Source: an uncultured Ignavibacteriales bacterium (GTDB lineage: Bacteria > Zixibacteria > MSB-5A5 > GN15 > FEB-12). Taken from it: a DNA stretch of 64,000 nt. Positions within the stretch are counted from its first letter, which is position 1. Each line of letters opens with the position of its first letter. The stretch spans positions 410-64,409 of the forward strand of contig CAYNEO010000011.1 in assembly GCA_964396245.1 (NCBI GenBank), in the 5' to 3' direction. Below the pieces are notes generated by a model. The model was given only the letters and a program-made list of their open reading frames with translations, searched no databases and was not told the origin of the DNA. A program made the position numbers and the translations under genes. Shown in pieces: positions 1-64,000 of the stretch.

Positions 1-37
1 TACCCAGTACGAGGCATGCGACCTGCGAATGCTTCAT
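1..37 (-). CDS. 5' end of a gene truncated by the window edge (MKHSQVACLVLG..., possible signal peptide)
   Basis: AGGAGG (43-48, minus strand) 5 nt before ATG at 37; frame open to position 1. Confidence 0.6.
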   Translation of the reverse strand, partial: MKHSQVACLVLG

Positions 38-868
38 ACTATCCTCCTATCAAACGATGTGCTGGCTTGGCGGTTCCGTCTCTCATCCGATGGTTTTCGC
101 AACCGGCTGTTGAGAGGCAGACCGCCCGTAACGGCGAAATGAGCCGGCGCTTTCAGAATATGTCCAGGGTTCGGCGCGCAAAAGATCCGACGTGTGATCG
201 GTCGGTAGAAAGAGGGGGCTAAAACATCCCACAGGCGATTCCCCGATGAAACAGCGAGCACCTGCAACGACAGGATGCGCGGGTATGAAATATACGACCC
301 CTCAAGCTATCAAAACCGGCACATTGACGCCCGGCTCATATGTCGCAAGTCGATTAGCGATTAGCGCTGGGTAGTATGAATCTCCCGTTCGCTTGCGGGA
401 TACCTGAGGAGTCTGTTCGATGTTAGCTATCCGTGAGGCGAGGTTATGTCTTCCCTCTGAGTTCTGTGTAACAATATAGCCTGGCCAGTCTATTTTAACC
501 AGAAAAAAATACGGCCTGCACAGGGTCGTCCCGTCCGGCAAATTAGCCCCCAAACCGGAGGTGATTCTGAATCGGGCCGCCTTGATAGAGGCCATAGTAT
601 TGCGGGCGCAAGAGCAAAGACCTGATAGCCCCAAAATCAAAAAAATGAAGAAACGAAGCCATTTCGACACAACTGTATATCAGACAATTGCTTGCGAGAG
701 TACACGCGTAGTCTGTATGCGCGGTGGGGTGCGATTCACCCGGTCGGGGCTAAGTACTGGCATGCCGGGAAGCCCCCTATTTCGTGCGTAATGTGCTACC
801 TGTATTTTTGCAGAAAAAAACAGGACCAACCGGAACTTAATTTTCTTCCATCTCGTTTAACTTAGTAA

Positions 869-897
869 TTGACTTTGGCTGAACGAATGGCTATAGT
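869..897 (+). promoter_or_regulatory. sigma70-type promoter of the RRM gene
   Basis: TTGACT(869-874)-17 nt-TATAGT(892-897) in AT-rich DNA. Confidence 0.65.
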
Positions 898-1067
898 GTG
901 TTAACAATTGGTTTCCCTTATGTCTTTTTAAGAGGCTTTGCTCTCACTGTCAAATCCACCTAAAAGCATGAATCAGAGACCGTCGCGCAATAGTGCGCAA
1001 GAAGCGTTTGTCCCTGCACGGCGCCACCCGGCAACGTTTACGGGGATGAACATGTTTGGAGTGTAGA

Positions 1068-1376
1068 ATGAATATCTACATCGGCAATCTGTCGTTCAAC
1101 ACGACGGAAGAAGAATTGCGTCAGGCTTTTGAAGAGTTTGGCGAGGTAACCAGCGTGAATATCATCACGGACAGAGACAGTGGAAGACCGAGAGGGTTTG
1201 CCTTTGTCGAGATGGCCAGCAAAGATGACGGCATGGCCGCAATCAGCGGTCTGAACGGCCGGGAATCCGATGGCCGCGAGTGGAATGTCAACGAGGCGCG
1301 TCCTCGTGAGCCCCGCTCCGGTGGTGGCGGCGGTCGCGGTGGAAACCGTGGCGGCGGTCGCAACCGCGGCTGGTAA
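1068..1376 (+). CDS. RNA-binding protein (single RRM plus Gly/Arg-rich tail)
   Basis: RNP2 IYIGNL, RNP1 RGFAFVEM, GGGGGRGGNRGGG tail; GGAG before ATG 1068. Confidence 0.95.
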   Translation: MNIYIGNLSFNTTEEELRQAFEEFGEVTSVNIITDRDSGRPRGFAFVEMASKDDGMAAISGLNGRESDGREWNVNEARPREPRSGGGGGRGGNRGGGRNRGW

Positions 1377-1424
1377 ATATCGACTGTTCCACTGCTGACA
1401 GTTTCAGCAGTTACCATATTTGAA

Positions 1425-1454
1425 AAACGGACCGGGATATATCCCGGTCCGTTT
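1425..1454. terminator. bidirectional terminator-like perfect 30-bp palindrome
   Basis: aaacggaccgggatatatcccggtccgttt is self-complementary and lies between convergent genes; second hairpin ctgctga/tcagcag at 1392-1410. Confidence 0.75.
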
Positions 1455-1506
1455 GCAAATTGCTTCTGAGGATCCAGGTTCCTCGTGATATGCAGGGAAC
1501 GGCTCG

Positions 1507-2481
1507 CTATTGGATCGAGGCTACAGTCTCGGCAATAGTCTCGCGAATCGGCCGGTAGGAAACCCCCAGTTCGCGCTCCGCTTTAGTGCCGTCGGCGGCC
1601 GCACCGGCCTGCATTACCTGCATCAACCCCACCGACATGTCCCAGAGAGGCGGTCTTTTGGTAAGACCGGCGAGCATTGTCAACAGCCGGGCATTTGCCA
1701 TGACCATAAAATCGGGCATGGCCAGCCTGGGCAGCGGCACTCCGGAGATCTCGCTGACCATACGGTTGAGCTCACCAAATGTATACCGGTGATTTCCCGC
1801 AATATACTTCTCGCCGACATTGTCCGGCTTTTCGGCGGCCCGTATGATGATCTCGGCAACATCGCCAACATCCACAAACGTAAACGTGCTGTCTTCAAAC
1901 ACCCGCGCCGGCATGCCGCCCGTGACCAGCCGCCGAATATACTGGCCACTCGCCTTGGGATCACCCGGACCGAGCACCGAAACCGGATAAACCATCACCA
2001 CCGGCAAGCCGCTCGTCTTGAACAGCTCCCAGGTGATGACATCGCCTTCATACTTGGTCTGGAAATATTGTGAAAAGCGCTCCGGTCCCGGAAGGGTATC
2101 CTCGGTAAACGGCGAGCGTGACGGTTTTCCCCAGATACCGCAGGTGCTGATATGCACGACCTTGCCGATTCCCAACTCGAGGGCGCACTCCATCACCAGC
2201 CGGGTCCCCTCGACATTCACCTTCTGGAAGACGCTCTTGTCCGGTTCCCAGAAGGAGTACACGTTGGCGAGATTGACCACGAGGTCGACTCCCTGCATGC
2301 CCTCTATGAGAGACTTTCGGTGGGTGACATCGCCGATGATTTTCTCCGCGCCGATATCATCGATCACCTGCGCCGGGCTGGATTTGCGCGCGAGGCATCG
2401 CAGTTCGTAACCTCGGCCGGCCATTTCCCTGATAAGTCGGCTGCCGATGAAGCCGGTGCCGCCGGTAATGAATGCCCGCAT
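1507..2481 (-). CDS. NAD-dependent epimerase/dehydratase (extended SDR, HpnA/DFR-like)
   Basis: TGGTGFIG Rossmann motif, YFQTK (YxxxK); GGAGG before ATG 2481. Confidence 0.9.
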   Translation of the reverse strand: MRAFITGGTGFIGSRLIREMAGRGYELRCLARKSSPAQVIDDIGAEKIIGDVTHRKSLIEGMQGVDLVVNLANVYSFWEPDKSVFQKVNVEGTRLVMECALELGIGKVVHISTCGIWGKPSRSPFTEDTLPGPERFSQYFQTKYEGDVITWELFKTSGLPVVMVYPVSVLGPGDPKASGQYIRRLVTGGMPARVFEDSTFTFVDVGDVAEIIIRAAEKPDNVGEKYIAGNHRYTFGELNRMVSEISGVPLPRLAMPDFMVMANARLLTMLAGLTKRPPLWDMSVGLMQVMQAGAAADGTKAERELGVSYRPIRETIAETVASIQ

Positions 2482-2704
2482 AGAACCCTCCACAACTTTG
2501 TTTGCCTGCCGAGTCAGACCACGTGAGTCGGACAGGCCATGGATATGAAATGTAGCCGATACTCCACGTTACGTGGTCGACCGTGATTATGCAAGCACTC
2601 TTATGAGTGCGGCGGAACCATCTTTGACTTTCCCGGTTTTCTGTTTGCGCAACAAGGCGGTATCAGGTTTCGTATACGCAGGACATCCAGAGGACACTCG
2701 TTCC

Positions 2705-3172
2705 ATGCAAGACGCATCCACCGCACACAGGACCGGGCCGTTGCCGCCGACCTGGCTTTTCATTCTGCTGATACTGGCGGCCGTTTTGCGCCTGGTGCTG
2801 CCGGGGTATGTCTTCCTTCACTGGCCGGTCATTCTCGTGGGGCTACCTCCGCTGTTTTTCGGCGCCTGGATAACGGTATGGACCGACAATATATTCAAGC
2901 GATACGGCACAACGGTGAAGCCGCATCTCGATCCCGGCAAGTTGATAATCTCCGGCCCGTTTCGCATCAGCCGGCACCCGATGTATCTCGGCATGGCCCT
3001 GATCCTTCTGGGCGAGGCAGTATTGCTGGGTGCCGTCACGCCGTTTGCGGCCCCGGTCGCCTTCGCCGCCATCATGCAGGCGAAGTTCATCCCGATGGAA
3101 GAGCGGTCGATGGAACGAGTTTTCGGCGATCAGTACGCTGCCTATCGCCGGCGTGTCCGGCAGTGGCTGTAG
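2705..3172 (+). CDS. isoprenylcysteine carboxylmethyltransferase/PEMT-family membrane methyltransferase
   Basis: GPFRISRHPMYLG and IPMEERSM...FGDQY motifs; hydrophobic helices. Confidence 0.88.
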   Translation: MQDASTAHRTGPLPPTWLFILLILAAVLRLVLPGYVFLHWPVILVGLPPLFFGAWITVWTDNIFKRYGTTVKPHLDPGKLIISGPFRISRHPMYLGMALILLGEAVLLGAVTPFAAPVAFAAIMQAKFIPMEERSMERVFGDQYAAYRRRVRQWL

Positions 3173-3335
3173 ACGCATTGGCCTGCTGTCGTTTACCCCG
3201 CCGCCCCCGTATCCTTACCGAATTGCCAGCCGAAAGAAACAACTCGCCGAGTTTTTCGTCTTAATATGGAGACCGGAGCAGTTGTGACCGCCGGAAGGCT
3301 GGAGCGGCTCTCTGTCGGCCATTCAGGAGTATAAC

Positions 3336-4364
3336 ATGCTAAACAGCAAAATCTTAGTCGCACTTGTATTCGCGGTTGCGTGGGTACCCGGACTATACCA
3401 TCCTGACGGGAGAGTGGAGATGATGACAGTATCAGGGAGCAGCGCACCGACATACGTTTTTGCCACATATGCCGAGACACGTGAGCAACTTAGAGGCGCG
3501 CGTAATCTTGCCGAAAGTGTACGGGATTTCTCCGGGCAATACAGCCAGTCGGCGATACGAGTCTACGTTCCGGATGATATCGACATTCCGATGGACGAAA
3601 TCCGGGAGATGTTCGCGCCGGTAGACGCCGATATTCGGGTCAGTCACACTCCTGAAACCGCCCGGTGGTTTTATTTTGCCGGCAAAACATACGCCGCCGG
3701 ATTGGCCGAGAAAGAAGCAGAGGGGACCGCGGCGATACTTGTCTGGATGGACGACGACACGATTATCCTGAAGGAACCGTCGCTGTTCAGGCTCGATCCG
3801 AAGGTGAGTTTTTCCTATCGGCCGGTGATGCACAACCGATCCGGATCGCTTTTTGGGAAGCCTCCCGATGCTTTCTGGAGCCGGATATACGATGTCCTGG
3901 GTGTCGGAGATGAGAAGCTGTTCCCGATGGTCACGCCGGCCGACAGACAGAAGGTCCGCGCCTATTTCAATGCCGGATTGCTGGTTGTACGCCCTGAGAA
4001 GGGAGTGCTCAGGAAATGGGGTCAGGACTTCACCCGGCTCGTCGAGGACACGGTACTGGTCAATATGTGCCGCGAAAACGTCGACAAGCGCATATTCCTT
4101 CACCAGACGGCTCTCGTGGGGGCGGTACTGAATACGCTTGCACGCGACGAGCTCGTGGAACTGCCCGCATCGTATAACTATCCCCTGTTTTTTGAGCAGA
4201 TGTTCGAGGCGTCGTCTGAGTTCGGGACCATAGACGGGATCACCACTCTGCGATACGACGTGTATTTCCGCAACCCGGATCCCCGGTGGAGCGAGAAACT
4301 GAAAGGTCCGGCGGAGAAAATCGCCTGGTTGAAAGCGCGGCTGGGGAAGAAAGCAGATAAGTGA
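3336..4364 (+). CDS. GT8-like (GT-A fold) glycosyltransferase with N-terminal hydrophobic segment
   Basis: WMDDDT (DxD), YFNAGLLVV, LPASYNY resemble GT8 motifs; AGGAG upstream. Confidence 0.6.
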   Translation: MLNSKILVALVFAVAWVPGLYHPDGRVEMMTVSGSSAPTYVFATYAETREQLRGARNLAESVRDFSGQYSQSAIRVYVPDDIDIPMDEIREMFAPVDADIRVSHTPETARWFYFAGKTYAAGLAEKEAEGTAAILVWMDDDTIILKEPSLFRLDPKVSFSYRPVMHNRSGSLFGKPPDAFWSRIYDVLGVGDEKLFPMVTPADRQKVRAYFNAGLLVVRPEKGVLRKWGQDFTRLVEDTVLVNMCRENVDKRIFLHQTALVGAVLNTLARDELVELPASYNYPLFFEQMFEASSEFGTIDGITTLRYDVYFRNPDPRWSEKLKGPAEKIAWLKARLGKKADK

Positions 4365-4366
4365 CG

Positions 4367-5719
4367 TTATTTGGGATAGCTGGGGGGTGACGAAGACTCG
4401 CTGGCGCTCTGAATCCCGACGGCAATTTCAGGGAGAATTCCCATCGTAACATAGATTGGCCTTACCAGGGCCCTCAAGGCAGGTAATCTTCGCGCAAAGA
4501 CAGCCGCCCCGAGCACGCAAGCCATGCCGCCTGCAAAAACTGTCCACGGAGCACCGATCCTGCTTGCCAGGTATCCCGCGAGCAAACTGCCGAGCGGAGT
4601 CATCCCGACAAATGCCATAGTGTAAAGGCTCATAACTCTTCCCCGCTTGTCATCCTCGACTATTGTCTGCAGCAGGGTATTGCTTGACGCCATCTGTACC
4701 ATCTGGCCGAAACCGGTGAAGAGCATAAGGATGAGTGAAAGCGACAGGACCTGTGAAAACGAGAAGGCGGCCAGCCCGAGTCCAAAAATGGCGGCGGCGA
4801 TAGGAATCCATTTCCCGAGCCCCAGCAGAGTTTTCCTCGCGGCCAGGTACAGTGCCCCCACCAGTGCTCCAACGCCGGCGGCGCCCATCAGGAAACCGAG
4901 CGCGCTGGGGCCGCCGTTGAGGACATCTTTGGCGAAAATCGGCATGAGCACGCTGTAAGGCATCCCCATAATACTTATCACGGCCAGCATCAATAGAATA
5001 GTCCGAATCGGTTCGAATTTGGCGGCGTAACGTATCCCCTCACTGAATTCCTGCCAGACTCTCGACTCACGTTTCCTGGCAGGTCTCGGCGCGAGTTTCA
5101 TCAGCAGCAGGGAGACGATGACGGCCAGGTAGCTGAGCCCGTTAATGAGGAAGCAGATTCCTTCTCCCACCGCTCCGATCAGGATACCCGCTGCGGAGGG
5201 GCCGAGTAAACGGGCGCCATTGACCATGGATGAATTCAATGCAATGGCGTTTCCGAGATCCTGTTTCTCGCCGATCATCTCTATCATGAACGACTGCCTG
5301 GTAGGCATGTCGAGAGAGTTGATCATGCCCAGGACGACGCTGAGGACAATGATATGCCAGACCTGGATCAGGTCGGTTAGGACGAGAAATGACAGCACGA
5401 AAGCCTGAATCATTGCCAGGGTCTGAGTCAGGATGAGTAACCGGTGACGATTCCAGCGATCCGCAAGAACGCCGGCAATTGGCGCCAGGACCAGAACCGG
5501 AATCTGACTGGAGAAGCTCACCAGGCCCAACAAGAATGCCGAATGAGTAAGGTCGTAAACCAGCCAGCTCAGGGCGATACGCTGCATCCAGGTACCGGTG
5601 AGCGAGATACTCTGGCCGCCAAAGAACAGGCGAAAGTTCCGGTGACGCAGAGCCCGTATAATCGATTTCAGTCTTGGGGCCGCCTTGCGTTCTTCGGTAT
5701 TAGTTTTCATACTATCCAT
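4367..5719 (-). CDS. MFS transporter (MFS_3-like)
   Basis: ALRHRNFRLFF start, GVLADRWNRHRLL motif A, about 12 TM; start 5719 or 5710. Confidence 0.9.
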   Translation of the reverse strand: MDSMKTNTEERKAAPRLKSIIRALRHRNFRLFFGGQSISLTGTWMQRIALSWLVYDLTHSAFLLGLVSFSSQIPVLVLAPIAGVLADRWNRHRLLILTQTLAMIQAFVLSFLVLTDLIQVWHIIVLSVVLGMINSLDMPTRQSFMIEMIGEKQDLGNAIALNSSMVNGARLLGPSAAGILIGAVGEGICFLINGLSYLAVIVSLLLMKLAPRPARKRESRVWQEFSEGIRYAAKFEPIRTILLMLAVISIMGMPYSVLMPIFAKDVLNGGPSALGFLMGAAGVGALVGALYLAARKTLLGLGKWIPIAAAIFGLGLAAFSFSQVLSLSLILMLFTGFGQMVQMASSNTLLQTIVEDDKRGRVMSLYTMAFVGMTPLGSLLAGYLASRIGAPWTVFAGGMACVLGAAVFARRLPALRALVRPIYVTMGILPEIAVGIQSASESSSPPSYPK

Positions 5720-5957
5720 CTCGCAGGACACGACGAAGTCCCGGCTGTCCTTGAGCCGCTGAAAGGTCTGTGTTTCTACCGCTAATGTCAATGCCGGTTC
5801 GCGGCTCTGACTTTCGGCAGAGACCAAAACTGAAACGGCCGGCGAACTATTCCGCGCTCCGGGTGTTTTCCATGCAAAGCCGTTACTATTACACCGATTG
5901 AACCGCGCACAAATCTTCCGGAAATAATCCCCGTCGTCCGTGCCGACTGAAGCAAAG

Positions 5958-6794
5958 ATGGACATTTTAGCTCTCACCTTGTTACTCCTGCTGGTTGCCC
6001 TGGGCGCCGGTTTCCTGGGTTCGATGACCGGGCTCGGCGGCGGGGTGGTTATCATACCGGCCCTCACGCTTCTGTTCGGAATCGACATTCACTACGCAAT
6101 GGGAGCGTCGCTGGTCTCAGTTATCGCAACGTCGTCGGGGGCCGCGGCAGCGTACGTGAAAGAAGGGTTCACGAATATCAGGATAGGCATGTTCCTGGAA
6201 AGCGCCACGACTATCGGGGCCGTGGTCGGAGCCAGTCTGACCGCGTATCTTCCGGCAACGATTATTGCCGTGGTTTTCGGCGGCGTGCTGATTTTCTCCG
6301 CCATCGAATCGCATCGCGCCCGGAAAAAGAACGGCCCACCACAGAAGTCCGATCGGATTTCAGAATGGCTCAGGATGCCCTCGAGTTACCCGGCAAAAGA
6401 CGGACCGCAGGAGTACGCTGTGCGACACGTGCCGGGCGGCTGGGGAATGATGTTTGTCGCCGGTTCGCTGTCCGGTCTGTTGGGTATCGGATCCGGTGCG
6501 TTCAAGGTCCTGGCCATGGACCGGATTATGCGGATTCCGTTCAAGGTCTCCACGACGACCAGTAATTTCATGATCGGGGTCACGGCTGCGGCCAGCGCCG
6601 GGGTGTACCTTCATCACGGGTATATCGATCCCGGACTGGTGATGCCGGTCATGCTTGGCGTACTTGTCGGATCGTTGATAGGGGCAAGAACGCTCATCGG
6701 ATCGGCCACCAAAGTACTTCGCATCATATTCACCGTTGTCATACTCGGTCTGGCGATCGAGATGATTTATGGCGGCCTGACGGGGAAATTCTGA
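5958..6794 (+). CDS. TauE/SafE (TSUP) family membrane transporter
   Basis: GSMTGLGGGVVIIP and SGLLGIGSG repeats. Confidence 0.9.
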   Translation: MDILALTLLLLLVALGAGFLGSMTGLGGGVVIIPALTLLFGIDIHYAMGASLVSVIATSSGAAAAYVKEGFTNIRIGMFLESATTIGAVVGASLTAYLPATIIAVVFGGVLIFSAIESHRARKKNGPPQKSDRISEWLRMPSSYPAKDGPQEYAVRHVPGGWGMMFVAGSLSGLLGIGSGAFKVLAMDRIMRIPFKVSTTTSNFMIGVTAAASAGVYLHHGYIDPGLVMPVMLGVLVGSLIGARTLIGSATKVLRIIFTVVILGLAIEMIYGGLTGKF

Positions 6795-6795
6795 T

Positions 6796-7185
6796 ATGAA
6801 TGAGGCGAAGCGAAACCAGGACGAGCGGGGATTCGAACAGCTCATGGGGAATCTGCTGAGGTGGGGGGTAACGGTAGCGGGTGTGATAGTCTCTCTCGGT
6901 GGGATCATTTACCTGTTCAAGCACGGGGTGAGTGCTCCCAACTACGGCACTTTTCACGGCGTGCCGGATCAACTGCGAACGGTGGCAGGGATTGTCACCG
7001 ATGTCATCAACTTCCACGGCCGAACCATAATCCAGTTCGGTCTCCTGGTGCTGATTCTCACGCCGGTAATGAGGGTGCTGTTTTCAATTTTCGGATTCAT
7101 ACGCGAGCGCGACTGGGTGTATATCTTGGTGACGACATTCGTGCTGGCGGTACTCGTATTCGGCCTGGTCGGGGGACATTTGTGA
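6796..7185 (+). CDS. DUF1634-like small membrane protein
   Basis: LLRWGV...GLLVLILTPVMRV pattern; directly follows the TSUP gene, the usual pairing. Confidence 0.8.
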   Translation: MNEAKRNQDERGFEQLMGNLLRWGVTVAGVIVSLGGIIYLFKHGVSAPNYGTFHGVPDQLRTVAGIVTDVINFHGRTIIQFGLLVLILTPVMRVLFSIFGFIRERDWVYILVTTFVLAVLVFGLVGGHL

Positions 7186-7363
7186 TTTCCACCGGCTCTT
7201 AAATGATTGCTGATGTTTTGGGGGACCCGCTTCCGGTATTGACGAAAGCGCTTCTTCGGTATTATTTTAGTTTCCGTAAAACTTCGACTCCACTTGTGAC
7301 ACGATGACTCCCGTTGTTTTCAGGGTTATCGAATGTTGGGGGCCGTGATTCGAAAGGCGTGGT

Positions 7364-8716
7364 GTGTCAGGGAAAATTGGAATCTGTGTACGTTTCCTAC
7401 CGCTGTTCTTCGTGATATTGGCCGGACGGGCATCCGGCAGGGGGCTCGCGACAATTGACAGCGTGGCGGAGGCGTATGTCAAACTCGCATTGGACTTCGG
7501 CCGCTACGAGACGGATTATGTGGATTCCTATTACGGTCCGCGAGAATGGCTGCCCGTGAATGCCGCCGATTCGGCTTATCCCTATCTCCCCCTGCATCAA
7601 GCCACCACAGCCTTGCAGGACAAATTGGCGTCGATTGACACTATCGGGTTGGCCCCTTCACAACGGATTCGGCTGTACTGCCTGGAGAAGCTTATTACGT
7701 CGCTGGCTGCTCTCATCGAGATTCGTGATGGCAAAGGGATGACATTTGACAAAGAGTCGGAAGCCCTGTACGATGCCGTGGCGCCGTCGCACGACACCAC
7801 GTATTTCGACAGCCTGCTACAGCGGCTCGACCAACTTTTGCCGGGAACGGGTGACATTCCGACCAGGCTCATCGCATTCCAGAAGCTGTTTGTCGTCCCC
7901 ACCGACAGACTGGATACACTGGTTCGAGTGTCGATTGAGGCCTGTCGAACGCGAACACGTGATCATATCAGGCTTCCGGAAGGTGAGGATTTCGTTGTCG
8001 AATATGTCGCCAACGCACCGTGGGGCGCCTATAACTGGTACGAGGGCAACTCGATAAGCACGATTCAGATAGACACGACGGATGAAATTCGAATCGTTGG
8101 CATAATCGGCATTGCGGCTCATGAGGGCTACCCGGGCCATCATGTCTATTGTACTTTGGCGGAAAACTGCCTCTACCGGGACAGCGGTTGGGTCGAGTAC
8201 TGCATCCTTCCGCTCCAGTGCCCGGCATCATTGATCGCGGAGGGATTAGGCAACTACGCGGTCAGGCTGGTCTTTCCCAGGACCGAGCAGGCGTCTTTTA
8301 TGAAGACGGTCCTCTTTCCGCCGGCCGGATTGGATACGACGCTGGTCGATCTCCTCCTGGAAATAACCGACCTCAGAAAAGACCTGAACTGCGCTTCCGC
8401 GGAGGCCGCACGCGCTTACCTCGACGGCAAACGATCGAAAGAAGAAACCGTCTCCTTTCTCATGCGGTATCTGGGCGAAACCCGGGATGAGGCTTACAAG
8501 TCGATTGGCTTTTTTCAGCGGTATCGCAGCTATATTGTCAATTACAGCCTGGGCGAGGAGCTGGTGAAAAGATACGTAGAGTACGGCGAAAGCAGCGAGA
8601 ACCTCGAACGGCGCTGGGAGCGATTTACGAGGCTCATGTTGAGCCCGATGACGGCGTCCCGAATGGTAGAGTCATCTTTGGCAGAAAACAACGGAGTTAG
8701 CACCGGAGGCTTATAG
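7364..8716 (+). CDS. secreted DUF885-like gluzincin metallopeptidase
   Basis: signal peptide; AHEGYPGHH and downstream LIAEG; Y..G near C-terminus. Confidence 0.65.
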   Translation: MSGKIGICVRFLPLFFVILAGRASGRGLATIDSVAEAYVKLALDFGRYETDYVDSYYGPREWLPVNAADSAYPYLPLHQATTALQDKLASIDTIGLAPSQRIRLYCLEKLITSLAALIEIRDGKGMTFDKESEALYDAVAPSHDTTYFDSLLQRLDQLLPGTGDIPTRLIAFQKLFVVPTDRLDTLVRVSIEACRTRTRDHIRLPEGEDFVVEYVANAPWGAYNWYEGNSISTIQIDTTDEIRIVGIIGIAAHEGYPGHHVYCTLAENCLYRDSGWVEYCILPLQCPASLIAEGLGNYAVRLVFPRTEQASFMKTVLFPPAGLDTTLVDLLLEITDLRKDLNCASAEAARAYLDGKRSKEETVSFLMRYLGETRDEAYKSIGFFQRYRSYIVNYSLGEELVKRYVEYGESSENLERRWERFTRLMLSPMTASRMVESSLAENNGVSTGGL

Positions 8717-8717
8717 G

Positions 8718-10031
8718 ATGAAAAGCGAAGAAAATCGTCACCCACGCGGGTTCTGGTTCATTTTCTGGGGGGAACTGGCCGAACGCGCCAGTTTCTACGG
8801 AATGAAAACGCTCCTCCTGCTCTACATGATTCAGGTGCTCGATTACACCGATGCCAACAGCGCCTCGGTAGTATCCCTGTTCACGGCCTTCTGTTATATC
8901 CTCCCCATCCTGGGCGGTTATATCGCCGACCACTACCTCGGCAAGTTCAAGACCATCATCTATTTCGCCATTCCGTATATCCTGGGGCATATCATCCTCG
9001 GCACGTTCAACACCCAGGTGGGCCTCTTTGTCGCCCTGTTGCTGCTGGCCGGGGGCTCCGGCTCGATCAAGCCGAATATCAGTACCCTGATGGGATTGAT
9101 GTATCAGAAAGCCGGGAAATCACACCTGATGAGCCAGGCGTTTTCGTGGTTCTACATGGCGATCAATATCGGCGCCGCTATCACGACCTTTTCACTTCCG
9201 TTCATCCGCGATCGCTACGGTTACGGGCCGGCATTTATGGCTCCCACGATCCTGATGGCGGTTTCGCTGGGGATTTTCTATATCGGCAAGCGATACTATC
9301 CCACTGAGGAAGTTCGGAAGATGCAGCGCGAACCGCGCACGCCCGAACAAAGACATGAGGAATGGTCTGTACTGCTTCGCCTCTCCGGTCTCTTCCTGTT
9401 GATCATATTCTTCTGGTCTATCTTCGATCAGTCGTACTCGACCTGGACACTCTTTGCCCGCGACTATATGAATCTGGATATCAGCTTCTTTGGGAACGTG
9501 TGGCACATCCCTCCCGATGCCATTCAAAGTCTTAATCCCGTGTTGATCGTGCTGATGACGCCCCTGTTCGCCTGGTTGTGGTCGAAAACCGACCGCGACG
9601 AAACCCACCGATTGTCGTCGCCTCGCAAGATGCTGATCGGTTTTGTCCTAGTGATTTTGTGTATGGGCCTGATGTCATTCGCGGGTTACCTGGGAGCAGT
9701 GGCCAAGGTATCTATCATGTGGGAGCTCGGCGCATATATTTTGATCACCATGGCGGAGCTATGCATTTCAGTAGTGGGTCTGCAGCTGGCGTTTGAGGAA
9801 GCTCCCGACCGCATGAAATCAATGATTACGGGTATCTGGTTGTTCACCGTTTTTGTGGGTGACAGTCTCGCCGCATGGTTTTCGCGCCTTTATACCCAGA
9901 TGACACCGGCGAGTTATTTTGGCATGATGACCATCATGATCGCGGGTGTCACGGTGGCCTTCTACTACGTTGCGAAGCGATTCGAGCGCCGGGAGCCGGA
10001 GGTTGCAGTGACTGTCGGCGAGCCGGTCTGA
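8718..10031 (+). CDS. POT/PTR2 proton-dependent oligopeptide transporter
   Basis: ELAERASFYGM (ExxERFxYY-like), GGYIADHYLG, GSGSIKPNIS. Confidence 0.92.
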   Translation: MKSEENRHPRGFWFIFWGELAERASFYGMKTLLLLYMIQVLDYTDANSASVVSLFTAFCYILPILGGYIADHYLGKFKTIIYFAIPYILGHIILGTFNTQVGLFVALLLLAGGSGSIKPNISTLMGLMYQKAGKSHLMSQAFSWFYMAINIGAAITTFSLPFIRDRYGYGPAFMAPTILMAVSLGIFYIGKRYYPTEEVRKMQREPRTPEQRHEEWSVLLRLSGLFLLIIFFWSIFDQSYSTWTLFARDYMNLDISFFGNVWHIPPDAIQSLNPVLIVLMTPLFAWLWSKTDRDETHRLSSPRKMLIGFVLVILCMGLMSFAGYLGAVAKVSIMWELGAYILITMAELCISVVGLQLAFEEAPDRMKSMITGIWLFTVFVGDSLAAWFSRLYTQMTPASYFGMMTIMIAGVTVAFYYVAKRFERREPEVAVTVGEPV

Positions 10032-10234
10032 TCGGCCGCTGTCGGGGAAATACTGTATGGGTTCTTAATAACTCAAGATTCGGGGTACAACGGGAAAAAG
10101 CCGAATTTGCGGGCCGAATCCAACTCCCGGATTGGCCTCAGGTATCAGCGGATGGCGTGCAGTTGCCGGGGCCCTACAGTAATCTCCTTACGGATTACAC
10201 CGGACAGACATACCACGTCAGCATAAAGTATCAC

Positions 10235-10264
10235 TTGACAAAAATCGCCTTATTAGTCTATATT
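10235..10264 (+). promoter_or_regulatory. sigma70-type promoter
   Basis: TTGACA-18 nt-TATATT upstream of 10418. Confidence 0.5.
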
Positions 10265-10417
10265 GTTTGTAGATATGGCCTGCCGGCGCCGTGTTTGGAG
10301 CACACACGGAACAGTATCATTGCACAAATCCATAGCGAATGAGTCAGGGAAATTCTGCTTGGCGTGACACGAGTGGGTTTCCGTTTGTCAAACCTTACGC
10401 TCATGAGGAGGGTACTC

Positions 10418-11476
10418 GTGACATTCAGAAGCATTGCCTTGCTGAGTGCTGTTGTCATCGCTATTCCGATGACTCAGTGCTCTCGCAATCCTGTCGATTC
10501 CGGGCAGGATATGCAGGCAGGCGACTCCATTCAGAAGAAGCAGCCGCCAAGCGAGGAGGCCGCCAACTGCCTTTCGTTTCCGGTAATCTGGTCGGACGGC
10601 ATAACCAAACCGCTGCGCGGCACGTTCGGACAAACGACGTTCGACGGTCCGTACACATATATGGACGACCCGGCGACCTCGGAAACTGACCTCATTCAAT
10701 GGTACTATCAGGGGGACCCGCTGAATGAATGGCAAGCCGAAAGCCGGAATCAAATGCTGGAGCAGCGAGGCCGGCTAAATGTATCCCGTGTCGACTGGGG
10801 CGACAACCTCGAGGCGAAATCATGGGATGAAAGCTCAGTCGTCCGTACCGAAGTGGTGCTGTTCCAGGATCTGGCTCCCGATGACGTTATGACGGGCTAC
10901 ACGATGCTCAAGTTGAACGACGCCAGCGGCCTGGACGAAATTTGGGGGACCAACACCCAAACCAAACAAAGCACCGAGGCTACGGTCTACTCGGACTGCG
11001 CCCGGCTGACTATTCAGAAACTGGCTTTGCCGCGAGACGATCCTAGTCTCACCCTTACGTGGAATGCGACGACGGGCGAATGGGAAGGGAACGTGGCCGC
11101 CACTATCTTCAATGGCGGCGTGTGGGGAGCGGCCGACGGACCCGGGTTCTACTCGGCGGAGATCAATGTCCAGGGGAAACTGATTTATGGGTACAACTGG
11201 TATGTTTCCGACATCGAGAATGCACCCGGAGACTATCGACTCACGTTCAGCCTGGACAACACCGATGCCAGTCCCCCGCTGAATACCTACTTCACCGACG
11301 CCACAACCATCGTGTTGCCGGCCGAAGAGGTTGTGACAGTGACCGCCGAAGAGGGTTCCGACAGTGGTGAACCCGACCTGGGCGGTGGTGTAGCCGTAGT
11401 GGCGCCCGAATACAATCTCACTTATATCGATGTTCGAATTCTTCCAAAGTCAGGAGGTGGCGGAAAACGTCGGTAA
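10418..11476 (+). CDS. hypothetical lipoprotein, acidic beta-rich
   Basis: AGGAGG 6 nt before GTG 10418; signal ending ...MTQC; long ORF followed by a terminator. Confidence 0.75.
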   Translation: MTFRSIALLSAVVIAIPMTQCSRNPVDSGQDMQAGDSIQKKQPPSEEAANCLSFPVIWSDGITKPLRGTFGQTTFDGPYTYMDDPATSETDLIQWYYQGDPLNEWQAESRNQMLEQRGRLNVSRVDWGDNLEAKSWDESSVVRTEVVLFQDLAPDDVMTGYTMLKLNDASGLDEIWGTNTQTKQSTEATVYSDCARLTIQKLALPRDDPSLTLTWNATTGEWEGNVAATIFNGGVWGAADGPGFYSAEINVQGKLIYGYNWYVSDIENAPGDYRLTFSLDNTDASPPLNTYFTDATTIVLPAEEVVTVTAEEGSDSGEPDLGGGVAVVAPEYNLTYIDVRILPKSGGGGKRR

Positions 11477-11539
11477 TTAACGTCCGGAGCCGTTAGTCCT
11501 GAGCGGTTCTACGTCAAGTCAAAGGAAATCATGCAGTTG

Positions 11540-11578
11540 AGAGACGGGTCGGTTCACGCCTGCCCGTCTCTTTCTTTT
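11540..11578 (+). terminator. intrinsic terminator
   Basis: agagacggg...cccgtctct stem followed by ttctttt. Confidence 0.75.
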
Positions 11579-11722
11579 CCCGGAGGCGCGGTGCGCCCCC
11601 GGTCTGTACTGCCCTATCCGTTTAGTACACAATGCGATAGCATCTCAGAACGGGAGTTAGGCGGCGGAAAAGCGGCTATGAAGAGGCTTTTATGATAGTT
11701 GCGGGATCAGGCGAAAAATAGA

Positions 11723-11751
11723 TTGACAGGTCGATTTATCTATATTACCTT
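11723..11751 (+). promoter_or_regulatory. sigma70-type promoter of the HTH regulator
   Basis: TTGACA(11723-28)-17 nt-TACCTT(11746-51). Confidence 0.6.
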
Positions 11752-11752
11752 A

Positions 11753-11779
11753 GAGAAAACTCAGAAAATCCAGAAAATG
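11753..11779 (+). repeat. three 9-bp head-to-tail direct repeats
   Basis: gagaaaact / cagaaaatc / cagaaaatg. Confidence 0.7.
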
Positions 11780-11789
11780 CCGAACTCGC

Positions 11790-12536
11790 ATGGATCGAAG
11801 GTATTATACCACAAGTCAGGCCGCTGATCTCCTGGCCGTTTCTTCGGACACAGTGCTGAAGTGGGTCAGGCAGGGTAAGATATCGTCGTATCGGACCCCG
11901 GGCGGCCATGCCCGCATACCCCGGGAGGCCGTCGAGCGACTGCTTCCGGTGCAGATCAACGGACAATCATTGCCCAGCGCCGAGCCTCCGGCCTACCACT
12001 ACTGCTGGGAGTTCTATGCCCCGGAGGGCCGGACGAAACCGGAATGCCACGACTGTATGGTGTTTCGCAGTCGCGCCCGTCGCTGTTACGAGTTGAGAGA
12101 GATCTCCGAGGAGTTCGGCTACCTGACGCCGCATTGTCACTCCGAATGTGAAGATTGTGAATATTACGGCATCGTTCGGGACGAGGGGACACAGGTTCTC
12201 ATTGTCACGCGCAACAGCAAACTTCGCGACAGCCTGACGGAGGAGGCCGAAGGCGGCGACGTTGTTATGCAGTTCGCGGACAGCGAATACCAGTGTGCGT
12301 CGATACTCCATGCCTTTCGGCCGGACTATGTCGTGCTTGATTGCGCGCTTGGCCGGAATCGGACGCAGGAGATGTGCCGTTACCTCTCGACCGACGAGCG
12401 CATTCCGTTCACCAAGATCATCCTGACGTCGCGAAGCGCGGATGTCGAAGATTGTTTTGACGGCCGGATATTCGGATGGATCAAGAAGCCGTTTACGTTC
12501 CAGCAGCTGAGATGTTGTCTCGGTCAGGCGGAATAA
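11790..12536 (+). CDS. excisionase-type (HTH_17/MerR-like) regulator with Cys-rich domain and atypical receiver domain
   Basis: YYTTSQAADLLAVSSDTVLKWVRQGKI...TPGGHARI; CWEF-CxxC-C-CxxxCxxC; VVLD and KKPF receiver remnants. Confidence 0.85.
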   Translation: MDRRYYTTSQAADLLAVSSDTVLKWVRQGKISSYRTPGGHARIPREAVERLLPVQINGQSLPSAEPPAYHYCWEFYAPEGRTKPECHDCMVFRSRARRCYELREISEEFGYLTPHCHSECEDCEYYGIVRDEGTQVLIVTRNSKLRDSLTEEAEGGDVVMQFADSEYQCASILHAFRPDYVVLDCALGRNRTQEMCRYLSTDERIPFTKIILTSRSADVEDCFDGRIFGWIKKPFTFQQLRCCLGQAE

Positions 12537-12626
12537 AGCGGCCGGTACAGATAGACATATCTCGCAGGAGAAAATAACGGCTGACCCGGTGGACATCGCT
12601 GGCAGGCTCGCCCACCGGGCCGGGTA

Positions 12627-12747
12627 GGACTGAAAACGCAACTCTTTACAGAAGCAATTTCCAGACCTGGTATAGCTATAGTATAAATCAGGCGCGTCCT
12701 GTCAAGCGACAATTGTCGCCGGGCCGCGAATCCCGCGTTTTCAGTCC
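12627..12747. repeat. perfect 13-bp inverted repeats enclosing a 95-bp promoter-like segment
   Basis: ggactgaaaacgc (12627-39) / gcgttttcagtcc (12735-47); internal palindrome gcgacaattgtcgc (12706-19). Confidence 0.85.
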
Positions 12748-12804
12748 ACCCTCAGCCACAATCACAGTCCTGACATAATGTTTCTGCTCCACAGGAGACT
12801 GCAC

Positions 12805-13344
12805 ATGTCCGATTCAATCACCATCAACAGCCGCACCTTGCGGGTCTTTGTCGACGACATAACCATGCTGGATGTCGACGCCTTTGTATTTTATGCCCGG
12901 TCGGAACTGACGCTGGGCGCGGGCTTCGGTACGGCCATCAGTGTTAGAGGCGGTCCGTCGATTCAGGAGGAACTGAACGGCAGCGGGCCGCTTGGCGTGA
13001 CCGGGGTTATGACAACCGCAGCCGGCGACCTGAAGGCCGACTTTATCATTCATGCCGTGGGCCCCGCCTTTATGGAAGAGGACACGGAAGGCAAGTTGCG
13101 AACGACAGTTCTCAATGCGTTGAGGGAAGCCGACCGCAAAGGTATCAAACGACTGGCCTTCCCGGCCATGGGCGCCGGCTTCTACTGCGTGCCGCTGGAC
13201 CTTTGCGCCGATGTCATGATCGGCACCATTTCCGACTATCTCGGGTCCGAGGATACCGGTCTCACCGAGGTAATAATCAGTGTGCTGGATAAACGTGAAT
13301 TGAAGCCGTTCCGGGAACGTCTCGGGCAACCGGCGACAGTGTAA
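12805..13344 (+). CDS. macrodomain protein, NAAN motif degenerate
   Basis: DDIT, GAGFGTAI..RGG, IIHAVGP, LAFPAMGAG; AGGAG before ATG 12805. Confidence 0.88.
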   Translation: MSDSITINSRTLRVFVDDITMLDVDAFVFYARSELTLGAGFGTAISVRGGPSIQEELNGSGPLGVTGVMTTAAGDLKADFIIHAVGPAFMEEDTEGKLRTTVLNALREADRKGIKRLAFPAMGAGFYCVPLDLCADVMIGTISDYLGSEDTGLTEVIISVLDKRELKPFRERLGQPATV

Positions 13345-13355
13345 AGGAGAGCGAC

Positions 13356-14039
13356 ATGAGTGAGTTACTGCATTTCTCGGAACACACGTTGCAGGAGGCG
13401 GCCCTGCTGTTCATGGGGGCCGTGTATGTGACGCGCCTCTACTGGATAACCCGGCGCAAAGCGGGGCGCGAACGGCAGGCGCCGACAGGTACCGGAAGTC
13501 TCGATCCAAAGGGCTCCATAGTATATTCGTGGGCTAATGTAGCCATGCCCTGGAGCATGGAGAGCACCCGCAGGAAATGGTTTCTATATGTCCAGTTTGT
13601 CGCGTTCCATCTCGGGGTGGTGGCGGCGATCGGCTTGTCGTTCGTAATTCCATACGGACCGGGAATCCTGGAAACTCCCGGGGTCGTTCCGGTCCTCCAG
13701 ATCGTGATTGGAGCGGCATTCCTGGTGGGTGTCGGACGCATAATCCGGCGTATCGCCAGCAAATACATGCGGGCGATAAGTTCTCCCGATGATTATTTTT
13801 CCCTGGTACTGCTGACTGCCTGGTTCGCATTCGCATTCCTGGCGGTCCCGAACGACACCTCCGGCGGCGAATGGCCGTTGCTGACGTTCTTCTTACTCAC
13901 GGCATTTTTCCTTGTGTACGTTCCGTTCAGCAAAATATCGCATTACCTGTATTACCCGTTCACACGCTACTACCTGGGCAAGACACTGGGACGTCGCGGG
14001 GTTTACCCCGTGAGGAAAGCCCGTCAACATGCCGGTTGA
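13356..14039 (+). CDS. NarI/DsrM/TmcC-family membrane cytochrome b subunit
   Basis: 5 TM; RRI...R.ISSPDDY and VPFSKISH family motifs. Confidence 0.85.
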   Translation: MSELLHFSEHTLQEAALLFMGAVYVTRLYWITRRKAGRERQAPTGTGSLDPKGSIVYSWANVAMPWSMESTRRKWFLYVQFVAFHLGVVAAIGLSFVIPYGPGILETPGVVPVLQIVIGAAFLVGVGRIIRRIASKYMRAISSPDDYFSLVLLTAWFAFAFLAVPNDTSGGEWPLLTFFLLTAFFLVYVPFSKISHYLYYPFTRYYLGKTLGRRGVYPVRKARQHAG

Positions 14040-14083
14040 CACAGGACACCGACATATCGCCAAGGCACTGAAGGAGTGAAGGA

Positions 14084-15868
14084 ATGAATAACAGTTCTCG
14101 ATCATACAAGGCCCAGCGGGTTATCGACCGCATGGACAAGAAACTCAACCGCCAGATGCTGACGTCGCTGCTTGCCTGTGTCCACTGCGGCATGTGCACC
14201 GACGCCTGCCACTACGTGCTCGCCAACCCGGGCGACCCGACTTACGCGCCATCGTACAAGGCGGACCAGATTCGGAAATTCTTCAAACGGCATTACGACT
14301 GGACCGGCCGCGTGCTGCCGTGGTGGGTCAAAGCCAAGAGCCTTTATACCGACGAGGAACTCGAGGAACTGAAAGACACGGTGTTCGGCAAATGCACTAA
14401 CTGTCGCCGGTGTACGCTGAATTGCCCGATGGGGGTGGACTATGCGACTTTCAATCGCATGGCGCGCGGTCTTCTCGTTTCGGTCGGGATTATGCCGGAA
14501 GGCGTCGCGGTCGTGAGCAAAGACCAGTGGGAAATCGGAAACCAGATGGGGGTGTTGAAAGAAGATTATATCGATACGCTGGAGTGGCTCTCGGACGAGC
14601 TCGAAGAGGAATTCGGCGATCCCCGGGCGAGAATACCGATCGATCTGGAAAACGCCAATATCGTGTACTCGATCAATCCGCGGGAAGTGAAGTACGATCC
14701 GAGGACGATATCCGACGCCGCGAGGATATTCTACCTTGCCGGCGAAAGCTGGACCATGCCGAGTGAAGGCTGGGACATGACAAACTTCGGGTTGTTCTCC
14801 GGCGACGATGACCTCGGCGGCGCTGTCGGACGCCGGCTGTTCGAGAAGGTTTCGGAGCTTGGCGGCAAGAAGCTGGTGATTTCAGAATGTGGTCACGGGT
14901 ATCGGTCGACACGTTGTGAGGCGCAGAACTGGGCTGGATGGGACGTCGATTTTGAGATGGAATCATCAGTCATCACCATGTTGCGATACATCAGCGAGGG
15001 ACAAATCACGGTGGACAAGTCGAAGAACCAGTCGCCGGTGACGTTCCATGACTCGTGCAACAATGCCCGGAGCTGCGGATTGACCGAGGAGCCGCGCCAG
15101 TTGCTCAACCTGGTAGTCGAGGATTTCCGGGAGATGTATCCAAACCGGGCGGAGAACTATTGCTGCACCGGCGGCGGCGGCGCCATGTCGATGTCGGAGT
15201 ATACGCCGCGCCGGTTGAAATCGGCGAAGATCAAAGCCGACCAGTTGAAGGCGACCGGCGCCGAATACGTTTGTACGTCGTGCCACAACTGCGTCGACGG
15301 ATTGACGGATCTCATCCGCCACTACAAACTTGGCATGAAAGTGACGCAACTGGTGAACCTGGTTGCCGAAGCTCTCGTCGTGCCGGAGGTCGTGGCGGTA
15401 CCGTCGGTCGAGATTCCCGAGGTCGCCGCGGCCGGTGTCCTCGCCGGACATTCGGTACTGGTTGTCGATGACGAGCCCGATTTCGTGGTGTACGTGTCGA
15501 CGCTTCTGGAAGACAACGGCGCCGCGGTACATCGTGCATTCAGCGGTGAAGAAGCACTGCGTCTTGCCGCGGAGCACCAACCGGATCTGATTACCCTCGA
15601 CATTTCCATGCCGGGGATGTCCGGCCAGGAAGTGTTCGAGCGACTGCGTGAGGATAAGTCATTGCGGGAGGTTCCGATCTGTATCATCACCGGCCAGCCG
15701 GAGCTCCGCAAACTCATATATGACCGACCCCACCGGGCGCCCGAAGGATTCCTCAGTAAACCGATCGATGAAGAACAGCTCATACTCAATGTTCGGAAAG
15801 TGCTGAAAATCCCGCATGAGAAGGAATCGCCCAAAACCGAGTCCTCGGAAGCGAAAAAAGGAGTGTGA
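14084..15868 (+). CDS. DsrK/HmcF/HdrD-like CCG Fe-S oxidoreductase fused to a C-terminal receiver domain
   Basis: CVHCGMCTDAC, CTNCRRCTLNCP, SECGHG, FHDSC...CCTGGGG...CTSCHNC; then LVVDDE...ITLD...IITG...SKP. Confidence 0.92.
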   Translation: MNNSSRSYKAQRVIDRMDKKLNRQMLTSLLACVHCGMCTDACHYVLANPGDPTYAPSYKADQIRKFFKRHYDWTGRVLPWWVKAKSLYTDEELEELKDTVFGKCTNCRRCTLNCPMGVDYATFNRMARGLLVSVGIMPEGVAVVSKDQWEIGNQMGVLKEDYIDTLEWLSDELEEEFGDPRARIPIDLENANIVYSINPREVKYDPRTISDAARIFYLAGESWTMPSEGWDMTNFGLFSGDDDLGGAVGRRLFEKVSELGGKKLVISECGHGYRSTRCEAQNWAGWDVDFEMESSVITMLRYISEGQITVDKSKNQSPVTFHDSCNNARSCGLTEEPRQLLNLVVEDFREMYPNRAENYCCTGGGGAMSMSEYTPRRLKSAKIKADQLKATGAEYVCTSCHNCVDGLTDLIRHYKLGMKVTQLVNLVAEALVVPEVVAVPSVEIPEVAAAGVLAGHSVLVVDDEPDFVVYVSTLLEDNGAAVHRAFSGEEALRLAAEHQPDLITLDISMPGMSGQEVFERLREDKSLREVPICIITGQPELRKLIYDRPHRAPEGFLSKPIDEEQLILNVRKVLKIPHEKESPKTESSEAKKGV

Positions 15869-15872
15869 TCAC

Positions 15873-17369
15873 GTGAACGACCAGTTCCAAAGCTACTTTG
15901 ACGCGATGCCGTGCTATCTGACGGTTCAGGACCGTCAGTTGCGCATGATACACGCAAACCAGCGGTTCAGGAGTGACTTCGGCGAGACCGAGGGGCGGCA
16001 CTGTTACCAGGTATACAAGCGCCGGCCGGAGAAATGCGAAGTCTGTCCGGTGGAACGGTCGTTTCAGGACGGTCATCCCCACCAGAGCCGCGAGGAAGTG
16101 ACGACGCTGGACGGCCGCACGGTGGCGGTGCTGGTCAACACAACGCCCATCTATGACGCCCGGGGGAATATCTCGGGCGTCCTGGAAATGTCAACGGATG
16201 TCACCGACATGAGCAGGCTGGAACAGCAACTCCGCGACAGCCAGGAGCGCTATCGGCTGCTCTTCGAGGAGGTCCCGTGTTTCATTTCCAGCCAGGACCG
16301 AGAGTTGCGCATCGTGGAGGCCAACCGGCTGCACCGCGAGACATTCGGTACCGAGTACGGCTGTAAATGCTACAAAGTGTACAAGCACCGCGACGAGGCC
16401 TGCGTTCCGTGCGTGGTGAAGCAGACTTTTGATGACGGACAGGTGCATATCCACGAGGAACTGGTCACCTCGAATGACGGCCGACCGATCAATGTCATGG
16501 TGACGACCGCACCTATGAAGAATCGAAACGGTGAGATTGATCTCGTGATCGAAATGAGCGCAGATATTACTCGCCTGCGGGAGTTACAGTCCCAGCTCTC
16601 CTCTATCGGGTTGATCATCAGCAGTATCTCACACGATCTCAAGGGATTCCTGAGCGGGCTCGACGGCGGGATATATATGGTCAATTCGGGGCTCAGGCGG
16701 GATGACCGGGGACGTATCGAAACAGGCTGGGAAATGGTAACGCGGAATGTCGGTCACATTCGACGGACGGTTCTGGATATTCTCTATTTCAGCAAGGACC
16801 GCAGGCCGGAGCCGGTCGAGACCGATGTGTCCGACCTGGTGGCGGCAGTGGTTGAACAGATGCAGACGAGGGCAAAAGACCACGGGGTAGTTATTACAAG
16901 CGAAATAGATCAATCGGCCGGCAGTTTTCAGGTCGACCCTCGAGCGATACGCTCGCTTCTCACCAATTTGCTCGACAACGCGCTGGACGCCTGCCGCCTG
17001 AATACTCAGCAGCATGACAATGTGATCATGGTTTCGGTCAGGGGTGATCCTGACAACGTACAGATAGAGATTTCCGACAATGGTTTGGGGATGCCGCAGG
17101 AAGTCCGTGAAAAGGCGTTCACCCTGTTCTTCTCCTCGAAGGGCACGGGCGGTACCGGATTGGGGTTGTTCATCGCCAACAAGATTGCAAAAACCCATGG
17201 CGGACGAATAGACCTCGACTCCGAGATAGGTCGCGGGTCGCGTTTCACGGTCACCCTTCCCCGAATCGCCGCGGTTACCGACGATTTGGAGAGCTCGGAC
17301 AACGGCAACGGAGAGCGTGAGACCGCAATTGACGAAACAGAACGGCGCAAAATTGCAGACGATATATGA
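15873..17369 (+). CDS. cytoplasmic PAS-PAS histidine kinase
   Basis: two tandem PAS; ISHDLK H-box, NLLDNA, DNGLG, FFSSKG, GTGLGL; no TM; AGGAG before GTG 15873. Confidence 0.92.
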   Translation: MNDQFQSYFDAMPCYLTVQDRQLRMIHANQRFRSDFGETEGRHCYQVYKRRPEKCEVCPVERSFQDGHPHQSREEVTTLDGRTVAVLVNTTPIYDARGNISGVLEMSTDVTDMSRLEQQLRDSQERYRLLFEEVPCFISSQDRELRIVEANRLHRETFGTEYGCKCYKVYKHRDEACVPCVVKQTFDDGQVHIHEELVTSNDGRPINVMVTTAPMKNRNGEIDLVIEMSADITRLRELQSQLSSIGLIISSISHDLKGFLSGLDGGIYMVNSGLRRDDRGRIETGWEMVTRNVGHIRRTVLDILYFSKDRRPEPVETDVSDLVAAVVEQMQTRAKDHGVVITSEIDQSAGSFQVDPRAIRSLLTNLLDNALDACRLNTQQHDNVIMVSVRGDPDNVQIEISDNGLGMPQEVREKAFTLFFSSKGTGGTGLGLFIANKIAKTHGGRIDLDSEIGRGSRFTVTLPRIAAVTDDLESSDNGNGERETAIDETERRKIADDI

Positions 17370-17411
17370 AACCGGCCGCATGCAAAGGCATCAGGGCAAG
17401 AAAGGCGGATT

Positions 17412-17804
17412 GTGATGAAGAAAAAGGTGCTGATTGTTGATGATGAAGCCGATATGAGAACGTACTTCGAGTCGCTTCTCTCCGAAAACGGCTTCGAGAC
17501 CGCAACCGCGTCCGACGGCGACATCGGCTTTGAAACGGCCCGGACATTTCAGCCGGATGTGATCACGCTGGATATTATCATGGAGCGGGAGACCGGGGTG
17601 AAGTTCTACCGCAAAGTGCTGAAAGACGACTGTCTGAAAAACACACCGGTCATTATCCTGAGCGGTGTGGGCAGCTACAAGGCGCTCTTCGGACGTGATC
17701 ACGCCACCATGACGAAACCGTTTGCGTTCCTGGAGAAACCGGTAGACACGGATGAATTGATTGACAAGATCAACGAGGCCATAGCGTTGAAAGAAAAAGT
17801 CTGA
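17412..17804 (+). CDS. single-domain response regulator
   Basis: LIVDDE, ITLD, ILSG, EKP. Confidence 0.93.
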   Translation: MMKKKVLIVDDEADMRTYFESLLSENGFETATASDGDIGFETARTFQPDVITLDIIMERETGVKFYRKVLKDDCLKNTPVIILSGVGSYKALFGRDHATMTKPFAFLEKPVDTDELIDKINEAIALKEKV

Positions 17805-17832
17805 CCGCAGGCGGTAATTCTCCGAGTTATGT

Positions 17833-17868
17833 AACAAAGGCGGGCCTGATCGGCCCGCCTCGTTTGTT
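17833..17868. terminator. bidirectional terminator
   Basis: aggcgggcc-tgatc-ggcccgcct stem flanked by aacaa/tttgtt, between convergent genes. Confidence 0.75.
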
Positions 17869-17882
17869 CCCTGATGCCGCGT

Positions 17883-20800
17883 TTACTTCAGCAGTATCAT
17901 CTTCCTCGTCACTGTGTAGTCACCGGCCTCGATCCGATAGAGATATACGCCGCTGGCATTGTCCCCGGCATTCCATTGCAGGGTGTGTTCGCCAGCTTCG
18001 TAATAACTGTCGGCAAGTCGCGCTACCTCCTGTCCCAGGATATTGTAGACACTGACCACAACACGGGACGCGGTTGGCAGACTGAAGTCGATATTGGTTG
18101 TCGGGTTGAACGGATTCGGATAGTTCTGCGATACCGAGAACTCCTCGGGAAGAAGCATCTCGGGCCTGCCTTCCTGCAACACCAGGCCGCCGGGAACGGC
18201 GCTGGCTCCTGACAGACCGCGGAATTCAATCTGGTCGATATAGACGTCGTCGGCATCGCCGCTGGCGTCACACACAAACCGAATCTTCGCGTTAGTCGGG
18301 AAGTTGTATTCGCTTCGGTCGATTGTCACAACGGCATGATACCACGTACTGTTGTTGAAATCGATTCCACGGGCATAGGCGGCTACTGTCCGCCAGGCCG
18401 AGCCGTCGTAGTACTGGATCCAGAAATCCTCGCCATACTCCATGCTGATGGCCACGAAATAGAAATCGACCTCGAGCACGTTGAAGCCGGTTACGTTGTA
18501 ACCATAGGTATGGTAGAATGACGAGGCAACGCCGCTGTTGTCCTGAATGTCAGCTGCGTTGTAACCCTCCCATGCGTAGTAGTAGCCGGTATACAGGAAC
18601 ATGTCCGCGCCGCCGTCGGTATAGTTGCCCATGCCGCTTTCGAAGTCATCATAGGTTATGACTGCCGAGGAGCTGGGTTCGGACACCGTGATGTATCCCG
18701 TCTTGGTCTCGGTGTCGCTTCCGAAGACGTTTGTCGCGGTCAGCGACACCGTGTATGTGCCGGGGTTGGCGTACGAGTGTGAAGGATTCTGTGCCGTGGA
18801 ACTCCCGCCGTCGCCGAAATTCCAACTCCAGCTGGTCGGATTGCCGCCCGACAGGTCGGTGAAGCTGACGCTGAGCGGGGCCGGCCCGGAAGTCGGGTTG
18901 GCCGAGAAATCGGCCACCGGCGGCGTCTCGTTGGATACGACACTGATATCATCGAAGGCCATACCATCGGTCGAGATACTATAGTTGTCGTACTGCTGGA
19001 ATTTGACGACAAAGGTGCTCGTCAGGCTTAAGCCGTTTGCCGATGCCAGTTGATCGATATCGAGGTCTATCTCTCGGTAGGTGGTGCTCCCTCCGGTCAG
19101 ACTGTACACTTTGACAAACGACGATCCACCGTCATCGGAGAAGAAAACCCCATCCTGGGTATGATCTTCGTCGCCGAATTCCTTCCACCAGAACGACAGC
19201 GCGACGTCGCTCTTGCCGGACAGATTGAGCCGCAGCCAGGCTTCGTTCTGGGCATACAGGCCGCCGTTGTAGTTGTCATCCATGGTCATATGGTAGGAAC
19301 CTGAATGCGGTCCGTTGGCGGTGGTGATGAGGATGCGCCCTTCCGAGTTGCTGCTCTGCGTGAACCAGTACTGGTCAAAGGCTCCTGACTCGAAACCGGT
19401 CGAGTATGGCAGAGTGGCATAGGTTGCCGAGGGTGTGCTCACCGTGATGTAGTTCGACTTTATCTCGACATCACTGCCGCACGAGTTGGTTGCAGTCAGG
19501 GTGACGGAAAACGTTCCCTGTGATGTGTACGTGTGGGACGGGTTCTGCGCGGTCGAGGCACCGCCGTCGCCGAAGCTCCAACTCCACGATGTCGCGCCGG
19601 TTGACTGGTCAGTGAAATTCACCGTCAGGGGTGTATTGCCGGAGGTTGGACTGCCGGTGAAGTTCGCCACCGGGTAAGTGCAGCCTCCGGTCGTGATGTA
19701 ATTCGTCCGGGTGTATGTATCCGAACCGCAGGAACTGGTCGCGGTCAACCGAACCGTGAACGTTCCGACGCTCGTGTACGTGTGGCTCGGATTGGTCGCT
19801 GTCGACGTTCCGCCGTCACCGAAGTCCCACGAGTACGAAGTCGCACCGCTGGAACTGTTGGTGAAATATACCGTCAGCGGAGCATCTCCGGAAGTCGGTG
19901 AACCGCTGAATCCGGCGGTCGGACCGGCATTCACGGTAATGTAGTTGGTCTTGGTCTCCGAGTCACTGCCGGCGGCGTTGGTGACGGTCAGCGAGACTGT
20001 GTACGACCCGGACGAGCTGAACGTATGGCTCGGGTTCTGCGCAGTCGATGTTCCACCATCGCCGAAGTTCCAGCTCCAGCTTGTCGGGCTGCCTGACGAG
20101 AGGTCGGTGAAGCTCACCGACAGCGGCGAGCAGCCGGAAGTAGGCGAACCGCTGAAATTGGCAACCGGCGCCGCAGGGCCGGTATTCACGGCGTTGTAGG
20201 CGTTGACACGTCCGGCGCCCATCCTGCCGATGTATTGTGAGGACAGGTAGGCGTCGATATTGTCAGCGCTGGAATAGAGCTGGTTTTTCACCTGTGAGGC
20301 GGTCCAGCCCGGGTTGTGCGACCAGATCAATGCCCCGACGCCGGCTGTCAGCGGCGTCGCCATGGAAGTGCCGCTCAGCGACGCCCAGTAGTTGGTGTTC
20401 GGGTCGGTGTGATCGTGGTACGTGCTGTAGATGTTGTTGCCGGGCGCACAGATGTCGACCCAGGTCCCGTAGGTCGTGAAGCTGGCGGCGTTGTCGTTTT
20501 CATCGGTGGCGGCCACCGACACACAATCGCCACGGCCATTGAGGTAGTCGGCCGTGGTTCCGCCGTCGTTGCCGGCCGCGACAAACACGATACCGCCGCT
20601 GGCAATGAAGTAGTCGACCGCTGCGCCGAGACCGCCGCTGTTGGACGAACCCCAGCTACAGGACGCGATCTTTGCCCCCTTGGCGGCGGCATAGTAGAAA
20701 GCCGAGGCAGCGCAATCCATTTGCACGACGCCGTACTCCTGGCCGCCGTAATTGTAAGAATAGCCCATCCGCAGCGGCATCAGCTTGATACCGTTGCCGG

Positions 20801-21710
20801 TGACAGCCTGCGAGCCGTTGCCCCAGCCGCCGGCGATCCCGCACATGCCGTAACCATCGTTGGTCAGCATGGCGATGATACCGGCCGTGTGGGTGCCGTG
20901 ACCGTTGAAGTCACGCGGGTCGTTGTCCTCGGTGTTGCAGTCTTCGCCGGTCCAGCAGCTCGTGACGCCGTCGATGAAATCCCAACCGATCCAGTCATCG
21001 ACATAGCCGTTGCCGTCGTCGTCATATCCGGATGTGCCGTTGAGCTCGGCGGTATTGATCCACATATTGCCGCGCGAGGCGCCGGGATTGGACGGAGAGG
21101 CATTGGCGCCGCCAAGATCGGGATGATAGTACCGGGTACCGGAGTCGAGCAGGGCCACGATTACGGACGTGCTGCCGGTCTCGATGTTCCAGGCTTCCGG
21201 AGCATCGATGTCGTGGTCGCCGGCCTGATTGAGGTACCACTGATAGCTGTAATAGCCGTCGTTCGGTGTGGCGTAGAGGGCGTGGATGCCGTTCTTTTCC
21301 ACGGATTCGACGGCCGGGTCAGCCTGGTAGGCGGCCATGACTTCGTCGAGATCCGCGTTCGGGTCAAACCGGACAACGAAATGGTGCGATAAATCAAAGA
21401 ATCTGCCATTGATCATTTCGGGTTTGGCTCCCTTGAACATCTGATTCATCTCGGTGACCTGGTATTGCCGGGCAATAGCATCGAGGGACGGAATTTCCAG
21501 GGACATCAGCCCGCTGCGCAGCCGCGCCTTTTCGACCCTCTCCGGGGTCACACCGCTGGTTGCTTTGAAGTTCACAACGAGTTCACCCGGAGCCCAGCCG
21601 AGGAATGAAGGTCCATAGGGTCGGTCGACGACCTTCACATCCGGATTACCGGCCTGCACAAGCACCGGGATGAGGAGAACCATTGTGAAGAAGATTACCA
21701 GCTTCTTCAT
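17883..21710 (-). CDS. S8 subtilisin-like protease with 4 PKD domains, two jelly-roll-like domains and a T9SS-type C-terminal sorting domain
   Basis: LLDSG / HGTHTAG / SGTSMA triad; four WxFGDG...NPSHT repeats; QNYPNPFNP tail; AGGAGG RBS. Confidence 0.95.
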   Translation of the reverse strand: MKKLVIFFTMVLLIPVLVQAGNPDVKVVDRPYGPSFLGWAPGELVVNFKATSGVTPERVEKARLRSGLMSLEIPSLDAIARQYQVTEMNQMFKGAKPEMINGRFFDLSHHFVVRFDPNADLDEVMAAYQADPAVESVEKNGIHALYATPNDGYYSYQWYLNQAGDHDIDAPEAWNIETGSTSVIVALLDSGTRYYHPDLGGANASPSNPGASRGNMWINTAELNGTSGYDDDGNGYVDDWIGWDFIDGVTSCWTGEDCNTEDNDPRDFNGHGTHTAGIIAMLTNDGYGMCGIAGGWGNGSQAVTGNGIKLMPLRMGYSYNYGGQEYGVVQMDCAASAFYYAAAKGAKIASCSWGSSNSGGLGAAVDYFIASGGIVFVAAGNDGGTTADYLNGRGDCVSVAATDENDNAASFTTYGTWVDICAPGNNIYSTYHDHTDPNTNYWASLSGTSMATPLTAGVGALIWSHNPGWTASQVKNQLYSSADNIDAYLSSQYIGRMGAGRVNAYNAVNTGPAAPVANFSGSPTSGCSPLSVSFTDLSSGSPTSWSWNFGDGGTSTAQNPSHTFSSSGSYTVSLTVTNAAGSDSETKTNYITVNAGPTAGFSGSPTSGDAPLTVYFTNSSSGATSYSWDFGDGGTSTATNPSHTYTSVGTFTVRLTATSSCGSDTYTRTNYITTGGCTYPVANFTGSPTSGNTPLTVNFTDQSTGATSWSWSFGDGGASTAQNPSHTYTSQGTFSVTLTATNSCGSDVEIKSNYITVSTPSATYATLPYSTGFESGAFDQYWFTQSSNSEGRILITTANGPHSGSYHMTMDDNYNGGLYAQNEAWLRLNLSGKSDVALSFWWKEFGDEDHTQDGVFFSDDGGSSFVKVYSLTGGSTTYREIDLDIDQLASANGLSLTSTFVVKFQQYDNYSISTDGMAFDDISVVSNETPPVADFSANPTSGPAPLSVSFTDLSGGNPTSWSWNFGDGGSSTAQNPSHSYANPGTYTVSLTATNVFGSDTETKTGYITVSEPSSSAVITYDDFESGMGNYTDGGADMFLYTGYYYAWEGYNAADIQDNSGVASSFYHTYGYNVTGFNVLEVDFYFVAISMEYGEDFWIQYYDGSAWRTVAAYARGIDFNNSTWYHAVVTIDRSEYNFPTNAKIRFVCDASGDADDVYIDQIEFRGLSGASAVPGGLVLQEGRPEMLLPEEFSVSQNYPNPFNPTTNIDFSLPTASRVVVSVYNILGQEVARLADSYYEAGEHTLQWNAGDNASGVYLYRIEAGDYTVTRKMILLK

Positions 21711-21916
21711 TCGAACCTCCTTTTCGAAGTTAGTTACTCTGCAAGAATTAATAAAACGACGGTGAGATATTTAGCTCATACGCATCCCCCTTTCGGCGCA
21801 GAAAGTTAACGCGATTTTGATTCACAAATAGCCGCCACTCCCTCGGATGAGGGACCTATGAGTGTTGGATATTGATGTGGTGTTTTTCGGTTAAAGATCT
21901 CCGACCCAGTTAGCGA

Positions 21917-21945
21917 ACGATAATCCGGACGATACGGGTTGTCAA
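21917..21945 (-). promoter_or_regulatory. sigma70-type promoter of the S8 protease
   Basis: minus strand TTGACA(21945-40)-17 nt-TATCGT(21922-17). Confidence 0.6.
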
Positions 21946-22020
21946 CTGATAAGATTGCCGCCCCGCCGCACCCGTTTTCCGGAAACGGCGACCCATTTTA
22001 TTATGGTTAACCGAGCGTCG

Positions 22021-24315
22021 TCAACCGCTCGTAACATCCTGGTCGACCCAGATTTTCGCCAGCAGCCGCTCAAACCGCGGATCCGAACGCAGGTGGTCTG
22101 CATACGGCGCGTGCAGAAGCGACGGCATCCAGGAATCACGCTGCTCGCAGGCATCTTCAAACCGATCAAAGGCTTCATCCAGCCGGCCCAACCCGGAAAG
22201 TACAAGCGCCGGGTACATGGGCGGGACATGCCGATGTTCAGCCGCAGCGCTCAGGCGGTCGAGAACCTGACTTGCCTCCTCAGTTCGGCCCGCGAGACCG
22301 CACGCCATGCCCAGATGGCCCAGAGCGAGAGGGCTCTCGGCTGAGACAGCCACCAGATGTTGGAACACGTCGATGGATTCGTCCCATTTCCCTATCGCCG
22401 ACAGGGTAAGCCCCTTGAACAGGTGCGCCAGAAAGAATTCCGGCTCCAGTTCCAGCGTGGCGTGAATTTGCGCCAACGCTTCATCGTATCTGCGGCCCCA
22501 GTAATAGGCCAATCCCAGCACCGCGTTCAGGATCAAAGAAACAGGATCCAGTTCCAGACCGCGCCTGACCTGGGCGAGGCCTTCATCGTAGCGGCCCAGG
22601 ACCCCCAATAACAACGCAAAGAACTCTCTCAGGTCGGAGTAATTGGGGTTCAGGTTGACCGCGAGGCGGAATTCCCTTTCGGCAGCGACGAAATCCCAGC
22701 TGTGGAAGGTATGGAGCCAGCCAAGCGCAGCGTGCGCTTCGGCGAGAGAGTTGTCAATCGCGAGGGCAGTCTCCACCGCCTTCTTTGATACGGGATAACA
22801 CTCCATGGGAGAAAGATAGAGATGACCGAGGATGTTGTAGGCATCCGCTACGCCAACGTACGCCAGGGCGTATTCGGGGTCGCGCGCGATGGCGCGCTGG
22901 AAAAACTCTATCGATTTCTGGAGGCCGCCCTGGAAACGTCTATTCCAGAAGTAGCGGCCCTGAAGGTACAGTTTGTACGCCTCCTGATCCTCGGTATACC
23001 GTTTTGTCAGCCGCGTTTTCTCCTGTGTCAGCAGGCGGACTTTCAAACGATCCACTATCGTCAGGGCGATTTCATCCTGGATCGAAAAGATGTCCTGCAT
23101 ATTGCGGTCATATTTCTCCGACCAGAGATGGTAACCATCGGCCACGTTAATAAGCTGGGTGGTGATACGTATCCGGCCGTTTGCCTTTCTGACGCTGCCT
23201 TCAAGTACGGTGGCCACATTCAGTTTGCGGCCGATCTCCCTGATATCCTGTTCTTTGCCACGGAAGGAGAACGCCGATGTTCGCGCTACCACACGCAGGC
23301 CATCGACCTGGGCCAACGCGTTGATGATCTCCTCGGCCATGCCGTCGCAAAAGTAGTCCTGGGCGCGGTCATCACTCAGGTTAGTGAATGGCAGGACGGC
23401 GATTGACGGCTTGGATGGCGAGTCGGCTTCCGGCGCGGTTGAACGGGTCTCCAGTTCGACTCTTACCTCCCGAAGATCGGACAGCATCTCGGCGGCTGTC
23501 TGGTACCTCTCGGCGGGTTCCTTTTCGAGCGCCTTATCGATGACTGCCTGAAGTTTCAATGGAAGGTCAGTGATGTATTCGTCCAACCGCGGCACGGCTT
23601 CCTGGACAATAGCCAGCAGGGTGGCGGCTTCATAGTCGCGCAGGAAGGGCGATTTACCGGTGAGCATTTCGAAAAGCACGATGCCAAGCGAAAAGAGATC
23701 GGAACGGGAATCAGCCGACTCTCCCCTGATCTGTTCCGGCGACATGTATCCGATTGTTCCGGAAATCGAGCCATCATGGCTGACCGGTTCGTATCCGCGG
23801 ATTGTGGCCAATCCGAAGTCGAGTAATTTGCAGTTCCCCTTACGGTCCACCTTGATATTCGATGGTTTGATGTCGCGGTGTACGACCCCTATGGAGTGAG
23901 CTTCGTGCAATCCGGCCGCAAGCTGTGTGGCGCATTCCAGGGCGCACTGCAGGGAGACCTTCCGCGCCTTGATCATCTGGCGCAGGGTTTCGCCCTCGAC
24001 ATATTCCATAGCAAGGAAAAGCCGCCCCTGTTCTTCGCCGATTTCGTAAACCGTGACTATGTTGGGATGGCTCAACCGGGCAGCCGCTCGCGCCTCGCGT
24101 GTAAAGCGGGCCCGGACCTCCGGGTCGGAAGCATACGCCTCCGGCAGGAACTTCAGCACGACGCTCCGATGAAGACTGATGTCCTCGGCCAGATAAACAT
24201 CACCCATACCACCGGTTTCGATATGCTCCCGGATACGATAATGCCCAATTACAGATTGCGCATCGCGTTGAAATCTCGATTGGGTGATGTCATCAGCGTC
24301 GTCGTTTTTCGACAA
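22021..24315 (-). CDS. Ser/Thr protein kinase with TolB-like domain and TPR repeats
   Basis: GGMGDVY, VLK, HRDIKPSN, DFG, YMSPEQ; SIAVLPF...YFCDG; TPRs; TTG start at 24315 chosen, uncertain. Confidence 0.92.
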   Translation of the reverse strand: MSKNDDADDITQSRFQRDAQSVIGHYRIREHIETGGMGDVYLAEDISLHRSVVLKFLPEAYASDPEVRARFTREARAAARLSHPNIVTVYEIGEEQGRLFLAMEYVEGETLRQMIKARKVSLQCALECATQLAAGLHEAHSIGVVHRDIKPSNIKVDRKGNCKLLDFGLATIRGYEPVSHDGSISGTIGYMSPEQIRGESADSRSDLFSLGIVLFEMLTGKSPFLRDYEAATLLAIVQEAVPRLDEYITDLPLKLQAVIDKALEKEPAERYQTAAEMLSDLREVRVELETRSTAPEADSPSKPSIAVLPFTNLSDDRAQDYFCDGMAEEIINALAQVDGLRVVARTSAFSFRGKEQDIREIGRKLNVATVLEGSVRKANGRIRITTQLINVADGYHLWSEKYDRNMQDIFSIQDEIALTIVDRLKVRLLTQEKTRLTKRYTEDQEAYKLYLQGRYFWNRRFQGGLQKSIEFFQRAIARDPEYALAYVGVADAYNILGHLYLSPMECYPVSKKAVETALAIDNSLAEAHAALGWLHTFHSWDFVAAEREFRLAVNLNPNYSDLREFFALLLGVLGRYDEGLAQVRRGLELDPVSLILNAVLGLAYYWGRRYDEALAQIHATLELEPEFFLAHLFKGLTLSAIGKWDESIDVFQHLVAVSAESPLALGHLGMACGLAGRTEEASQVLDRLSAAAEHRHVPPMYPALVLSGLGRLDEAFDRFEDACEQRDSWMPSLLHAPYADHLRSDPRFERLLAKIWVDQDVTSG

Positions 24316-24603
24316 TACAAACACCCCCACGTCAGAAATCCAGAGAACCGCACATGTTTGAATGGCATTATATAATACACTTCGCCCACTTGAAACGCAA
24401 CAACTAACGACTGAGTCATGCGCGCCGGCGACCGGTCGATTTCTCCACGGGGAACAAAGCGGGCCTGGGATCAATTCTAGTGAAAGGCGAGCGGCCCGGG
24501 ACCTCAAGTCCGATTCGGGTTGCGAACCGGTTCATACATAATCTTCTTGCCGTTTCTCCAATTTGAAAAAACGAATCCACTCGCAGACTCTGGAGAGTGA
24601 TTT

Positions 24604-25548
24604 ATGAAAGCTGTACAAATCAAAGAGTTCGGCGGCGTCGAGGTCCTGAAGATTGCGGACGTCGACCGGCCGAAGCCGGGGAAAGGGCAGACTCTCATAG
24701 AAGTCCATGCCTCGAGCATCAATCCGGTCGACGCAGGATTATTGTCCGGCCGGTTGCAGAAAATGTTTCCCATGAACCTTCCCGCCGTTCTCGGCTGGGA
24801 TATCGCCGGGACCATTGTGGAAGTCGGCGAAGACGGAAACACTGACGAGGCGGGGGTCAAGGTATACGGTCAGGCAAGTCCGGTCGCCGGCGGCAGCGGT
24901 GCGTTCGCAGAATACGCGGTCGCGCCGTCACACCTGATTGCTAGAATGCCGAAAAACCTCGATTTCAACGAAGCCGCCGCGATTTCGCTGGTCGGGCTGA
25001 GTGCGGTGCAGGGAATCAACGAGCATCTCAAGCTCAAACCCGGCCAGAAAATACTGATACACGGCGGCGCCGGCGGTATCGGTTCCATCGCCATTCAGCT
25101 GGCGAAGCATATCGGGGCTTATGTCGCGACCACGGCTACCGATGTGGGTATCGACTTTGTCAAGAAACTTGGCGCCGACGAAGTAATCGATTATGCCGGC
25201 GAGGATTTCGCCGAGCAGTTGTCTGACTTCGACGCTGTGTTCGACAATGTCGGGGGTGACGTGTATGCAAAGTCATTCTCTGTTCTGAAGAAAGGCGGCA
25301 CCATCGTCTCTATGACCCACCGGCCGGATGAGGACCTGATAAAGAAATACGAGGTCAACGCCCTCTACGAACACACCGAGACAAGCTCCGATTATCTGAA
25401 TGAGCTGACAAAGCTGATCGAAGACGGGGTGATCACGGTGAATCTCGACAAGACCTATCCCCTCGACCAAATTGCAGAGGCGTTCAGGATCAAGCAAGAG
25501 GGTCACGTCCGGGGCAAGATCGCAGTCGAGGTACGAAAACAGGTCTGA
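24604..25548 (+). CDS. NADP-dependent MDR/quinone oxidoreductase family protein
   Basis: SINPVD, GWDIAG, LIHGGAGGIG, RGKI. Confidence 0.92.
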   Translation: MKAVQIKEFGGVEVLKIADVDRPKPGKGQTLIEVHASSINPVDAGLLSGRLQKMFPMNLPAVLGWDIAGTIVEVGEDGNTDEAGVKVYGQASPVAGGSGAFAEYAVAPSHLIARMPKNLDFNEAAAISLVGLSAVQGINEHLKLKPGQKILIHGGAGGIGSIAIQLAKHIGAYVATTATDVGIDFVKKLGADEVIDYAGEDFAEQLSDFDAVFDNVGGDVYAKSFSVLKKGGTIVSMTHRPDEDLIKKYEVNALYEHTETSSDYLNELTKLIEDGVITVNLDKTYPLDQIAEAFRIKQEGHVRGKIAVEVRKQV

Positions 25549-25563
25549 TTGACGAGCCCTTGA

Positions 25564-27978
25564 TTAGAAGCGAAAATCATAGGAAATGCCGAACGACGGC
25601 ATCGGGCCGAACCACGTTTCCTTGGACCGCTGGATTGAATAGACGCCGTCATGCGAGACAAGGCTGTACTCGTAGTTGCGGACGTTTTCATCTGCAAGGA
25701 CATTGATCACTTCGACAAAGGCAGTAATGGTACCCCTCGATGTCTCGAACTTGCGGTTCATCCGCAGGTCGAGACGTTTAAAGGTATCGAGTCTCCCCTG
25801 CCAGGGATCAGTTGCCTGGAGAAACAGTATCGGGTCGCCGCCCTGCCAGGCATCCTCGATCTCGACTTCGGTGTATGGCCACCCGGTGTGTACCTGCCAC
25901 GCCAGGCTCAGTTGCCACCTGGGACTGAAACGATAGTTGAAATCAAGGTAGAACGTGTGCAACTGGTCATACGGGTATGGGAATTCCCGGTTGTAATTGA
26001 CCAGGACGTCTTCATGGTAGAAGTAGAGGTTCTTGATATCGTCGCGGACTTTCGACATTGAATAACTCGCCCACCAACTTGCTTTCTGACCGATATCCCG
26101 CTTGAGGCACACCTCGATACCCCAGGCGGTTTTGCCGTTAAATTTTACCTCGACCCGGTCTTCCTCGAGCTCGGGAAACGTAACCAGTTCTCCAAAAGTA
26201 TTCCGATATGCCGGCTGCAGATCGGTGTACTTCTTGTAGAAGACGTTCAGGAGGATATTCTCGCCGTTCGTTGCGGTGTGTTCAAGTCCGGCCACGAGAT
26301 GCTCGGCTCTTTCGGACGAATGGAATTCCGTCTCACCGTCCTGAACACTGATCTCATCGATTCGCTGGACCTGGTAAAAATAGCCCCATCCCAACCGGAG
26401 TGACGTGCTCTTAGAGAGCGTAATCGCCAGGTTTGCCCGGGGAGACCAGTCGCGGTCACCGGAGTACGAGGTATAGTCGTACCTGACGCCGAACTCGCCG
26501 GTAAGGAAGCCGGCAAAACGAATTCGGTTCGAGAGATATGTGCTTACTTTCTGCCCTGAGGGATTGATCGACACCATTCTCGAATCCACGCTCTGCAGTT
26601 GATAGGCAGGCTCCTGACCCGGAAAGTAAGCGTAGTTGTACAGGTGGCCGGCATAGTCGTATTCGGCTGAGACGTGTTTGACATCCACACCGGTCTTGAA
26701 CAGCAGCCTGTCGCTCGCCTCAAAGTCCCAATCCGACTTGACGCCAAACAGGGTGAAACTTCGCCGGTCGTTAACGCGCATTTCCGGGACCCAACCGAAC
26801 TCGTTAAATACCTGCCCGTTACGGCTGCTGCTGACTTCACCCACCGAGGCGATAGTACGCGCCACTACTTTCGAGGAAAGGTAGGAGTCCAGGGTGAGCC
26901 AGAAATAGGTGTTGCCATATGACGACAGAAGCGTGTCACCCGTGTTGTCCTCACCATCGGACACGCTGCCGAGGTACCGCAGATCGTCGTCCGCCTTAAG
27001 GAAATTGGCAGTCAGCATCTGCCTGTTGTTCAGCCGGTATCTCAGTTTACCGAACACGTCGTAGTATTTCGGACGCACCTGATCGTCCTGACCGAGTGCA
27101 CCCAGGACCAGATCGATATAGCCGCGTCTGCCCGACACCAGCCATGCCCCTCTCCGGTCGGCGAAAGTGCCCTCGCCCAGAAAGCGTGCGTTCATGAGAC
27201 TCAACCCAACCGATGCCCGCTTGGTATCTGCATCTGGCTCTTTGGATTTGATATTGAAGACGCCGCTCATCCGGTCGCCGTAATACGCCGGGTACCCGCC
27301 GGCCAGCAAGTCGATTCCTTCCACCGCGGCGACATCGGTGATACTGATCACACCGCCGTCGACATCTTTCAAATGAAACGGTTCGTACAGTTCCATTCCG
27401 TCGAGGTTTATCAGCACCTCGTCCTGTTCGCCGCCACGGATCGTGAATTTGGCCGAGAAGTCGTTGTAGGTGATTCCCGGAAGCCTCTGAACCGCACGGA
27501 ACAAATCCTCGCTCAACTGCGGTCTGGTTTCGATAATCTCTTTGGGAAGAATCTGCCGGGTGGTCGGCTCGCTGCTCGTAATTGAATATTGCCCGGGAGT
27601 CACCCTGACGCCTTTGATCGAAACCGGTTTTTGCTTGATGGCAATCTGGATGTCGATAGTCTGCCCTTCAGAGAGGTGCAGACTGTCGGTCAATTTCGAT
27701 TCGTAGCCCACGTGGGTAATTTGCAGGATGTAAGTTCCCGGCTGGAGGTTCCTCAGGGTAAAAACACCGTTGGTATCGGTAGTTGTGCCGCCAAACTTGC
27801 CGAGCATATCGATGCTCACTAATGGTATCGGCTCGTGGGTGTCGGCATCGGTAATTCTGCCTGTGATCCCGGCCCGTTTCGACGGAGTGGAAAACACCGA
27901 TGACAGGTTAATCACCGAGTAGATGACCGCAAGCCCAATCAACAGGCGTGGAAAGTTTCGAACCAATCGCAGCGGCAT
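25564..27978 (-). CDS. TonB-dependent receptor with N-terminal carboxypeptidase-regulatory-like domain
   Basis: GRITDADT.EP, plug RGG...LDG, GGYPAYYGDRMSGV, GVRYDY, C-terminal Phe. Confidence 0.9.
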   Translation of the reverse strand: MPLRLVRNFPRLLIGLAVIYSVINLSSVFSTPSKRAGITGRITDADTHEPIPLVSIDMLGKFGGTTTDTNGVFTLRNLQPGTYILQITHVGYESKLTDSLHLSEGQTIDIQIAIKQKPVSIKGVRVTPGQYSITSSEPTTRQILPKEIIETRPQLSEDLFRAVQRLPGITYNDFSAKFTIRGGEQDEVLINLDGMELYEPFHLKDVDGGVISITDVAAVEGIDLLAGGYPAYYGDRMSGVFNIKSKEPDADTKRASVGLSLMNARFLGEGTFADRRGAWLVSGRRGYIDLVLGALGQDDQVRPKYYDVFGKLRYRLNNRQMLTANFLKADDDLRYLGSVSDGEDNTGDTLLSSYGNTYFWLTLDSYLSSKVVARTIASVGEVSSSRNGQVFNEFGWVPEMRVNDRRSFTLFGVKSDWDFEASDRLLFKTGVDVKHVSAEYDYAGHLYNYAYFPGQEPAYQLQSVDSRMVSINPSGQKVSTYLSNRIRFAGFLTGEFGVRYDYTSYSGDRDWSPRANLAITLSKSTSLRLGWGYFYQVQRIDEISVQDGETEFHSSERAEHLVAGLEHTATNGENILLNVFYKKYTDLQPAYRNTFGELVTFPELEEDRVEVKFNGKTAWGIEVCLKRDIGQKASWWASYSMSKVRDDIKNLYFYHEDVLVNYNREFPYPYDQLHTFYLDFNYRFSPRWQLSLAWQVHTGWPYTEVEIEDAWQGGDPILFLQATDPWQGRLDTFKRLDLRMNRKFETSRGTITAFVEVINVLADENVRNYEYSLVSHDGVYSIQRSKETWFGPMPSFGISYDFRF

Positions 27979-28011
27979 TGCAGCACTTTCGTTTCAAGTC
28001 TTCAACGAAGA

Positions 28012-29268
28012 CTACTCTATATTCGTCATGTCTTCCGCTATCGTTATCAAAAGGGCGTTATTCAAGACCCGGTGGTTCGGGTAGTCGCTTGAGCCCGCGA
28101 TAGCGTACCCGGTTTCAATAGGAATCATGGCCATTCCGTAGCCAGGCGCATGGGTGCTGTCACTCCACATGAACGTACCATCGCCGGCAAGCTTGGCGAT
28201 CCGGATGTCGTTTCCCGTCGCATGCTGACCGCAGATCATCAGCGCGCCCTGAGCATCCTCGAGTATGCAGCGACCTTCTCTGATACCGGATTCACTGTAC
28301 GTTTTTTCCCAGAGCAGTTGGCCGCCGGAGCTGGCTCTCATGACATAGAGAACTCCGTTGAGCGGTGAAGGGGACTCTTTCGGGATTGACCTTCCGACGG
28401 CGATAATGTCACCGTTCGCTGCCTGCACGGCTGAGTAGAGTATCTGCAGGGCTGCCGAGTCAGCAGCAAGGCATTCCCAACCCGGGTTTCCGGAACCGTC
28501 GATTTGCATCAGATAGGGGTCTCCGCCGATCGCATCGGGTTTCATCGTATACCCGGCCAGGACAAAGCCGTCATCGGATGTTGCCACAACCGAGTAAGCA
28601 TAGTTCACCCCCGGCCTCTCGTAAGCTCTTTGCCAGACCACATCGCCATCGAGGTCGGTCCTTACGGCGTAGAAGTCTCCCTCGACTTCGGTTTTCGCCT
28701 GATATCCGGCAATAAGGTAACCGTCGGATAGCACCGCCAATGCTCTCCCCCACTCGGTGTAGAGAGAATCCCCGTATGGTTTCTCCCATAGTACAGCCCC
28801 TTCGAGATCGGTCTTGACCAGGTAAAAGTTATAGTCGTCGATAGGCTTACCGGAATTTGGATCGATCTTCTGGCCTGTCCGCAGCTCGAACGATTCGGAT
28901 ACGCCAGCGACTATGATATTACCGTCGGGACTGAGCGCAACGGCCTGGCCGTTGTCATCGCCCCAACCGCCGAACCATTTGAACCAGATCATCTCGCCGG
29001 TCGGACCGGTGCGAACCAGATACGCGGTGTTGTCTCCATACCCCCGGGAGGTTGTTGATCCGGCTATCAAGTATCCGTTGTCGGGACCTCGCGCCAGCGC
29101 CGCCCCCCAGTCGTACCCGTCCTCTCCATACGCCTGCATCATGGTCAGATTGATGTAATTGATCGGAGGGGTGTTGGGTATGGCATTGTGGGAGTAATCA
29201 TCGCATCCGACGAGGATAATCAATAGCAGGGGCGCTAAGATGCCTGATAACAGCTTGCTCATCACCAT
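28012..29268 (-). CDS. beta-propeller lipoprotein
   Basis: lipobox LVGC; repeated YLxxTDxxG.xxW blades. Confidence 0.8.
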   Translation of the reverse strand: MVMSKLLSGILAPLLLIILVGCDDYSHNAIPNTPPINYINLTMMQAYGEDGYDWGAALARGPDNGYLIAGSTTSRGYGDNTAYLVRTGPTGEMIWFKWFGGWGDDNGQAVALSPDGNIIVAGVSESFELRTGQKIDPNSGKPIDDYNFYLVKTDLEGAVLWEKPYGDSLYTEWGRALAVLSDGYLIAGYQAKTEVEGDFYAVRTDLDGDVVWQRAYERPGVNYAYSVVATSDDGFVLAGYTMKPDAIGGDPYLMQIDGSGNPGWECLAADSAALQILYSAVQAANGDIIAVGRSIPKESPSPLNGVLYVMRASSGGQLLWEKTYSESGIREGRCILEDAQGALMICGQHATGNDIRIAKLAGDGTFMWSDSTHAPGYGMAMIPIETGYAIAGSSDYPNHRVLNNALLITIAEDMTNIE

Positions 29269-29390
29269 ATCTCGTAATGTGGCCAGGAATGTCTAGTTCT
29301 TTTTCGTTTTTGTAATCATAAATGTTTCAATCAATTTTCGCTACTGAATGATTTTGGGATTGGGGCTGTCCGGCCATATTCAGTATCTGC

Positions 29391-29419
29391 TTGATTTTCG
29401 ACGTATAAGAGCTTACTTT
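29391..29419 (+). promoter_or_regulatory. sigma70-type promoter of the M16 pair
   Basis: TTGATT-17 nt-TACTTT. Confidence 0.45.
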
Positions 29420-29498
29420 TGTTCACTGGTCAGACAATGAGGACTTCGCCATCTTGGATACATAATCACTTAAATTTACAACTTGGAGGGAGCGGCTG

Positions 29499-31283
29499 AT
29501 GAACAGGCGCTACATGTGTATGGTACTGGTTTGTGTGGTAGTTGTGCTGGCCACGGCGTTTTCGGCTACCGCGCAAAACATCGACGTCAAGGAATATTGG
29601 CTTGACAACGGGATGCAGGTCCTGATGGTCGAGCGGCACGAAGCTCCGACTATCATGGCTTCAGTTATTGCCAAGGTCGGCTCGGCCAACGAAACCACCG
29701 GCATTACCGGGATTTCTCACCTGTTTGAGCATATGATGTTCAAGGGGACTGAGAAGATCGGGACCAAGGATATCAAGCGGGATCGCGAGATCATGGCCCG
29801 GCTCGATTCGCTCAGGGAGTTGATGCGGGTCGAGGAGCGTGTGATGCGCGAGGACCTCCGCCGCGGCAAGATCACCGATATGCTCGACCCGGAGGCCAAA
29901 ACCCCGCGCTATCGCGAGCTCGAATCTGTCTTTGACAGCCTCATCCTCGAGCAACGGGAATTGATCATCAAGGATCAGCTCGACGAGCTCTACAGCAAGA
30001 ACGGCGGATTCTTCCTTAATGCCTTCACATCCAATGACATGACGGCATACTTTGTCCGGCTGCCGAAAAACAAGATCGAGCTGTATATGTGGCTCGAGTC
30101 GGACAGATTCGCAGACCCCGTATTTCGTGAATTCTACTCCGAGCGGAACGTCGTGCGCGAAGAGCGCCGGCTTGGCACGGAGTCGACGCCGACCGGCTTG
30201 ATTGAAGAAGACTTTAACGCGATGTTCTGGAAATCATCGTCGTACCACTGGGATGTCATCGGCTGGCCGTCTGACCTGGGCAGTATCACCCGGGAGCAGG
30301 CCAACAACTACTACAAGACGTACTATGCCCCGAACAACCTGGTCATGATGCTGGTCGGGGATTTTGTTGCGGATGATATGATCAAAATGGTCAAAAAGTA
30401 TTTTGAACGCATACCACCCGGAAAGACCAAACCGCCTGACGTAGTGACTCTCGAAGAGAAACAATACGGCGAAAAACGATTAATCGCCGAGGCCGAGACC
30501 AGTCCGGAGACGGAAGTCTGGTACCACACCGTAGCCTGGAAGCATTCGGACAGCTACCCCCTCGAAGTTCTGGCCGGTATTCTAAACGGTAAGACTGGCC
30601 GCCTGTACAAGAAGCTTGTTGAAGAAAAGGGTTTGGCGAAGAGTTCCGGCCGCGGCGGACGACGCATGTGGGGCGGTGGCGGACTGGAGGTTCGTGCCGG
30701 TCAGGATTCCAGAAAGTATGCCGGGGCGTTCCAGATTTCAGCTACGGGCCTGTCCGGCATCAAGGCCGAGCAACTGGAGACAGCAATCTACGAGGTTGTC
30801 GAGGACCTGAAGGCCAACCCGGTGCCGGAAGAGGAACTCCAGAAGGTCAAAAATCAGCTTCGGGTGCAGACGATTCGCTCGATGGACATGATGTCGGGCA
30901 TCGGCATCCTGTTCTATCTCGGGGGACATGCCGCCCTGGGTGACTGGACCGAGGCGAACAATGCCCCGAAGATGTGGGATCAGGTCACAGCCGAGGATAT
31001 TCAGCGTGTGGCCAACACGTACTTCGCGAAGGATCAGCGCAACGTGTTGATTATCAACACGAAGGGCGGCGGCGAGGAGGGCGGCGGAGCCGACCCGCAG
31101 TTTGCCCAGATGGTCCAGAGGATCAAGGCAATAGACGACGCTGCACGGTTGGAGCAGATGATCGGGATGTTTTCCGCCGGAATGGACCAGGTTCAGGATC
31201 CCGAGCAGAAGGAGCAGATGGAGAAATTGCTGAAGATAGCCAACGACCACTTGAAAGAGCTCAAAGCCGCCCAGGAGCTGTGA
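29499..31283 (+). CDS. M16B peptidase, catalytic subunit
   Basis: HLFEHMMF (HxxEH), NAFTS, VREERR; signal peptide. Confidence 0.93.
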   Translation: MNRRYMCMVLVCVVVVLATAFSATAQNIDVKEYWLDNGMQVLMVERHEAPTIMASVIAKVGSANETTGITGISHLFEHMMFKGTEKIGTKDIKRDREIMARLDSLRELMRVEERVMREDLRRGKITDMLDPEAKTPRYRELESVFDSLILEQRELIIKDQLDELYSKNGGFFLNAFTSNDMTAYFVRLPKNKIELYMWLESDRFADPVFREFYSERNVVREERRLGTESTPTGLIEEDFNAMFWKSSSYHWDVIGWPSDLGSITREQANNYYKTYYAPNNLVMMLVGDFVADDMIKMVKKYFERIPPGKTKPPDVVTLEEKQYGEKRLIAEAETSPETEVWYHTVAWKHSDSYPLEVLAGILNGKTGRLYKKLVEEKGLAKSSGRGGRRMWGGGGLEVRAGQDSRKYAGAFQISATGLSGIKAEQLETAIYEVVEDLKANPVPEEELQKVKNQLRVQTIRSMDMMSGIGILFYLGGHAALGDWTEANNAPKMWDQVTAEDIQRVANTYFAKDQRNVLIINTKGGGEEGGGADPQFAQMVQRIKAIDDAARLEQMIGMFSAGMDQVQDPEQKEQMEKLLKIANDHLKELKAAQEL

Positions 31284-31308
31284 GTCTAACACCAGAGGAG
31301 AATAGAAC

Positions 31309-32817
31309 ATGAATAGATTATCCTTTTCGTCGTTCCGGCGGTCGGTGGCTCTCATGCTGTTTGCAACCCTGACTGCCCTGTTGCTTTCCGCCGCAGTCAT
31401 GGCGGGAGATGGCGTTGTTGACCATCCCGATCAACTGAAATTCAAAAAGCTTGAATACCAGCCGCCCATGCCGGACAGTTACCGGCATACGTTGAAATGC
31501 GGCGCCACCGCCTATGTGGCTGAGAACGCGGAGGTGCCGACGTTCGAAATGACCATACTGATCCGTACCGGGGCGATCTATGATCCGGTAGAAAAGGCCG
31601 GACTCGCCAATTTCGCCGGCTATCTTATGCGCAACGGCGGCATCGAGGGAATGACAGCCAAGGAACTCGACGAGCGTCTCGCCTACCTGGCCGGGGACAT
31701 ATCAGTGAATATCAGAGCCTCTCAGGGAACGGCCAGTCTCTTCTGCCTCTCCAAGGATATTGATGAGGGACTTGGCCTCTTGATGAAAGTACTTCGGACA
31801 CCGGTCTTCGATCAGGAAGCGCTCGACCGATATCGCACCGACGTCCTGTCGGAACTGGAACAGCGAAATGCATCGACCGGCGCGATTGAATCACAGGAAT
31901 GGGACTTTCTCATGTACGGCGATCACCCGAGCACTATTCCCCGCAGGCGTACAGAACAATCGGTCAATGCCATCACCCGGGACGACCTGGTCGCGTTTCA
32001 TGACAAGTACTTCTTCCCGAAGAATTTCATCTTTGCCGTATCCGGGGATTTCAAGGCCGATGAGATCCTGGCAAAGCTGGATGCGTTGCTTGAAGGATGG
32101 CCGAGTCATAATCTGGACCTGCCGGTCATTTCCGATCAAATTCCGGATCCGAAGCCGGGCGTGTACATGATCAAGAAAGAGGATGTGAATCAGTCGCGAA
32201 TAAGCATCGGCCACCTCGGCGTGAAGCGGGATATCCCCGATCAGTATGCGCTGGTAGTCATGAATGATATTCTCGGAGGCGGCGGGTTTACCTCGAGGAT
32301 CACGCGCCGGGTGCGCTCGGACGAAGGCCTGGCATACCATGCCTCGAGCGGCTTCGACCGCCCGGTGTTGTATCCCGGCACGTTCCAGGCATCATTTCAG
32401 ACCAAGCACGCTACGGCGGCATTCGGCACGCGACTCATTATCGATGAGATCAACCGTATCCGGGATGAGAAGTGCGATGCGGAGACGGTTGAAAACTCCA
32501 AGGCGAACTTTATCGCCAACGTGGTCAATCCGTTCAGCAACAAGAACCAGATTGTCAATACGTTCGCCGAAGATGACTACGACGGCCGACCGGACGACTA
32601 CTGGCAAAACTATGTCAAGAAGATGGAGGCGGTGACGCCGGACGATGTCATGGCCGTGGCGCAGAAATACCTGCATCCGGATAAACTGGTAATTCTCGTG
32701 GTCGGCGATCCGGACGCGGTTGAAGAAGGATCGGACAAGCATGAAGAACACTTCTCCGATTTCGGCGACGTTACGATACTCCCCCTTCGCGACCCGATGA
32801 CGCTGGAAACCAGGTAG
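31309..32817 (+). CDS. M16B peptidase, non-catalytic partner subunit
   Basis: no HxxEH; SRITRRVRSDEGLAY R/Y motif; signal peptide. Confidence 0.9.
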   Translation: MNRLSFSSFRRSVALMLFATLTALLLSAAVMAGDGVVDHPDQLKFKKLEYQPPMPDSYRHTLKCGATAYVAENAEVPTFEMTILIRTGAIYDPVEKAGLANFAGYLMRNGGIEGMTAKELDERLAYLAGDISVNIRASQGTASLFCLSKDIDEGLGLLMKVLRTPVFDQEALDRYRTDVLSELEQRNASTGAIESQEWDFLMYGDHPSTIPRRRTEQSVNAITRDDLVAFHDKYFFPKNFIFAVSGDFKADEILAKLDALLEGWPSHNLDLPVISDQIPDPKPGVYMIKKEDVNQSRISIGHLGVKRDIPDQYALVVMNDILGGGGFTSRITRRVRSDEGLAYHASSGFDRPVLYPGTFQASFQTKHATAAFGTRLIIDEINRIRDEKCDAETVENSKANFIANVVNPFSNKNQIVNTFAEDDYDGRPDDYWQNYVKKMEAVTPDDVMAVAQKYLHPDKLVILVVGDPDAVEEGSDKHEEHFSDFGDVTILPLRDPMTLETR

Positions 32818-32853
32818 CGAACACAGGACTTTTCGTTCAGCTCTGATAGTCTG

Positions 32854-32887
32854 CAGCCCTCGACACGAGTCGGGGGCTGTCTTTGTA
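32854..32887 (+). terminator. probable intrinsic terminator
   Basis: cagccctcgac-acga-gtcgggggctg stem (one G-U) then tctttgt. Confidence 0.55.
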
Positions 32888-33043
32888 TCGGTAGTGGAGG
32901 CCGTCACATTTCGATCATGACCAAGTCCGCGCGGTTGTTCTTGCATCAGACTATGGCACAGGCGATATTTGTACGGGCACGATTCAGGGGCTGATAGCAT
33001 ACAGCTGATTGATTATTCCCCATCGGTGCGAATGGAGGAAGCG

Positions 33044-34279
33044 ATGAGTGAAGAGAAAAAGAGTCTCACGCGGCGAAAATTCCTGGCCACATCGCTGGGG
33101 TGCCTGGCGACGGCGGGTTTTGTCGGTGCCGAGAGGGCTGTGTCTCAAGCCGACAAGGAGCCGGTCGGAGAACACGGGCCGAGAATGCCGTCGGGCGGCC
33201 CAATCACACGCGTCCTGGGCCGGACCGGCATAAGTCTTCCGATAGTCAACTCGGGTGTCGGGGCGAATCTCGACCCGGGGCTGATTCGGGCCAGCGTGGA
33301 GACCGGCATACGCCTCTTCGACACCGATCCGGGGTATCGAAACGGCCGTCATGAGGAGCTTTTGGGGCGGGTGTTCAGTCGTGGCGGCCTCCGCCAGAGA
33401 GTATATATCATCACCAAGGTCGCTACCAGGGAAGAGCGGGCGGGTCTGTCGGACCGGGAAGTACGGAATCTCATGCGTAAGACGTTCGAGGGTTCGCTCA
33501 AGAGGCTGAAAACCGATTATGTCGATATCCTCATGATTTCCGATATCCGTGATTCCCGGACGGTCACTCATGAGGCGATGCTGGGAGCCCTGACCGAGCT
33601 GAAGAAGCAGGGCAAGACTCGATTTATTGGAATTGCGACACATTCGCGCATGGCAACCGTCATCAACGCCATGGTTAAGGCGGCGGTATACGATGTCGTC
33701 CTGACCAGCATCAATTTCACGATGGCCGATGACTCCGCCTTACTGAAGGCAATCGACCGGGCAGCCGCGGACGGCATCGGCGTGATCGCGATGAAGACAC
33801 AGGCCGGCGGATATGCTTTCCCGAACCCGGATACACTCCGCGCATACAGCAACAGGGTGGTGAATGCCGCGGCCCTGAAGTGGGTCTGTAATAACGAGCG
33901 TATTACGACGTCGGTCCCCGGCACCAACAATTACGCACACATGCGCGATAATTTTGCGATAGCCTCCAACCCCGATTATAGCGAAGAGGAGTGGCGGTTC
34001 CTTTCCGATAACCGAATCAAGCTCGGCATGGAGTTCTGCCGTCAGTGCCGACAATGTGTTGCCGCCTGCCCTCTCAAAGCAGATATCCCGGCACTCATGC
34101 GCACGCACATGTATGTCAAGCAGTATGCCGACTTCGAACTCGCCCGTCGCGCGATCGACTCGATCAGTCCCGACCGGGGACTTGCGCTGTGTGTGTCATG
34201 CGGTGAGTGCCGGGCTGAATGCGCCAATTCGGTGAATATCGGGCGGAAGATAGAGGAATTGAAACTGATCTACGCCTGA
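33044..34279 (+). CDS. aldo/keto reductase with Tat-like leader and C-terminal 4Fe-4S dicluster
   Basis: TRRKFL; RVLGRTG, FDTDPGY, ITK; CRQCRQCVAACP and CVSCGECRAEC. Confidence 0.9.
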   Translation: MSEEKKSLTRRKFLATSLGCLATAGFVGAERAVSQADKEPVGEHGPRMPSGGPITRVLGRTGISLPIVNSGVGANLDPGLIRASVETGIRLFDTDPGYRNGRHEELLGRVFSRGGLRQRVYIITKVATREERAGLSDREVRNLMRKTFEGSLKRLKTDYVDILMISDIRDSRTVTHEAMLGALTELKKQGKTRFIGIATHSRMATVINAMVKAAVYDVVLTSINFTMADDSALLKAIDRAAADGIGVIAMKTQAGGYAFPNPDTLRAYSNRVVNAAALKWVCNNERITTSVPGTNNYAHMRDNFAIASNPDYSEEEWRFLSDNRIKLGMEFCRQCRQCVAACPLKADIPALMRTHMYVKQYADFELARRAIDSISPDRGLALCVSCGECRAECANSVNIGRKIEELKLIYA

Positions 34280-34333
34280 GTTCCCCGGACTTTGATTGAC
34301 CCACCCGAAGCGCCCACGAGAGCCGGACTCTCA

Positions 34334-34981
34334 TTACAGCAAAATCATGATCGATCTGAAGAGAAAGTACAGTCCGAGCACTACCAGGGCGACCGCCATG
34401 CCCAGCTTGATTCGGTGCATCCATTTCTCGGATAAGAATCGCCGCGCTCTCTTCAGGATACCGGAGAGGGTCATGAGATATGATCCAATTCCTGCGGCGC
34501 CGGCGAAAAGAAATACAAGTGAATGGCCGACACTGAATTTAGAGACAATGTGGATGTCCACAATGATCCGGGAGCCGGCAAGCCACCAGAATACCATCAT
34601 GGGATTCGTGACTGCCAGCGAATAGCCGGTCACAAAGGACACGGAGAGTTTGCCCGTTGTCTCGCTCGTATTGTTGAACTCGGTTCCGTCGGTTTCGGAG
34701 ATTCGCCTGAATGTTATGACGGCCAGAACGGCAAGGACCGCGGTGCCGGCAAGCCAGAAAGAAAGCTTGACGGCGGTATATCGGAAAAATGGGGCGAGAC
34801 CGAAAAGAGCGATAGCGCCATACGACGTATCCGAGAGCACGGAACCGAGGACAACCATGTGGGCGGCCCGCAATTTCTGATCGAAGGCTCGCTTGGCAAT
34901 TTCTATCTGGGTGGCGCCGGGTGGAATGGCGGTCAAGAACCCCATTACATAGGCGACGATGGCAAGCAGAAAGTAACTCAT
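34334..34981 (-). CDS. LysE/RhtB family translocator
   Basis: AIPPGATQI, GYSLAVTNP; about 6 TM. Confidence 0.85.
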   Translation of the reverse strand: MSYFLLAIVAYVMGFLTAIPPGATQIEIAKRAFDQKLRAAHMVVLGSVLSDTSYGAIALFGLAPFFRYTAVKLSFWLAGTAVLAVLAVITFRRISETDGTEFNNTSETTGKLSVSFVTGYSLAVTNPMMVFWWLAGSRIIVDIHIVSKFSVGHSLVFLFAGAAGIGSYLMTLSGILKRARRFLSEKWMHRIKLGMAVALVVLGLYFLFRSIMILL

Positions 34982-35005
34982 GTTCGATGGTGGTGCCGAC
35001 GCAGG

Positions 35006-36343
35006 TTAACGATAGAATCTCCACTGATTCAGGAACTGCTGAGTCGAGTCGGCGGTCCGATGTGCCGCCAGGTACTGACCGGCCTCGTCGGCGATGTTTC
35101 GGATTTCCAGGTCCTCAAAACACCGCACGGTCCGGCAGGTCTTGGCTTTCTTGTTGATACAGGTAATGTTTCGGCACGGGCTCCGCGCGATATAGACCCG
35201 GGACGGAGCGTCCTGGTTGGCGGGGTAAAACCCTTCTCGCTCAGAATCATAGCCGTATATCCTCGGCGGCGAGGCGCCGAAGATGGTAAAGACGGCCGTT
35301 CGATTTCGATACTCTATGGTCGGATCGCTCGAGAATTTCCGGGCGGCGGCGATATGTGTCGGTCCGGTATCCGGCGTAATGAACAGGTCGCAGAGATCAA
35401 TCAGGGCTGCATACGTATCGATCGAGAGATAGGCCGGAACCGTTACCACGCGACGCCGCTCGGCGGTGGTCAGCTTGTCGAGCAATTTCACCTCTATGCG
35501 TTTTTCCGTGTGCCCGGCGCCGAGCAGGACCGGGTGCGGAAGTTTTGTCAGGGACCTGAGGAGATCCACCTGCATGTCAAAGGGCACCCGGCTGAAGCGC
35601 GACGAAGCATCGGGGTTGTACAGAATGATCCGTTCTTCCGGAGTCAGTCCGAGTGAGTGAAGGAAAGCGGCCGCGTTCTCCGACGCTTCCGGGGCAAGTA
35701 TGACCGTTGCCCCGGTGAAGGTGCGGGGCCGTCCGGCGCCAAGTATGGACGCGAAAGTGTCATGAACGAGACGGTGCGCCAGATGAACGACATGGTAGAT
35801 TTCGGACGGATTCGGCGAATTACTGGCGAGGTTCCTTCCGAGCAACATGTAGTCGATCATCGTCTCGCCGTTTCTTGCTATGTGCCGGCGTGAAAAGTAG
35901 GGACAGAAGGAAAGGATCACGTCATAATGATTGTATTTTGTCACGCGCTTCAGGCGCCGAACTTCGGCGTCGGACGGATACGGAGTATTGGCAAATATCG
36001 GGAGTAACCGCGAGATTTCCGGATCATCGACAACGAGCGGCGTTGCGTACCGGGATACGGCGTAGTCTATCCGTGCCTCGGGGAAAAAATCGCGAAGGGC
36101 GTGTATGCTCGATTTGATCGTGACGGCGTCCCCGATATTCAGATCGGCAATGACCAGGAATCGGTCAAAGCTCCGTCTCGCTGCCAGTTGCTTTCGAATG
36201 CGCCGGGCGTCTCGACCAATGGCCCGGTCGCTGCCCATGGTGTGGCGGGAGAGGCAGTTGAGGCAGGCCGCTCCGAATTTCGGAGAAATATCAGTCACCG
36301 CACTAAAAGCGCTGAAGAGTTTTCGGCTCAGTCTCTCATTCAT
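35006..36343 (-). CDS. glycosyltransferase family 9 (heptosyltransferase-like)
   Basis: NIGDAV, FITPDTGPTHIAAA, FTIFG. Confidence 0.88.
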   Translation of the reverse strand: MNERLSRKLFSAFSAVTDISPKFGAACLNCLSRHTMGSDRAIGRDARRIRKQLAARRSFDRFLVIADLNIGDAVTIKSSIHALRDFFPEARIDYAVSRYATPLVVDDPEISRLLPIFANTPYPSDAEVRRLKRVTKYNHYDVILSFCPYFSRRHIARNGETMIDYMLLGRNLASNSPNPSEIYHVVHLAHRLVHDTFASILGAGRPRTFTGATVILAPEASENAAAFLHSLGLTPEERIILYNPDASSRFSRVPFDMQVDLLRSLTKLPHPVLLGAGHTEKRIEVKLLDKLTTAERRRVVTVPAYLSIDTYAALIDLCDLFITPDTGPTHIAAARKFSSDPTIEYRNRTAVFTIFGASPPRIYGYDSEREGFYPANQDAPSRVYIARSPCRNITCINKKAKTCRTVRCFEDLEIRNIADEAGQYLAAHRTADSTQQFLNQWRFYR

Positions 36344-36712
36344 TTGTGGCTCCCGACGATTCCTGAGCCAACTGCAGCACCCGTAATTTCATAAAAAGCC
36401 CCTTCATAATCCAGGTCAGGGTCATGTATCGGCGGCAATATGGGGAAATTCGCTTGGTGATATTGGGTTGAAGGCGGAGCTCGATGGCAAGTCCCTGGGT
36501 GACATTTAGTTCCGCCCGTCTGACGGGTGCCCTGCTGCTGTGCCGTGCATGCCACACGTGACTGCGAGGACAGCCGACGATTGTAGTAGGCTCTGGTGAT
36601 CGTTCCCACATTGGGTCACCGATCAGATACTCATTATGTTTCTAAGAACAACAGCTACTTGCCATAGGTTTCCCCCGGATGAGACCGGCGGCCGGAGACA
36701 GGGGAAAAGTGG

Positions 36713-36741
36713 TTGCGGTTGACCATCTTATGCGTTAATAT
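36713..36741 (+). promoter_or_regulatory. possible sigma70-type promoter of the kinase/TSUP operon
   Basis: TTGCGG-17 nt-TAATAT. Confidence 0.35.
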
Positions 36742-36934
36742 AGGGGCAGCCTGTTCACTTTGCCGGAGGGCATTGGAGTCGACTTGAGACGTGGCTGAGT
36801 TGAGCGGGGTTACCAGAGCTTCCTGGTTAGCTGTTCTTTGCGGAAGCGGTTGACGCAGGTGTCGGGCTTCCGGTTGCTTCGATCACGGTCCTCACGCAAA
36901 GGGCGGGGTGTATGGTCTAGAGGATGGTATAGCA

Positions 36935-38476
36935 ATGGTCGACCAGGTCGACAATTCGGGTGAGGACGAAAGTTCAGGCTCGACTCGGTTCACGGAAGAG
37001 CAGGCGCGGGAGGCTCAGGCAGCTCTTACCCACCGGCCGAGGATCAGCATCAGGCTGCGCATAGCGGCCGGGTTTCTCGTCACCTTCGTATTCACGTGCG
37101 GCATCACTGTCGCCGCCATGGTATTCATCTCCAACATCGCGGACCGTCAGCGACTGCTCGAAAGCGCCGGCAATTTCGAGTTTGAGATACAGCAAGCCCG
37201 GCGCTTCGAAAAGAACTGGTTCCTCTACGGCACCAATCTCTACGATGCGTTGACGAATGCCCAGAACGCAGAGAAATTGCTGGACAATTCCCAGGATGAG
37301 ATGCGTCGGGTTATCGGCGATGAGTCGTATGAGGCCATGAAGTACAACCTGGTCCAGTACCGGGAGACACTGGAAAAACTCGGCGCTCTTGGAGATGCGG
37401 CGGACTCATCATCCGGAAGCCGGCGACTGGAACTGGAATCCGAGCTTCGACACTTCGGCGCCGAGATTGTCACCGCAGCATCGAATGTTGTCGACCAGGA
37501 ACGGCTTCGTATTCGCACGTGGCTGAAAACATCGATGGTCATCGCGGTGGCCGCCCTCGTCGTCATCCTCATTTTCGTGGCCATCATTGCCGCGTTCATC
37601 ACCCGGCAGATTATCCGGCCGTTCGGGCGTTTCGAGAGTTACACGCACCGTATTGCGGACGGTGACTTTTCGTTGATCACACCGGCCCGAAAATACCGCG
37701 ACGAATTCACCAACCTTGCTATCGCGCTGAATCACATGCTGATCGAGCTCAAACGGCACGAGGACCAGCTCATCCAATCAAGAAAAATGGCCGCTATCGG
37801 TAACCTCACCGCGGGCATCGCCCACGAGTTGAACAATCCACTGAACAATATCAGCCTCACGACCGAGGCGCTGATAGACGAATTCGATGACTGGGACAAG
37901 GACGATAAGCTGAGGATGCTGAACACGATTGCCGCGCAGGTCGAGCGCGCCGGCACAACGGTGGCTAACCTGCTGGATTTCACGCGGCGGGATGAATCCT
38001 CATTCGAGGAAATTTCGGTGAATGACATCCTCAATCGAACGGTTGCGTTGATCGGCAACGAGATCAGCCTGAACAACATTCAGTTGAAACTCGACCTGGC
38101 CGACAACCTGCCCCGATTGATGGGCAATGTCCACAATCTTCAGCAGGTCTTTCTGAATCTGTTCCTGAATGCTATTCAGGCTATGCCGGATGGCGGCAGT
38201 CTGACGGTGAAGAGTTGTGTAGATGACGGGCAGATTCGAATCGATGTCGCGGACAGCGGTGTCGGCATCCCTCCGGAGAATCTGGATAAGGTCTTCGATC
38301 CGTTTTTTACGACCAAGGAAGTCGGCAAGGGTACCGGGCTGGGATTGTCGGTGAGCTATGGCATCATCAGGAAGCACCACGGCCAGGTAATAGTAGCGAG
38401 TGAAGTAGGCAAAGGAACGACATTCACCATCACATTACCCGTATCCAACGGCGTTATCGCCGGTGAGAGACGGTGA
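36935..38476 (+). CDS. membrane HAMP sensor histidine kinase
   Basis: 2 [13 protein letters not shown] periplasmic motif, [33 protein letters not shown]. Confidence 0.93.
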
Positions 38477-38597
38477 TTTGTAGTCTGAGTGAACCGATCG
38501 AGGAATACTGAGAATGTCAGAGTATCATGATATTTTTTGTTCGGAGAGACAAGTCCGGTGACCGTGATTTGGTGAGCGACTATGAAAGGAGAAACTC

Positions 38598-38987
38598 GTG
38601 AGCCAGGAGGTTGAGGTTCTGATTCTGGATGACGAACCGGTCGTCGTTGAACGGCTTCAGGAATATTTGCGGAAAAAAGGATTGTCGGTCGAAGCATTTA
38701 CCGCCTCGTCGGATGCGCTCGACAGGCTGAAGGAAAAGACATTCGATGTTATCGTGACGGATATCAAGATGGAGGGCCCGAGCGGGATCGACGTTCTGTC
38801 GGCCGTGAAACGAGAGGCGTCGGCGTCCGAAGTGATACTGATAACCGGCTATGCTTCATTCGAGACGCTGCGGGAAGCGCAGGCGGTCGGGGCGTACGAT
38901 TACATCTGCAAGCCGTTCAAAGTCGACGAAGTGTACCGGAAGATAACCAAGGCGGCGGCAAAGGCCCGAAAGCAGGCGAAGTCGTGA
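38598..38987 (+). CDS. single-domain response regulator
   Basis: LDDE, VTDIKM, ITGY, KPF; GTG start after AGGAG. Confidence 0.92.
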   Translation: MSQEVEVLILDDEPVVVERLQEYLRKKGLSVEAFTASSDALDRLKEKTFDVIVTDIKMEGPSGIDVLSAVKREASASEVILITGYASFETLREAQAVGAYDYICKPFKVDEVYRKITKAAAKARKQAKS

Positions 38988-39065
38988 TAACTCGATCATG
39001 CCCGGTTGATTGGCGGGTGTAATGATCGTGACCGCTGCAGTTATGGCAGACTTTTTGTCGGAGTT

Positions 39066-39458
39066 ATGACCGTGGGAAAACGAACGAGAATTCTTGTGCT
39101 GGATGACGAGCCGATAGTGGGCGAACGGCTCAAAGCCTCGCTTGAACGCGCCGGCTTTGAAGTGGATGCCCTGTCATCCAGTGTCGAGGCACTGGAGCAA
39201 CTGGCGGCACAGGCGTACGATATCCTGATTACCGATCTGAAGATGAGCGGCCCCGACGGCATGGACGTTTTGCGGGAAGCGCGCCGGAATCGCCCCGATA
39301 TCAAAGCCGTGGTCATCACCGGGTTTGCCACCACCGAGACGGCCGAGGAGGCGATACGAAGCGGCGCCGTGCATTTTATCGCCAAGCCGTTCAAGATGAG
39401 CCAGTTGAAAAGTTTGTTGCTGGAGCTTTCGGGAGTCAGGGATGATGCCGAGGGATGA
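39066..39458 (+). CDS. single-domain response regulator
   Basis: LDDE, ITDLKM, ITGF, KPF. Confidence 0.92.
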   Translation: MTVGKRTRILVLDDEPIVGERLKASLERAGFEVDALSSSVEALEQLAAQAYDILITDLKMSGPDGMDVLREARRNRPDIKAVVITGFATTETAEEAIRSGAVHFIAKPFKMSQLKSLLLELSGVRDDAEG

Positions 39459-39556
39459 TTCCGGCAGGGCAGGAGTGCAGCCAATGGAAAAGGAAAAGTC
39501 AGATAAGATCACAACCATTCGAGTAAGACACCTGTTTTGGAGTGAGTGAACGAGCA

Positions 39557-40489
39557 ATGTCAGACTTATATATCTACTTGCCTATTGCCAATGTCAGCGT
39601 GCACATTTTCGTGTTGCTCGGTCTCGGCCTGCTGGTCGGTTTCCTCTCCGGCCTGTTCGGAGTCGGCGGCGGGTTTCTGCTGACACCGCTATTAATGATG
39701 ATTGGCATTCCCCCGACGGTCGCGGCGGCATCCGACGCCAACCAGATTGTCGCGGCTTCAACCTCGGGCACTTTTGCGCACTGGCGCCTGGGAAACGTTG
39801 ACTTCAAGATGGGCCTGATACTGGTCGCCGGAGGCATCGTCGGGGGCACCCTCGGAGTTCAGCTCATCAAAGTACTCCGGGCGGCCGGTAATGCCGATTT
39901 TGTCATCAAGATCACCTACGTGGTCATGCTGGGCATTATCGGCTCATACATGTTTCAGGAGAGCCTGAAGAACCTGAGACCGCGCCCGCTACCGGGTATC
40001 GGGGTCATACCGCAGAAGAAATCCTGGTTCGGCGGTTGCTGTGAGTCGCTGCCGCTGAAGGTCAATTTCGAAAAATCCGGGATCACGCTGTCGATCTTCA
40101 TGCCGATCATACTCGGCACGCTGGTGGGTGTTCTTTCGGCGCTCATGGGCGTCGGCGGCGGCTTCATCATGGTGCCGGTCATGGTATACATGCTGCGAAT
40201 GCCGATGCACGTGGTTGTCGGGACGAGCCTGTTCCAAGTATTGTTTACCTGCATCAATGTCACGTTCATGCAATCCTACTACAACCACACGGTTGACCTG
40301 ATTCTCGCCGTGTTCCTGCTGGTCGGGTCGACAACCGGCGCCCAGCTTGGCGCCAGGGTCAGCAGCCGGCTGAAAGCCGATCAGCTGAAGATCATCCTGG
40401 CATCGATTGTTCTGCTGGTCATGATCAACATGGCGCTCGGTCTGATCCTCCACCCCGGCACGTTGCTCTCATACAAGGGAGGACACTGA
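39557..40489 (+). CDS. TauE/SafE (TSUP) family transporter
   Basis: GLFGVGGGFLLTP, GVGGGFIMVP, VVGTSL. Confidence 0.92.
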   Translation: MSDLYIYLPIANVSVHIFVLLGLGLLVGFLSGLFGVGGGFLLTPLLMMIGIPPTVAAASDANQIVAASTSGTFAHWRLGNVDFKMGLILVAGGIVGGTLGVQLIKVLRAAGNADFVIKITYVVMLGIIGSYMFQESLKNLRPRPLPGIGVIPQKKSWFGGCCESLPLKVNFEKSGITLSIFMPIILGTLVGVLSALMGVGGGFIMVPVMVYMLRMPMHVVVGTSLFQVLFTCINVTFMQSYYNHTVDLILAVFLLVGSTTGAQLGARVSSRLKADQLKIILASIVLLVMINMALGLILHPGTLLSYKGGH

Positions 40490-41265
40490 TGACCAGGATT
40501 TTGACATTGACGGCGCTGCTCTGTTTTCTGGGCGCCATGGTTGTCGCTGAACCTTCGCCGGAGGACAGCCTCGTGAAACTGTCACTTGACCCGGCGCAGA
40601 TCCACGTGAGCACATTCTACAAGGGCGCCGATATTCACGTTTCCGCAAAGGTCGGTGAGTGTGACGGTGCGGTGCTGCTTCTCACGGCAGGCGAAGAAGA
40701 AGAGACGCTGAATAGAAAAGGCCGGGTGGCCGGTATCTGGTTGAACGTGGCACAGGTCACGGTCAGTCATGTTCCCCGCATATATATCCTGGGAACGTCG
40801 GATAGGCTGGAGAATATTTGTTCGCCGGAAGTACAGAAGGAGTTCGGTCTCGGCGAGGAATCTCTTCGAGAACAGGTCCAATTCACCTGCGAAAAGCCGT
40901 TGACCGGTTCGGAGTTCGATGAATTTTTAAAGCTCAAGGTCGACAACGGTACTTATAACATGAATGTGAAAGTCGACCTCGTGCCTGCCGGTCCGGGTCA
41001 AAAGGAGTTGTCGGCGATGCTGCCTGTTCCGCCGACCGTTCCCCCGGGCACATACACGGTGCAGTTATATTGCTTCAAGGACGGCAAACCGGTAGAACGC
41101 GGCTCGGCACAGCTTTCGATAGTCCGGGTCGGGTTGGCGCGAGTGATGGCCTCACTTGCTGACAATGATCCGGCTGTTTACGGTGTAGTGGCCATTGTGG
41201 TGGCCATGATTGTGGGTATTGGAATGGGCCTTATATTCAGTTCACGGCCGGGGTCCGGGCACTAG
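40489..41265 (+). CDS. TIGR02186-like periplasmic protein with C-terminal TM anchor
   Basis: signal peptide, RKGRVAGIWLN, P..VPPGTYTV, C-terminal YG..A TM; TGATG overlap with TSUP. Confidence 0.8.
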   Translation: MTRILTLTALLCFLGAMVVAEPSPEDSLVKLSLDPAQIHVSTFYKGADIHVSAKVGECDGAVLLLTAGEEEETLNRKGRVAGIWLNVAQVTVSHVPRIYILGTSDRLENICSPEVQKEFGLGEESLREQVQFTCEKPLTGSEFDEFLKLKVDNGTYNMNVKVDLVPAGPGQKELSAMLPVPPTVPPGTYTVQLYCFKDGKPVERGSAQLSIVRVGLARVMASLADNDPAVYGVVAIVVAMIVGIGMGLIFSSRPGSGH

Positions 41266-41285
41266 ACCCGACATCCATCGTTACG

Positions 41286-41681
41286 GTGAGTAGAATGGAC
41301 GATCAATTGGAAATACTGGTTCTCGACGACGAGCCGATTGTCTGCGCGCGATTGAAGCCGGCGCTGGAAAAGGACGGCTATTATGTCGAGACTTTTACCG
41401 AGAGCACGAACGCGAAAAAGCGTCTCGAAGAACACCGCTTTGATATTGTCGTCACGGATCTGAAAATGGCCGATATCGACGGCATGCAGTTGTATCGGTT
41501 TATCAAGGAGAAGTGGCCGGAGACCAGGGTTATTATCATTTCCGGTTTTGCGACGGTAGAGATCACGCGCGAGGCTTTCCAGTCAGGCGTGCGTGATGTT
41601 ATCGCCAAGCCGTTCAAGATCAGCCAACTGAAAGACCTCATCGACCGGGTATCGTCGGAAATACGCAGCTCGCGCCAATGA
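41286..41681 (+). CDS. single-domain response regulator
   Basis: LDDE, VTDLKM, ISGF, KPF. Confidence 0.92.
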   Translation: MSRMDDQLEILVLDDEPIVCARLKPALEKDGYYVETFTESTNAKKRLEEHRFDIVVTDLKMADIDGMQLYRFIKEKWPETRVIIISGFATVEITREAFQSGVRDVIAKPFKISQLKDLIDRVSSEIRSSRQ

Positions 41682-41710
41682 GGCAAGATTACATCGCAGA
41701 GAGGTAAGGC

Positions 41711-42529
41711 ATGGCCATAATAACCATTTCACGGGGCACCATGAGCGGCGGCAAGAAACTGGCCGAAACGCTGGCTGAACGATTGGGGTATCGGTGCGTG
41801 AGCCGAGAGATCGTTATCAAGGCCGCCGATGATTACGGAGTGCCGGAAGGCAAACTTTTCGAGGCTATCCAGAAGTCTCCTTCGATTTTTCAGAAACTGA
41901 CCTTCGAGCGGGAATACTACCTCGCCTACATTCAGGCCAGTCTGTGCGAATACGCCAAGGACGGCAAGCTGATTTACCATGGAAATGCCGGCCATTTTCT
42001 GCTGGAGGGTGTTTCCCACGTCTTGCGGATTCGACTCGTCGCCGATATGCCGTACCGGATCAGGGCAGCCATGGAGCAGTTTCATCTGTCGGAAAAAGAA
42101 GCTATCAAGTATATCGACAAGGTCGACAAGGGACGAATGAAGTGGACCAATTTCCTGTATGGAAAGGACTGGCGGTCGCCCGAGCTTTATGATATCGTCT
42201 TCAATATCGATCGCACCGACCTTGACTTCGTGTGCGAGATGGTATCGCACGCCGTCAAGCAGCCTCAGTTTCAGGTGACGCCGGAGTCGACCAGGGCGAT
42301 GCATAATCTATTGACGGCCAGCAGGGTGAGAGCTTCGATAGCCTCGATTGGGAACGTCCGGCTCGACCGTCTCACTGTTGTCGCTGACGGCGCCGAAGTG
42401 ACCATTCACGGCCGCGTGAAAACACAGAAACTTCTGGATGCCATCCTCGAGACTGCCGAGTCGGTGCCCGAGGTGGACGTGGTCAAGAACGAAGTTCAGG
42501 TCGATTACCGCAGCTACGGCGTAGAATGA
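41711..42529 (+). CDS. cytidylate-kinase-like P-loop protein with C-terminal BON domain
   Basis: ITISRGTMSGG, YGKDW..PELYD; VTIHG.V...VP.V..V.NE. Confidence 0.88.
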   Translation: MAIITISRGTMSGGKKLAETLAERLGYRCVSREIVIKAADDYGVPEGKLFEAIQKSPSIFQKLTFEREYYLAYIQASLCEYAKDGKLIYHGNAGHFLLEGVSHVLRIRLVADMPYRIRAAMEQFHLSEKEAIKYIDKVDKGRMKWTNFLYGKDWRSPELYDIVFNIDRTDLDFVCEMVSHAVKQPQFQVTPESTRAMHNLLTASRVRASIASIGNVRLDRLTVVADGAEVTIHGRVKTQKLLDAILETAESVPEVDVVKNEVQVDYRSYGVE

Positions 42530-42553
42530 TCCAATCCGGAGGTACGGATTGTA

Positions 42554-45130
42554 GTGTTCGAGAAACTACTCAAATTCTTCCGTCGCCCTCAGGAAGCGGA
42601 CCTTGGTCAGTTCAAGGAACTATTCGAGCGATTCCAGCAGATTCTGAAAGGCAACAACCGTGTTCTCGAGATCATGTCCGAACTCGAGGACAAGCTCGGC
42701 GGGGAGTATATATTCGACATCAACTACCTGAAGAATGCAATTGATGAACTCTCCGAATCAGTATACTATGTCGTCTCCAACCTGAATGTGATCGCCGACA
42801 ACCGCTACGGTGACCTGCACTCCCGCCAGATAAGTATCCAGGAAGATTTGAAGAATATCCTCGAGGGGCGCCCGGTATGGTCGGGTAACCGCTTCCTTGT
42901 TGACTACGACGATCTGGATGCCGATATGGCCGATCTTGTCGGCGGGAAGAATGCAAACCTGGGAGAAATCAGGAATCATCTCGATGTTCTCACACCCGAC
43001 GGGTTTGTTATCACGAGCGCGGCATACCACCGGTTCATGGAACATAACGATCTCTGGCCGGAGATTCACCGGATACACGGCGCCTTTCCGGGGCAGGACG
43101 AGGGTGCGATCGAATCGTATGATCTCGCCATCAGCCGGCTATTTGACTCGGCCCGTGTCCCGGCCGATATCGGCCGCGGGATCGGCAGGCATCTGAGTTC
43201 GCTCCACAAGCGCCTGAAGTATACCGGCAGGGTGGCGGTTCGCTCCAGTGCTTCGGGCGAGGATTCATCGCGACAGAGTTTCGCCGGACAGTTCATGTCT
43301 GTTCTCAATCTCGATGACGAGAGTGTCTTACCGGCGTACATGCAGGTGGTTGCCAGCCGGTTTAAGCACGGTGTTGCGGTGTATGCAGGTGAGCGGGTGT
43401 TCCATGAGAATGAATTGCCGATGGCGGTGGGGGTTCAGCAAATGATCGCCGCTCGCACGGCCGGCGTGGCGTACTCGGTGGAGCCGTCGGGAGAATTCCC
43501 CGATTGCCTGGCGATCTCGGCCAGTTTCGGACTGGGCACGGTGGTGGTCGGCGGCACAATGGACACCGACTACTATCGCGTCTCGAGGCTTGACCTGAAT
43601 AACATAGTCTCGCGCCGTATCGGCCGCAAGATGACAAAGGTGGTTCCGTCGGAACCGCTCGGTGTTGCCAGTGTCGATGTTCCCGAGAATCAGCGCGAGA
43701 TTCCCTGCCTCACGGACGAGCAGGTGGTTCGGCTGGCGGAAACTGTGCTGATACTGGACCGGTATTTCAAGCGGCCGGTCGATCTCGAGTGGTGTTACGA
43801 TGAGCGTGGTGACCTGTATATTTTGCAGTGCCGACCGCTGCAATTGAAGCTTCAGCATAAGCCTCCCCAGAATCGCGTTCAGGCGCTGGCGAACATTCCG
43901 GTACTTATGCGCCGCCAGGGACAGATAGCTCAGCGTGGTATAGCGGCAGGCAGGGTGCGCGTGATCGACGAAGATGATAATGCGAGTGACTTTCCGGTCG
44001 GCGCTATTGCAGTCACCAGGTACACCACGCCGCGGCTGGCGGCAATCATTCGGCGGGCGGCAGCGATAATCACCGATGTCGGCAGTTCCACCGGTCATAT
44101 GGCTACCGTGGCACGGGAGTTCGGCGTGCCAATGATAGCCAATACGGGTAATGCCACGAGCGTGTTGGCCGAAGGGTCCGAGATCACGGTCGATGCCGAG
44201 GAAAATGTCATTTACGAGGGTGTCGTCAAAGAATTGCTGGCATACGAGGCGGAAGCCGAGGACGTATATCGGGATTTGAGGGAATATCACATTCTGCGTC
44301 AGTTATTGCGAAGGATCTCTCCCCTGCATCTGGTCGATCCCAACAATTCGGCGTTTACGGCCAGAAACTGCCGGACATACCATGATATCGTCCGGTTCAG
44401 TCACGAAAAAGCCGTCAAAATACTCATCAATCTCAATATGTCGTCGCGACGCTTTCGAGGAATTGAATCGAGGGAGCTCAAGCTCCAGATTCCGCTGGGG
44501 CTGCACGTCATTGATCTCGGCGGCGGATTGGCGCCGGACGTCGGGGCCCGAGCAATCAATTCGATTGACCTGGTTCGTTCTGCGCCGATGCGGGCTATAC
44601 TCAAGGGACTGACGGCCCCGGGCACGTGGAGCACACAGCCTATGCAGCTGGGCATCGGCGATATCATGACCAGCCTGACAAGGTACTCCATGACCGACCG
44701 CGGCGCTGCCTACCAGGGACAGAACCTGGCAGTCATTTCCGATAAGTACGCCAATATCAGCCTGAGGCTCGGGTATCACTTCAATGTGATCGATACGTAT
44801 CTCTCCGAGAATGTCGATGACAACTACATTTATTTCCGGTTTGTCGGCGGCGTCACCGAAAACGAGCGGCGGCATCTCCGGGCGATACTCATCAAAGCGA
44901 TTCTCGAGAAGTTTAATTTCAGGGTGACGGTGACCGGTGACCTTGTGGTCGCACGGCTTAAAAAGCTCGAATTCGGGGAAGCCCGGCGCGTGCTCGAGGA
45001 GATCGGAAGACTGATCGGTTTTACCCGTCAGCTTGACACGCAGATGCGAAGTGAACAATCAATAGCAGAGTGTTTCCGCGCCTTTTTCGAGGGATCCAAG
45101 CAGCCGGAGCAGGATCGGTCCGGAGACTGA
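42554..45130 (+). CDS. PEP synthase/PPDK-like protein (ATP-grasp plus phospho-His domain, no PEP-binding barrel)
   Basis: VGGKNANL, AVRSSA.GED...SFAGQ, DLEW, ILQCRP, GSSTGHMATVAREFGVP. Confidence 0.9.
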   Translation: MFEKLLKFFRRPQEADLGQFKELFERFQQILKGNNRVLEIMSELEDKLGGEYIFDINYLKNAIDELSESVYYVVSNLNVIADNRYGDLHSRQISIQEDLKNILEGRPVWSGNRFLVDYDDLDADMADLVGGKNANLGEIRNHLDVLTPDGFVITSAAYHRFMEHNDLWPEIHRIHGAFPGQDEGAIESYDLAISRLFDSARVPADIGRGIGRHLSSLHKRLKYTGRVAVRSSASGEDSSRQSFAGQFMSVLNLDDESVLPAYMQVVASRFKHGVAVYAGERVFHENELPMAVGVQQMIAARTAGVAYSVEPSGEFPDCLAISASFGLGTVVVGGTMDTDYYRVSRLDLNNIVSRRIGRKMTKVVPSEPLGVASVDVPENQREIPCLTDEQVVRLAETVLILDRYFKRPVDLEWCYDERGDLYILQCRPLQLKLQHKPPQNRVQALANIPVLMRRQGQIAQRGIAAGRVRVIDEDDNASDFPVGAIAVTRYTTPRLAAIIRRAAAIITDVGSSTGHMATVAREFGVPMIANTGNATSVLAEGSEITVDAEENVIYEGVVKELLAYEAEAEDVYRDLREYHILRQLLRRISPLHLVDPNNSAFTARNCRTYHDIVRFSHEKAVKILINLNMSSRRFRGIESRELKLQIPLGLHVIDLGGGLAPDVGARAINSIDLVRSAPMRAILKGLTAPGTWSTQPMQLGIGDIMTSLTRYSMTDRGAAYQGQNLAVISDKYANISLRLGYHFNVIDTYLSENVDDNYIYFRFVGGVTENERRHLRAILIKAILEKFNFRVTVTGDLVVARLKKLEFGEARRVLEEIGRLIGFTRQLDTQMRSEQSIAECFRAFFEGSKQPEQDRSGD

Positions 45131-45132
45131 TG

Positions 45133-46008
45133 TCAGAACCCGTATTCAATCCTGAGCGCCCGGCCTTTCCAGTATGGCAGGCTTTCGTTCGGAAGCTGCC
45201 ACTCCACGTGGCCATCCGTGGGGATCAGCATTCCCTCGTGTCTCTCATACTGCCCGAAGTAACCGGCCCACGGCGTTGGCTCGTATTTGCCGTTTACCTC
45301 GCGATATCTCTCCGGAGTGTAGACAGATTCAATTTCACCGGTACCGTTGAAACGGAACTCGAGTGAGACGGTGGTCCCTCCGTCGGTGAGCGTTGCCAGC
45401 GCCCGATGATCGTCAATGGGAGCCCAGATGAGATTTTCTGCCGGCAATAGTGCTGTCGGAAAATAGACCGTCTCCGCGAGATACCGCTGGAGAGCGCCGG
45501 CGTTCAACTCCGCCCGGTCATGCTGGTCAACGACGGGCAGAAGCCCGTATATGCTCGCCTGCATCGAAGCCTCAGCGGTAACGTAGGCATCGCGGACTCG
45601 GGCAGTTACTGCCGGCCCCATGCTTATATGGGCATCCCACACGAACCCCGGTGGCTGGACCGAATACCACTGGCGAGCGGTAAACGGCCCCCATTTATTT
45701 CCCGATGAGCCCACACGAAACTCCCCTTTCCATCGGATGTATGCGGAGCGAATTACCGGCCGGCCGTCGGTTAAGACCAGTCTCAGATATTTTGCAACCG
45801 GGGCGGGGAGTCGCGAAATGTCATCAAACGATACCGAGCTGCCCTTCGGGGATTGAGTCGAGACCGTCAGTTTGCTTTTCAACTGCGAACTGCGCCGGCT
45901 CCACCTGATTGATCCTGCCCACGCGATCAAAACCAGACCAAGGCTGGCAATGCCGATGCCGACAAGCGCCACTATCAACCACGGTGTCATAATCATGTAT
46001 CCGATCAC
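45133..46008 (-). CDS. DUF6544-like protein with N-terminal TM anchor
   Basis: LPAPV..YL, W.PF.A.Q, RYLAE...FPTAL; start uncertain. Confidence 0.7.
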   Translation of the reverse strand: MIGYMIMTPWLIVALVGIGIASLGLVLIAWAGSIRWSRRSSQLKSKLTVSTQSPKGSSVSFDDISRLPAPVAKYLRLVLTDGRPVIRSAYIRWKGEFRVGSSGNKWGPFTARQWYSVQPPGFVWDAHISMGPAVTARVRDAYVTAEASMQASIYGLLPVVDQHDRAELNAGALQRYLAETVYFPTALLPAENLIWAPIDDHRALATLTDGGTTVSLEFRFNGTGEIESVYTPERYREVNGKYEPTPWAGYFGQYERHEGMLIPTDGHVEWQLPNESLPYWKGRALRIEYGF

Positions 46009-46012
46009 AGGG

Positions 46013-46282
46013 TCAGGGATGTCGATTCTGGGCGATGATGGTCAAAATAAAAACCAGGATGCCTGCCAGCACGAGGACATAGCCGATGAACTGGATTTTA
46101 TCCGACCATCCGGGAAGCGGGCGCCTGAACAGGTATTTTGCGCGTATGAACGTGTAGCCCAGAAAAAGCAGGGCAAAAACAGCCGACACGGCGAACTCGC
46201 CGCGGAGAGCAAACGAGACGCCCACGAGCGCGAGGACCGACAGGACGGCGAATGGAATCCAGTGTGTTCTGGTACTGTCCAT
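46013..46282 (-). CDS. small hypothetical membrane protein (3 TM)
   Basis: hydrophobic 89 aa; GGAAGG upstream; 4 nt from the next gene. Confidence 0.6.
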   Translation of the reverse strand: MDSTRTHWIPFAVLSVLALVGVSFALRGEFAVSAVFALLFLGYTFIRAKYLFRRPLPGWSDKIQFIGYVLVLAGILVFILTIIAQNRHP

Positions 46283-46412
46283 TTGAGCGCACCTTCCGTG
46301 TTTACCATAAGCTATTACTGGCGAAGCACTCGTGCAACAATTATCATTGATGGTGAGCTGTGTTCACACAACCACTGCCGGATCCGTCAACAATGCAGAA
46401 GGAGGAATAGCC

Positions 46413-47132
46413 ATGAAATGGTTGCGCTGTTTGGCAGGATTCGCCGTTGCCTTGATGATGCCCGCAGGCGGCTCATATGCTCAGGAGCGATCCCCGGATA
46501 CCTCGGCCGCCGGATGGACGGAATCGTTTGACCTCGAGTCCTGCTCATTTTCGACAACGGGGCGCAACGCTTACTTCGTGCTCGAGCCCCGTTATCAGCT
46601 TGTCCTGGCCGGTGTTGAGGATGGTGATTCAGTCACGTTAGCCATTACAGTCTTGAGCGATACTCAGGAAGTTGACGGAGTTCAGACGCGAGTCGTGGAG
46701 GAAAGAGAAACCAGCGATGGAGAACTCATCGAGGTCTCGCGAAATTTTTTCGCGTTCTGTGAAGAGAACGGCAGCATTTTCTATTTCGGGGAGGATGTCG
46801 ACATTTACAAAGACGGTAAAATGGTGGGGCACGAGGGCGGCTGGCGAGCGGGAGAAAACGGTTTCCGCCCCGGGCTGATGATGCCGGGATTGGCTTTGAT
46901 TGGTGCTGCGTACTACCAGGAATTCGCACCCGGAACGGCCATGGACCGGGCCCGTATAATCAGTCTCGACAGCGTGCTGGAAACACCGGCCGGGCGATTC
47001 GAACACTGCCTGGTGACCGAAGAATCCTCTCCGCTGGAGCCGGGCTCACACGAGTTCAAGATTTACGCCCAAGGAATCGGCCTGATAAAGGACGAGTCGT
47101 TACTGCTGGTCCGGTACGGGACTTCCCGGTAA
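46413..47132 (+). CDS. secreted hypothetical protein
   Basis: GGAGG before ATG 46413; signal peptide; 3' end overlaps the convergent kinase by 33 bp. Confidence 0.8.
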   Translation: MKWLRCLAGFAVALMMPAGGSYAQERSPDTSAAGWTESFDLESCSFSTTGRNAYFVLEPRYQLVLAGVEDGDSVTLAITVLSDTQEVDGVQTRVVEERETSDGELIEVSRNFFAFCEENGSIFYFGEDVDIYKDGKMVGHEGGWRAGENGFRPGLMMPGLALIGAAYYQEFAPGTAMDRARIISLDSVLETPAGRFEHCLVTEESSPLEPGSHEFKIYAQGIGLIKDESLLLVRYGTSR

Positions 47133-49373
47133 ACCGAGAATGGCCAGTAAGTGGCCGAACTTCGGGTTAGCTCGCATCTTAGAGTAGTAAGGCATAACTG
47201 CCATGAGAATCAATTCGGCATCGCGGCGGCGGATTGACTCGTGGAGACAGGCTGCCGCGGAATCCTCGTCGCCTAGCATGAAATGCAGCGCCGCCAGATA
47301 AGGTTGAGAGACATATTCGTTCTGTTGGCGCGTCAACAACTGGTCTAGCGACTGGCTTGCAACAGCGGTATTACCCTCACCGGCGTGGACCAGAGACCAT
47401 AAGGTCAGACTCATAGCGCCGTCATCGGATACTTCACGGCTGCGCATGAGGTGCTTCAAGCCCTTCTCCCGATTACCCAGAGCGATGTGGCACCACCCGG
47501 TCAGGGCATACGTAAAATCGCTGGCAATCTCAAGTTCCTCGGCCCGTTCAAGGTATTCGAGCGCCTGCTGATACCGACAGCGGCGAACATAATGCCAACC
47601 GAACATCGTGAGCGCCACAACAGAAAGGGGATCGCGGTGAAGCGCCGTTTCGAGGTGGTGTTCGGCCTCATCCTGACGGCCGATGTATGTCAGAAGTTCA
47701 CCGAACCACTGATGCGCCGTAGCGTGGCCGGGGCTGAGTTCCAGGGCTCTTCGGAAAGCTTGCTCGGCGTCATCCCAGGCCCAATCATAGTACGTCAGTA
47801 GCCCGCCGAGAGTCGCATGGGCGTCGGCAAGATGGTCGTCAAGTTCCAGTGCGCGGTGCGCGGAGGTGCGCGCCCGGGCAATAGCGTCTCTCGGCGTCAT
47901 GTAATCGTAAGCAAATAGCAGGAAATACACGTCGGCCAATCCGGCCCGGGCGGGTGCATACTCGGGCGCCAGACTGATACTCTGTTGCAAGTGTTCCAGA
48001 GCCTTGCGGAATGAGTCGGCCGACCGATGATTCATTTCATACCGGGCCCGGCTGTATAATTCATATGCTTCGACAGGCACGTCGCGAGACGTCCGGCGTG
48101 TGGAACGCAATTTGTCCAGCTCCAGTTTCAACTTATCCACGATCGCGCGGGCGATGTCGTCCTGGATGGCGAAGATATCCGATAATTCCCGATCATACCG
48201 TTCCGACCACAGGTGATATCCGCTCGAGACCTCGATCAGCTGCGCGGTAATACGTACTCGCTGACCCGCTTTCCGTACACTTCCCTCAACCAGGTATGCC
48301 ACTCCGAGTTTTCGGCCGAGATCCCGAATATCCCCCTTGTGACCTTTGAAAGCAAAGGCGGAGGTCCGGGCCACAACGCGCAGACCGGGAACATGATTAA
48401 GATCGCTGATAATATCTTCAGCTATACCGTCGCAGAAGTATTCCTGGTCGGGGTCCGCACTAAGATTGACAAAAGGCAAGACCGCGACCGACGGTATCCG
48501 GGCATCCCGGTCACTTCCGGTCTCCCCTGCCCGAAGCAGCGCCACGAGTTCGTCGCGGACATCAGCCGCCGTCCGAAATCGATCAGCAGGATTTTTCTCA
48601 AGCAGCCTGATGATCAACGTACCCAGTCGAACCGGCAATTCAGAGCGGATGTTTCCCGGTGGTTCGGGTTGATCGTATGCGATAGCGTGCAGGGTAGCCG
48701 CCTCGCTTTCTCGTCGAAATGGGTTTCGGCCGGTAACCAACTCGTACAGAACGATTCCAAGAGAAAACAGATCACTGCGTGGATCGACTTCGTGGCCATT
48801 GACCTGTTCCGGAGACATATACCCGATGGTGCCGAGGGTTGAGCCTGTTTTGGTAAGATGTTCGCCCCCCCGGACTACGGCCAGGCCAAAGTCGACAATT
48901 CGCACCCTTCCTTGCGAGTCGATCAAAATATTGCCGGGTTTAATATCTCGGTGAACGATCCCCTTTGCGTGCGCCGCCTGTATTCCCTCGCAGAGCTGGA
49001 TCGCCAACTGAATGGTCTCTTCGAAACTCAGATTCTTCCCGGCAGCAACTTCTTGCAGCGACTGCCCTTCGACGTGCTCCATCACGAGAAACGGGCGGCC
49101 CTGATGATCGGCCACTTCGTGAATAGTCACGACATTGGGATGGGCGAGTTTGGCCGCCGCCCGGGCCTCGCGCAGAAACCGCAACCGCGAGTCCTCCTGT
49201 TGCGATAAGTGTCCGGAAAGCAGCTTAATCGCCACATGGCGCTCCAGACGGCTGTCCTTTGCCAGGTAAACTTCACCCATACCACCGGCGCCGAGCCTCT
49301 TGATAAGTCGATACCGGCCTATCTCGGAGCCAGGGGCAAGCGCCACAAATGATCTGGTAAGGTCCTCTTCCAT
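47100..49373 (-). CDS. Ser/Thr protein kinase with TolB-like domain and TPR repeats (paralog of 22021-24315)
   Basis: LGAGGMGEV, AIK, HRDIKPGN, DFG, YMSPEQ; SVAVLPF...YFCDG. Confidence 0.93.
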   Translation of the reverse strand: MEEDLTRSFVALAPGSEIGRYRLIKRLGAGGMGEVYLAKDSRLERHVAIKLLSGHLSQQEDSRLRFLREARAAAKLAHPNVVTIHEVADHQGRPFLVMEHVEGQSLQEVAAGKNLSFEETIQLAIQLCEGIQAAHAKGIVHRDIKPGNILIDSQGRVRIVDFGLAVVRGGEHLTKTGSTLGTIGYMSPEQVNGHEVDPRSDLFSLGIVLYELVTGRNPFRRESEAATLHAIAYDQPEPPGNIRSELPVRLGTLIIRLLEKNPADRFRTAADVRDELVALLRAGETGSDRDARIPSVAVLPFVNLSADPDQEYFCDGIAEDIISDLNHVPGLRVVARTSAFAFKGHKGDIRDLGRKLGVAYLVEGSVRKAGQRVRITAQLIEVSSGYHLWSERYDRELSDIFAIQDDIARAIVDKLKLELDKLRSTRRTSRDVPVEAYELYSRARYEMNHRSADSFRKALEHLQQSISLAPEYAPARAGLADVYFLLFAYDYMTPRDAIARARTSAHRALELDDHLADAHATLGGLLTYYDWAWDDAEQAFRRALELSPGHATAHQWFGELLTYIGRQDEAEHHLETALHRDPLSVVALTMFGWHYVRRCRYQQALEYLERAEELEIASDFTYALTGWCHIALGNREKGLKHLMRSREVSDDGAMSLTLWSLVHAGEGNTAVASQSLDQLLTRQQNEYVSQPYLAALHFMLGDEDSAAACLHESIRRRDAELILMAVMPYYSKMRANPKFGHLLAILGLPGSPVPDQQ

Positions 49374-49646
49374 CGTATCCTCTATCCCCGGGCAAATCTC
49401 CGCCCGGACCGTTTAATATAGATAACTTTGGTCCATATAGCAAGTTAATCCGGCCCGGGCCCTTCTTTGAGTTTGGCTCCGGTTTGCAACTCGCTGTCCT
49501 GCAATTAGGTAGCCCCTGTTGTGGCCGGCGCCGCGGCCGTCAATCCTGACGCTCGTATTGAAATCCCCCTGGAAAAAAAACATGCATCGTTTACCGATGG
49601 GTCCACGTATTGAGACTGTCTGAACAGTATGCAGGGAGAAACCAAA

Positions 49647-50156
49647 ATGATACGCAACCTGAAGTTCGTTTGGGCAGGGCTGATTGTCGTTCTGCTGATT
49701 GGAGGCTGTGGTTCTATGTCTGAGAAGTTTGACCCGGTGGCGGAAAGACCCGTGGTCGAGCAGGTCATCAAGAACTCGATTACGTGGGCGATGAACAAAG
49801 ACACGGAGTTGCTTTACGGGTCATTTATCAATGACTCCACCCTGTTCTATTTCAGCCCGGACAATGCCGGCACTATCTCCGGTTTTGACGCCTTTACGAA
49901 GTTGACCGAAGAAGTATTCATGAACCCGGCGTTCAAGGCGGTCGGTTCCGATTTCAAGGACATGCGGGTCACCTTCTCGAATTCCGGTGAATGCGCCTGG
50001 TGGTCGTGCTACCTCGACGACTTTAACGAATGGGACGGCAGGCCGGCCAACTGGGAGAATGTTCGCTGGACGGGTGTGCTCGAGAAAATCAACGGTGAGT
50101 GGAAAATACGGCAGATGCACTTTTCCCATGCTGTTGAGGATTTCCGGGACGCCTGA
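49647..50156 (+). CDS. NTF2/SnoaL-like lipoprotein
   Basis: lipobox IGGC; RWTGVLEKINGEWKIRQMHFS. Confidence 0.82.
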   Translation: MIRNLKFVWAGLIVVLLIGGCGSMSEKFDPVAERPVVEQVIKNSITWAMNKDTELLYGSFINDSTLFYFSPDNAGTISGFDAFTKLTEEVFMNPAFKAVGSDFKDMRVTFSNSGECAWWSCYLDDFNEWDGRPANWENVRWTGVLEKINGEWKIRQMHFSHAVEDFRDA

Positions 50157-50451
50157 AAAGCGCCCGGGATAAGGCATTCTTGGAGCGATTTAGAAGTGGT
50201 AGCTTCTTAGCGGGGTCGTCATGATTTATGCGACCGTTTTCGGCACTGTCTTCGGTCTTTCATTTTGTATTAGCCGCGTTGATTCGACAAAGAAGGGGTC
50301 GGCGGTAAAAACTCGGGGGCGCCTCTGCCCGAATGCATGAATCGGGGAGTTCACGCATAAATCTCGGCGCGGGCTGGCGAAAGTCGCAATCTATAGCTAT
50401 AGGTACCAGACACGCGGTTCCGTCGGATCCGCACAATTTGAAACATGGCAA

Positions 50452-50880
50452 TTAATGTCCGGCTCCCCAGTTCCGCTTGAAGTTCTCCCCGAGATCAAAG
50501 ATGAAGTCCTTCACTTTCAATACCTTGCCGCCTGCGACCTCAATCACCGTCACGCCGCTATTCTCCCCTTTTCTCCCCTCACGATTCGTGAGGTAAATGT
50601 CCCATCGTACCGAGATGACGTTGTTGCCCGACAGGGCAAAGATATTCTTCACACAGATGTCTTGAATGTGGAAGCATATTTCGGGAAATTGTTGAAAAAA
50701 GCGGCGAAACCAACTTTCGACTGATTGCGTCCCTTCGAACACACCGCTCTCCGGGATATCTCCCGGATAGATGAAAACACCGTCGTCACGCCAGCCGGAC
50801 ATGAACCTCTCCAAATCGTGCCTGTTCATTGCATCGAAAGCGGTTGCTATCGCTTTTCTGGCCATAATTGCACCAATCAT
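50452..50880 (-). CDS. NTF2/SnoaL-like protein
   Basis: AFDAMNRHDL, WRDD, G..G..V.EV.GGKV. Confidence 0.82.
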   Translation of the reverse strand: MIGAIMARKAIATAFDAMNRHDLERFMSGWRDDGVFIYPGDIPESGVFEGTQSVESWFRRFFQQFPEICFHIQDICVKNIFALSGNNVISVRWDIYLTNREGRKGENSGVTVIEVAGGKVLKVKDFIFDLGENFKRNWGAGH

Positions 50881-51172
50881 AACACGCTCCGCAAAAACCC
50901 AGTCTCGGAAACAGACAAGTTGCTCAATAATAATAGCAGTCTATCAAAGCGGAGACGGGCTTCCAAAGAAAAAAAGCGGGCCCCGGCCGCAGTGCACCCG
51001 AGAGTCCTGCTCGCACGCGATCTAGAGAACCACCCCGCTCCCCACAAAATAGAAACCTGCCCTGAGGACCGGTTGTACAAATAGCATACAAGCGCAACAA
51101 TCGTGCGACGGGGAATTGTCACGGCAATCATGTTCTCATCACATACACACATTAGAGCGAGGGTGTACTTGC

Positions 51173-52381
51173 ATGAAGCAATTGTTAATGGCCACCATTG
51201 CAGCTCCGGCGTTCCTTTGTCTGTTCGTATCATGCGGCGCCGTGTCCAAACGGATGCCCGATGAACTCGATCGGATGCACAAGTTCCTGACCAAGGATGA
51301 TCCGCAGGTCTGCCGGAATTATCACTACAACTTCGAGCGCGAGGCTCCGAGGCTGTACGGGGATCAACAGACCGATTCCATTCTTGACATAATCGACTAC
51401 ATCAAGACCGAGTGCGGCCCGACATCCAATTTGGAAGTCACTCGCGCCCTGGTGTTGATCGACAGGGGGCAGTTCGATGATTCTCTGATTGGATCATCGA
51501 CCATCCCTCAGATGCTTCGTTACCGTTCCAGAGAAGAGCGACTGAGCAACTTTGGTCTCTGGGCCCTGTTGTACGGGTCATCGGAACCGGTGGATAACAC
51601 GCATGATCGATTCGAAGAGTTCGAAACGGGACTGGCGGAAAAGACAGCGTCCGACAGCGGAGCTGTGGCTGAAGCCAGGGCTATCGGCTTGTTTTACAGC
51701 GGTAAGTTCGACAGCGCCTTCAGTTATATTCAATCTGAGAAGCTCCGCGGTACAGCCCTGCAAAACCGCTATGAAGAGTTCGCTCAGGAAATAAAGCAGA
51801 AGTACCGGACGCGGGGTAATATCGCCCTGCTCATCGGTAACTGGAGCGGGACAAGCGGGGGTGATGTAATCGGCAGCCATCCTGACCTGGGGTTTCAAAT
51901 GGGGGGCGAGGGTGAACACTGGCGGATAGACGGCATTCTCAGCTACCGGTTTGCCCCGACGACCAGGGAGTATCTTGTGAGTTCGGGTAGTAGCCTGCTT
52001 TCGACCAAACATTTCGACAGTTGGATGGTCGGTCTCGATGTCGGCTACAAGTTTATCGACAACGGCAGTATCAGCACCGACATGTTCTTCGGCATCGGGT
52101 ATGACGCGATTTACAGTGCGCCGCTGGCAGCTGATGAGCGTATCACACATAGTTCGGCGGCGTTCAGTGTCGGGCTGCGACACAGAATCTTCTTTAACCA
52201 GCGCACCGGTTGGTACCTGGGCGGTGTTTTGCGCTATAGCGTGGTTGATTACGCCAACCCGGGCGGCTCACCGTTGCCGGGAAATACGCTGACAATCTCG
52301 CTGGTGACCGGGTGGAGCTATCACTATACACTCAAACAGTTTCTGGAGAAGCTTAACTACAAGGGGGATTGGCGAAGTTAA
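51173..52381 (+). CDS. hypothetical lipoprotein with helical N-half and beta-barrel-like C-half
   Basis: lipobox FVSC; alternating aromatic/Gly strands after about residue 215. Confidence 0.7.
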   Translation: MKQLLMATIAAPAFLCLFVSCGAVSKRMPDELDRMHKFLTKDDPQVCRNYHYNFEREAPRLYGDQQTDSILDIIDYIKTECGPTSNLEVTRALVLIDRGQFDDSLIGSSTIPQMLRYRSREERLSNFGLWALLYGSSEPVDNTHDRFEEFETGLAEKTASDSGAVAEARAIGLFYSGKFDSAFSYIQSEKLRGTALQNRYEEFAQEIKQKYRTRGNIALLIGNWSGTSGGDVIGSHPDLGFQMGGEGEHWRIDGILSYRFAPTTREYLVSSGSSLLSTKHFDSWMVGLDVGYKFIDNGSISTDMFFGIGYDAIYSAPLAADERITHSSAAFSVGLRHRIFFNQRTGWYLGGVLRYSVVDYANPGGSPLPGNTLTISLVTGWSYHYTLKQFLEKLNYKGDWRS

Positions 52382-52399
52382 CGGCATGCGGACAATAAT

Positions 52400-52771
52400 C
52401 TAACCTGAGGGCGTCCCCTGGTGAAAGACCATACGCCAGGAACCGTTGATGAGCTTCCAGATAGAGCTACGTAAAGAACGAATGCCGCCTTCTCGCCTGT
52501 CCAATGTGGCAGTTGCGCGGTATGTGACCAGAGCAACGTCGGGCGCCAGTTGCAGCAGCTTGAAGTCGGCTATAGATAAACGGATGGGTGACTCGGTGGC
52601 GAGTTCTTCGAGGATAGCCTGCTTGTTATAGATTCGGCCGCCGCTTCCGAATTCGACGAATTCATCGGCGAGCAGTTCGGCAATTTTCGCAGGAGAGCGA
52701 CGGACCTCGGGTTTGAGCAGATCTTGCTCGAGGCGGAGGAGCAGTTGTTCGAGGGTTTCTTCGGTTTCCAT
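52400..52771 (-). CDS. DUF4440 (NTF2-like) protein
   Basis: LLADEFVEFGSGG, SLRSSIW...W.MVFHQGT. Confidence 0.88.
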   Translation of the reverse strand: METEETLEQLLLRLEQDLLKPEVRRSPAKIAELLADEFVEFGSGGRIYNKQAILEELATESPIRLSIADFKLLQLAPDVALVTYRATATLDRREGGIRSLRSSIWKLINGSWRMVFHQGTPSG

Positions 52772-52790
52772 GATTGCAACCTTCGATATT

Positions 52791-53405
52791 TTAGTGTTCG
52801 GCAACCGTCTGCAACTGCCCAGAGGAGAACATCTGTGCAGGCGAAATAACTGTCTCGTTGATCGGGATACTATCCCCGTATCGTTCCCTCATCGTGGCTT
52901 TGACTACCGGTTCGGACAGATCGAAGTCTTGCAGCTTCTGTAAGTCGCCGATACGGATGCCGAGACCACGATCATAGATTTTCCATACGAGTTCCGAGCA
53001 ATATACGCGATCATCAGACCACTCGAATGTGAGATCGTAGGGTTTTCCTTCAAATTCCTTTGCTGCTTGACGGAGTTTCGAGATTCTCTCAGGAGTGAGG
53101 ATTGTCTCGGCGTCCCGGAGACGTTTGACGACATAGTGACTACCCTCACCACGTGCTGTCCACTTGTCCAGTGGCGTATACCGCACTGTCTTTATTGCTT
53201 CATAGACGTACGGCTTGCCGTCCCGAATAGATATAATCCCCATATGGCTGTATTTGGAATGGGTTGCCTTTTGAATAGCGGCACTCTGTGCCGATTTTGA
53301 GGTCTGGAAGATGATGTCGCCGTCTTTAACCGCGTCCTGCAACCGGTCAGTACAGCCGGCAAAAATGAGCAGAATAACGTTCAAATACAATAGCAGCCTT
53401 TTCAT
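52791..53405 (-). CDS. yiiX: YiiX/YebB permuted papain-like (NlpC/P60) amidase, lipoprotein
   Basis: GDIIFQTS.S.QS.AIQ.AT.S.YSHMG (His) and YCSELV (Cys). Confidence 0.88.
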   Translation of the reverse strand: MKRLLLYLNVILLIFAGCTDRLQDAVKDGDIIFQTSKSAQSAAIQKATHSKYSHMGIISIRDGKPYVYEAIKTVRYTPLDKWTARGEGSHYVVKRLRDAETILTPERISKLRQAAKEFEGKPYDLTFEWSDDRVYCSELVWKIYDRGLGIRIGDLQKLQDFDLSEPVVKATMRERYGDSIPINETVISPAQMFSSGQLQTVAEH

Positions 53406-53577
53406 CCTATCCCCTTGGCTTCCGGGACTGATCTATAACTGGTTGCGCTTGGATAAGCTAACGCGACCGGTTTTATCAATCAAGTGGTGATTTGCGTCAC
53501 ATCAATTTCTATTGCATCAGGATTGTGTCGTTCATGGTAGATTACAGCTCCACGAATACGAGTATATCTGATTCGTA

Positions 53578-54921
53578 TCACGAAGCGTTGCCAACAGCGG
53601 CCGGGATGATTCGATACTTCAAAAGGTCGTACTGCTGATCCCAAAGATCTGGTCGTACGAAGTAGTCACCGGTGAAGACAACGACCATCTGCAGGCTCTC
53701 GAAGACAAAGATGCTGTTGCCGCCGTTGCCAAAGGCATAGTAGACATCGATAGCACCCACCGGCGTTGCCCACTCGTAAACCCACCAGTTGTAGCCGTAG
53801 TGACTGCGAAATGCCGTAGTCGAGCGTGTCACCCAGTCTTCCGCGACGATTCGATTGCCTTGCCACATACCGCCGTCGAGGTACATCTGACCGATCTTGG
53901 CCATATCGATTCCCCTGAGCTCCAGCTTTCCCGAAATCATGGAGCTGTTAACCGGGTTCCATCCGCTCCAACTGTAATATGCCATGCCCAGGGGTTCGAA
54001 CACGTGAGCGGCGGCGAATTGCGGCAGAGGCATTTGCGCCTCTCTTTCCACGACGTGCCCGGCCAGACGATCACAAAGGCTCTCGTAGTTCAGATATGTT
54101 CCCGGGGAAAAAGCGACCGGCAAATCGAGGTAGAACTTAATCCAGTCGCGGGGACCGATGTTATCGATCCAGAGTTCATAGTCTTCACCCTCGAGCAGGA
54201 AACCGGCGGTCATGGTCAACAGGTGTTTCAGGGTGATCTCTGCCTTCCACGACGACCAGTTTCCGAAAGAGTCATATTCCGAAAAAAACGGATAGAGTGG
54301 CTCTTCGATACTGCTGATAAACCCGCTGTCGATAGCGATACCCATCAGACAGGAGGTGATGGACTTCTCGGCCGAGTAGATGTTCATAGAAGTATTGCGG
54401 CCGGCGCCGTTGAAATAATTCTCGAATGCGAGCTTACCGTTCCTGACGATCAGAAGGCTGTTGATCTTGGGATACGTACCCTTCTCGATATCCGCCGCAA
54501 CGGATCGAATTTCCGACGGATCGATATTCTCGGCAATGAGACTGCTCGTTTCCCAGCCTTCGATCTGCAAACCGGTCACCTGTATGGCGAATTCCTGCGA
54601 GACGCTCCCCGCGTGGTTGCTCGCCACGACCACTACTTTTGAATCAAAGTCACAATCCGATGTCGGCACCCAGGATATAAGGCCGCTCGAAGCATCGACA
54701 GTCATCCCGGCGGGCGCCTCGGTCAGGCTGAAAGTCGGCGCCGGATTGCCGGTTGCTACCACGGCATAGGTGTACTCTTGATTAATGGTGCCCTGCAGCG
54801 GGGCCTCCGAAACGATAGCGGGGCGGACCGGGCTGTTGTCGACGGATTTGTCGCATCCTTGAAGCAACATCAAGAGGAGGATTAGACCCCCAGAAACTTT
54901 TGACACCCTGACAGCGGACAT
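53578..54921 (-). CDS. serine hydrolase (class C beta-lactamase-like) lipoprotein with N-terminal Ig-like domain
   Basis: lipobox LQGC; APAGMT..SG.ISW Ig motif; SAEK (SxxK), LLTMTAG, G.GG. Confidence 0.88.
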   Translation of the reverse strand: MSAVRVSKVSGGLILLLMLLQGCDKSVDNSPVRPAIVSEAPLQGTINQEYTYAVVATGNPAPTFSLTEAPAGMTVDASSGLISWVPTSDCDFDSKVVVVASNHAGSVSQEFAIQVTGLQIEGWETSSLIAENIDPSEIRSVAADIEKGTYPKINSLLIVRNGKLAFENYFNGAGRNTSMNIYSAEKSITSCLMGIAIDSGFISSIEEPLYPFFSEYDSFGNWSSWKAEITLKHLLTMTAGFLLEGEDYELWIDNIGPRDWIKFYLDLPVAFSPGTYLNYESLCDRLAGHVVEREAQMPLPQFAAAHVFEPLGMAYYSWSGWNPVNSSMISGKLELRGIDMAKIGQMYLDGGMWQGNRIVAEDWVTRSTTAFRSHYGYNWWVYEWATPVGAIDVYYAFGNGGNSIFVFESLQMVVVFTGDYFVRPDLWDQQYDLLKYRIIPAAVGNAS

Positions 54922-55068
54922 AATCGCAATGCGACCCTATCGTTTAGCCGAATTCGCCTTGTCTATATCACATACGGTGCGGAAGACGAAATGATTCCAG
55001 GCAATCAGGGAGTAACGACGTGAGGCTGATTGGTGGGGAGCTAGTCCTTTCGCACGACAGCGTATAAA

Positions 55069-55542
55069 TCACCGCACCCTGACCACTCTCGTACCGGCTA
55101 TGCGGTCACCGAATCGGGCGTTGTCCGGTGACTTTGTGATAAGCACGACCCCGAGAATGTTCAACACCGGCAGACTGTCCACGACACGAAGCGCGTTCCT
55201 CACAATGCTCCTGGTGAGTCCCGGCTTCCGGCCCTCGATGCTCATCACCCGGATGCCAACCGCCAACTTGCCCAGGGTCGCTCCGGCAAGACCTTCCAGA
55301 AGGATGAAATAGAGGACAATCATTGCCAGAAAGACAAGGCAAATGGGGTCGGTCACGAACCACCCGCTGGCCCACCGATGGTCGCTTACACCCATTATCC
55401 ACGTACCCTTGACTATCCTCGTTACCGGAAAGAACAACAGGCTCAGAATGGCGAAATCAAGGACAAGGGCCTTGAACCGCGGCCACAGACCGGCGAACTG
55501 GTGATTGTCGGAAGACGGTGAGCCCGGCATAGGTTGCCTCAA
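55069..55542 (-). CDS. RDD family membrane protein
   Basis: RFKALVLD, GATLGK...GIRV, RFGDRIAGT.V; start 55542 or 55530. Confidence 0.9.
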   Translation of the reverse strand: MRQPMPGSPSSDNHQFAGLWPRFKALVLDFAILSLLFFPVTRIVKGTWIMGVSDHRWASGWFVTDPICLVFLAMIVLYFILLEGLAGATLGKLAVGIRVMSIEGRKPGLTRSIVRNALRVVDSLPVLNILGVVLITKSPDNARFGDRIAGTRVVRVR

Positions 55543-55709
55543 ATCCCGCTTGGCTGAGATTATGATTCAACTAACGGAACGCTCCTGTAATATCAGATAT
55601 TTACGGCACAGATGCACTAGATTTGGCATCAAAAGTAGTGCGGATTTTGAGATCTAGCGGTAACGGGTAGGAGCACATGATCGGCGCCATCCGCTGGCGG
55701 CACTGTCAA

Positions 55710-58187
55710 CTAACGGCTGAACTCAATCCGCCGGTTGTCCTCGGAAAACACGCCGATTCCGGCCACCGCAACGGCACAGTGCAAGACTTTGAGAGTGCGG
55801 CTTGCCTGTGTAAATTCGACGACATCCTTGCAGTCATCAATGACCGTCTCCGATTTCCATACAGAATCCTGCGGGGAGAGTCCTACCGACAACCGGTCTC
55901 CGCCGGCGGATGTGTACTTGTATTTCAAGGAGCCATCTGACGAGTTCGGTGTTGATTTCGCAAGCGACCATGAGGCAACCGGAATGAGGTTCAACAGGGC
56001 TCCGCCGGTTCCGGTTGCGCTTCTAATCCAGTCACCGGAGCGCGCGATACCGCCGGTGGCCTTCAACCGGCCTTTCACTGAATTCAACTCCACGATCTCC
56101 GGATCTTTGCCGGAGAACGTGATTTGCCTGATTCCCGTCGGTCGCAGATCGACGCCGCCGCCCACCGACGCTATGAAGTTGGATGATATCTTCAGTTCGT
56201 TATAGTCATCTATATCAGACTGATACCTGGCTGCCTGCAGCTGCCATCTTGCTGCGAGCCGGTTATACTCATCGGTGAGCCTGTTTTGCTGTGCGACAGC
56301 ATTGCTATCCCGTAAGTCAAGCGACTTCTCCCCTTCTTCAATCAGCTGTTTGAGCGAATCCAGTTTGCGGTCATAGGAACCGATCTTGTTGTCGTAATTG
56401 TCGGCCCGAGACTTCATCTTCTGATATTCAACCGAGTTGAGTTCTTCCAGGTCGAGTTGCTTGGAATACTCGTCGGCAACCGCCAGGTACTGCCTGTCGC
56501 TGTCGTCGGGCAAGCACTTATCCAGAAGATCGGAAATGTAGTACACTTTGGAACTGACGCGAATGCCCTCTGCATCAGGTCTCGAAAGTTCCGGAAACGC
56601 AGCGCCGGTAACCGCCAGCATTTTCTTGGTCTTCTTTGGAGTGGAGAATCCCGGAATCTTCACCGACAGCAATTCCTCTAGTTCAACTTTTTCGTTAATC
56701 CTCATTCCTCGCAACCAGTTTACCAGCGACATGATTCGTCCGAGCGTGCTGAGTTCCCGGAATGTCCTGAACGCCCGCTCGTATTGTGCGAAGTTGTGGT
56801 TCAAATGGCTGATCGCACTTCGCACGGCGGGGTTGACGTCGGTTGGCTTGTCCATTCGCTCGACATCGGCCCAGAACTGATTTCTCGCAACCGCACCGAT
56901 AGAGCCGTCACTGACCGTGCTGATGGAATCGGGATAGAACCAATACCGTATGAAGGTGTGGCTCGAATCGGTATGGCCGATGAGCAACCGCTCGTCCTGT
57001 GTCAGGAAGTCCGGGACATATTGAGTGATCCTGTCTTTGACGAGCCGGTGGGTGTTGGGATCAAGCCCGGTGGAGAGGGTTTTGAAGAGCTTATCGGCTT
57101 CGAGGATGACAGAGCCCGCGTGCGTATTCTCCAGGTGGCCGCCGAAGTTTACCTTTGCGTATCTATTATCCTCATGCCTGTCCAGGCTGACGTAGGGAGG
57201 ATTGTTGCCGTAGTGAAAGACCGATCGATAGACAACCGCCAGGTCCGCCAGACTCACGCGCTTGCCTGCCAGAGTCTGGTCGTTAGCCTTCCTTCCGTAG
57301 AAATACAGATCGTTAGCCGGGTCTACTTCGACCGCCTCCAGCCTTACCCCCTCGTCAAGAAATCTTTTGATAGCCGCAAGGTCGATCGATTTGCGTTTCG
57401 GCTCAAGTTCCAGGTCCTCGACGGCAAATGATGTCGGCGTGGTGTTCAACCGCAGTTCTGTTTTGCCGTATTTGTTCAGAAAGACATACACTTCGATGGA
57501 ATCGATTTGTGTATGTTTGCTGTTAATGACGTCGTTGATCGCAAGACGAATCACCGGTTGGTTCAGATCGAAACTCTCTTTGGCATCTGTGCCTGGCACG
57601 AACAGTCTGATTTTCGACTGGTTGTAATACAATTGGTACTGACCCTCACGGAACAGCGCCACCCACGCCGGTTGTTCCGAACCGACGGGATAGTGATTCG
57701 TGATATTGACAAGCGGAAGCGTATCGGGACCATTCAGCGACATTACGACGTCGTTACAGAGAATGGAATAGGGTTCAAGGTACGGCTGCACCACTCCCTG
57801 GTAGTCTTCCGAATATGACGGTATCTCCGAGACAACGGTGCCTATCGTTTTGTTCCCGTGCGTGAATACAGCCGTATCTACCAATCCGCCATAATTGATC
57901 GTGACCCAGTTACTTGGTATCCAGCCGTCAGCCGACGATGTCAGCGCGGCGCCGTTGAGAATTTGTTCGCCCTTGTACATCCAGGCGACGAGTACCGCCG
58001 CGATAGCAAGTAAAGCTACCAGAGCCAGAGCTGATCGACCGAAAACGAAACCGCGCGATGCATTGTGGTAGAACACTGTCTCACACCGTGGACAGGATAT
58101 GCGCACTCTCCGCTTTGTCGCGGGAATCTGAAGTCTTGTGTTACATTGTGGACAGCGAATCTGCTCCCCGAGGTTGTCATCGGCCAT
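55710..58187 (-). CDS. membrane-anchored protein: N-terminal Zn ribbon, TM, DUF1598-like domain, coiled coil
   Basis: CPQC-x17-CPRC; TM; EADKLFK.L..G, RYWFYP, GGVD; heptad stretch near residues 590-670. Confidence 0.75.
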   Translation of the reverse strand: MADDNLGEQIRCPQCNTRLQIPATKRRVRISCPRCETVFYHNASRGFVFGRSALALVALLAIAAVLVAWMYKGEQILNGAALTSSADGWIPSNWVTINYGGLVDTAVFTHGNKTIGTVVSEIPSYSEDYQGVVQPYLEPYSILCNDVVMSLNGPDTLPLVNITNHYPVGSEQPAWVALFREGQYQLYYNQSKIRLFVPGTDAKESFDLNQPVIRLAINDVINSKHTQIDSIEVYVFLNKYGKTELRLNTTPTSFAVEDLELEPKRKSIDLAAIKRFLDEGVRLEAVEVDPANDLYFYGRKANDQTLAGKRVSLADLAVVYRSVFHYGNNPPYVSLDRHEDNRYAKVNFGGHLENTHAGSVILEADKLFKTLSTGLDPNTHRLVKDRITQYVPDFLTQDERLLIGHTDSSHTFIRYWFYPDSISTVSDGSIGAVARNQFWADVERMDKPTDVNPAVRSAISHLNHNFAQYERAFRTFRELSTLGRIMSLVNWLRGMRINEKVELEELLSVKIPGFSTPKKTKKMLAVTGAAFPELSRPDAEGIRVSSKVYYISDLLDKCLPDDSDRQYLAVADEYSKQLDLEELNSVEYQKMKSRADNYDNKIGSYDRKLDSLKQLIEEGEKSLDLRDSNAVAQQNRLTDEYNRLAARWQLQAARYQSDIDDYNELKISSNFIASVGGGVDLRPTGIRQITFSGKDPEIVELNSVKGRLKATGGIARSGDWIRSATGTGGALLNLIPVASWSLAKSTPNSSDGSLKYKYTSAGGDRLSVGLSPQDSVWKSETVIDDCKDVVEFTQASRTLKVLHCAVAVAGIGVFSEDNRRIEFSR

Positions 58188-58190
58188 CTG

Positions 58191-58949
58191 TCATTCCTTC
58201 TCCATCTCTGTCGTGCCCCGGCTGGACCTCCACTCCTGTTTATCTATCATACTGTCCGGCATCTCCCGGACTCTTCGGACCGTTTGGATCGTTGTGTTCG
58301 CGGCGTCATGAGTGACCCGCTCGATCGACGGCAACAGCAGAACGCCAGAAGCCTGAGGTTCTCCTGCCGTCTGTACCTTTCGGACAGGGATGACCGTAAA
58401 TTCGCCGTTCTCATCAACAGCGTAGACGCGGTATCTATTTCCGTCTTTTTTGACAAGCCCGGCCGGATTCGATTCTCTATGTCCAAGACTGTCAACACGA
58501 TATATGCGAATTTCCTGGCCGTTATCATCCCGCTCGATAATACCCGAAGGGCGAATATCTCCGAGTCCCAGTTGGATCAAACTGTAAATTGGGATTGTCT
58601 TGTCACTCGAATCCGCCCCCGCCTTCCGTGCCGATATCAGCTCATTCATTTCGGGATAGCAGACGTGGTAGACGCGACAGCTGCCTTGGTATTCATCGTC
58701 ATCGACTATGGCGTCCGGCGTGATACTCTTGAGACCGTTCTGACCAATGGCGTAAATCTGATATTCACCCGACTCGCTATCTTCATTGAAGATGATGTCG
58801 TGTGTAATCTTTTCCGAACCTGAGCTATCGCCGGAATAAATTGAATTCTGGCCGGCAACCGAACTGATAGTGGCGCAGAGGTATGCAAGGACCAGCGCCG
58901 CGTTCAAACTGATGGCTGCTGGAGAAAACCGATGAGATTTTGGCTTCAT
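58191..58949 (-). CDS. secreted hypothetical protein with three short beta-hairpin repeats
   Basis: GGAGGGG before ATG 58949; YQIYAIGQNG / IRIYRVDSLG / YRVYAVDENG. Confidence 0.65.
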   Translation of the reverse strand: MKPKSHRFSPAAISLNAALVLAYLCATISSVAGQNSIYSGDSSGSEKITHDIIFNEDSESGEYQIYAIGQNGLKSITPDAIVDDDEYQGSCRVYHVCYPEMNELISARKAGADSSDKTIPIYSLIQLGLGDIRPSGIIERDDNGQEIRIYRVDSLGHRESNPAGLVKKDGNRYRVYAVDENGEFTVIPVRKVQTAGEPQASGVLLLPSIERVTHDAANTTIQTVRRVREMPDSMIDKQEWRSSRGTTEMEKE

Positions 58950-59166
58950 GAAGCCCCTCCGGAAAGTCAATCCCCTTATTTTTTGCAATATAAATGTAGA
59001 GGTCCGCCCTTACAAGAGAAATGTAGCCAATCTCCCTCACATCCAGTGTGAGGACACTGCAGTCGCGCTACTCAATGGCCTTAGCAGCACGATTTACCGT
59101 TGCAACGACGCGTCAGACAGACTATTATAAAGGGGTTCGGTTTCCCACGTAACCGAAAGGCACGAT

Positions 59167-59742
59167 ATGAGAGCAACGATATTTGACGGTTCCCGAACAG
59201 ATGACAAATTTCTGACCGATATTCAATCGGTTGTCACAACCGAGCTATCATCGAGCGGCTGGGAAACCGAGTCGTTGATTCTCCGAGAGATGAAAATAAC
59301 TCACTGCGTCGGCTGTTTCCAGTGCGCCACGACTACGCCGGGTCTGTGCCGATTCAATGACGATGGTCGCTCGGTAGCGAAGAACTTCATCCAGAGTGAT
59401 CTGGTCGTATTCCTTTCCCCCGTTACGTTCGGCGGTTATTCGTCCCAGCTCAAAAAGGCGCTGGATCGCATGATCTGCCTGATCTCTCCTTTCTTCACGA
59501 AAATCAAAGGAGAAACTCATCATAAGAAGCGTTACGACAAATATCCGCGCCTGCTGGGGCTGGGTGTTCTCCCCGGTGAGGACGAGCGGAGTGAACGGAT
59601 ATTTACCAAACTGCTCGAGCGTAACGCCATCAACATGCATGCCCCGACACATGAGGCCCTCGTGGTCATCCGCGATCGGTCCATTGACAGCGTTGGAGCG
59701 CAGATACAGCCACTCTTGAGCCGGCTCGGGATATCATCATGA
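59167..59742 (+). CDS. iron-sulfur flavoprotein-like flavodoxin (NADPH-dependent FMN reductase family)
   Basis: DGSR; CVGCFQC-x7-C; SPVTFGG. Confidence 0.88.
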   Translation: MRATIFDGSRTDDKFLTDIQSVVTTELSSSGWETESLILREMKITHCVGCFQCATTTPGLCRFNDDGRSVAKNFIQSDLVVFLSPVTFGGYSSQLKKALDRMICLISPFFTKIKGETHHKKRYDKYPRLLGLGVLPGEDERSERIFTKLLERNAINMHAPTHEALVVIRDRSIDSVGAQIQPLLSRLGISS

Positions 59743-60419
59743 ACGGCGCCCGGAAAGTTCTGCTGATTGTCGGCAGTGCGAAACTCCAGCAGAGTACGTC
59801 GGAAGTACTCGGCAGCTACCTTCTTGACAAGCTCGTACGGAGAGGCTGGCAATCCGAAACTCGCTATGCGCACAAGACGATTCGACCGGGAGAAGCGCGA
59901 TCCGCAGTGCTGGCATCGGTAGACGAAGCCGATCTCGTGATTCTCGCCGCTCCGTTGTTTGTCGATGCCCTGCCCTACCCGGTCACCGGTATGCTCGAGC
60001 AAATTGCCGAGAACCGAGCCGGCAGGAACACTCGGACGGACCAGTCTCTGCTGTGCATTCTCAATTGCGGTTTCCCGGAAGCTCATCAAAACGAGACGGC
60101 GATCGCGATTTGCCGTCAGTTTGCCCGTGAAACCGGTTTCGAATGGGCCGGCGGACTTGCCCTCGGCGCCGGCGAGGCAATCAACGGACGAAACTTGTTC
60201 AAAGTAAAGGGGCTGGCGCGAAACGTGATCAAGTCACTTGACCTGGCCGCACAGGCTCTTGCCGACGGTAAGCCGATTCCTCAGAAGGCTGTAGACCTTA
60301 TGGCCAAACCGCTCATGCCCAGGTGGCTGTACATTCTAATGGGGACCTCCCGCTGGAAGCGCGAGGCGAAAACACATGGCATGCACAAGAATCTTCTGGA
60401 CCGGCCGTTTGAGGAATAG
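59739..60419 (+). CDS. flavodoxin-fold NAD(P)H-dependent oxidoreductase
   Basis: VGSAK...S, APLFVDALP, NCGFPE; ATGA overlap with the upstream gene. Confidence 0.85.
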   Translation: MNGARKVLLIVGSAKLQQSTSEVLGSYLLDKLVRRGWQSETRYAHKTIRPGEARSAVLASVDEADLVILAAPLFVDALPYPVTGMLEQIAENRAGRNTRTDQSLLCILNCGFPEAHQNETAIAICRQFARETGFEWAGGLALGAGEAINGRNLFKVKGLARNVIKSLDLAAQALADGKPIPQKAVDLMAKPLMPRWLYILMGTSRWKREAKTHGMHKNLLDRPFEE

Positions 60420-60525
60420 CGCGGGAGGACCGGCAGGCCGAGCATAAGCGTGCTGTGACCTGCCTTGAATTATTGTCTGTCCGCCGGCTTTGTAACACAA
60501 TCCCCCGGCGCGCCCGGTCGCCTGA

Positions 60526-61911
60526 CTATACAGTTTGTTCACTCGTAGCTGATTTTCCGTGTGCGATTCTGGCAAAGTAAACCGGCTTGCGGTCGTCGAT
60601 GAACAACGAATTGACAGGGCCGTCCCTGAGTCCTTTCCACAGAAAACCAATCCCATTTTCCTCCAATCCCTCCCTAATTAACTGGAGAATGCCTTTCCTG
60701 TACATTGTCATAGGCTTATTCAGAAGAGTCAAGACCGTTTTGTACAGGTCCAGCATTTGAGCAGGCTTAATATAAGGATGATTAAACACCAGGTGCTTGG
60801 CATCGTAATGCCTGTAGTTGCGATCGAAAATCCCATACTTCGAATCCAATTCAACCCAGAGGGGGGTTCCGGGGAATGGGGTGATGATATTAACCCCGTG
60901 AAAGACAAATCCCAGTTGCTTGAACAGGATTGCATCCTGAATCACCTCTTCGGCATTCATACTCTGATGGCCAATCATATAGGATGTAATGCTGTACATA
61001 TACTTTTTCTCTTGAACGCGGCGTGCAAATTCAACCGTATCTTCGATCTTCTGCCGTTTGTCTATATCGTCGAGGGCACCCTGGGACATCGACTCGACCC
61101 CGATTGACGGTAATCGCAGTCCTCGTTCATACCAGTCATCCAGATAACGCAGGATCGTAGATGCCCGTGATTGCATGTACCAGTGAAATTTATAGCGCGC
61201 CAGAAGCCGTGTGAGCTGGTCCGTGAACTTGGGATTAGCGCCAAAGAGTTCATCGATGATGAAAATGTACTTGATTCTTTTTTGCAGGTAATACTGCAGG
61301 ACCCGGTCAATACTCTCGAGATTTATGGAAAACATTCGCTTGTCGAACGCCGGAGTCTGACAGAAAGTGCACCGGAACGGACAGCCACGCCAGGTATAGA
61401 GCACTCCGGCCGTGAAGTGCTTGAGGTTGCCGGGTGACAGGGCGGCGTGAAACATGATTGGCGGATGTTCGATTTCCGAGTCATGAACGTGATAACCGAA
61501 CAGCTTCGCAAGTTCGTCCTCCCCCGGTCCCAGGATGATACGATCCGCGATACTTGGCACTTTGTAATCAAGCGCGCCGTAGTTACCGGCCCAGAGCTCT
61601 TTCACTCCATGTTGATGAGCTTCTTCAGCCATTCTCACTATCTCATCTATCTCGTGCTGGTAGAAACTGAAACCGACAATATCCCATCCCTCCCTGAGTT
61701 TCGCCTGATATTCATCCCACATTGGGTATTCAAGTATTTCAACTTCCGGGACGTTTTGCTTGATGAAACGTAATCCCGGGCTGACTCTTCTGCGCATGGT
61801 TATCTTCGGACGCTTCAGGATGACTTCATCCAACAAATCCATGTAGTCATCGGCAAAGCGTCTGTAAACGGTGCACAGGAGTACTTTCGGATTGGTCGAT
61901 GTGCTTTTCAT
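60526..61911 (-). CDS. B12-binding-domain radical SAM protein
   Basis: RGCPFRCTFC (CxxxCxxC); DIVGFS, AGNYG, GPGE N-domain; TPFPGT. Confidence 0.9.
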   Translation of the reverse strand: MKSTSTNPKVLLCTVYRRFADDYMDLLDEVILKRPKITMRRRVSPGLRFIKQNVPEVEILEYPMWDEYQAKLREGWDIVGFSFYQHEIDEIVRMAEEAHQHGVKELWAGNYGALDYKVPSIADRIILGPGEDELAKLFGYHVHDSEIEHPPIMFHAALSPGNLKHFTAGVLYTWRGCPFRCTFCQTPAFDKRMFSINLESIDRVLQYYLQKRIKYIFIIDELFGANPKFTDQLTRLLARYKFHWYMQSRASTILRYLDDWYERGLRLPSIGVESMSQGALDDIDKRQKIEDTVEFARRVQEKKYMYSITSYMIGHQSMNAEEVIQDAILFKQLGFVFHGVNIITPFPGTPLWVELDSKYGIFDRNYRHYDAKHLVFNHPYIKPAQMLDLYKTVLTLLNKPMTMYRKGILQLIREGLEENGIGFLWKGLRDGPVNSLFIDDRKPVYFARIAHGKSATSEQTV

Positions 61912-62601
61912 CTTAATTCCCTCATCTCAGGACAGCTTTTCGTGTCCGCCCCTGAAGAGGCCGGCGGTGCTTGTGAAGTGCTTCCATATCACCCCCGGCA
62001 ACGAAACTTGAGCATCACGCCGGACATTTCCACCGGCGTCAGCCACGGTGATAGCACACCATCACGGCGGGATGGCCTGATACGCAATTTCAAAACTGTT
62101 CATGGTTGATTCCCCGTCAAAGACCTCCACCTGAGTTTCGACCGCATGTCATTCCGGCGGCGGAGGTCGCCATCGGTCAATACGGACATCGCGGGCAAGC
62201 CGGCGCAGAACGGCCGGGCCGTTCCTCATTCCTCCTCCCGCATTTCGCAAAGCATTTCTTCGACGTATAGCCGGATCATCCCTGGCTAATAGTCGGCATC
62301 TTCACGATCATGAATTTCATGCCCGACTAATGCCGACGTACCTACCTCCGGTAATTCGTGCACGTAGAGAATGCTCTTTCCCGAGATCATCCCTCTTTAA
62401 ATGTTTTTGATGTCGAGATTCCCCCGCCCAGGGGCATATACGAAGATGTGCTCAAAAAGATACTGGTAGGGCGGTACCGCCTGTGGCTGCAATTTCCCTG
62501 CTATTAATTTAGGGTCACACCATCCGCCCAGCAAGGGATTTTTTGGACCCATCAGGTCTAATCCCGAATCTATAGCCACAGCTGCCCCTGTAATTGATTT
62601 G

Positions 62602-63207
62602 TTATCTGCGAGTTAAAGCTGTCCGTCGGCAGACAAGCACGCCCTTGCCGACCGGCACCACCATACTATCTACCCGCACGTCCGTGCCGGCATTGCGTAC
62701 AACCTCCCCGAGCTTGTCGGCGTGACTGATCACATTGTCGGCAACGAGAAGACCTCCGGGTACGAGCCTCGGGACGACAATATCATAGAAGTCGTGATAA
62801 TCTTCCTTTTCCGCGTCGAGGAAGCAAAAGGCAATGCCATCCCGGTCCTTAAGGAGCTCCAGGGCATTACCGCGGACCAGAGTCACTCGATCCGTTACAC
62901 CGGCCAAACGAAATGTCTCGCCTGCAAGCCGCACTTTGTCCGGATCAATCTCGAAGGTTGTCACTGTGCGACCCGTTGTCCGCCCGGCCAATACTAACCA
63001 CAGCGTGGAGTAACCACCGCTGGTGCCTATCTCTATAATCTCACCATCAGGGACGCCGGCGGCCAGAATGGCGAGAAAGCGACCGGTTTCAGGAGGAATC
63101 TGCCGCATGCGTTGACTGCTCGGCGTACCATCCTTTCGGTCTCTTGTGTCTCGTTCCTCGAGCCACTTCATGCGGCTCATAATGTGAGGTTCTATATCGT
63201 GGAACAT
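62602..63207 (-). CDS. class I SAM-dependent O-methyltransferase
   Basis: [25 protein letters not shown]; GGAGGAG RBS. Confidence 0.92.
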
Positions 63208-63641
63208 CGCTGTATCTCCTCCGTCTACAAATTGAATTCTATGGCATTATCCATCAGCCACCGATTACATAAAGGTAGTTTTCATCCGACTCATCGATTG
63301 AACTGGCTGCTCACTACCTATGACAGTCGATAGCTGCGTCAGTTGCAGTACCAAATACATTAACAACTCAACATATCATGATCGAGTGGATATTTACAAG
63401 AGAGATTCGGGACACTGGAAGTCTATGGCACGTATTGGTCCATGTAGCGTGTGATAGCCGGTTTGCCGGACAATTCGCTCGTTAGAGGAGCAGATTTTCG
63501 CCCGTTCCAGGAAGATAATCACGTTGAACCGGGAGAACACTCTGGTCTTGAAATAGACCTGCACAGGGACTATACTGGTATCCAGACGGAGACATGAATG
63601 CAGCCAACGTGCATTTCAGATAAGAGATCGGAAGGAGTCAC

Positions 63642-64000
63642 GTGACAGAAATCAGAAGAAGTATCGTGATTTCAGCGCCAATCGAAGCTGTCTTCCGGTA
63701 TGCCTCCAATTGGCGGAACTGGCCCAGTTTCTTCGAAGGCGTCTCCGACTTCAAACCGACGACCGCGACAACCCGTGGGAACGGAGCTCGGTACGCCTAC
63801 AAGGCTAAAATGCTTGGAATTAAGGCGTCGGTGGAGACAGAAATCACCGAGTTTATCGAAAACGGAGGCTGGGTCGGAATCGCCGCCGGGGGCATACCGC
63901 ACCGAACGCAATGGATATTCGAATCGGCGTCGGGACAGACAAGGTTCACTTTTGTCCAGACCTACCGTATCCCTATACCGGTGTTCGGGGCGCTCCTCGA
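63642..64000 (+). CDS. SRPBCC/polyketide cyclase family protein (3' truncated; absent from ORF track)
   Basis: AGGAG before GTG 63642; SIVISAPIEAVF.Y...W.NWP; frame open to window end. Confidence 0.85.
   Translation, partial: MTEIRRSIVISAPIEAVFRYASNWRNWPSFFEGVSDFKPTTATTRGNGARYAYKAKMLGIKASVETEITEFIENGGWVGIAAGGIPHRTQWIFESASGQTRFTFVQTYRIPIPVFGALL

What the first reader, a model, noticed from the sequence alone, without database searches (positions are those of the whole stretch)
13356..14039. NarI-like subunit keeps only the proximal heme ligands
Seen: TM His only at H85 and H196; the +10 and -18 positions are S95 and F178. Known: in NarI, H56/H205 bind proximal heme bP and H66/H187 bind distal heme bD. 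Inference: a mono-heme variant with no trans-membrane wire, matching the absence of a periplasmic partner; probably non-electrogenic or only an anchor.
Basis: partly seen in the sequence, partly recalled or inferred. Interest (0 to 1): 0.62.

Follow-up and report, generated by a model that had tools for sequence, protein, structure and literature searches.

The report
Single-haem NarI-like membrane cytochrome subunit
This gene encodes a small membrane protein, related to the haem-carrying anchors of nitrate reductase and of the Hmc/Dsr complexes of sulfate reducers, that keeps only the inner (cytoplasm-side) of the two haem sites. The same holds for its whole large, uncharacterised family, which always pairs with a DsrK-like iron-sulfur enzyme and often lies in sulfite-reductase gene clusters.

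Summary
The 227-aa ORF has membrane His only at H85 and H196. Alignment with E. coli NarI puts them on H56/H205 (proximal haem); S95 and F178 fall on H66/H187 (distal haem).

This is a family trait, not a quirk of this window. H85 and H196 are invariant in 84/84 close and 52/52 diverse homologues, and no member has both distal His. Genuine HmcE, NarI and DsrM keep the TM5 distal His. H6 and H10 vary independently, so they are not obligate ligands.

The protein is a distant sister of HmcE/TmcC (hhalign 98.6 %) with a NarI fold. Its partner has every DsrK/HmcF/TmcB cluster motif plus a fused C-terminal receiver domain.

Both genes sit in a conserved six-gene cassette: HTH-REC, Macro, NarI-like, CCG::REC, PAS kinase, REC. 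The cassette has no periplasmic partner, and 26 of 80 related loci have dsr genes within 10 kb.

A single-haem NarI-type domain is already solved (mycobacterial EtfD, 9OJN), so this is a new variant of a known kind. "Mono-haem, no transmembrane wire" is well supported. "Only an anchor" is disfavoured. "Non-electrogenic" remains open.

The parts
13356..14039 (+). NarI-fold, HmcE/TmcC-related membrane subunit (227 aa, 5 TM, N-out/C-in) with a single predicted haem b site
13608..13610 (+). Codon of H85 (TM2), equivalent to NarI H56, proximal haem ligand; invariant in the family
13941..13943 (+). Codon of H196 (motif PFSKISH after TM5), equivalent to NarI H205, proximal haem ligand; invariant in the family
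13638..13640 (+). Codon of S95, at the position of NarI H66 (distal ligand); Ser in 84/84 close homologues
13887..13889 (+). Codon of F178, at the position of NarI H187 (the TM5 distal ligand kept by HmcE and DsrM); Tyr 70 / Phe 14 in close homologues
14084..15868 (+). Cytoplasmic partner (594 aa): DsrK/HmcF/TmcB-like iron-sulfur protein. It has 2 x CxxCxxCxxxC, SECGH with C269, and the CCG motif C325 / CC360-361 / C400xxC403, fused to a C-terminal receiver domain
15449..15808 (+). Receiver (REC) domain of the partner, residues about 456-575, with D462, D463, D506, T536 and K559 intact
12778..13344 (+). Macro-domain (ADP-ribose-binding/hydrolase type) protein, 11 nt upstream; immediately precedes the membrane subunit in almost all related loci
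11790..12536 (+). HTH_17/excisionase-type DNA-binding domain + Cys-rich linker + receiver domain; probable transcriptional output of the cassette
15873..17369 (+). Soluble PAS-PAS histidine kinase (H-box SHDLK). Each PAS domain has a conserved-looking Cys cluster ending in CxxC (C63, C74, C77; C183, C185, C196, C199 in ORF-15816 numbering). The ORF opens at 15816, but GTG 15873 with an AAGGAG site is the likelier start
17412..17804 (+). Stand-alone receiver protein; best NCBIfam match is the DVU0259 (tmc-neighbourhood) receiver family, 111 bits, below the cut-off of 160

Best explanation
The ORF encodes the membrane subunit of a two-subunit, cytoplasm-facing, quinone-linked iron-sulfur oxidoreductase. 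The complex is of the HmcEF / TmcBC / DsrMK / HdrED type, and the mycobacterial EtfD is a fused version of the same design. The subunit is a cytochrome b with one haem. H85 (TM2) and H196 (end of TM5) ligate a haem b on the cytoplasmic half of the membrane, and K193, R131/R132 and R204 are placed to hold its propionates. The distal site of NarI, HmcE and DsrM has been lost at sequence level in the whole family (S95; Y/F178). Electrons therefore do not cross the membrane. They pass between menaquinone/menaquinol bound inside the membrane next to the haem, then haem b, two cubane [4Fe-4S] clusters, and the non-cubane cluster plus Cys269 of the DsrK-like partner. The quinone probably sits in the pocket left by the distal haem, lined by invariant S95, Y/F178 and F185, as seen for menaquinone in EtfD. 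The likely substrate is a DsrC/TusA-type sulfur-carrier protein. The partner's fused receiver domain ties the complex to the adjacent PAS kinase, a receiver-only protein and an HTH-receiver regulator. Shown here: homology, topology, the ligand pattern and its conservation, the partner's cluster motifs, synteny, and linkage to dsr genes. Inferred: haem occupancy, the quinone site, the substrate, the direction of electron flow, and the role of phosphorylation.
For: The His mapping onto NarI comes from three independent alignments. H85 and H196 are invariant, and no member has both distal His. The AF2 model (pLDDT 78.7) finds NarI chains first (prob 1.00) and then M. smegmatis EtfD 9OJN (TMq 0.54). 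hhalign against genuine HmcE gives 98.6 %, E = 6e-16, over 198 columns. Genuine HmcE, E. coli NarI and a DsrM from a locus carrying the same cassette all keep the TM5 -18 His. HmcE lies in hmcABCDEF with a multihaem cytochrome c. EtfD has one b haem (His78/His241), 7 A from a [4Fe-4S] cluster and 4-5 A from menaquinone (PMC13083937). Its lack of haem bD is read as uncoupled electron transfer to menaquinone (bioRxiv 10.64898/2026.08.18.745454). The partner scores HmcF 329, TmcB 311 and DsrK 241 bits. All its cluster Cys and the (S/G/T)ECGH Cys align with DsrK, matching the motif described in PMC10861901. Its only non-REC PDB sequence hit among the 60 best listed is EtfD (E = 1e-9). The membrane and CCG genes are adjacent in every related locus with enough flank. 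26 of 80 loci carry dsrAB/L/N/MK within 10 kb, and dsrC or a double DsrC-like gene lies directly upstream in many. Other clades of the same single-haem family sit in DsrE-TusA-X-CCG, in DsrC-X, or in X-CCG::DsrC fusions.
Against: No biochemical data exist for any member. Pfam's NarI model PF02665 does not detect the protein even at E <= 10, and the NCBIfam HmcE/TmcC scores are far below their cut-offs. In Syntrophus EMO a distal twin haem hangs from a single His, so unusual ligation cannot be ruled out from sequence. The window itself has no dsr, dsrC or tusA gene in its 64 kb, so the substrate assignment rests on other genomes.
Confidence: 0.7

Rival explanations
1. One haem but still energy-conserving. 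Quinol is oxidised in the pocket vacated by the distal haem and its protons leave to the periplasm through conserved polar residues, while the electrons go to the cytoplasmic partner. The complex would then be an electrogenic half-loop despite having no transmembrane haem wire.
For: Q13, S95, P99, Y100, P165, N166 and E172 are 84/84 conserved and lie at the periplasmic ends of the helices, with an acidic N-terminal face (E9, E14). Ser and Tyr at the former distal-ligand positions are typical hydrogen-bond donors to quinone carbonyls (general knowledge). DsrMK-type complexes are thought to oxidise quinol near the periplasmic face (bioRxiv 10.64898/2026.08.25.746951).
Against: The solved one-haem relative EtfD is interpreted as uncoupled. 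The P-side residues are conserved in the close clade but not across the wider family.
Confidence: 0.25
2. The membrane/CCG::REC pair is mainly a sensor rather than a catabolic enzyme. It would read the redox state of the quinone pool or of DsrC-type carriers and pass this on through its receiver domain to the PAS kinase and the HTH-REC regulator, which control dsr or related genes.
For: Four of the six cassette genes are signalling proteins. The CCG subunit carries an intact C-terminal REC (D462/D463/D506/T536/K559). The cassette order is conserved across phyla and the cassette is embedded in dsr clusters. The kinase PAS domains and the HTH-REC linker are Cys-rich. The receiver-only protein resembles DVU0259 from the D. 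vulgaris tmc neighbourhood.
Against: The CCG part is 76-88 % identical across phyla and keeps every catalytic feature of DsrK, which fits an enzyme. In some Zixibacteriota loci the pair follows dsrABNLC with no canonical dsrMK within 10 kb, as if it were the working reductase. Related clades have the same pair without any REC or kinase.
Confidence: 0.3
3. A second, distal haem is still bound through non-canonical ligands (H6 or H10 on the periplasmic end of TM1, Y100, Y178), so a transmembrane wire persists.
For: H6 and H10 are each conserved in 77/84 close homologues and lie near the depth of the lost distal site. Syntrophus EMO binds a distal twin haem through one His only.
Against: H6 and H10 vary independently in otherwise near-identical N-termini, and three homologues lack both. 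Neither is conserved in the wider family, whereas H85 and H196 are invariant. The TM5 -18 His kept by every two-haem relative examined is absent in all members. No periplasmic acceptor is encoded.
Confidence: 0.07
4. The protein binds no haem and serves only as a membrane anchor for the iron-sulfur subunit.
For: There is no direct evidence of haem binding. Pfam's NarI model does not match.
Against: The two His that ligate the proximal haem in NarI and EtfD are the most conserved residues of the family, together with P190/K193 of the PFSKISH motif. A pure anchor has no reason to keep them.
Confidence: 0.05

Closest known systems
HmcE / HmcF of the HmcABCDEF complex (Desulfovibrio and relatives)
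   Same: Same size (226 vs 227 aa), collinear over 198 columns (hhalign 98.6 %), and the same FHxG and PF(S/T)K(I/L)SH motifs. It is followed by a Fer4 + CCG protein with the xECGH cysteine.
   Different: HmcE keeps four His (TM2 H and H+14; TM5 H-18 and H) and is detected by PF02665. It works with the periplasmic multihaem HmcA, HmcB and the NrfD-type HmcC. The window protein scores only 47 bits against a cut-off of 275, has two His, has no periplasmic partners, and its partner carries a REC domain.
TmcC / TmcB of the TmcABCD complex, with the DVU0258-DVU0260 regulators nearby
   Same: The NCBIfam TmcC model matches at E = 1.4e-11 and TmcB at 311 bits. The cassette's receiver-only protein and the fused REC both match the DVU0259 family best.
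   Different: All scores are below the cut-offs. The cassette has no TmcA cytochrome c3 and no TmcD. The His pattern of genuine TmcC could not be checked here.
Mycobacterium smegmatis EtfD / EMO (PDB 9OJN)
   Same: A NarI-like membrane domain with a single b haem on a TM2/TM5 His pair, next to [4Fe-4S] clusters and a menaquinone site. The window protein's model matches it with the best TMq (0.54) and the partner matches its soluble part (E = 1e-9).
   Different: EtfD is one fused polypeptide that takes electrons from ETF, and its CCG clusters are non-catalytic wires. It still has the TM5 distal His (H223), although no haem was seen there. The window family has lost that His, is split into two genes, keeps the DsrK-type catalytic Cys, and has no ETF genes nearby.
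E. coli NarI (NarGHI, PDB 1Q16)
   Same: Five TM helices, N-out/C-in. The proximal ligands H56/H205 align with H85/H196, and the RRL...R loop and PFSRLIH motif are conserved.
   Different: NarI has the distal haem (H66/H187), a periplasm-side quinol site and a longer TM4-TM5 loop. Sequence similarity is marginal (profile E = 0.016).
DsrM / DsrK (DsrMK, DsrMKJOP)
   Same: The same two-subunit logic. The partner shares every cluster ligand and the conserved non-ligating Cys with DsrK. The cassette lies beside dsrAB, dsrC, dsrL, dsrN and dsrMK in many genomes.
   Different: DsrM (303 aa in L003) is hit by PF02665, keeps the TM5 distal His and binds two haems b (PMC10861901). The window protein scores 12.5 bits on the DsrM model (cut-off 300).

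Membership tests
NarI family (Pfam PF02665, Nitrate_red_gam) | Match to the Pfam model | tested here: not met
   No Pfam hit at E <= 0.1 or at E <= 10. Genuine HmcE and DsrM are hit.
NarI family (Pfam PF02665, Nitrate_red_gam) | Five-TM fold, N-terminus outside, C-terminus inside | tested here: met
   Positive-inside counts 0/9/0/4/0/8. In Foldseek, NarI chains are ranks 1-8 with prob 1.00 and TM 0.45-0.52.
NarI family (Pfam PF02665, Nitrate_red_gam) | Proximal haem ligands (NarI H56 / H205) | tested here: met
   H85 and H196 align to them and are invariant.
NarI family (Pfam PF02665, Nitrate_red_gam) | Distal haem ligands (NarI H66 / H187) | tested here: not met
   S95 and F178 here; Ser 84/84 and Tyr/Phe 84/84 in close homologues.
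NarI family (Pfam PF02665, Nitrate_red_gam) | Haem b actually bound, and how many | not testable with these tools
   Needs a pyridine haemochrome assay, redox titration or a structure.
HmcE (NCBIfam NF045716) | Score at or above the curated cut-off (275 bits) | tested here: not met
   47.2 bits, E = 2.1e-12. Homology itself is clear (hhalign 98.6 %).
HmcE (NCBIfam NF045716) | Operon with HmcA (multihaem cytochrome c), HmcB, HmcC (NrfD) and HmcD | tested here: not met
   None in the cassette or the window. They are present around genuine HmcE.
TmcC (NCBIfam NF045723) | Score at or above the curated cut-off (240 bits) | tested here: not met
   44.3 bits.
TmcC (NCBIfam NF045723) | His ligand pattern of genuine TmcC | not tested
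DsrM (NCBIfam NF038037) | Score at or above the curated cut-off (300 bits) | tested here: not met
   12.5 bits.
DsrK / HmcF / TmcB-type CCG subunit (the partner, 14084-15868) | Two ferredoxin-type CxxCxxCxxxC motifs, one complete CCG motif and the conserved Cys in (T/G/S)ECGH | tested here: met
   C32-42, C104-114, SECGH C269, C325, CC360/361 and C400xxC403 all align with DsrK. The motif is described in PMC10861901.
DsrK / HmcF / TmcB-type CCG subunit (the partner, 14084-15868) | Curated equivalog cut-offs (HmcF 750, TmcB 735, DsrK 400 bits) | tested here: not met
   328.8, 310.8 and 240.7 bits: a related but separate lineage.
EtfD / EMO (ETF:menaquinone oxidoreductase) | Membrane and FeS/CCG domains fused in one polypeptide; ETF as electron donor | tested here: not met
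   Two separate genes with a 44-nt gap. No ETF or acyl-CoA dehydrogenase genes were seen among the called genes of the contexts examined.
Response-regulator receiver domain (C-terminus of the partner) | PF00072 above its cut-off, with the acidic pocket, phospho-acceptor Asp, Thr and Lys | tested here: met
   78.6 bits against 30.2; D462, D463, D506, T536, K559.

The most novel reading that the evidence does not exclude
A respiratory-type membrane complex (one-haem cytochrome b plus a DsrK-like catalytic iron-sulfur subunit) is wired directly into a two-component phosphorelay through a receiver domain fused to the catalytic subunit. Either the quinone/DsrC redox state is turned into a phosphorylation signal that controls dissimilatory sulfur genes, or phosphorylation gates a non-electrogenic quinol:DsrC bypass. 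In the second case the cassette would act as a regulated valve of the Dsr pathway in Zixibacteriota, Gemmatimonadota and other uncultivated sediment lineages. The always-adjacent macro-domain protein would have a role that is not yet understood.
Probability: 0.3. Interest if true: 0.75.

Novelty: new variant of a known kind. Interest (0 to 1): 0.55.

Why it matters
Whether a NarI/HdrE/DsrM-type subunit carries one haem or two decides whether electrons can cross the membrane. That in turn decides how, or whether, the reaction can be coupled to the proton-motive force.

This family is the clearest case found here of the distal site being lost at sequence level. EtfD still has one distal His. The family is large: relatives occur in 435 of 185,579 GTDB species genomes, and more than 4000 clusters at 90 % identity are detected. 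It is missed by Pfam, is very strongly conserved across phyla, and is physically tied to dsrAB, dsrC and dsrMK in lineages whose sulfur metabolism is known only from metagenomes.

If it is a quinone-linked DsrC reductase or oxidase, or a sensor of that couple, then energy budgets and regulation models of sulfite/sulfate reduction in these groups would need an extra component.

Tried and rejected
- Pfam on the ORF at E <= 10 gave nothing.
- phmmer of the ORF against PDB sequences gave only chance hits. A family profile reached NarI only at E = 0.016 and did not reach EtfD.
- Literature searches for the haem ligands of TmcC/HmcE found nothing usable. The Pereira 2011 review and the Rossi 1993 hmc paper are not held.
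- I used an HmcE sequence recalled from memory only as a search seed. It returned real database proteins at 99 % identity and named HmcE entries, and only those retrieved sequences were analysed.
- Genuine TmcC and HdrE were not obtained.
- Model coordinates are not returned by the structure tool, so haem-site geometry and the depth of H6/H10 could only be estimated from helix positions.
- No RNA runs hold the locus, so expression was not checked.
- The idea that the His pattern is a peculiarity or degeneration of this one gene was rejected, because it is family-wide.
- The idea that the window encodes dsr genes was rejected: tblastn and Pfam over the 64 kb found none.
- No paper in the searched library describes the cassette.

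Full report
**The observation.**
ORF 13356..14039 (+) encodes 227 aa behind an AGGAG site. His residues are at 6, 10, 85, 196 and 225; residue 95 is Ser and residue 178 is Phe. Hydropathy and the positive-inside rule give five TM helices with the N-terminus outside and the C-terminus inside. K+R counts per extramembrane segment are 0 / 9 / 0 / 4 / 0 / 8. H85 lies in TM2. H196 lies in the motif PFSKISH just after TM5. Both are on the cytoplasmic half.

**Mapping onto NarI.**
I fetched E. coli K-12 narI (L001:6850-7527). Its sequence shows H56, H66, H187 and H205. MAFFT alignments place residue 85 on H56, 95 on H66, 178 on H187 and 196 on H205. A profile of 52 family members aligns to NarI chains in the PDB over TM2-TM5 (E = 0.016). 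It pairs 'FHlG' with 'LFHIG' and 'PFsKIsH' with 'PFSRLIH'.

The assignment of H56/H205 to haem bP and H66/H187 to haem bD is established knowledge of NarGHI. It agrees with the description of NarI-type domains in bioRxiv 10.64898/2026.08.18.745454, where the proximal ligands are the TM2 His and the last TM5 His, and the distal ligand is the TM5 His 18 residues earlier.

**The pattern is a family trait.**
- A protein search found 4087 clusters at E <= 0.001. The best 120 are 69-78 % identical and come from Zixibacteriota, Gemmatimonadota and similar MAGs.
- A full HMMER scan of 1.84 billion representatives found 466 relatives.
- A scan of GTDB species genomes found relatives in 435 genomes of many phyla.
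- In 84 close homologues, H85, H196 and S95 are 84/84 and position 178 is Tyr 70 / Phe 14.
- In 52 diverse representatives down to 23 % identity, the only invariant columns are P65, H85, D146, P190, K193, H196 and G208.
- None of the 150 best representatives has His at both distal positions.
They vary independently in otherwise near-identical N-termini, are both missing in three homologues, and are not conserved in the wider family.

**What the protein is.**
- Pfam does not detect it, even at E <= 10.
- NCBIfam gives weak hits to HmcE (47 bits, cut-off 275) and TmcC (44 bits, cut-off 240).
- An AlphaFold2 model (pLDDT 78.7) finds NarI chains as Foldseek ranks 1-8 (prob 1.00, TM about 0.5). It also finds M. 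smegmatis EtfD (9OJN), which has the best query TM-score, 0.54.

To compare with genuine HmcE, I used a sequence recalled from memory purely as a search seed. It retrieved real proteins at 99 % identity and entries named HmcE by NCBI. These retrieved sequences carry PF02665 and four His: TM2 FH...(+14)H and TM5 H(-18)...PFTKLSH. Profile-profile comparison of the window family with them gives 98.6 % probability and E = 6e-16 over 198 columns.

In a joint alignment the proximal pair is shared by all sequences. The TM5 -18 His is present in HmcE, in NarI and in a DsrM from a contig that also carries the cassette, but it is absent from the window family. Genuine HmcE sits in hmcABCDEF next to a 544-aa multihaem cytochrome c and an NrfD protein. 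The family is therefore a sister lineage of HmcE/TmcC that lost the distal site and has no periplasmic module.

**The partner.**
The next gene (14084..15868, 594 aa) matches HmcF (329 bits), TmcB (311) and DsrK (241), all below the equivalog cut-offs. It has:
- two CxxCxxCxxxC motifs;
- SECGH with C269;
- the CCG motif C325 / CC360-361 / C400xxC403.

All of these align with a DsrK from L003 and with partners from other clades. This matches the 'one CCG motif plus T/GECGH cysteine' signature described for DsrK, HmcF and TmcB (PMC10861901). Apart from receiver domains, its only PDB sequence match among the 60 best listed is EtfD (E = 1e-9).

Its C-terminus is an intact receiver domain: PF00072 at 78.6 bits, with D462, D463, D506, T536 and K559.

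**The cassette and its neighbourhood.**
The six genes are, in order:
1. HTH_17 + Cys-rich linker + REC
2. Macro
3. NarI-like membrane subunit
4. CCG::REC
5. PAS-PAS histidine kinase
6. REC-only protein

This order is collinear in a complete Zixibacteriota chromosome and in a Gemmatimonadota-like contig. In essentially all of the 80 genome loci with enough flank, the Macro gene and the four genes after it keep this order; the HTH-REC gene is upstream in most. None of the six proteins is a c-type cytochrome. The only CxxCH string is inside the cytoplasmic CCG motif. The receiver-only protein matches the DVU0259 family best, which is the tmc neighbourhood of D. vulgaris (111 bits, cut-off 160).

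- 26 of the 80 loci have dsrA/B/L/N or dsrMK within 10 kb. This is a lower bound, because many contigs are short.
- In several Zixibacteriota loci the order is dsrA-B-N-L-C-macro-narI-like-CCG::REC-kinase, with no canonical dsrMK within reach.
- In Gemmatimonadota loci a gene with two DsrC-like domains precedes the Macro gene. Each domain keeps the first Cys but lacks the terminal Cys. dsrT-dsrMK follows the cassette.
- More distant clades of the same one-haem family occur as DsrE-TusA-X-CCG, as DsrC-X, and as X followed by a CCG::DsrC fusion.
- The window itself has no dsr, dsrC or tusA gene.
- The sequence occurs in sediment and salt-marsh metagenomes.

**Mechanism.**
The best reading is a one-haem cytochrome b that links membrane menaquinone to the iron-sulfur chain of a DsrK-like catalytic subunit on the cytoplasmic side. 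No electrons cross the membrane.

The solved precedent is EtfD. It has one b haem on His78/His241, 7 A from a [4Fe-4S] cluster and 4-5 A from a menaquinone head stabilised by Phe85 and Phe230. Counted from the proximal ligands, those two residues correspond to I92 and the invariant F185 here. S95 and Y/F178 would lie just beyond them. I therefore propose, as an inference, that the quinone occupies the space of the lost distal haem.

The substrate is most likely a DsrC/TusA-type carrier. This is also an inference, drawn from gene neighbourhoods.

**Energetics.**
However, the haem count alone does not settle this question. If the quinol protons leave to the outside, the reaction is electrogenic whatever the length of the electron path. 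The close clade has a set of fully conserved polar residues at the periplasmic helix ends: Q13, S95, Y100, N166 and E172. I keep this as a rival at about 0.25.

'Only an anchor' is unlikely, because the haem ligands and the propionate-binding basic residues are the most conserved positions of the family.

**Role of the receiver domain.**
It is unknown whether the fused receiver makes the complex a regulated enzyme or a sensor. The high conservation and the complete catalytic motifs favour an enzyme. The four signalling genes, and the Cys-rich PAS and linker regions, favour sensing.

**Novelty.**
Single-haem NarI-type domains are now documented structurally (EtfD), so the principle is known. 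New here are four things:
- a large, separate, Pfam-invisible lineage related to HmcE/TmcC in which both distal ligands are lost outright;
- its pairing with a catalytic DsrK-like subunit fused to a receiver domain;
- its conserved six-gene signalling cassette, which includes a macro-domain protein;
- its linkage to dsr loci.

I found no description of any of these in the searchable literature. I rate it a new variant of a known kind, with interest 0.55.

Noticed in passing
window 11790-17804: A six-gene cassette: HTH_17 + Cys-rich linker + REC, Macro, NarI-like, DsrK-like::REC, PAS-PAS kinase, REC. The order from Macro to REC is kept in essentially all 80 related genome loci with enough flank, from Zixibacteriota, Gemmatimonadota, Acidobacteriota, Ignavibacteria, LCP-89, Phycisphaerae and Myxococcota. 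The CCG part is 76-88 % identical across phyla.
   Followed up: yes
L003, L005, L015, L022, L025, L037-L039, L041, L043, L044, L046, L051, L053, L056, L057, L061, L063, L065, L071, L072, L074, L078, L082: The cassette lies within 10 kb of dsrAB, dsrL, dsrN or dsrMK in 26 of 80 loci. In some Zixibacteriota loci (L015, L022, L039, L065) the order is dsrA-B-N-L-C-macro-narI-like-CCG::REC, with no canonical dsrMK in reach.
   Followed up: partly
L005:3211-3860, L038:8792-9440, L046:8625-9270 (+): In Gemmatimonadota loci the gene directly upstream of the Macro gene encodes two tandem DsrC-like domains. Each keeps the first conserved Cys (GAC) but lacks the C-terminal Cys. A third DsrC-like gene lies further upstream on the other strand.
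   Followed up: partly
L089:609-3311, L085:5263-6950, L090:4542-5507, L086:1849-4168: More distant clades of the same one-haem family sit in DsrE-TusA-X-CCG and DsrC-X arrangements. In one clade the CCG subunit is fused to a DsrC domain instead of a receiver domain.
   Followed up: partly
window 12778-13344: A macro-domain (ADP-ribose-binding/deacetylase type) protein sits immediately upstream of the membrane subunit in almost all related loci (79 of 80 genome-scan loci), often with overlapping stop and start codons. A role for ADP-ribose chemistry next to a DsrK-like complex is unexplained.
   Followed up: no
window 15816-17369 and 11790-12536: Each PAS domain of the kinase has a Cys cluster ending in CxxC (C63, C74, C77; C183, C185, C196, C199). 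The HTH-REC protein has a linker with seven Cys. Both could be metal or FeS redox-sensing sites. The kinase ORF opens at 15816 and overlaps the upstream gene by 53 nt, but GTG 15873 behind AAGGAG is the likelier start.
   Followed up: partly
window 13356-14039, residues Q13, S95, P99, Y100, P165, N166, E172, F185: These periplasm-side or mid-membrane residues are 84/84 conserved in the close clade, which suggests a functional site (a quinone pocket or a proton path) where the distal haem used to be.
   Followed up: partly
proteins P0286, P0293, P0331: Some HmcE-type proteins (381-385 aa) are fused to cytochrome c3/c7 domains. A four-His cytochrome b is thus physically joined to a periplasmic multihaem module.
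   Followed up: no
window 39542-41265: A TauE/SafE-type sulfite-exporter family protein is followed by an Alph_Pro_TM membrane protein. Apart from the cassette, this is the only other sulfur-related gene seen in the window.
   Followed up: no
window 17883-21710 (-), 22021-24507 (-), 47100-49373 (-): A 1275-aa subtilase with four PKD domains and a T9SS C-terminal sorting domain, consistent with an FCB-group (Zixibacteriota-like) organism. There are also two Ser/Thr protein kinases with TPR repeats.
   Followed up: no

Follow-up and report, generated by a model that had tools for sequence, protein, structure and literature searches.

An HmcF/TmcB/DsrK-like iron-sulfur subunit fused to a receiver domain and encoded beside a histidine kinase

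In the membrane complexes that feed electrons to cytoplasmic sulfur chemistry, DsrK, HmcF, and TmcB form the catalytic end. To our knowledge, the regulation of these subunits has so far been discussed at the transcriptional level only, the case that we found being rrf1 and rrf2 of hmc. An open reading frame (ORF) in a 64-kb stretch of DNA, analyzed as a whole and referred to here as the window, encodes a protein resembling these subunits that is covalently tied to a phospho-acceptor domain, with its own kinase in the same operon. The ORF starts with ATG and specifies 594 aa, and its parts are as follows.

14084..15868, + strand: fused gene, composed of an HmcF/TmcB/DsrK-like Fe-S catalytic subunit (residues 1 to 437), a linker, and a C-terminal receiver (REC) domain (ORF and profile matches)
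14177..14209, + strand: first canonical [4Fe-4S] motif, C32xxC35xxC38xxxC42 (translation)
14393..14425, + strand: second canonical [4Fe-4S] motif, C104xxC107xxC110xxxC114 (translation)
14882..14896, + strand: SECGH motif, S267-E-C269-G-H271-G
15038..15292, + strand: CCG domain with a five-Cys motif for one predicted non-cubane [4Fe-4S] cluster (Pfam CCG)
15374..15451, + strand: Pro/Val/Ala/Glu-rich linker, residues 431 to 456, VVPEVVAVPSVEIPEVAAAGVLAGHS
15455..15793, + strand: receiver, residues 458 to 570 (Pfam Response_reg, 78.6 bits versus a cutoff of 30.2; 4.9e-22)

A preliminary description of this ORF as a DsrK-like CCG Fe-S protein joined to an intact receiver was borne out by Pfam, NCBIfam, and the motifs in the translation. 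Pfam matches in the enzyme part were Fer4_8 (residues 29 to 118; 1.1e-10) and CCG (residues 319 to 403; 43.4 bits versus a cutoff of 20.6; 3.6e-11). The label "DsrK-like" holds for the catalytic signature, whereas the best NCBIfam matches of the N-terminal 437 aa are HmcF (5e-98) and TmcB (1e-92), followed by DsrK (2.5e-71), and all three scores lie below the equivalog cutoffs (328.8 versus 750, 310.8 versus 735, and 240.7 versus 400 bits, respectively). The DsrK/HmcF/TmcB group of HdrD-related catalytic subunits has been defined by one CXnCCGXnCX2C motif for a non-cubane [4Fe-4S] cluster, and its (T/G)ECGH motif supplies a non-ligating catalytic Cys (PMC10861901); in Archaeoglobus fulgidus DsrK, the catalytic motif residues are Cys329 and His331 (bioRxiv 10.64898/2026.08.25.746951). 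The fused protein fits this definition, with two CX2CX2CX3C motifs, one five-Cys CCG motif, and an xECGH motif. Judged by the motif itself, SECGH would be the counterpart of (T/G)ECGH, with Ser as its first residue instead of Thr or Gly.

Both canonical [4Fe-4S] motifs are invariant in the conservation alignments, and C269 and H271 are invariant in both of the clades compared. Across 120 close and 119 divergent clusters, all motif Cys residues, H271, and the Asp and Lys residues of the receiver are invariant or nearly so, and the residues that define the enzyme part are invariant in 180 sequences from the two clades. Because every defining enzyme residue is kept, the receiver seems to be joined to a working enzyme. 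The five-Cys motif (H322-D-S-C325, C360-C361-T362-GGGG, and C400xxC403) likewise has all five Cys residues invariant. The change from CCG to CCT that had been pointed out within this motif is real and is a trait of the family: the position of the non-ligand Gly is taken by Thr in the fused protein and by either Ser or Thr in the fused family as a whole. T362 is invariant within the close clade, and Thr is the commonest residue (67%) at that site in the divergent clade, with Ser in three of the four divergent sequences that were read. CC(T/S) was found in all five fused proteins compared, and each of the seven unfused relatives with a locatable motif has CCG.

The preliminary description had asked whether the junction might be an assembly artifact, and the family shows it to be genuine. 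The fused gene is present in 80/80 retrieved genome loci from independent assemblies, and its stop-to-stop ORF measures 592 aa at the median; contig ends cut the gene in two of them (L061 and L066), and the loci include a complete chromosome record of 3.83 Mb (CP070813.1) and two contigs of ~4.5 Mb. CCG and REC occur together in 239 of the 240 best protein clusters. We found nothing that favors an artificial joining of two separate genes, apart from the existence of a 436-aa relative (P0322) that lacks the receiver. This sequence was rejected as an unfused member of the fused clade: its C terminus is unrelated and lies near a contig end, its CCSGG motif is damaged, and it looks like a broken copy. 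An error of assembly, frameshift, or gene calling was thus rejected as having next to no probability.

The fused protein is not a one-off and belongs to a large family already in databases, where its members are named "response regulator" (NCBI) or "Fe-S oxidoreductase/CheY-like" (JGI). The REC-fused proteins are 56 to 70% identical among themselves, and their identity to unfused relatives does not exceed 49%. Relatives occur in at least 568 species-level genomes, and the 80 best matches are all from uncultured organisms. The taxon labels of the metagenome-assembled genome records, as deposited, span many phyla. No published account of the fusion, or of a receiver joined to any CCG or HdrD-like protein, came up in literature searches. 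A second 594-aa ORF in the window (29499 to 31283) was considered as a related copy and rejected; it encodes an unrelated M16 peptidase, and the equal length is coincidental.

The stretch between the two domains, described earlier as a Val/Pro linker, is the Pro/Val/Ala/Glu-rich segment at residues 431 to 456. It is the least conserved part of the protein, varies in both sequence and length among homologs, and has an AlphaFold2 (AF2) pLDDT of <50 at residues 437 to 449; this variable, low-confidence linker fits a tethered domain that could dock and undock. The active-site set of the receiver is complete (D462, D463, the phospho-acceptor D506, T536, and K559). D462, D463, D506, and K559 are kept in ≥94% of the sequences in both clades, and T536 is kept in 82 to 95%. 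The switch position, 556, is aromatic (F/Y) in the window protein, in the close-clade consensus, and in the commonest residue of the divergent clade. Helix alpha4 (PELRKLIYD) is 96% conserved within the close clade, suggesting a constrained interaction face. The fused receiver has a single, poorly conserved Cys. The pLDDT is ~85 to 90 across the receiver, with strands and helices alternating as in receivers, and Foldseek matched it to RR468, DivK, CheY, and PhoB with TM-scores, normalized to the target, of ~0.88. The AF2 model of the whole fused protein was built on a shallow alignment, with a mean pLDDT of 65 and values of <50 over the N-terminal 160 residues, and it gave no usable interdomain signal on the docking position of the receiver. 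Foldseek against the PDB named EtfD, LutA, and ordinary receivers and nothing else.

The fused gene lies in an operon with a conserved order: macro-domain protein, HmcE-like membrane subunit, HmcF::REC, Cys-rich PAS-PAS histidine kinase, and single REC. A variable redox-type regulator is found upstream of this cassette. The corresponding features in the window are as follows.

11790..12536, + strand: accessory regulator with an HTH_17/excisionase-type DNA-binding domain, a seven-Cys region, and an atypical receiver-like domain (Pfam HTH_17, 4.6e-13; Response_reg, 2.1e-7)
12778..13344, + strand: macro-domain protein (Pfam Macro, 3.5e-21)
13356..14039, + strand: HmcE/TmcC-like membrane subunit, 227 aa (NCBIfam HmcE, 2.1e-12; TmcC, 1.4e-11)
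15816..17369, + strand: cytoplasmic PAS-PAS histidine kinase (Pfam PAS_4 and HATPase_c)
17412..17804, + strand: single-domain receiver (Pfam Response_reg, 6.6e-20)
17838..17860, + strand: terminator-like hairpin with a 9-bp stem containing 8 G-C pairs (consensus scan)

The HmcE-like subunit, encoded 44 nt 5' of the fused gene, is hydrophobic over most of its length in hydropathy plots and has no Pfam match, and its profile scores are far under the cutoffs (HmcE, 47 versus 275 bits; TmcC, 44 versus 240 bits). It is present in 76 to 78 of the 80 loci and in three further loci (L081, L083, and L084). H85 and H196 are its only invariant His residues, so that a complete two-heme, quinol-oxidizing subunit of the NarI type, the membrane cytochrome b partner encoded beside members of the DsrK/HmcF/TmcB group, is putative. 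The macro gene lies 5' of the HmcE-like gene in 71/80 loci, and in the window its true start is likely the ATG at 12805, with AGGAG before the start codon. The macro protein has VFYAR at the residues aligned with VNAAN of Thermus TTHA0132, suggesting that it is probably an ADP-ribose binder and not a hydrolase; its closest solved structures are the PARP14 macro domain, TTHA0132, and macroH2A1.1. A palindrome and an inverted repeat upstream of the macro gene, considered as an operator, were not conserved in 25 related loci. An Rfam scan of positions 11000 to 18500 returned one sub-threshold match to a snoRNA model, which we regard as chance.

The HTH_17 regulator lies upstream of the cassette in 27/80 loci and also in L081, and in most of the 25 loci measured its gene is 11 to 110 nt 5' of the macro gene. 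Its Cys region reads CX13CX2CX9C plus CX3CX2C, with all seven Cys residues invariant among 27 homologs, and its receiver-like domain keeps D184 and is missing the acidic DD pair. In other loci, an Rrf2 regulator or a sigma54 enhancer-binding protein takes its place; an Rrf2-family gene flanks the cassette in 10/80 loci (11 ORFs) as well as in L083 and L084. The upstream regulators are therefore of three unrelated types, and many loci have none within 6 kb. These surrounding regulators probably sense redox themselves, and they would suit a signaling device as well as a gated enzyme. There is no DNA-binding member in the constant core of the cassette, in which HmcF::REC and the single REC are the only constant receiver carriers.

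The kinase gene is present in 70 to 75 of the 80 loci and also in L081 and L083, the divergent clade included. Its true start in the window is likely the GTG at 15873, 4 nt past the stop codon of the fused gene, with AAGGAG within the last codons of that gene, and the kinase therefore appears to be translationally coupled to the fused gene. No membrane segment is present in the kinase, whose invariant residues in 68 sequences are C63, C74, and C77 in PAS1; C155, C185, C196, and C199 in PAS2; and the predicted phospho-His, H273. By its adjacency, it would be the cognate partner of the fused receiver. A gene of a separate single-receiver family lies 3' of the kinase gene in at least 53/80 loci. 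The likeness between the fused receiver and the free receiver at 17412, which had drawn attention to the shared ITLDI, is real and of an ordinary degree (34% identity over 122 aa; pairwise E = 2e-23). The best NCBIfam family of both is NF045717 (the DVU0259 family), whose cutoff of 160 bits is missed by both the fused (79.8 bits) and free (111.2 bits) receivers; the DVU0259 gene adjoins tmc in Desulfovibrio vulgaris. The terminator-like hairpin directly follows this last gene of the cassette; hairpins of this kind are no more numerous in the region than expected from shuffled sequence.

Some relatives of the cassette adjoin dsrC, dsrMK, or sat-aprBA. In L002, a gene for a two-Cys DsrC (TIGR03342, 112.7 bits versus a cutoff of 53.5; C terminus ...GACKVAGLAKPTGCV) lies directly 5' of the cassette, and L037 has the same DsrC sequence. 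In L081, the cassette lies between dsrMK-like genes and sat-aprBA. The nearest relative without REC (P0128) carries a DsrC-like domain exactly where the receiver sits; together with the upstream dsrC genes, this domain hints, independently and from genome data, that proteins of the HmcF type have DsrC-type substrates. A protein of the DsrC/TusE type would thus be the best candidate for the substrate of the fused enzyme. In the 64-kb window, no dsrC, dsrMK, sat, aprBA, dsrAB-like, or multiheme cytochrome genes and no ORF with two or more CxxCH motifs were found. The conserved cassette likewise has no multiheme cytochrome c member and no HmcA-D, TmcA/D, or DsrJOP.

We consider it quite possible, although short of probable, that the fused protein is a DsrK-type thiol/sulfur reductase linked to quinol and that phosphorylation by the neighboring kinase gates its activity. 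Together with the HmcE-like partner, the gene product would make up a two-subunit redox module attached to the membrane; as the cytoplasmic, catalytic member, it would carry two cubane clusters, one non-cubane cluster, a catalytic Cys, and a phosphorylatable receiver on a flexible linker. The soluble PAS-PAS kinase would use its invariant Cys clusters to detect a redox, thiol, or Fe-S signal in the cytoplasm and would phosphorylate D506 of the tethered receiver, as well as the free single receiver. By analogy with the CheB receiver and its esterase domain, the tethered receiver might then dock on or leave the CCG catalytic domain by its alpha4-beta5-alpha5 face. In this way, electron flow linking the quinone pool (or else the membrane subunit) with a disulfide, trisulfide, or persulfide on a cytoplasmic protein could be turned on or off. 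The adjacency of the kinase, the apparent coupling, and the conservation fit an enzyme that is the direct output of a two-component system, as the preliminary description had proposed. Set against a gated enzyme are the C-terminal position of the receiver, which differs from that in classical enzyme-output regulators such as CheB or PleD, and the lack of dsrC, dsr, apr, and multiheme cytochrome genes within the window.

The direction of control may also be reversed, with HmcE-HmcF serving as a sensor of the quinone pool or of the DsrC-trisulfide/persulfide load. The redox state at the non-cubane cluster and the catalytic Cys would then set phosphate acceptance or kinase binding by the receiver, which would act as a redox-gated phosphate sink or feedback inhibitor tuning the signal to the free receiver and beyond. 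We hold this reading to be rather unlikely, but such a sensor or feedback role is a serious rival because the receiver is C-terminal, as in hybrid kinases, the PAS domains of the kinase are Cys rich, and redox-type regulators flank a cassette that has no metabolic partner genes in the window. Furthermore, the free receiver of the same best-matching subfamily in the operon makes branched or competing phosphotransfer possible, and an Fe-S-binding single-domain receiver that feeds back on its own kinase is a precedent (PMC7078487). However, the two Cys-rich PAS domains of the kinase could sense unaided, and the fully kept catalytic machinery and the adjacency of dsrC at some loci are what a turnover enzyme needs, whereas a pure sensor could tolerate loss. 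It is similarly doubtful whether the two directions are combined, so that HmcE-HmcF::REC would be both an input and an effector node of a two-component system, reporting the redox state of quinone or protein-bound sulfur (DsrC trisulfide/persulfide), by way of the tethered receiver, into a His-Asp relay by which it is itself switched. Such a node, if real, would mean phosphorylation-based, post-translational control of respiratory electron flow, and a second input, in the form of ADP-ribose or a ligand derived from NAD, might come through the conserved macro-domain partner.

Alternatively, the receiver on HmcF could correspond, in fused form, to the receiver genes found after hmcF in Desulfovibrio. 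Once phosphorylated, it would bind or free the neighboring DNA-binding regulator (the HTH_17 Fe-S protein, Rrf2, or the sigma54 activator) and would thereby set how strongly the cassette or sulfur/respiratory genes are expressed, and not catalysis. We regard this as improbable. The rrf1 product is reportedly a receiver-family protein. A parallel comes from D. vulgaris, in which rrf1 and rrf2 downstream of hmcF regulate hmc expression (Keon 1997, as cited in 10.1101/2023.11.02.564894), and from D. hydrothermalis, in which hmcA-F, a Usp gene, and an adjacent CheY-like receiver gene are co-induced (PMC4162548). The Rrf2-family genes beside some cassettes and the short distance between the HTH_17 and macro genes agree with such feedback, but the upstream regulator is inconstant in type and presence, and the HTH_17 regulator in the window carries a receiver-like domain of its own. 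Very unlikely, in our view, is a receiver that acts only as a tether or scaffold, bringing the membrane complex together with the soluble kinase or with the free receiver, so that D506 phosphorylation would regulate nothing by itself; in one version, the CCG site would reduce or oxidize the PAS cysteines of the kinase. The flexible linker is compatible with this proposal, as is a kinase with invariant Cys clusters and no membrane segment, and a thiol/disulfide reductase beside a Cys-rich kinase is suggestive. On the other hand, the phospho-acceptor pocket is kept at the frequencies given above in two clades whose receivers are only ~35% identical, which argues for selection on phosphorylation itself.

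The fusion would be direct evidence that electron flow through the DsrK/HmcF/TmcB class can be wired to His-Asp signaling. It would also explain the recurrent receiver genes beside hmc, tmc, and dsrMK, for which it offers a link on a single polypeptide. Given the number of species-level genomes with relatives, its function, whatever its nature, would be common in anoxic sediments and groundwater.

Among known systems, DsrMKJOP is a menaquinol:DsrC-trisulfide oxidoreductase of sulfate reducers and sulfur oxidizers. Its core, DsrMK, resembles the present module in having a membrane subunit and a cytoplasmic Fe-S subunit, and DsrK has, like the fused protein, a pair of cubane clusters, a single five-Cys CCG motif, and the catalytic Cys/His of xECGH; the DsrC genes that adjoin the cassette in some relatives are a further link. 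In contrast, DsrK has no receiver and has CCG where the fused protein has CCT, and the fused protein scores below the DsrK cutoff, with ~36% identity to a DsrK that passes it (P0147). The membrane partner here, with its two invariant His residues, is HmcE-like and not DsrM-like, and unlike DsrMKJOP loci the window has neither DsrJOP nor dsrAB. The nearest solved structure of the Fe-S/CCG part is Mycobacterium smegmatis EtfD (PDB 9ojn; sequence E = 1.1e-9; Foldseek E = 1.9e-10), a membrane-anchored CCG Fe-S protein tied to the quinone pool. In EtfD, a single chain holds both the membrane part and the Fe-S part, and a receiver is absent; EtfD is 18% identical to the fused protein with a TM-score of 0.35, a value that stems partly from the low-confidence N-terminal third of the model.

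HmcE-HmcF and TmcC-TmcB are the best profile matches for both subunits, although the HmcF/TmcB scores of the fused protein and the HmcE/TmcC scores of the membrane subunit are under half of the equivalog cutoffs. Receiver and Rrf2-type genes neighbor hmcF in Desulfovibrio, as they do the cassette here. In Desulfovibrio, however, the receiver is a separate gene, and HmcEF is part of a six-subunit complex with a periplasmic multiheme cytochrome, whereas here the receiver is fused to the HmcF-like protein and genes for HmcA-D or TmcA/D are lacking. A literature search on DVU0258-0260 and TmcB turned up only unrelated uses of "TMCB." The preliminary description knew of no characterized example of such a fusion in this family, and we found none in the literature, nor any characterized receiver-regulated Fe-S redox subunit of a membrane complex; at the level of gene neighbors, however, hmcF-rrf1-rrf2 is a known precedent. 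The receiver described in PMC7078487 is similar in linking a receiver domain, an Fe-S center, and histidine kinase control, but its cluster lies inside the receiver, whereas the clusters here are in a separate 437-aa enzyme domain. CheB, PleD, RpfG, and PorX also have a receiver covalently joined to an enzyme by a flexible linker. The unphosphorylated receiver of CheB blocks the active site. The domain order of these regulators is reversed in the present protein, in which the receiver is C-terminal, as in hybrid kinases and CheV, and the output, unlike that of the CheB class, is a redox subunit that has several Fe-S clusters and belongs to a membrane complex.

An uninterrupted open reading frame (ORF) of the window (14084-15868, forward strand; 594 aa) encodes HmcF::REC, a DsrK/HmcF-like Fe-S subunit with a C-terminal receiver (REC) domain. 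All of the motifs listed for it in the preliminary description were located in the protein, whose features are as follows.

Features of the fused protein (residues)
29-118, 4Fe-4S dicluster domain (Pfam)
32-42, ferredoxin motif 1, C32xxCxxCxxxC42
104-114, ferredoxin motif 2, C104xxCxxCxxxC114
267-272, SECGHG
278 and 331, clade-specific Cys (nt 14915-14917 and 15074-15076)
319-403, CCG domain (Pfam)
322-325, HDSC
360-366, CCTGGGG
400-403, C400xxC403
431-456, Pro/Val/Ala linker
458-570, receiver domain (Pfam; 78.6 bits, gathering score 30.2)
D462, D463, D506, T536, and K559, receiver active site

Residues 11-437 align end to end with the NCBIfam models of HmcF (5e-98), TmcB (1e-92), and DsrK (2.5e-71), with all scores far under the equivalog cutoffs. 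Members of the DsrK/HmcF/TmcB group carry one CXnCCGXnCX2C motif and a (T/G)ECGH motif, whose Cys is the proposed catalytic residue of DsrK, HmcF, and TmcB (PMC10861901). In DsrK, cryo-EM revealed a single non-cubane cluster with Cys329 and His331 beside it, and DsrC's C-terminal arm enters the DsrK pocket at this cluster (10.64898/2026.08.25.746951, a 2026 preprint). Judging by motif, C269 and H271 of the fused protein would correspond to these two residues.

Among 61 close and 119 divergent sequences, the eight ferredoxin Cys, C269, H271, C325, C360, C361, C400, C403, and D405 are essentially invariant; D462, D463, D506, and K559 are present in at least 94% of the sequences and T536 in 82 to 95%, and the linker is the least conserved segment. 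Both the Fe-S part and the receiver are under purifying selection, and the protein joins a DsrK/HmcF-type subunit, catalytically complete by its sequence, to a receiver whose phospho-acceptor site is complete. Conservation of the receiver's helix alpha4 (PELRKLIYD) reaches 96% among the close relatives (the window's clade), and the helix differs in the other fused clade. Private to the window's clade, and invariant there, are C278 and C331, which could form an additional redox pair or serve as ligands; in the divergent clade, position 278 is mostly Trp and position 331 is Cys in just 41%, and both are also replaced in the unfused relatives inspected. The likeness to the stand-alone receiver at 17412, remarked upon earlier, amounts to 34% identity, and NF045717 (DVU0259 family) is the NCBIfam model that fits both receivers best, each scoring under its cutoff.

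A search of 5.8 billion proteins yielded 120 best clusters (74 to 100% identity; 566 to 606 aa), all with PF02754 and PF00072; the named ones are mostly from Zixibacteria metagenome-assembled genomes (MAGs), including a 97%-identical cluster labelled Candidatus Zixiibacteriota. Scanning one genome per species gave at least 568 stretches that encode relatives, and we studied the best 80 of these loci (fused protein 71 to 84% identical). The fused gene occurs in all 80, which include a complete chromosome record and contigs of >4 Mb, and the median ORF length from stop to stop is 592 aa; contig ends cut the gene in L061 and L066. The possibility of an assembly artefact, raised in the preliminary description, is thereby refuted. 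When 1.84 billion cluster representatives were searched with HMMER, full-length relatives above ~50% identity were all fused, and the nearest unfused ones were at most 45% identical. A second search, seeded with a divergent fused protein (P0121; 53% identity), recovered a receiver in 119 of the 120 best matches, whose labels, as deposited for the MAGs, include Deltaproteobacteria, Acidobacteria, Planctomycetota, Armatimonadetes, and Kapabacteria. The Fe-S parts of fused proteins are 56 to 70% identical to one another and at most 49% to any unfused relative, and where seven unfused relatives read CCGGG, the five fused sequences compared all read CC(T/S)GG; these features fit a single old fusion. 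The receivers have diverged far more than the Fe-S parts (~35% identity between fused clades), so the receiver may have been replaced within the family. Our literature search found no published description of a CCG Fe-S protein fused to a receiver, in line with the earlier remark that no characterised example was known; the family is widespread, conserved, filed in databases under generic names, and uncharacterised.

In its operon, the fused gene is accompanied by genes for a membrane partner, a kinase, and another receiver. To define the cassette core, the 80 loci were compared by tblastn and their ORFs clustered; no window gene outside the cassette recurs in them.

Cassette genes and upstream elements (window positions, all on the forward strand where genes)
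11790-12536 (+), HTH_17 protein (seven invariant Cys; atypical receiver-like domain); 27 loci, the window among them
12627-12639 and 12735-12747, perfect 13-nt inverted-repeat arms GGACTGAAAACGC / GCGTTTTCAGTCC, 95 nt apart, flanking the palindrome
12706-12719, perfect 14-bp palindrome GCGACAATTGTCGC in the gap 5' of the macro gene
12778-13344 (+), macro-domain protein, probable start ATG 12805; 71/80 loci
HmcE-like membrane protein; 76-78/80 loci
14084-15868 (+), HmcF::REC; 80/80 loci
15816-17369 (+), PAS-PAS histidine kinase, invariant H273; 70-75/80 loci
Single receiver, a separate family; at least 53/80 loci

The cassette genes are closely spaced in the window: the kinase probably starts at GTG 15873, 4 nt past the stop of the fused gene, whose final codons contain AAGGAG, and a strong hairpin lies 3' of the last gene. 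A sub-threshold Rfam match to sR2, an archaeal C/D-box sRNA (17408-17459, forward strand; 33.3 bits, gathering score 42), lies across the single-receiver gene's start and was taken as chance. H85 and H196 are the only invariant His of the HmcE-like protein. The macro gene accompanies the window's clade and is absent from the three divergent-clade loci examined; its product reads VFYAR where the Thermus macro protein TTHA0132 has the VNAAN motif. The nearest solved relatives of this product are TTHA0132, PARP14 macro, and macroH2A1.1, and the cassette contains no ADP-ribosyltransferase or sirtuin gene.

The regulator 5' of the core is one of three unrelated types: the HTH_17 protein, a sigma54 enhancer-binding protein that carries a low-molecular-weight phosphatase/ArsC-like domain along with a Cys-bearing PAS domain (14 loci), or an Rrf2-family regulator (10 loci, 11 ORFs). 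The HTH_17/excisionase-type gene lies 11 to 110 nt 5' of the macro gene in most related loci. With invariant C72, C86, C89, C99, and C116-x3-C120-x2-C123, and a C-terminal receiver-like domain that keeps D184 and lacks the acidic DD pair, its product looks like a transcription factor that binds an Fe-S cluster or a metal and belongs to an undescribed type. The kinase PAS domains also have invariant Cys sets (C63, C74, C77 and C155, C185, C196, C199) and share the pattern C[YK]x[VI]Y...CxxC; a similar CWEFY...CxxC occurs in the HTH protein, and the pattern may mark a recurring module that senses metal, Fe-S, or disulfides. Conservation of the palindrome and repeat arms was not found in 25 related loci, and the palindrome alone (up to 2 mismatches) was matched in 36 of 100 shuffles, i.e., within chance.

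Convergent with the cassette is a 1,275-aa ORF (17883-21710, reverse strand) that by eye resembles a secreted protease of the subtilisin type, with PKD-like modules in repeats and a sorting-domain-like tail at the C-terminus. The window also contains genes for two large Ser/Thr protein kinases that carry TPR repeats (22021-24507 and 47100-49373, both reverse; Pkinase 1.5e-47 and 1.1e-52) and a second two-component locus, unrelated to the cassette, with a HAMP-HisKA-HATPase_c kinase (36908-38476, forward) followed by receiver-like tblastn matches (38613-38933, 39090-39323, and 41313-41546). An aldo/keto reductase is fused to a C-terminal 4Fe-4S dicluster domain at 32969-34279 (forward; Aldo_ket_red 5e-31, Fer4_9 6e-8).

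DsrC, DsrMK, Sat-Apr, and Rrf2 genes recur in linkage with the cassette. P0128, an HmcF-like protein and the nearest relative with no receiver (45% identity), carries a DsrC/TusE-like domain, devoid of the two Cys, exactly at the receiver position. In L002, a Zixibacteria MAG locus (fused protein 79% identical), a bona fide DsrC-family gene (4110-4427; 112.7 bits, cutoff 53.5; two-Cys C-terminus ...GACKVAGLAKPTGCV) lies directly 5' of the macro gene, and L037 has the same arrangement (2-256); the DsrC versions of L051 and L078 are more distant. Together, the P0128 fusion and the two-Cys dsrC genes directly 5' of the cassette in L002 and L037, both Zixibacteria loci, provide a Rosetta-stone hint that HmcF-type proteins may act on DsrC-type partners. 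A DsrM-like gene lies within 6 kb in ~10 loci, and in L028 and L033 it directly precedes a gene ~62% identical to the DsrK-like protein of L081. In L081 and L082 (divergent clade; 1-15749), the order is a sulfite-reductase-family gene, a dsrMK-like pair of NarI-like and DsrK-like genes, single REC, HTH_17, HmcE-like, HmcF::REC, PAS kinase, OmpR-type regulator, ATP sulfurylase, AprB, and AprA; the DsrK-like gene (312 bits, under the 400 cutoff) thus also has a receiver gene immediately after it. The order in L083, also divergent, is HmcE-like, HmcF::REC, kinase, and Rrf2. The window itself contained no DsrC, DsrMK, sulfite-reductase, Sat, Apr, or multihaem cytochrome gene.

The preliminary description had proposed an enzyme as direct two-component output; its observation was confirmed, and its interpretation is partly supported. 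The reading that we tentatively favor is that the adjoining kinase would phosphorylate the tethered receiver, that phosphorylation would gate the reductase in a CheB-like manner, and that gating would thus govern how electrons pass between the membrane and a thiol or sulfur substrate, of the DsrC type or another. A less probable course is that sensing falls to the Fe-S module, with the receiver acting as a redox-gated sink for phosphate or as a feedback element.

Rrf1-like transcriptional feedback from the receiver via the neighbouring regulator appears unlikely. Expression of hmc is regulated by rrf1 and rrf2, 3' of hmcF, according to 10.1101/2023.11.02.564894, which cites Keon 1997. The hmcA-F genes of Desulfovibrio hydrothermalis stand next to genes for a Usp protein and a CheY-like receiver, and the whole set is co-induced (PMC4162548). 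That the receiver is a mere tether is less likely still. Judged from its domain and active site, the fused protein is a response regulator, new in having a multi-cluster respiratory-type Fe-S reductase as its partner domain; seen otherwise, it is a subunit of the DsrK family into which a putative phospho-switch is built. Because it fails every NCBIfam equivalog cutoff and the partner subunits of the Hmc, Tmc, and DsrMKJOP complexes are absent, we name it HmcF/DsrK-like rather than HmcF, TmcB, or DsrK. The fused protein has every sequence hallmark of the group and probably works like a DsrMK or HmcEF module.
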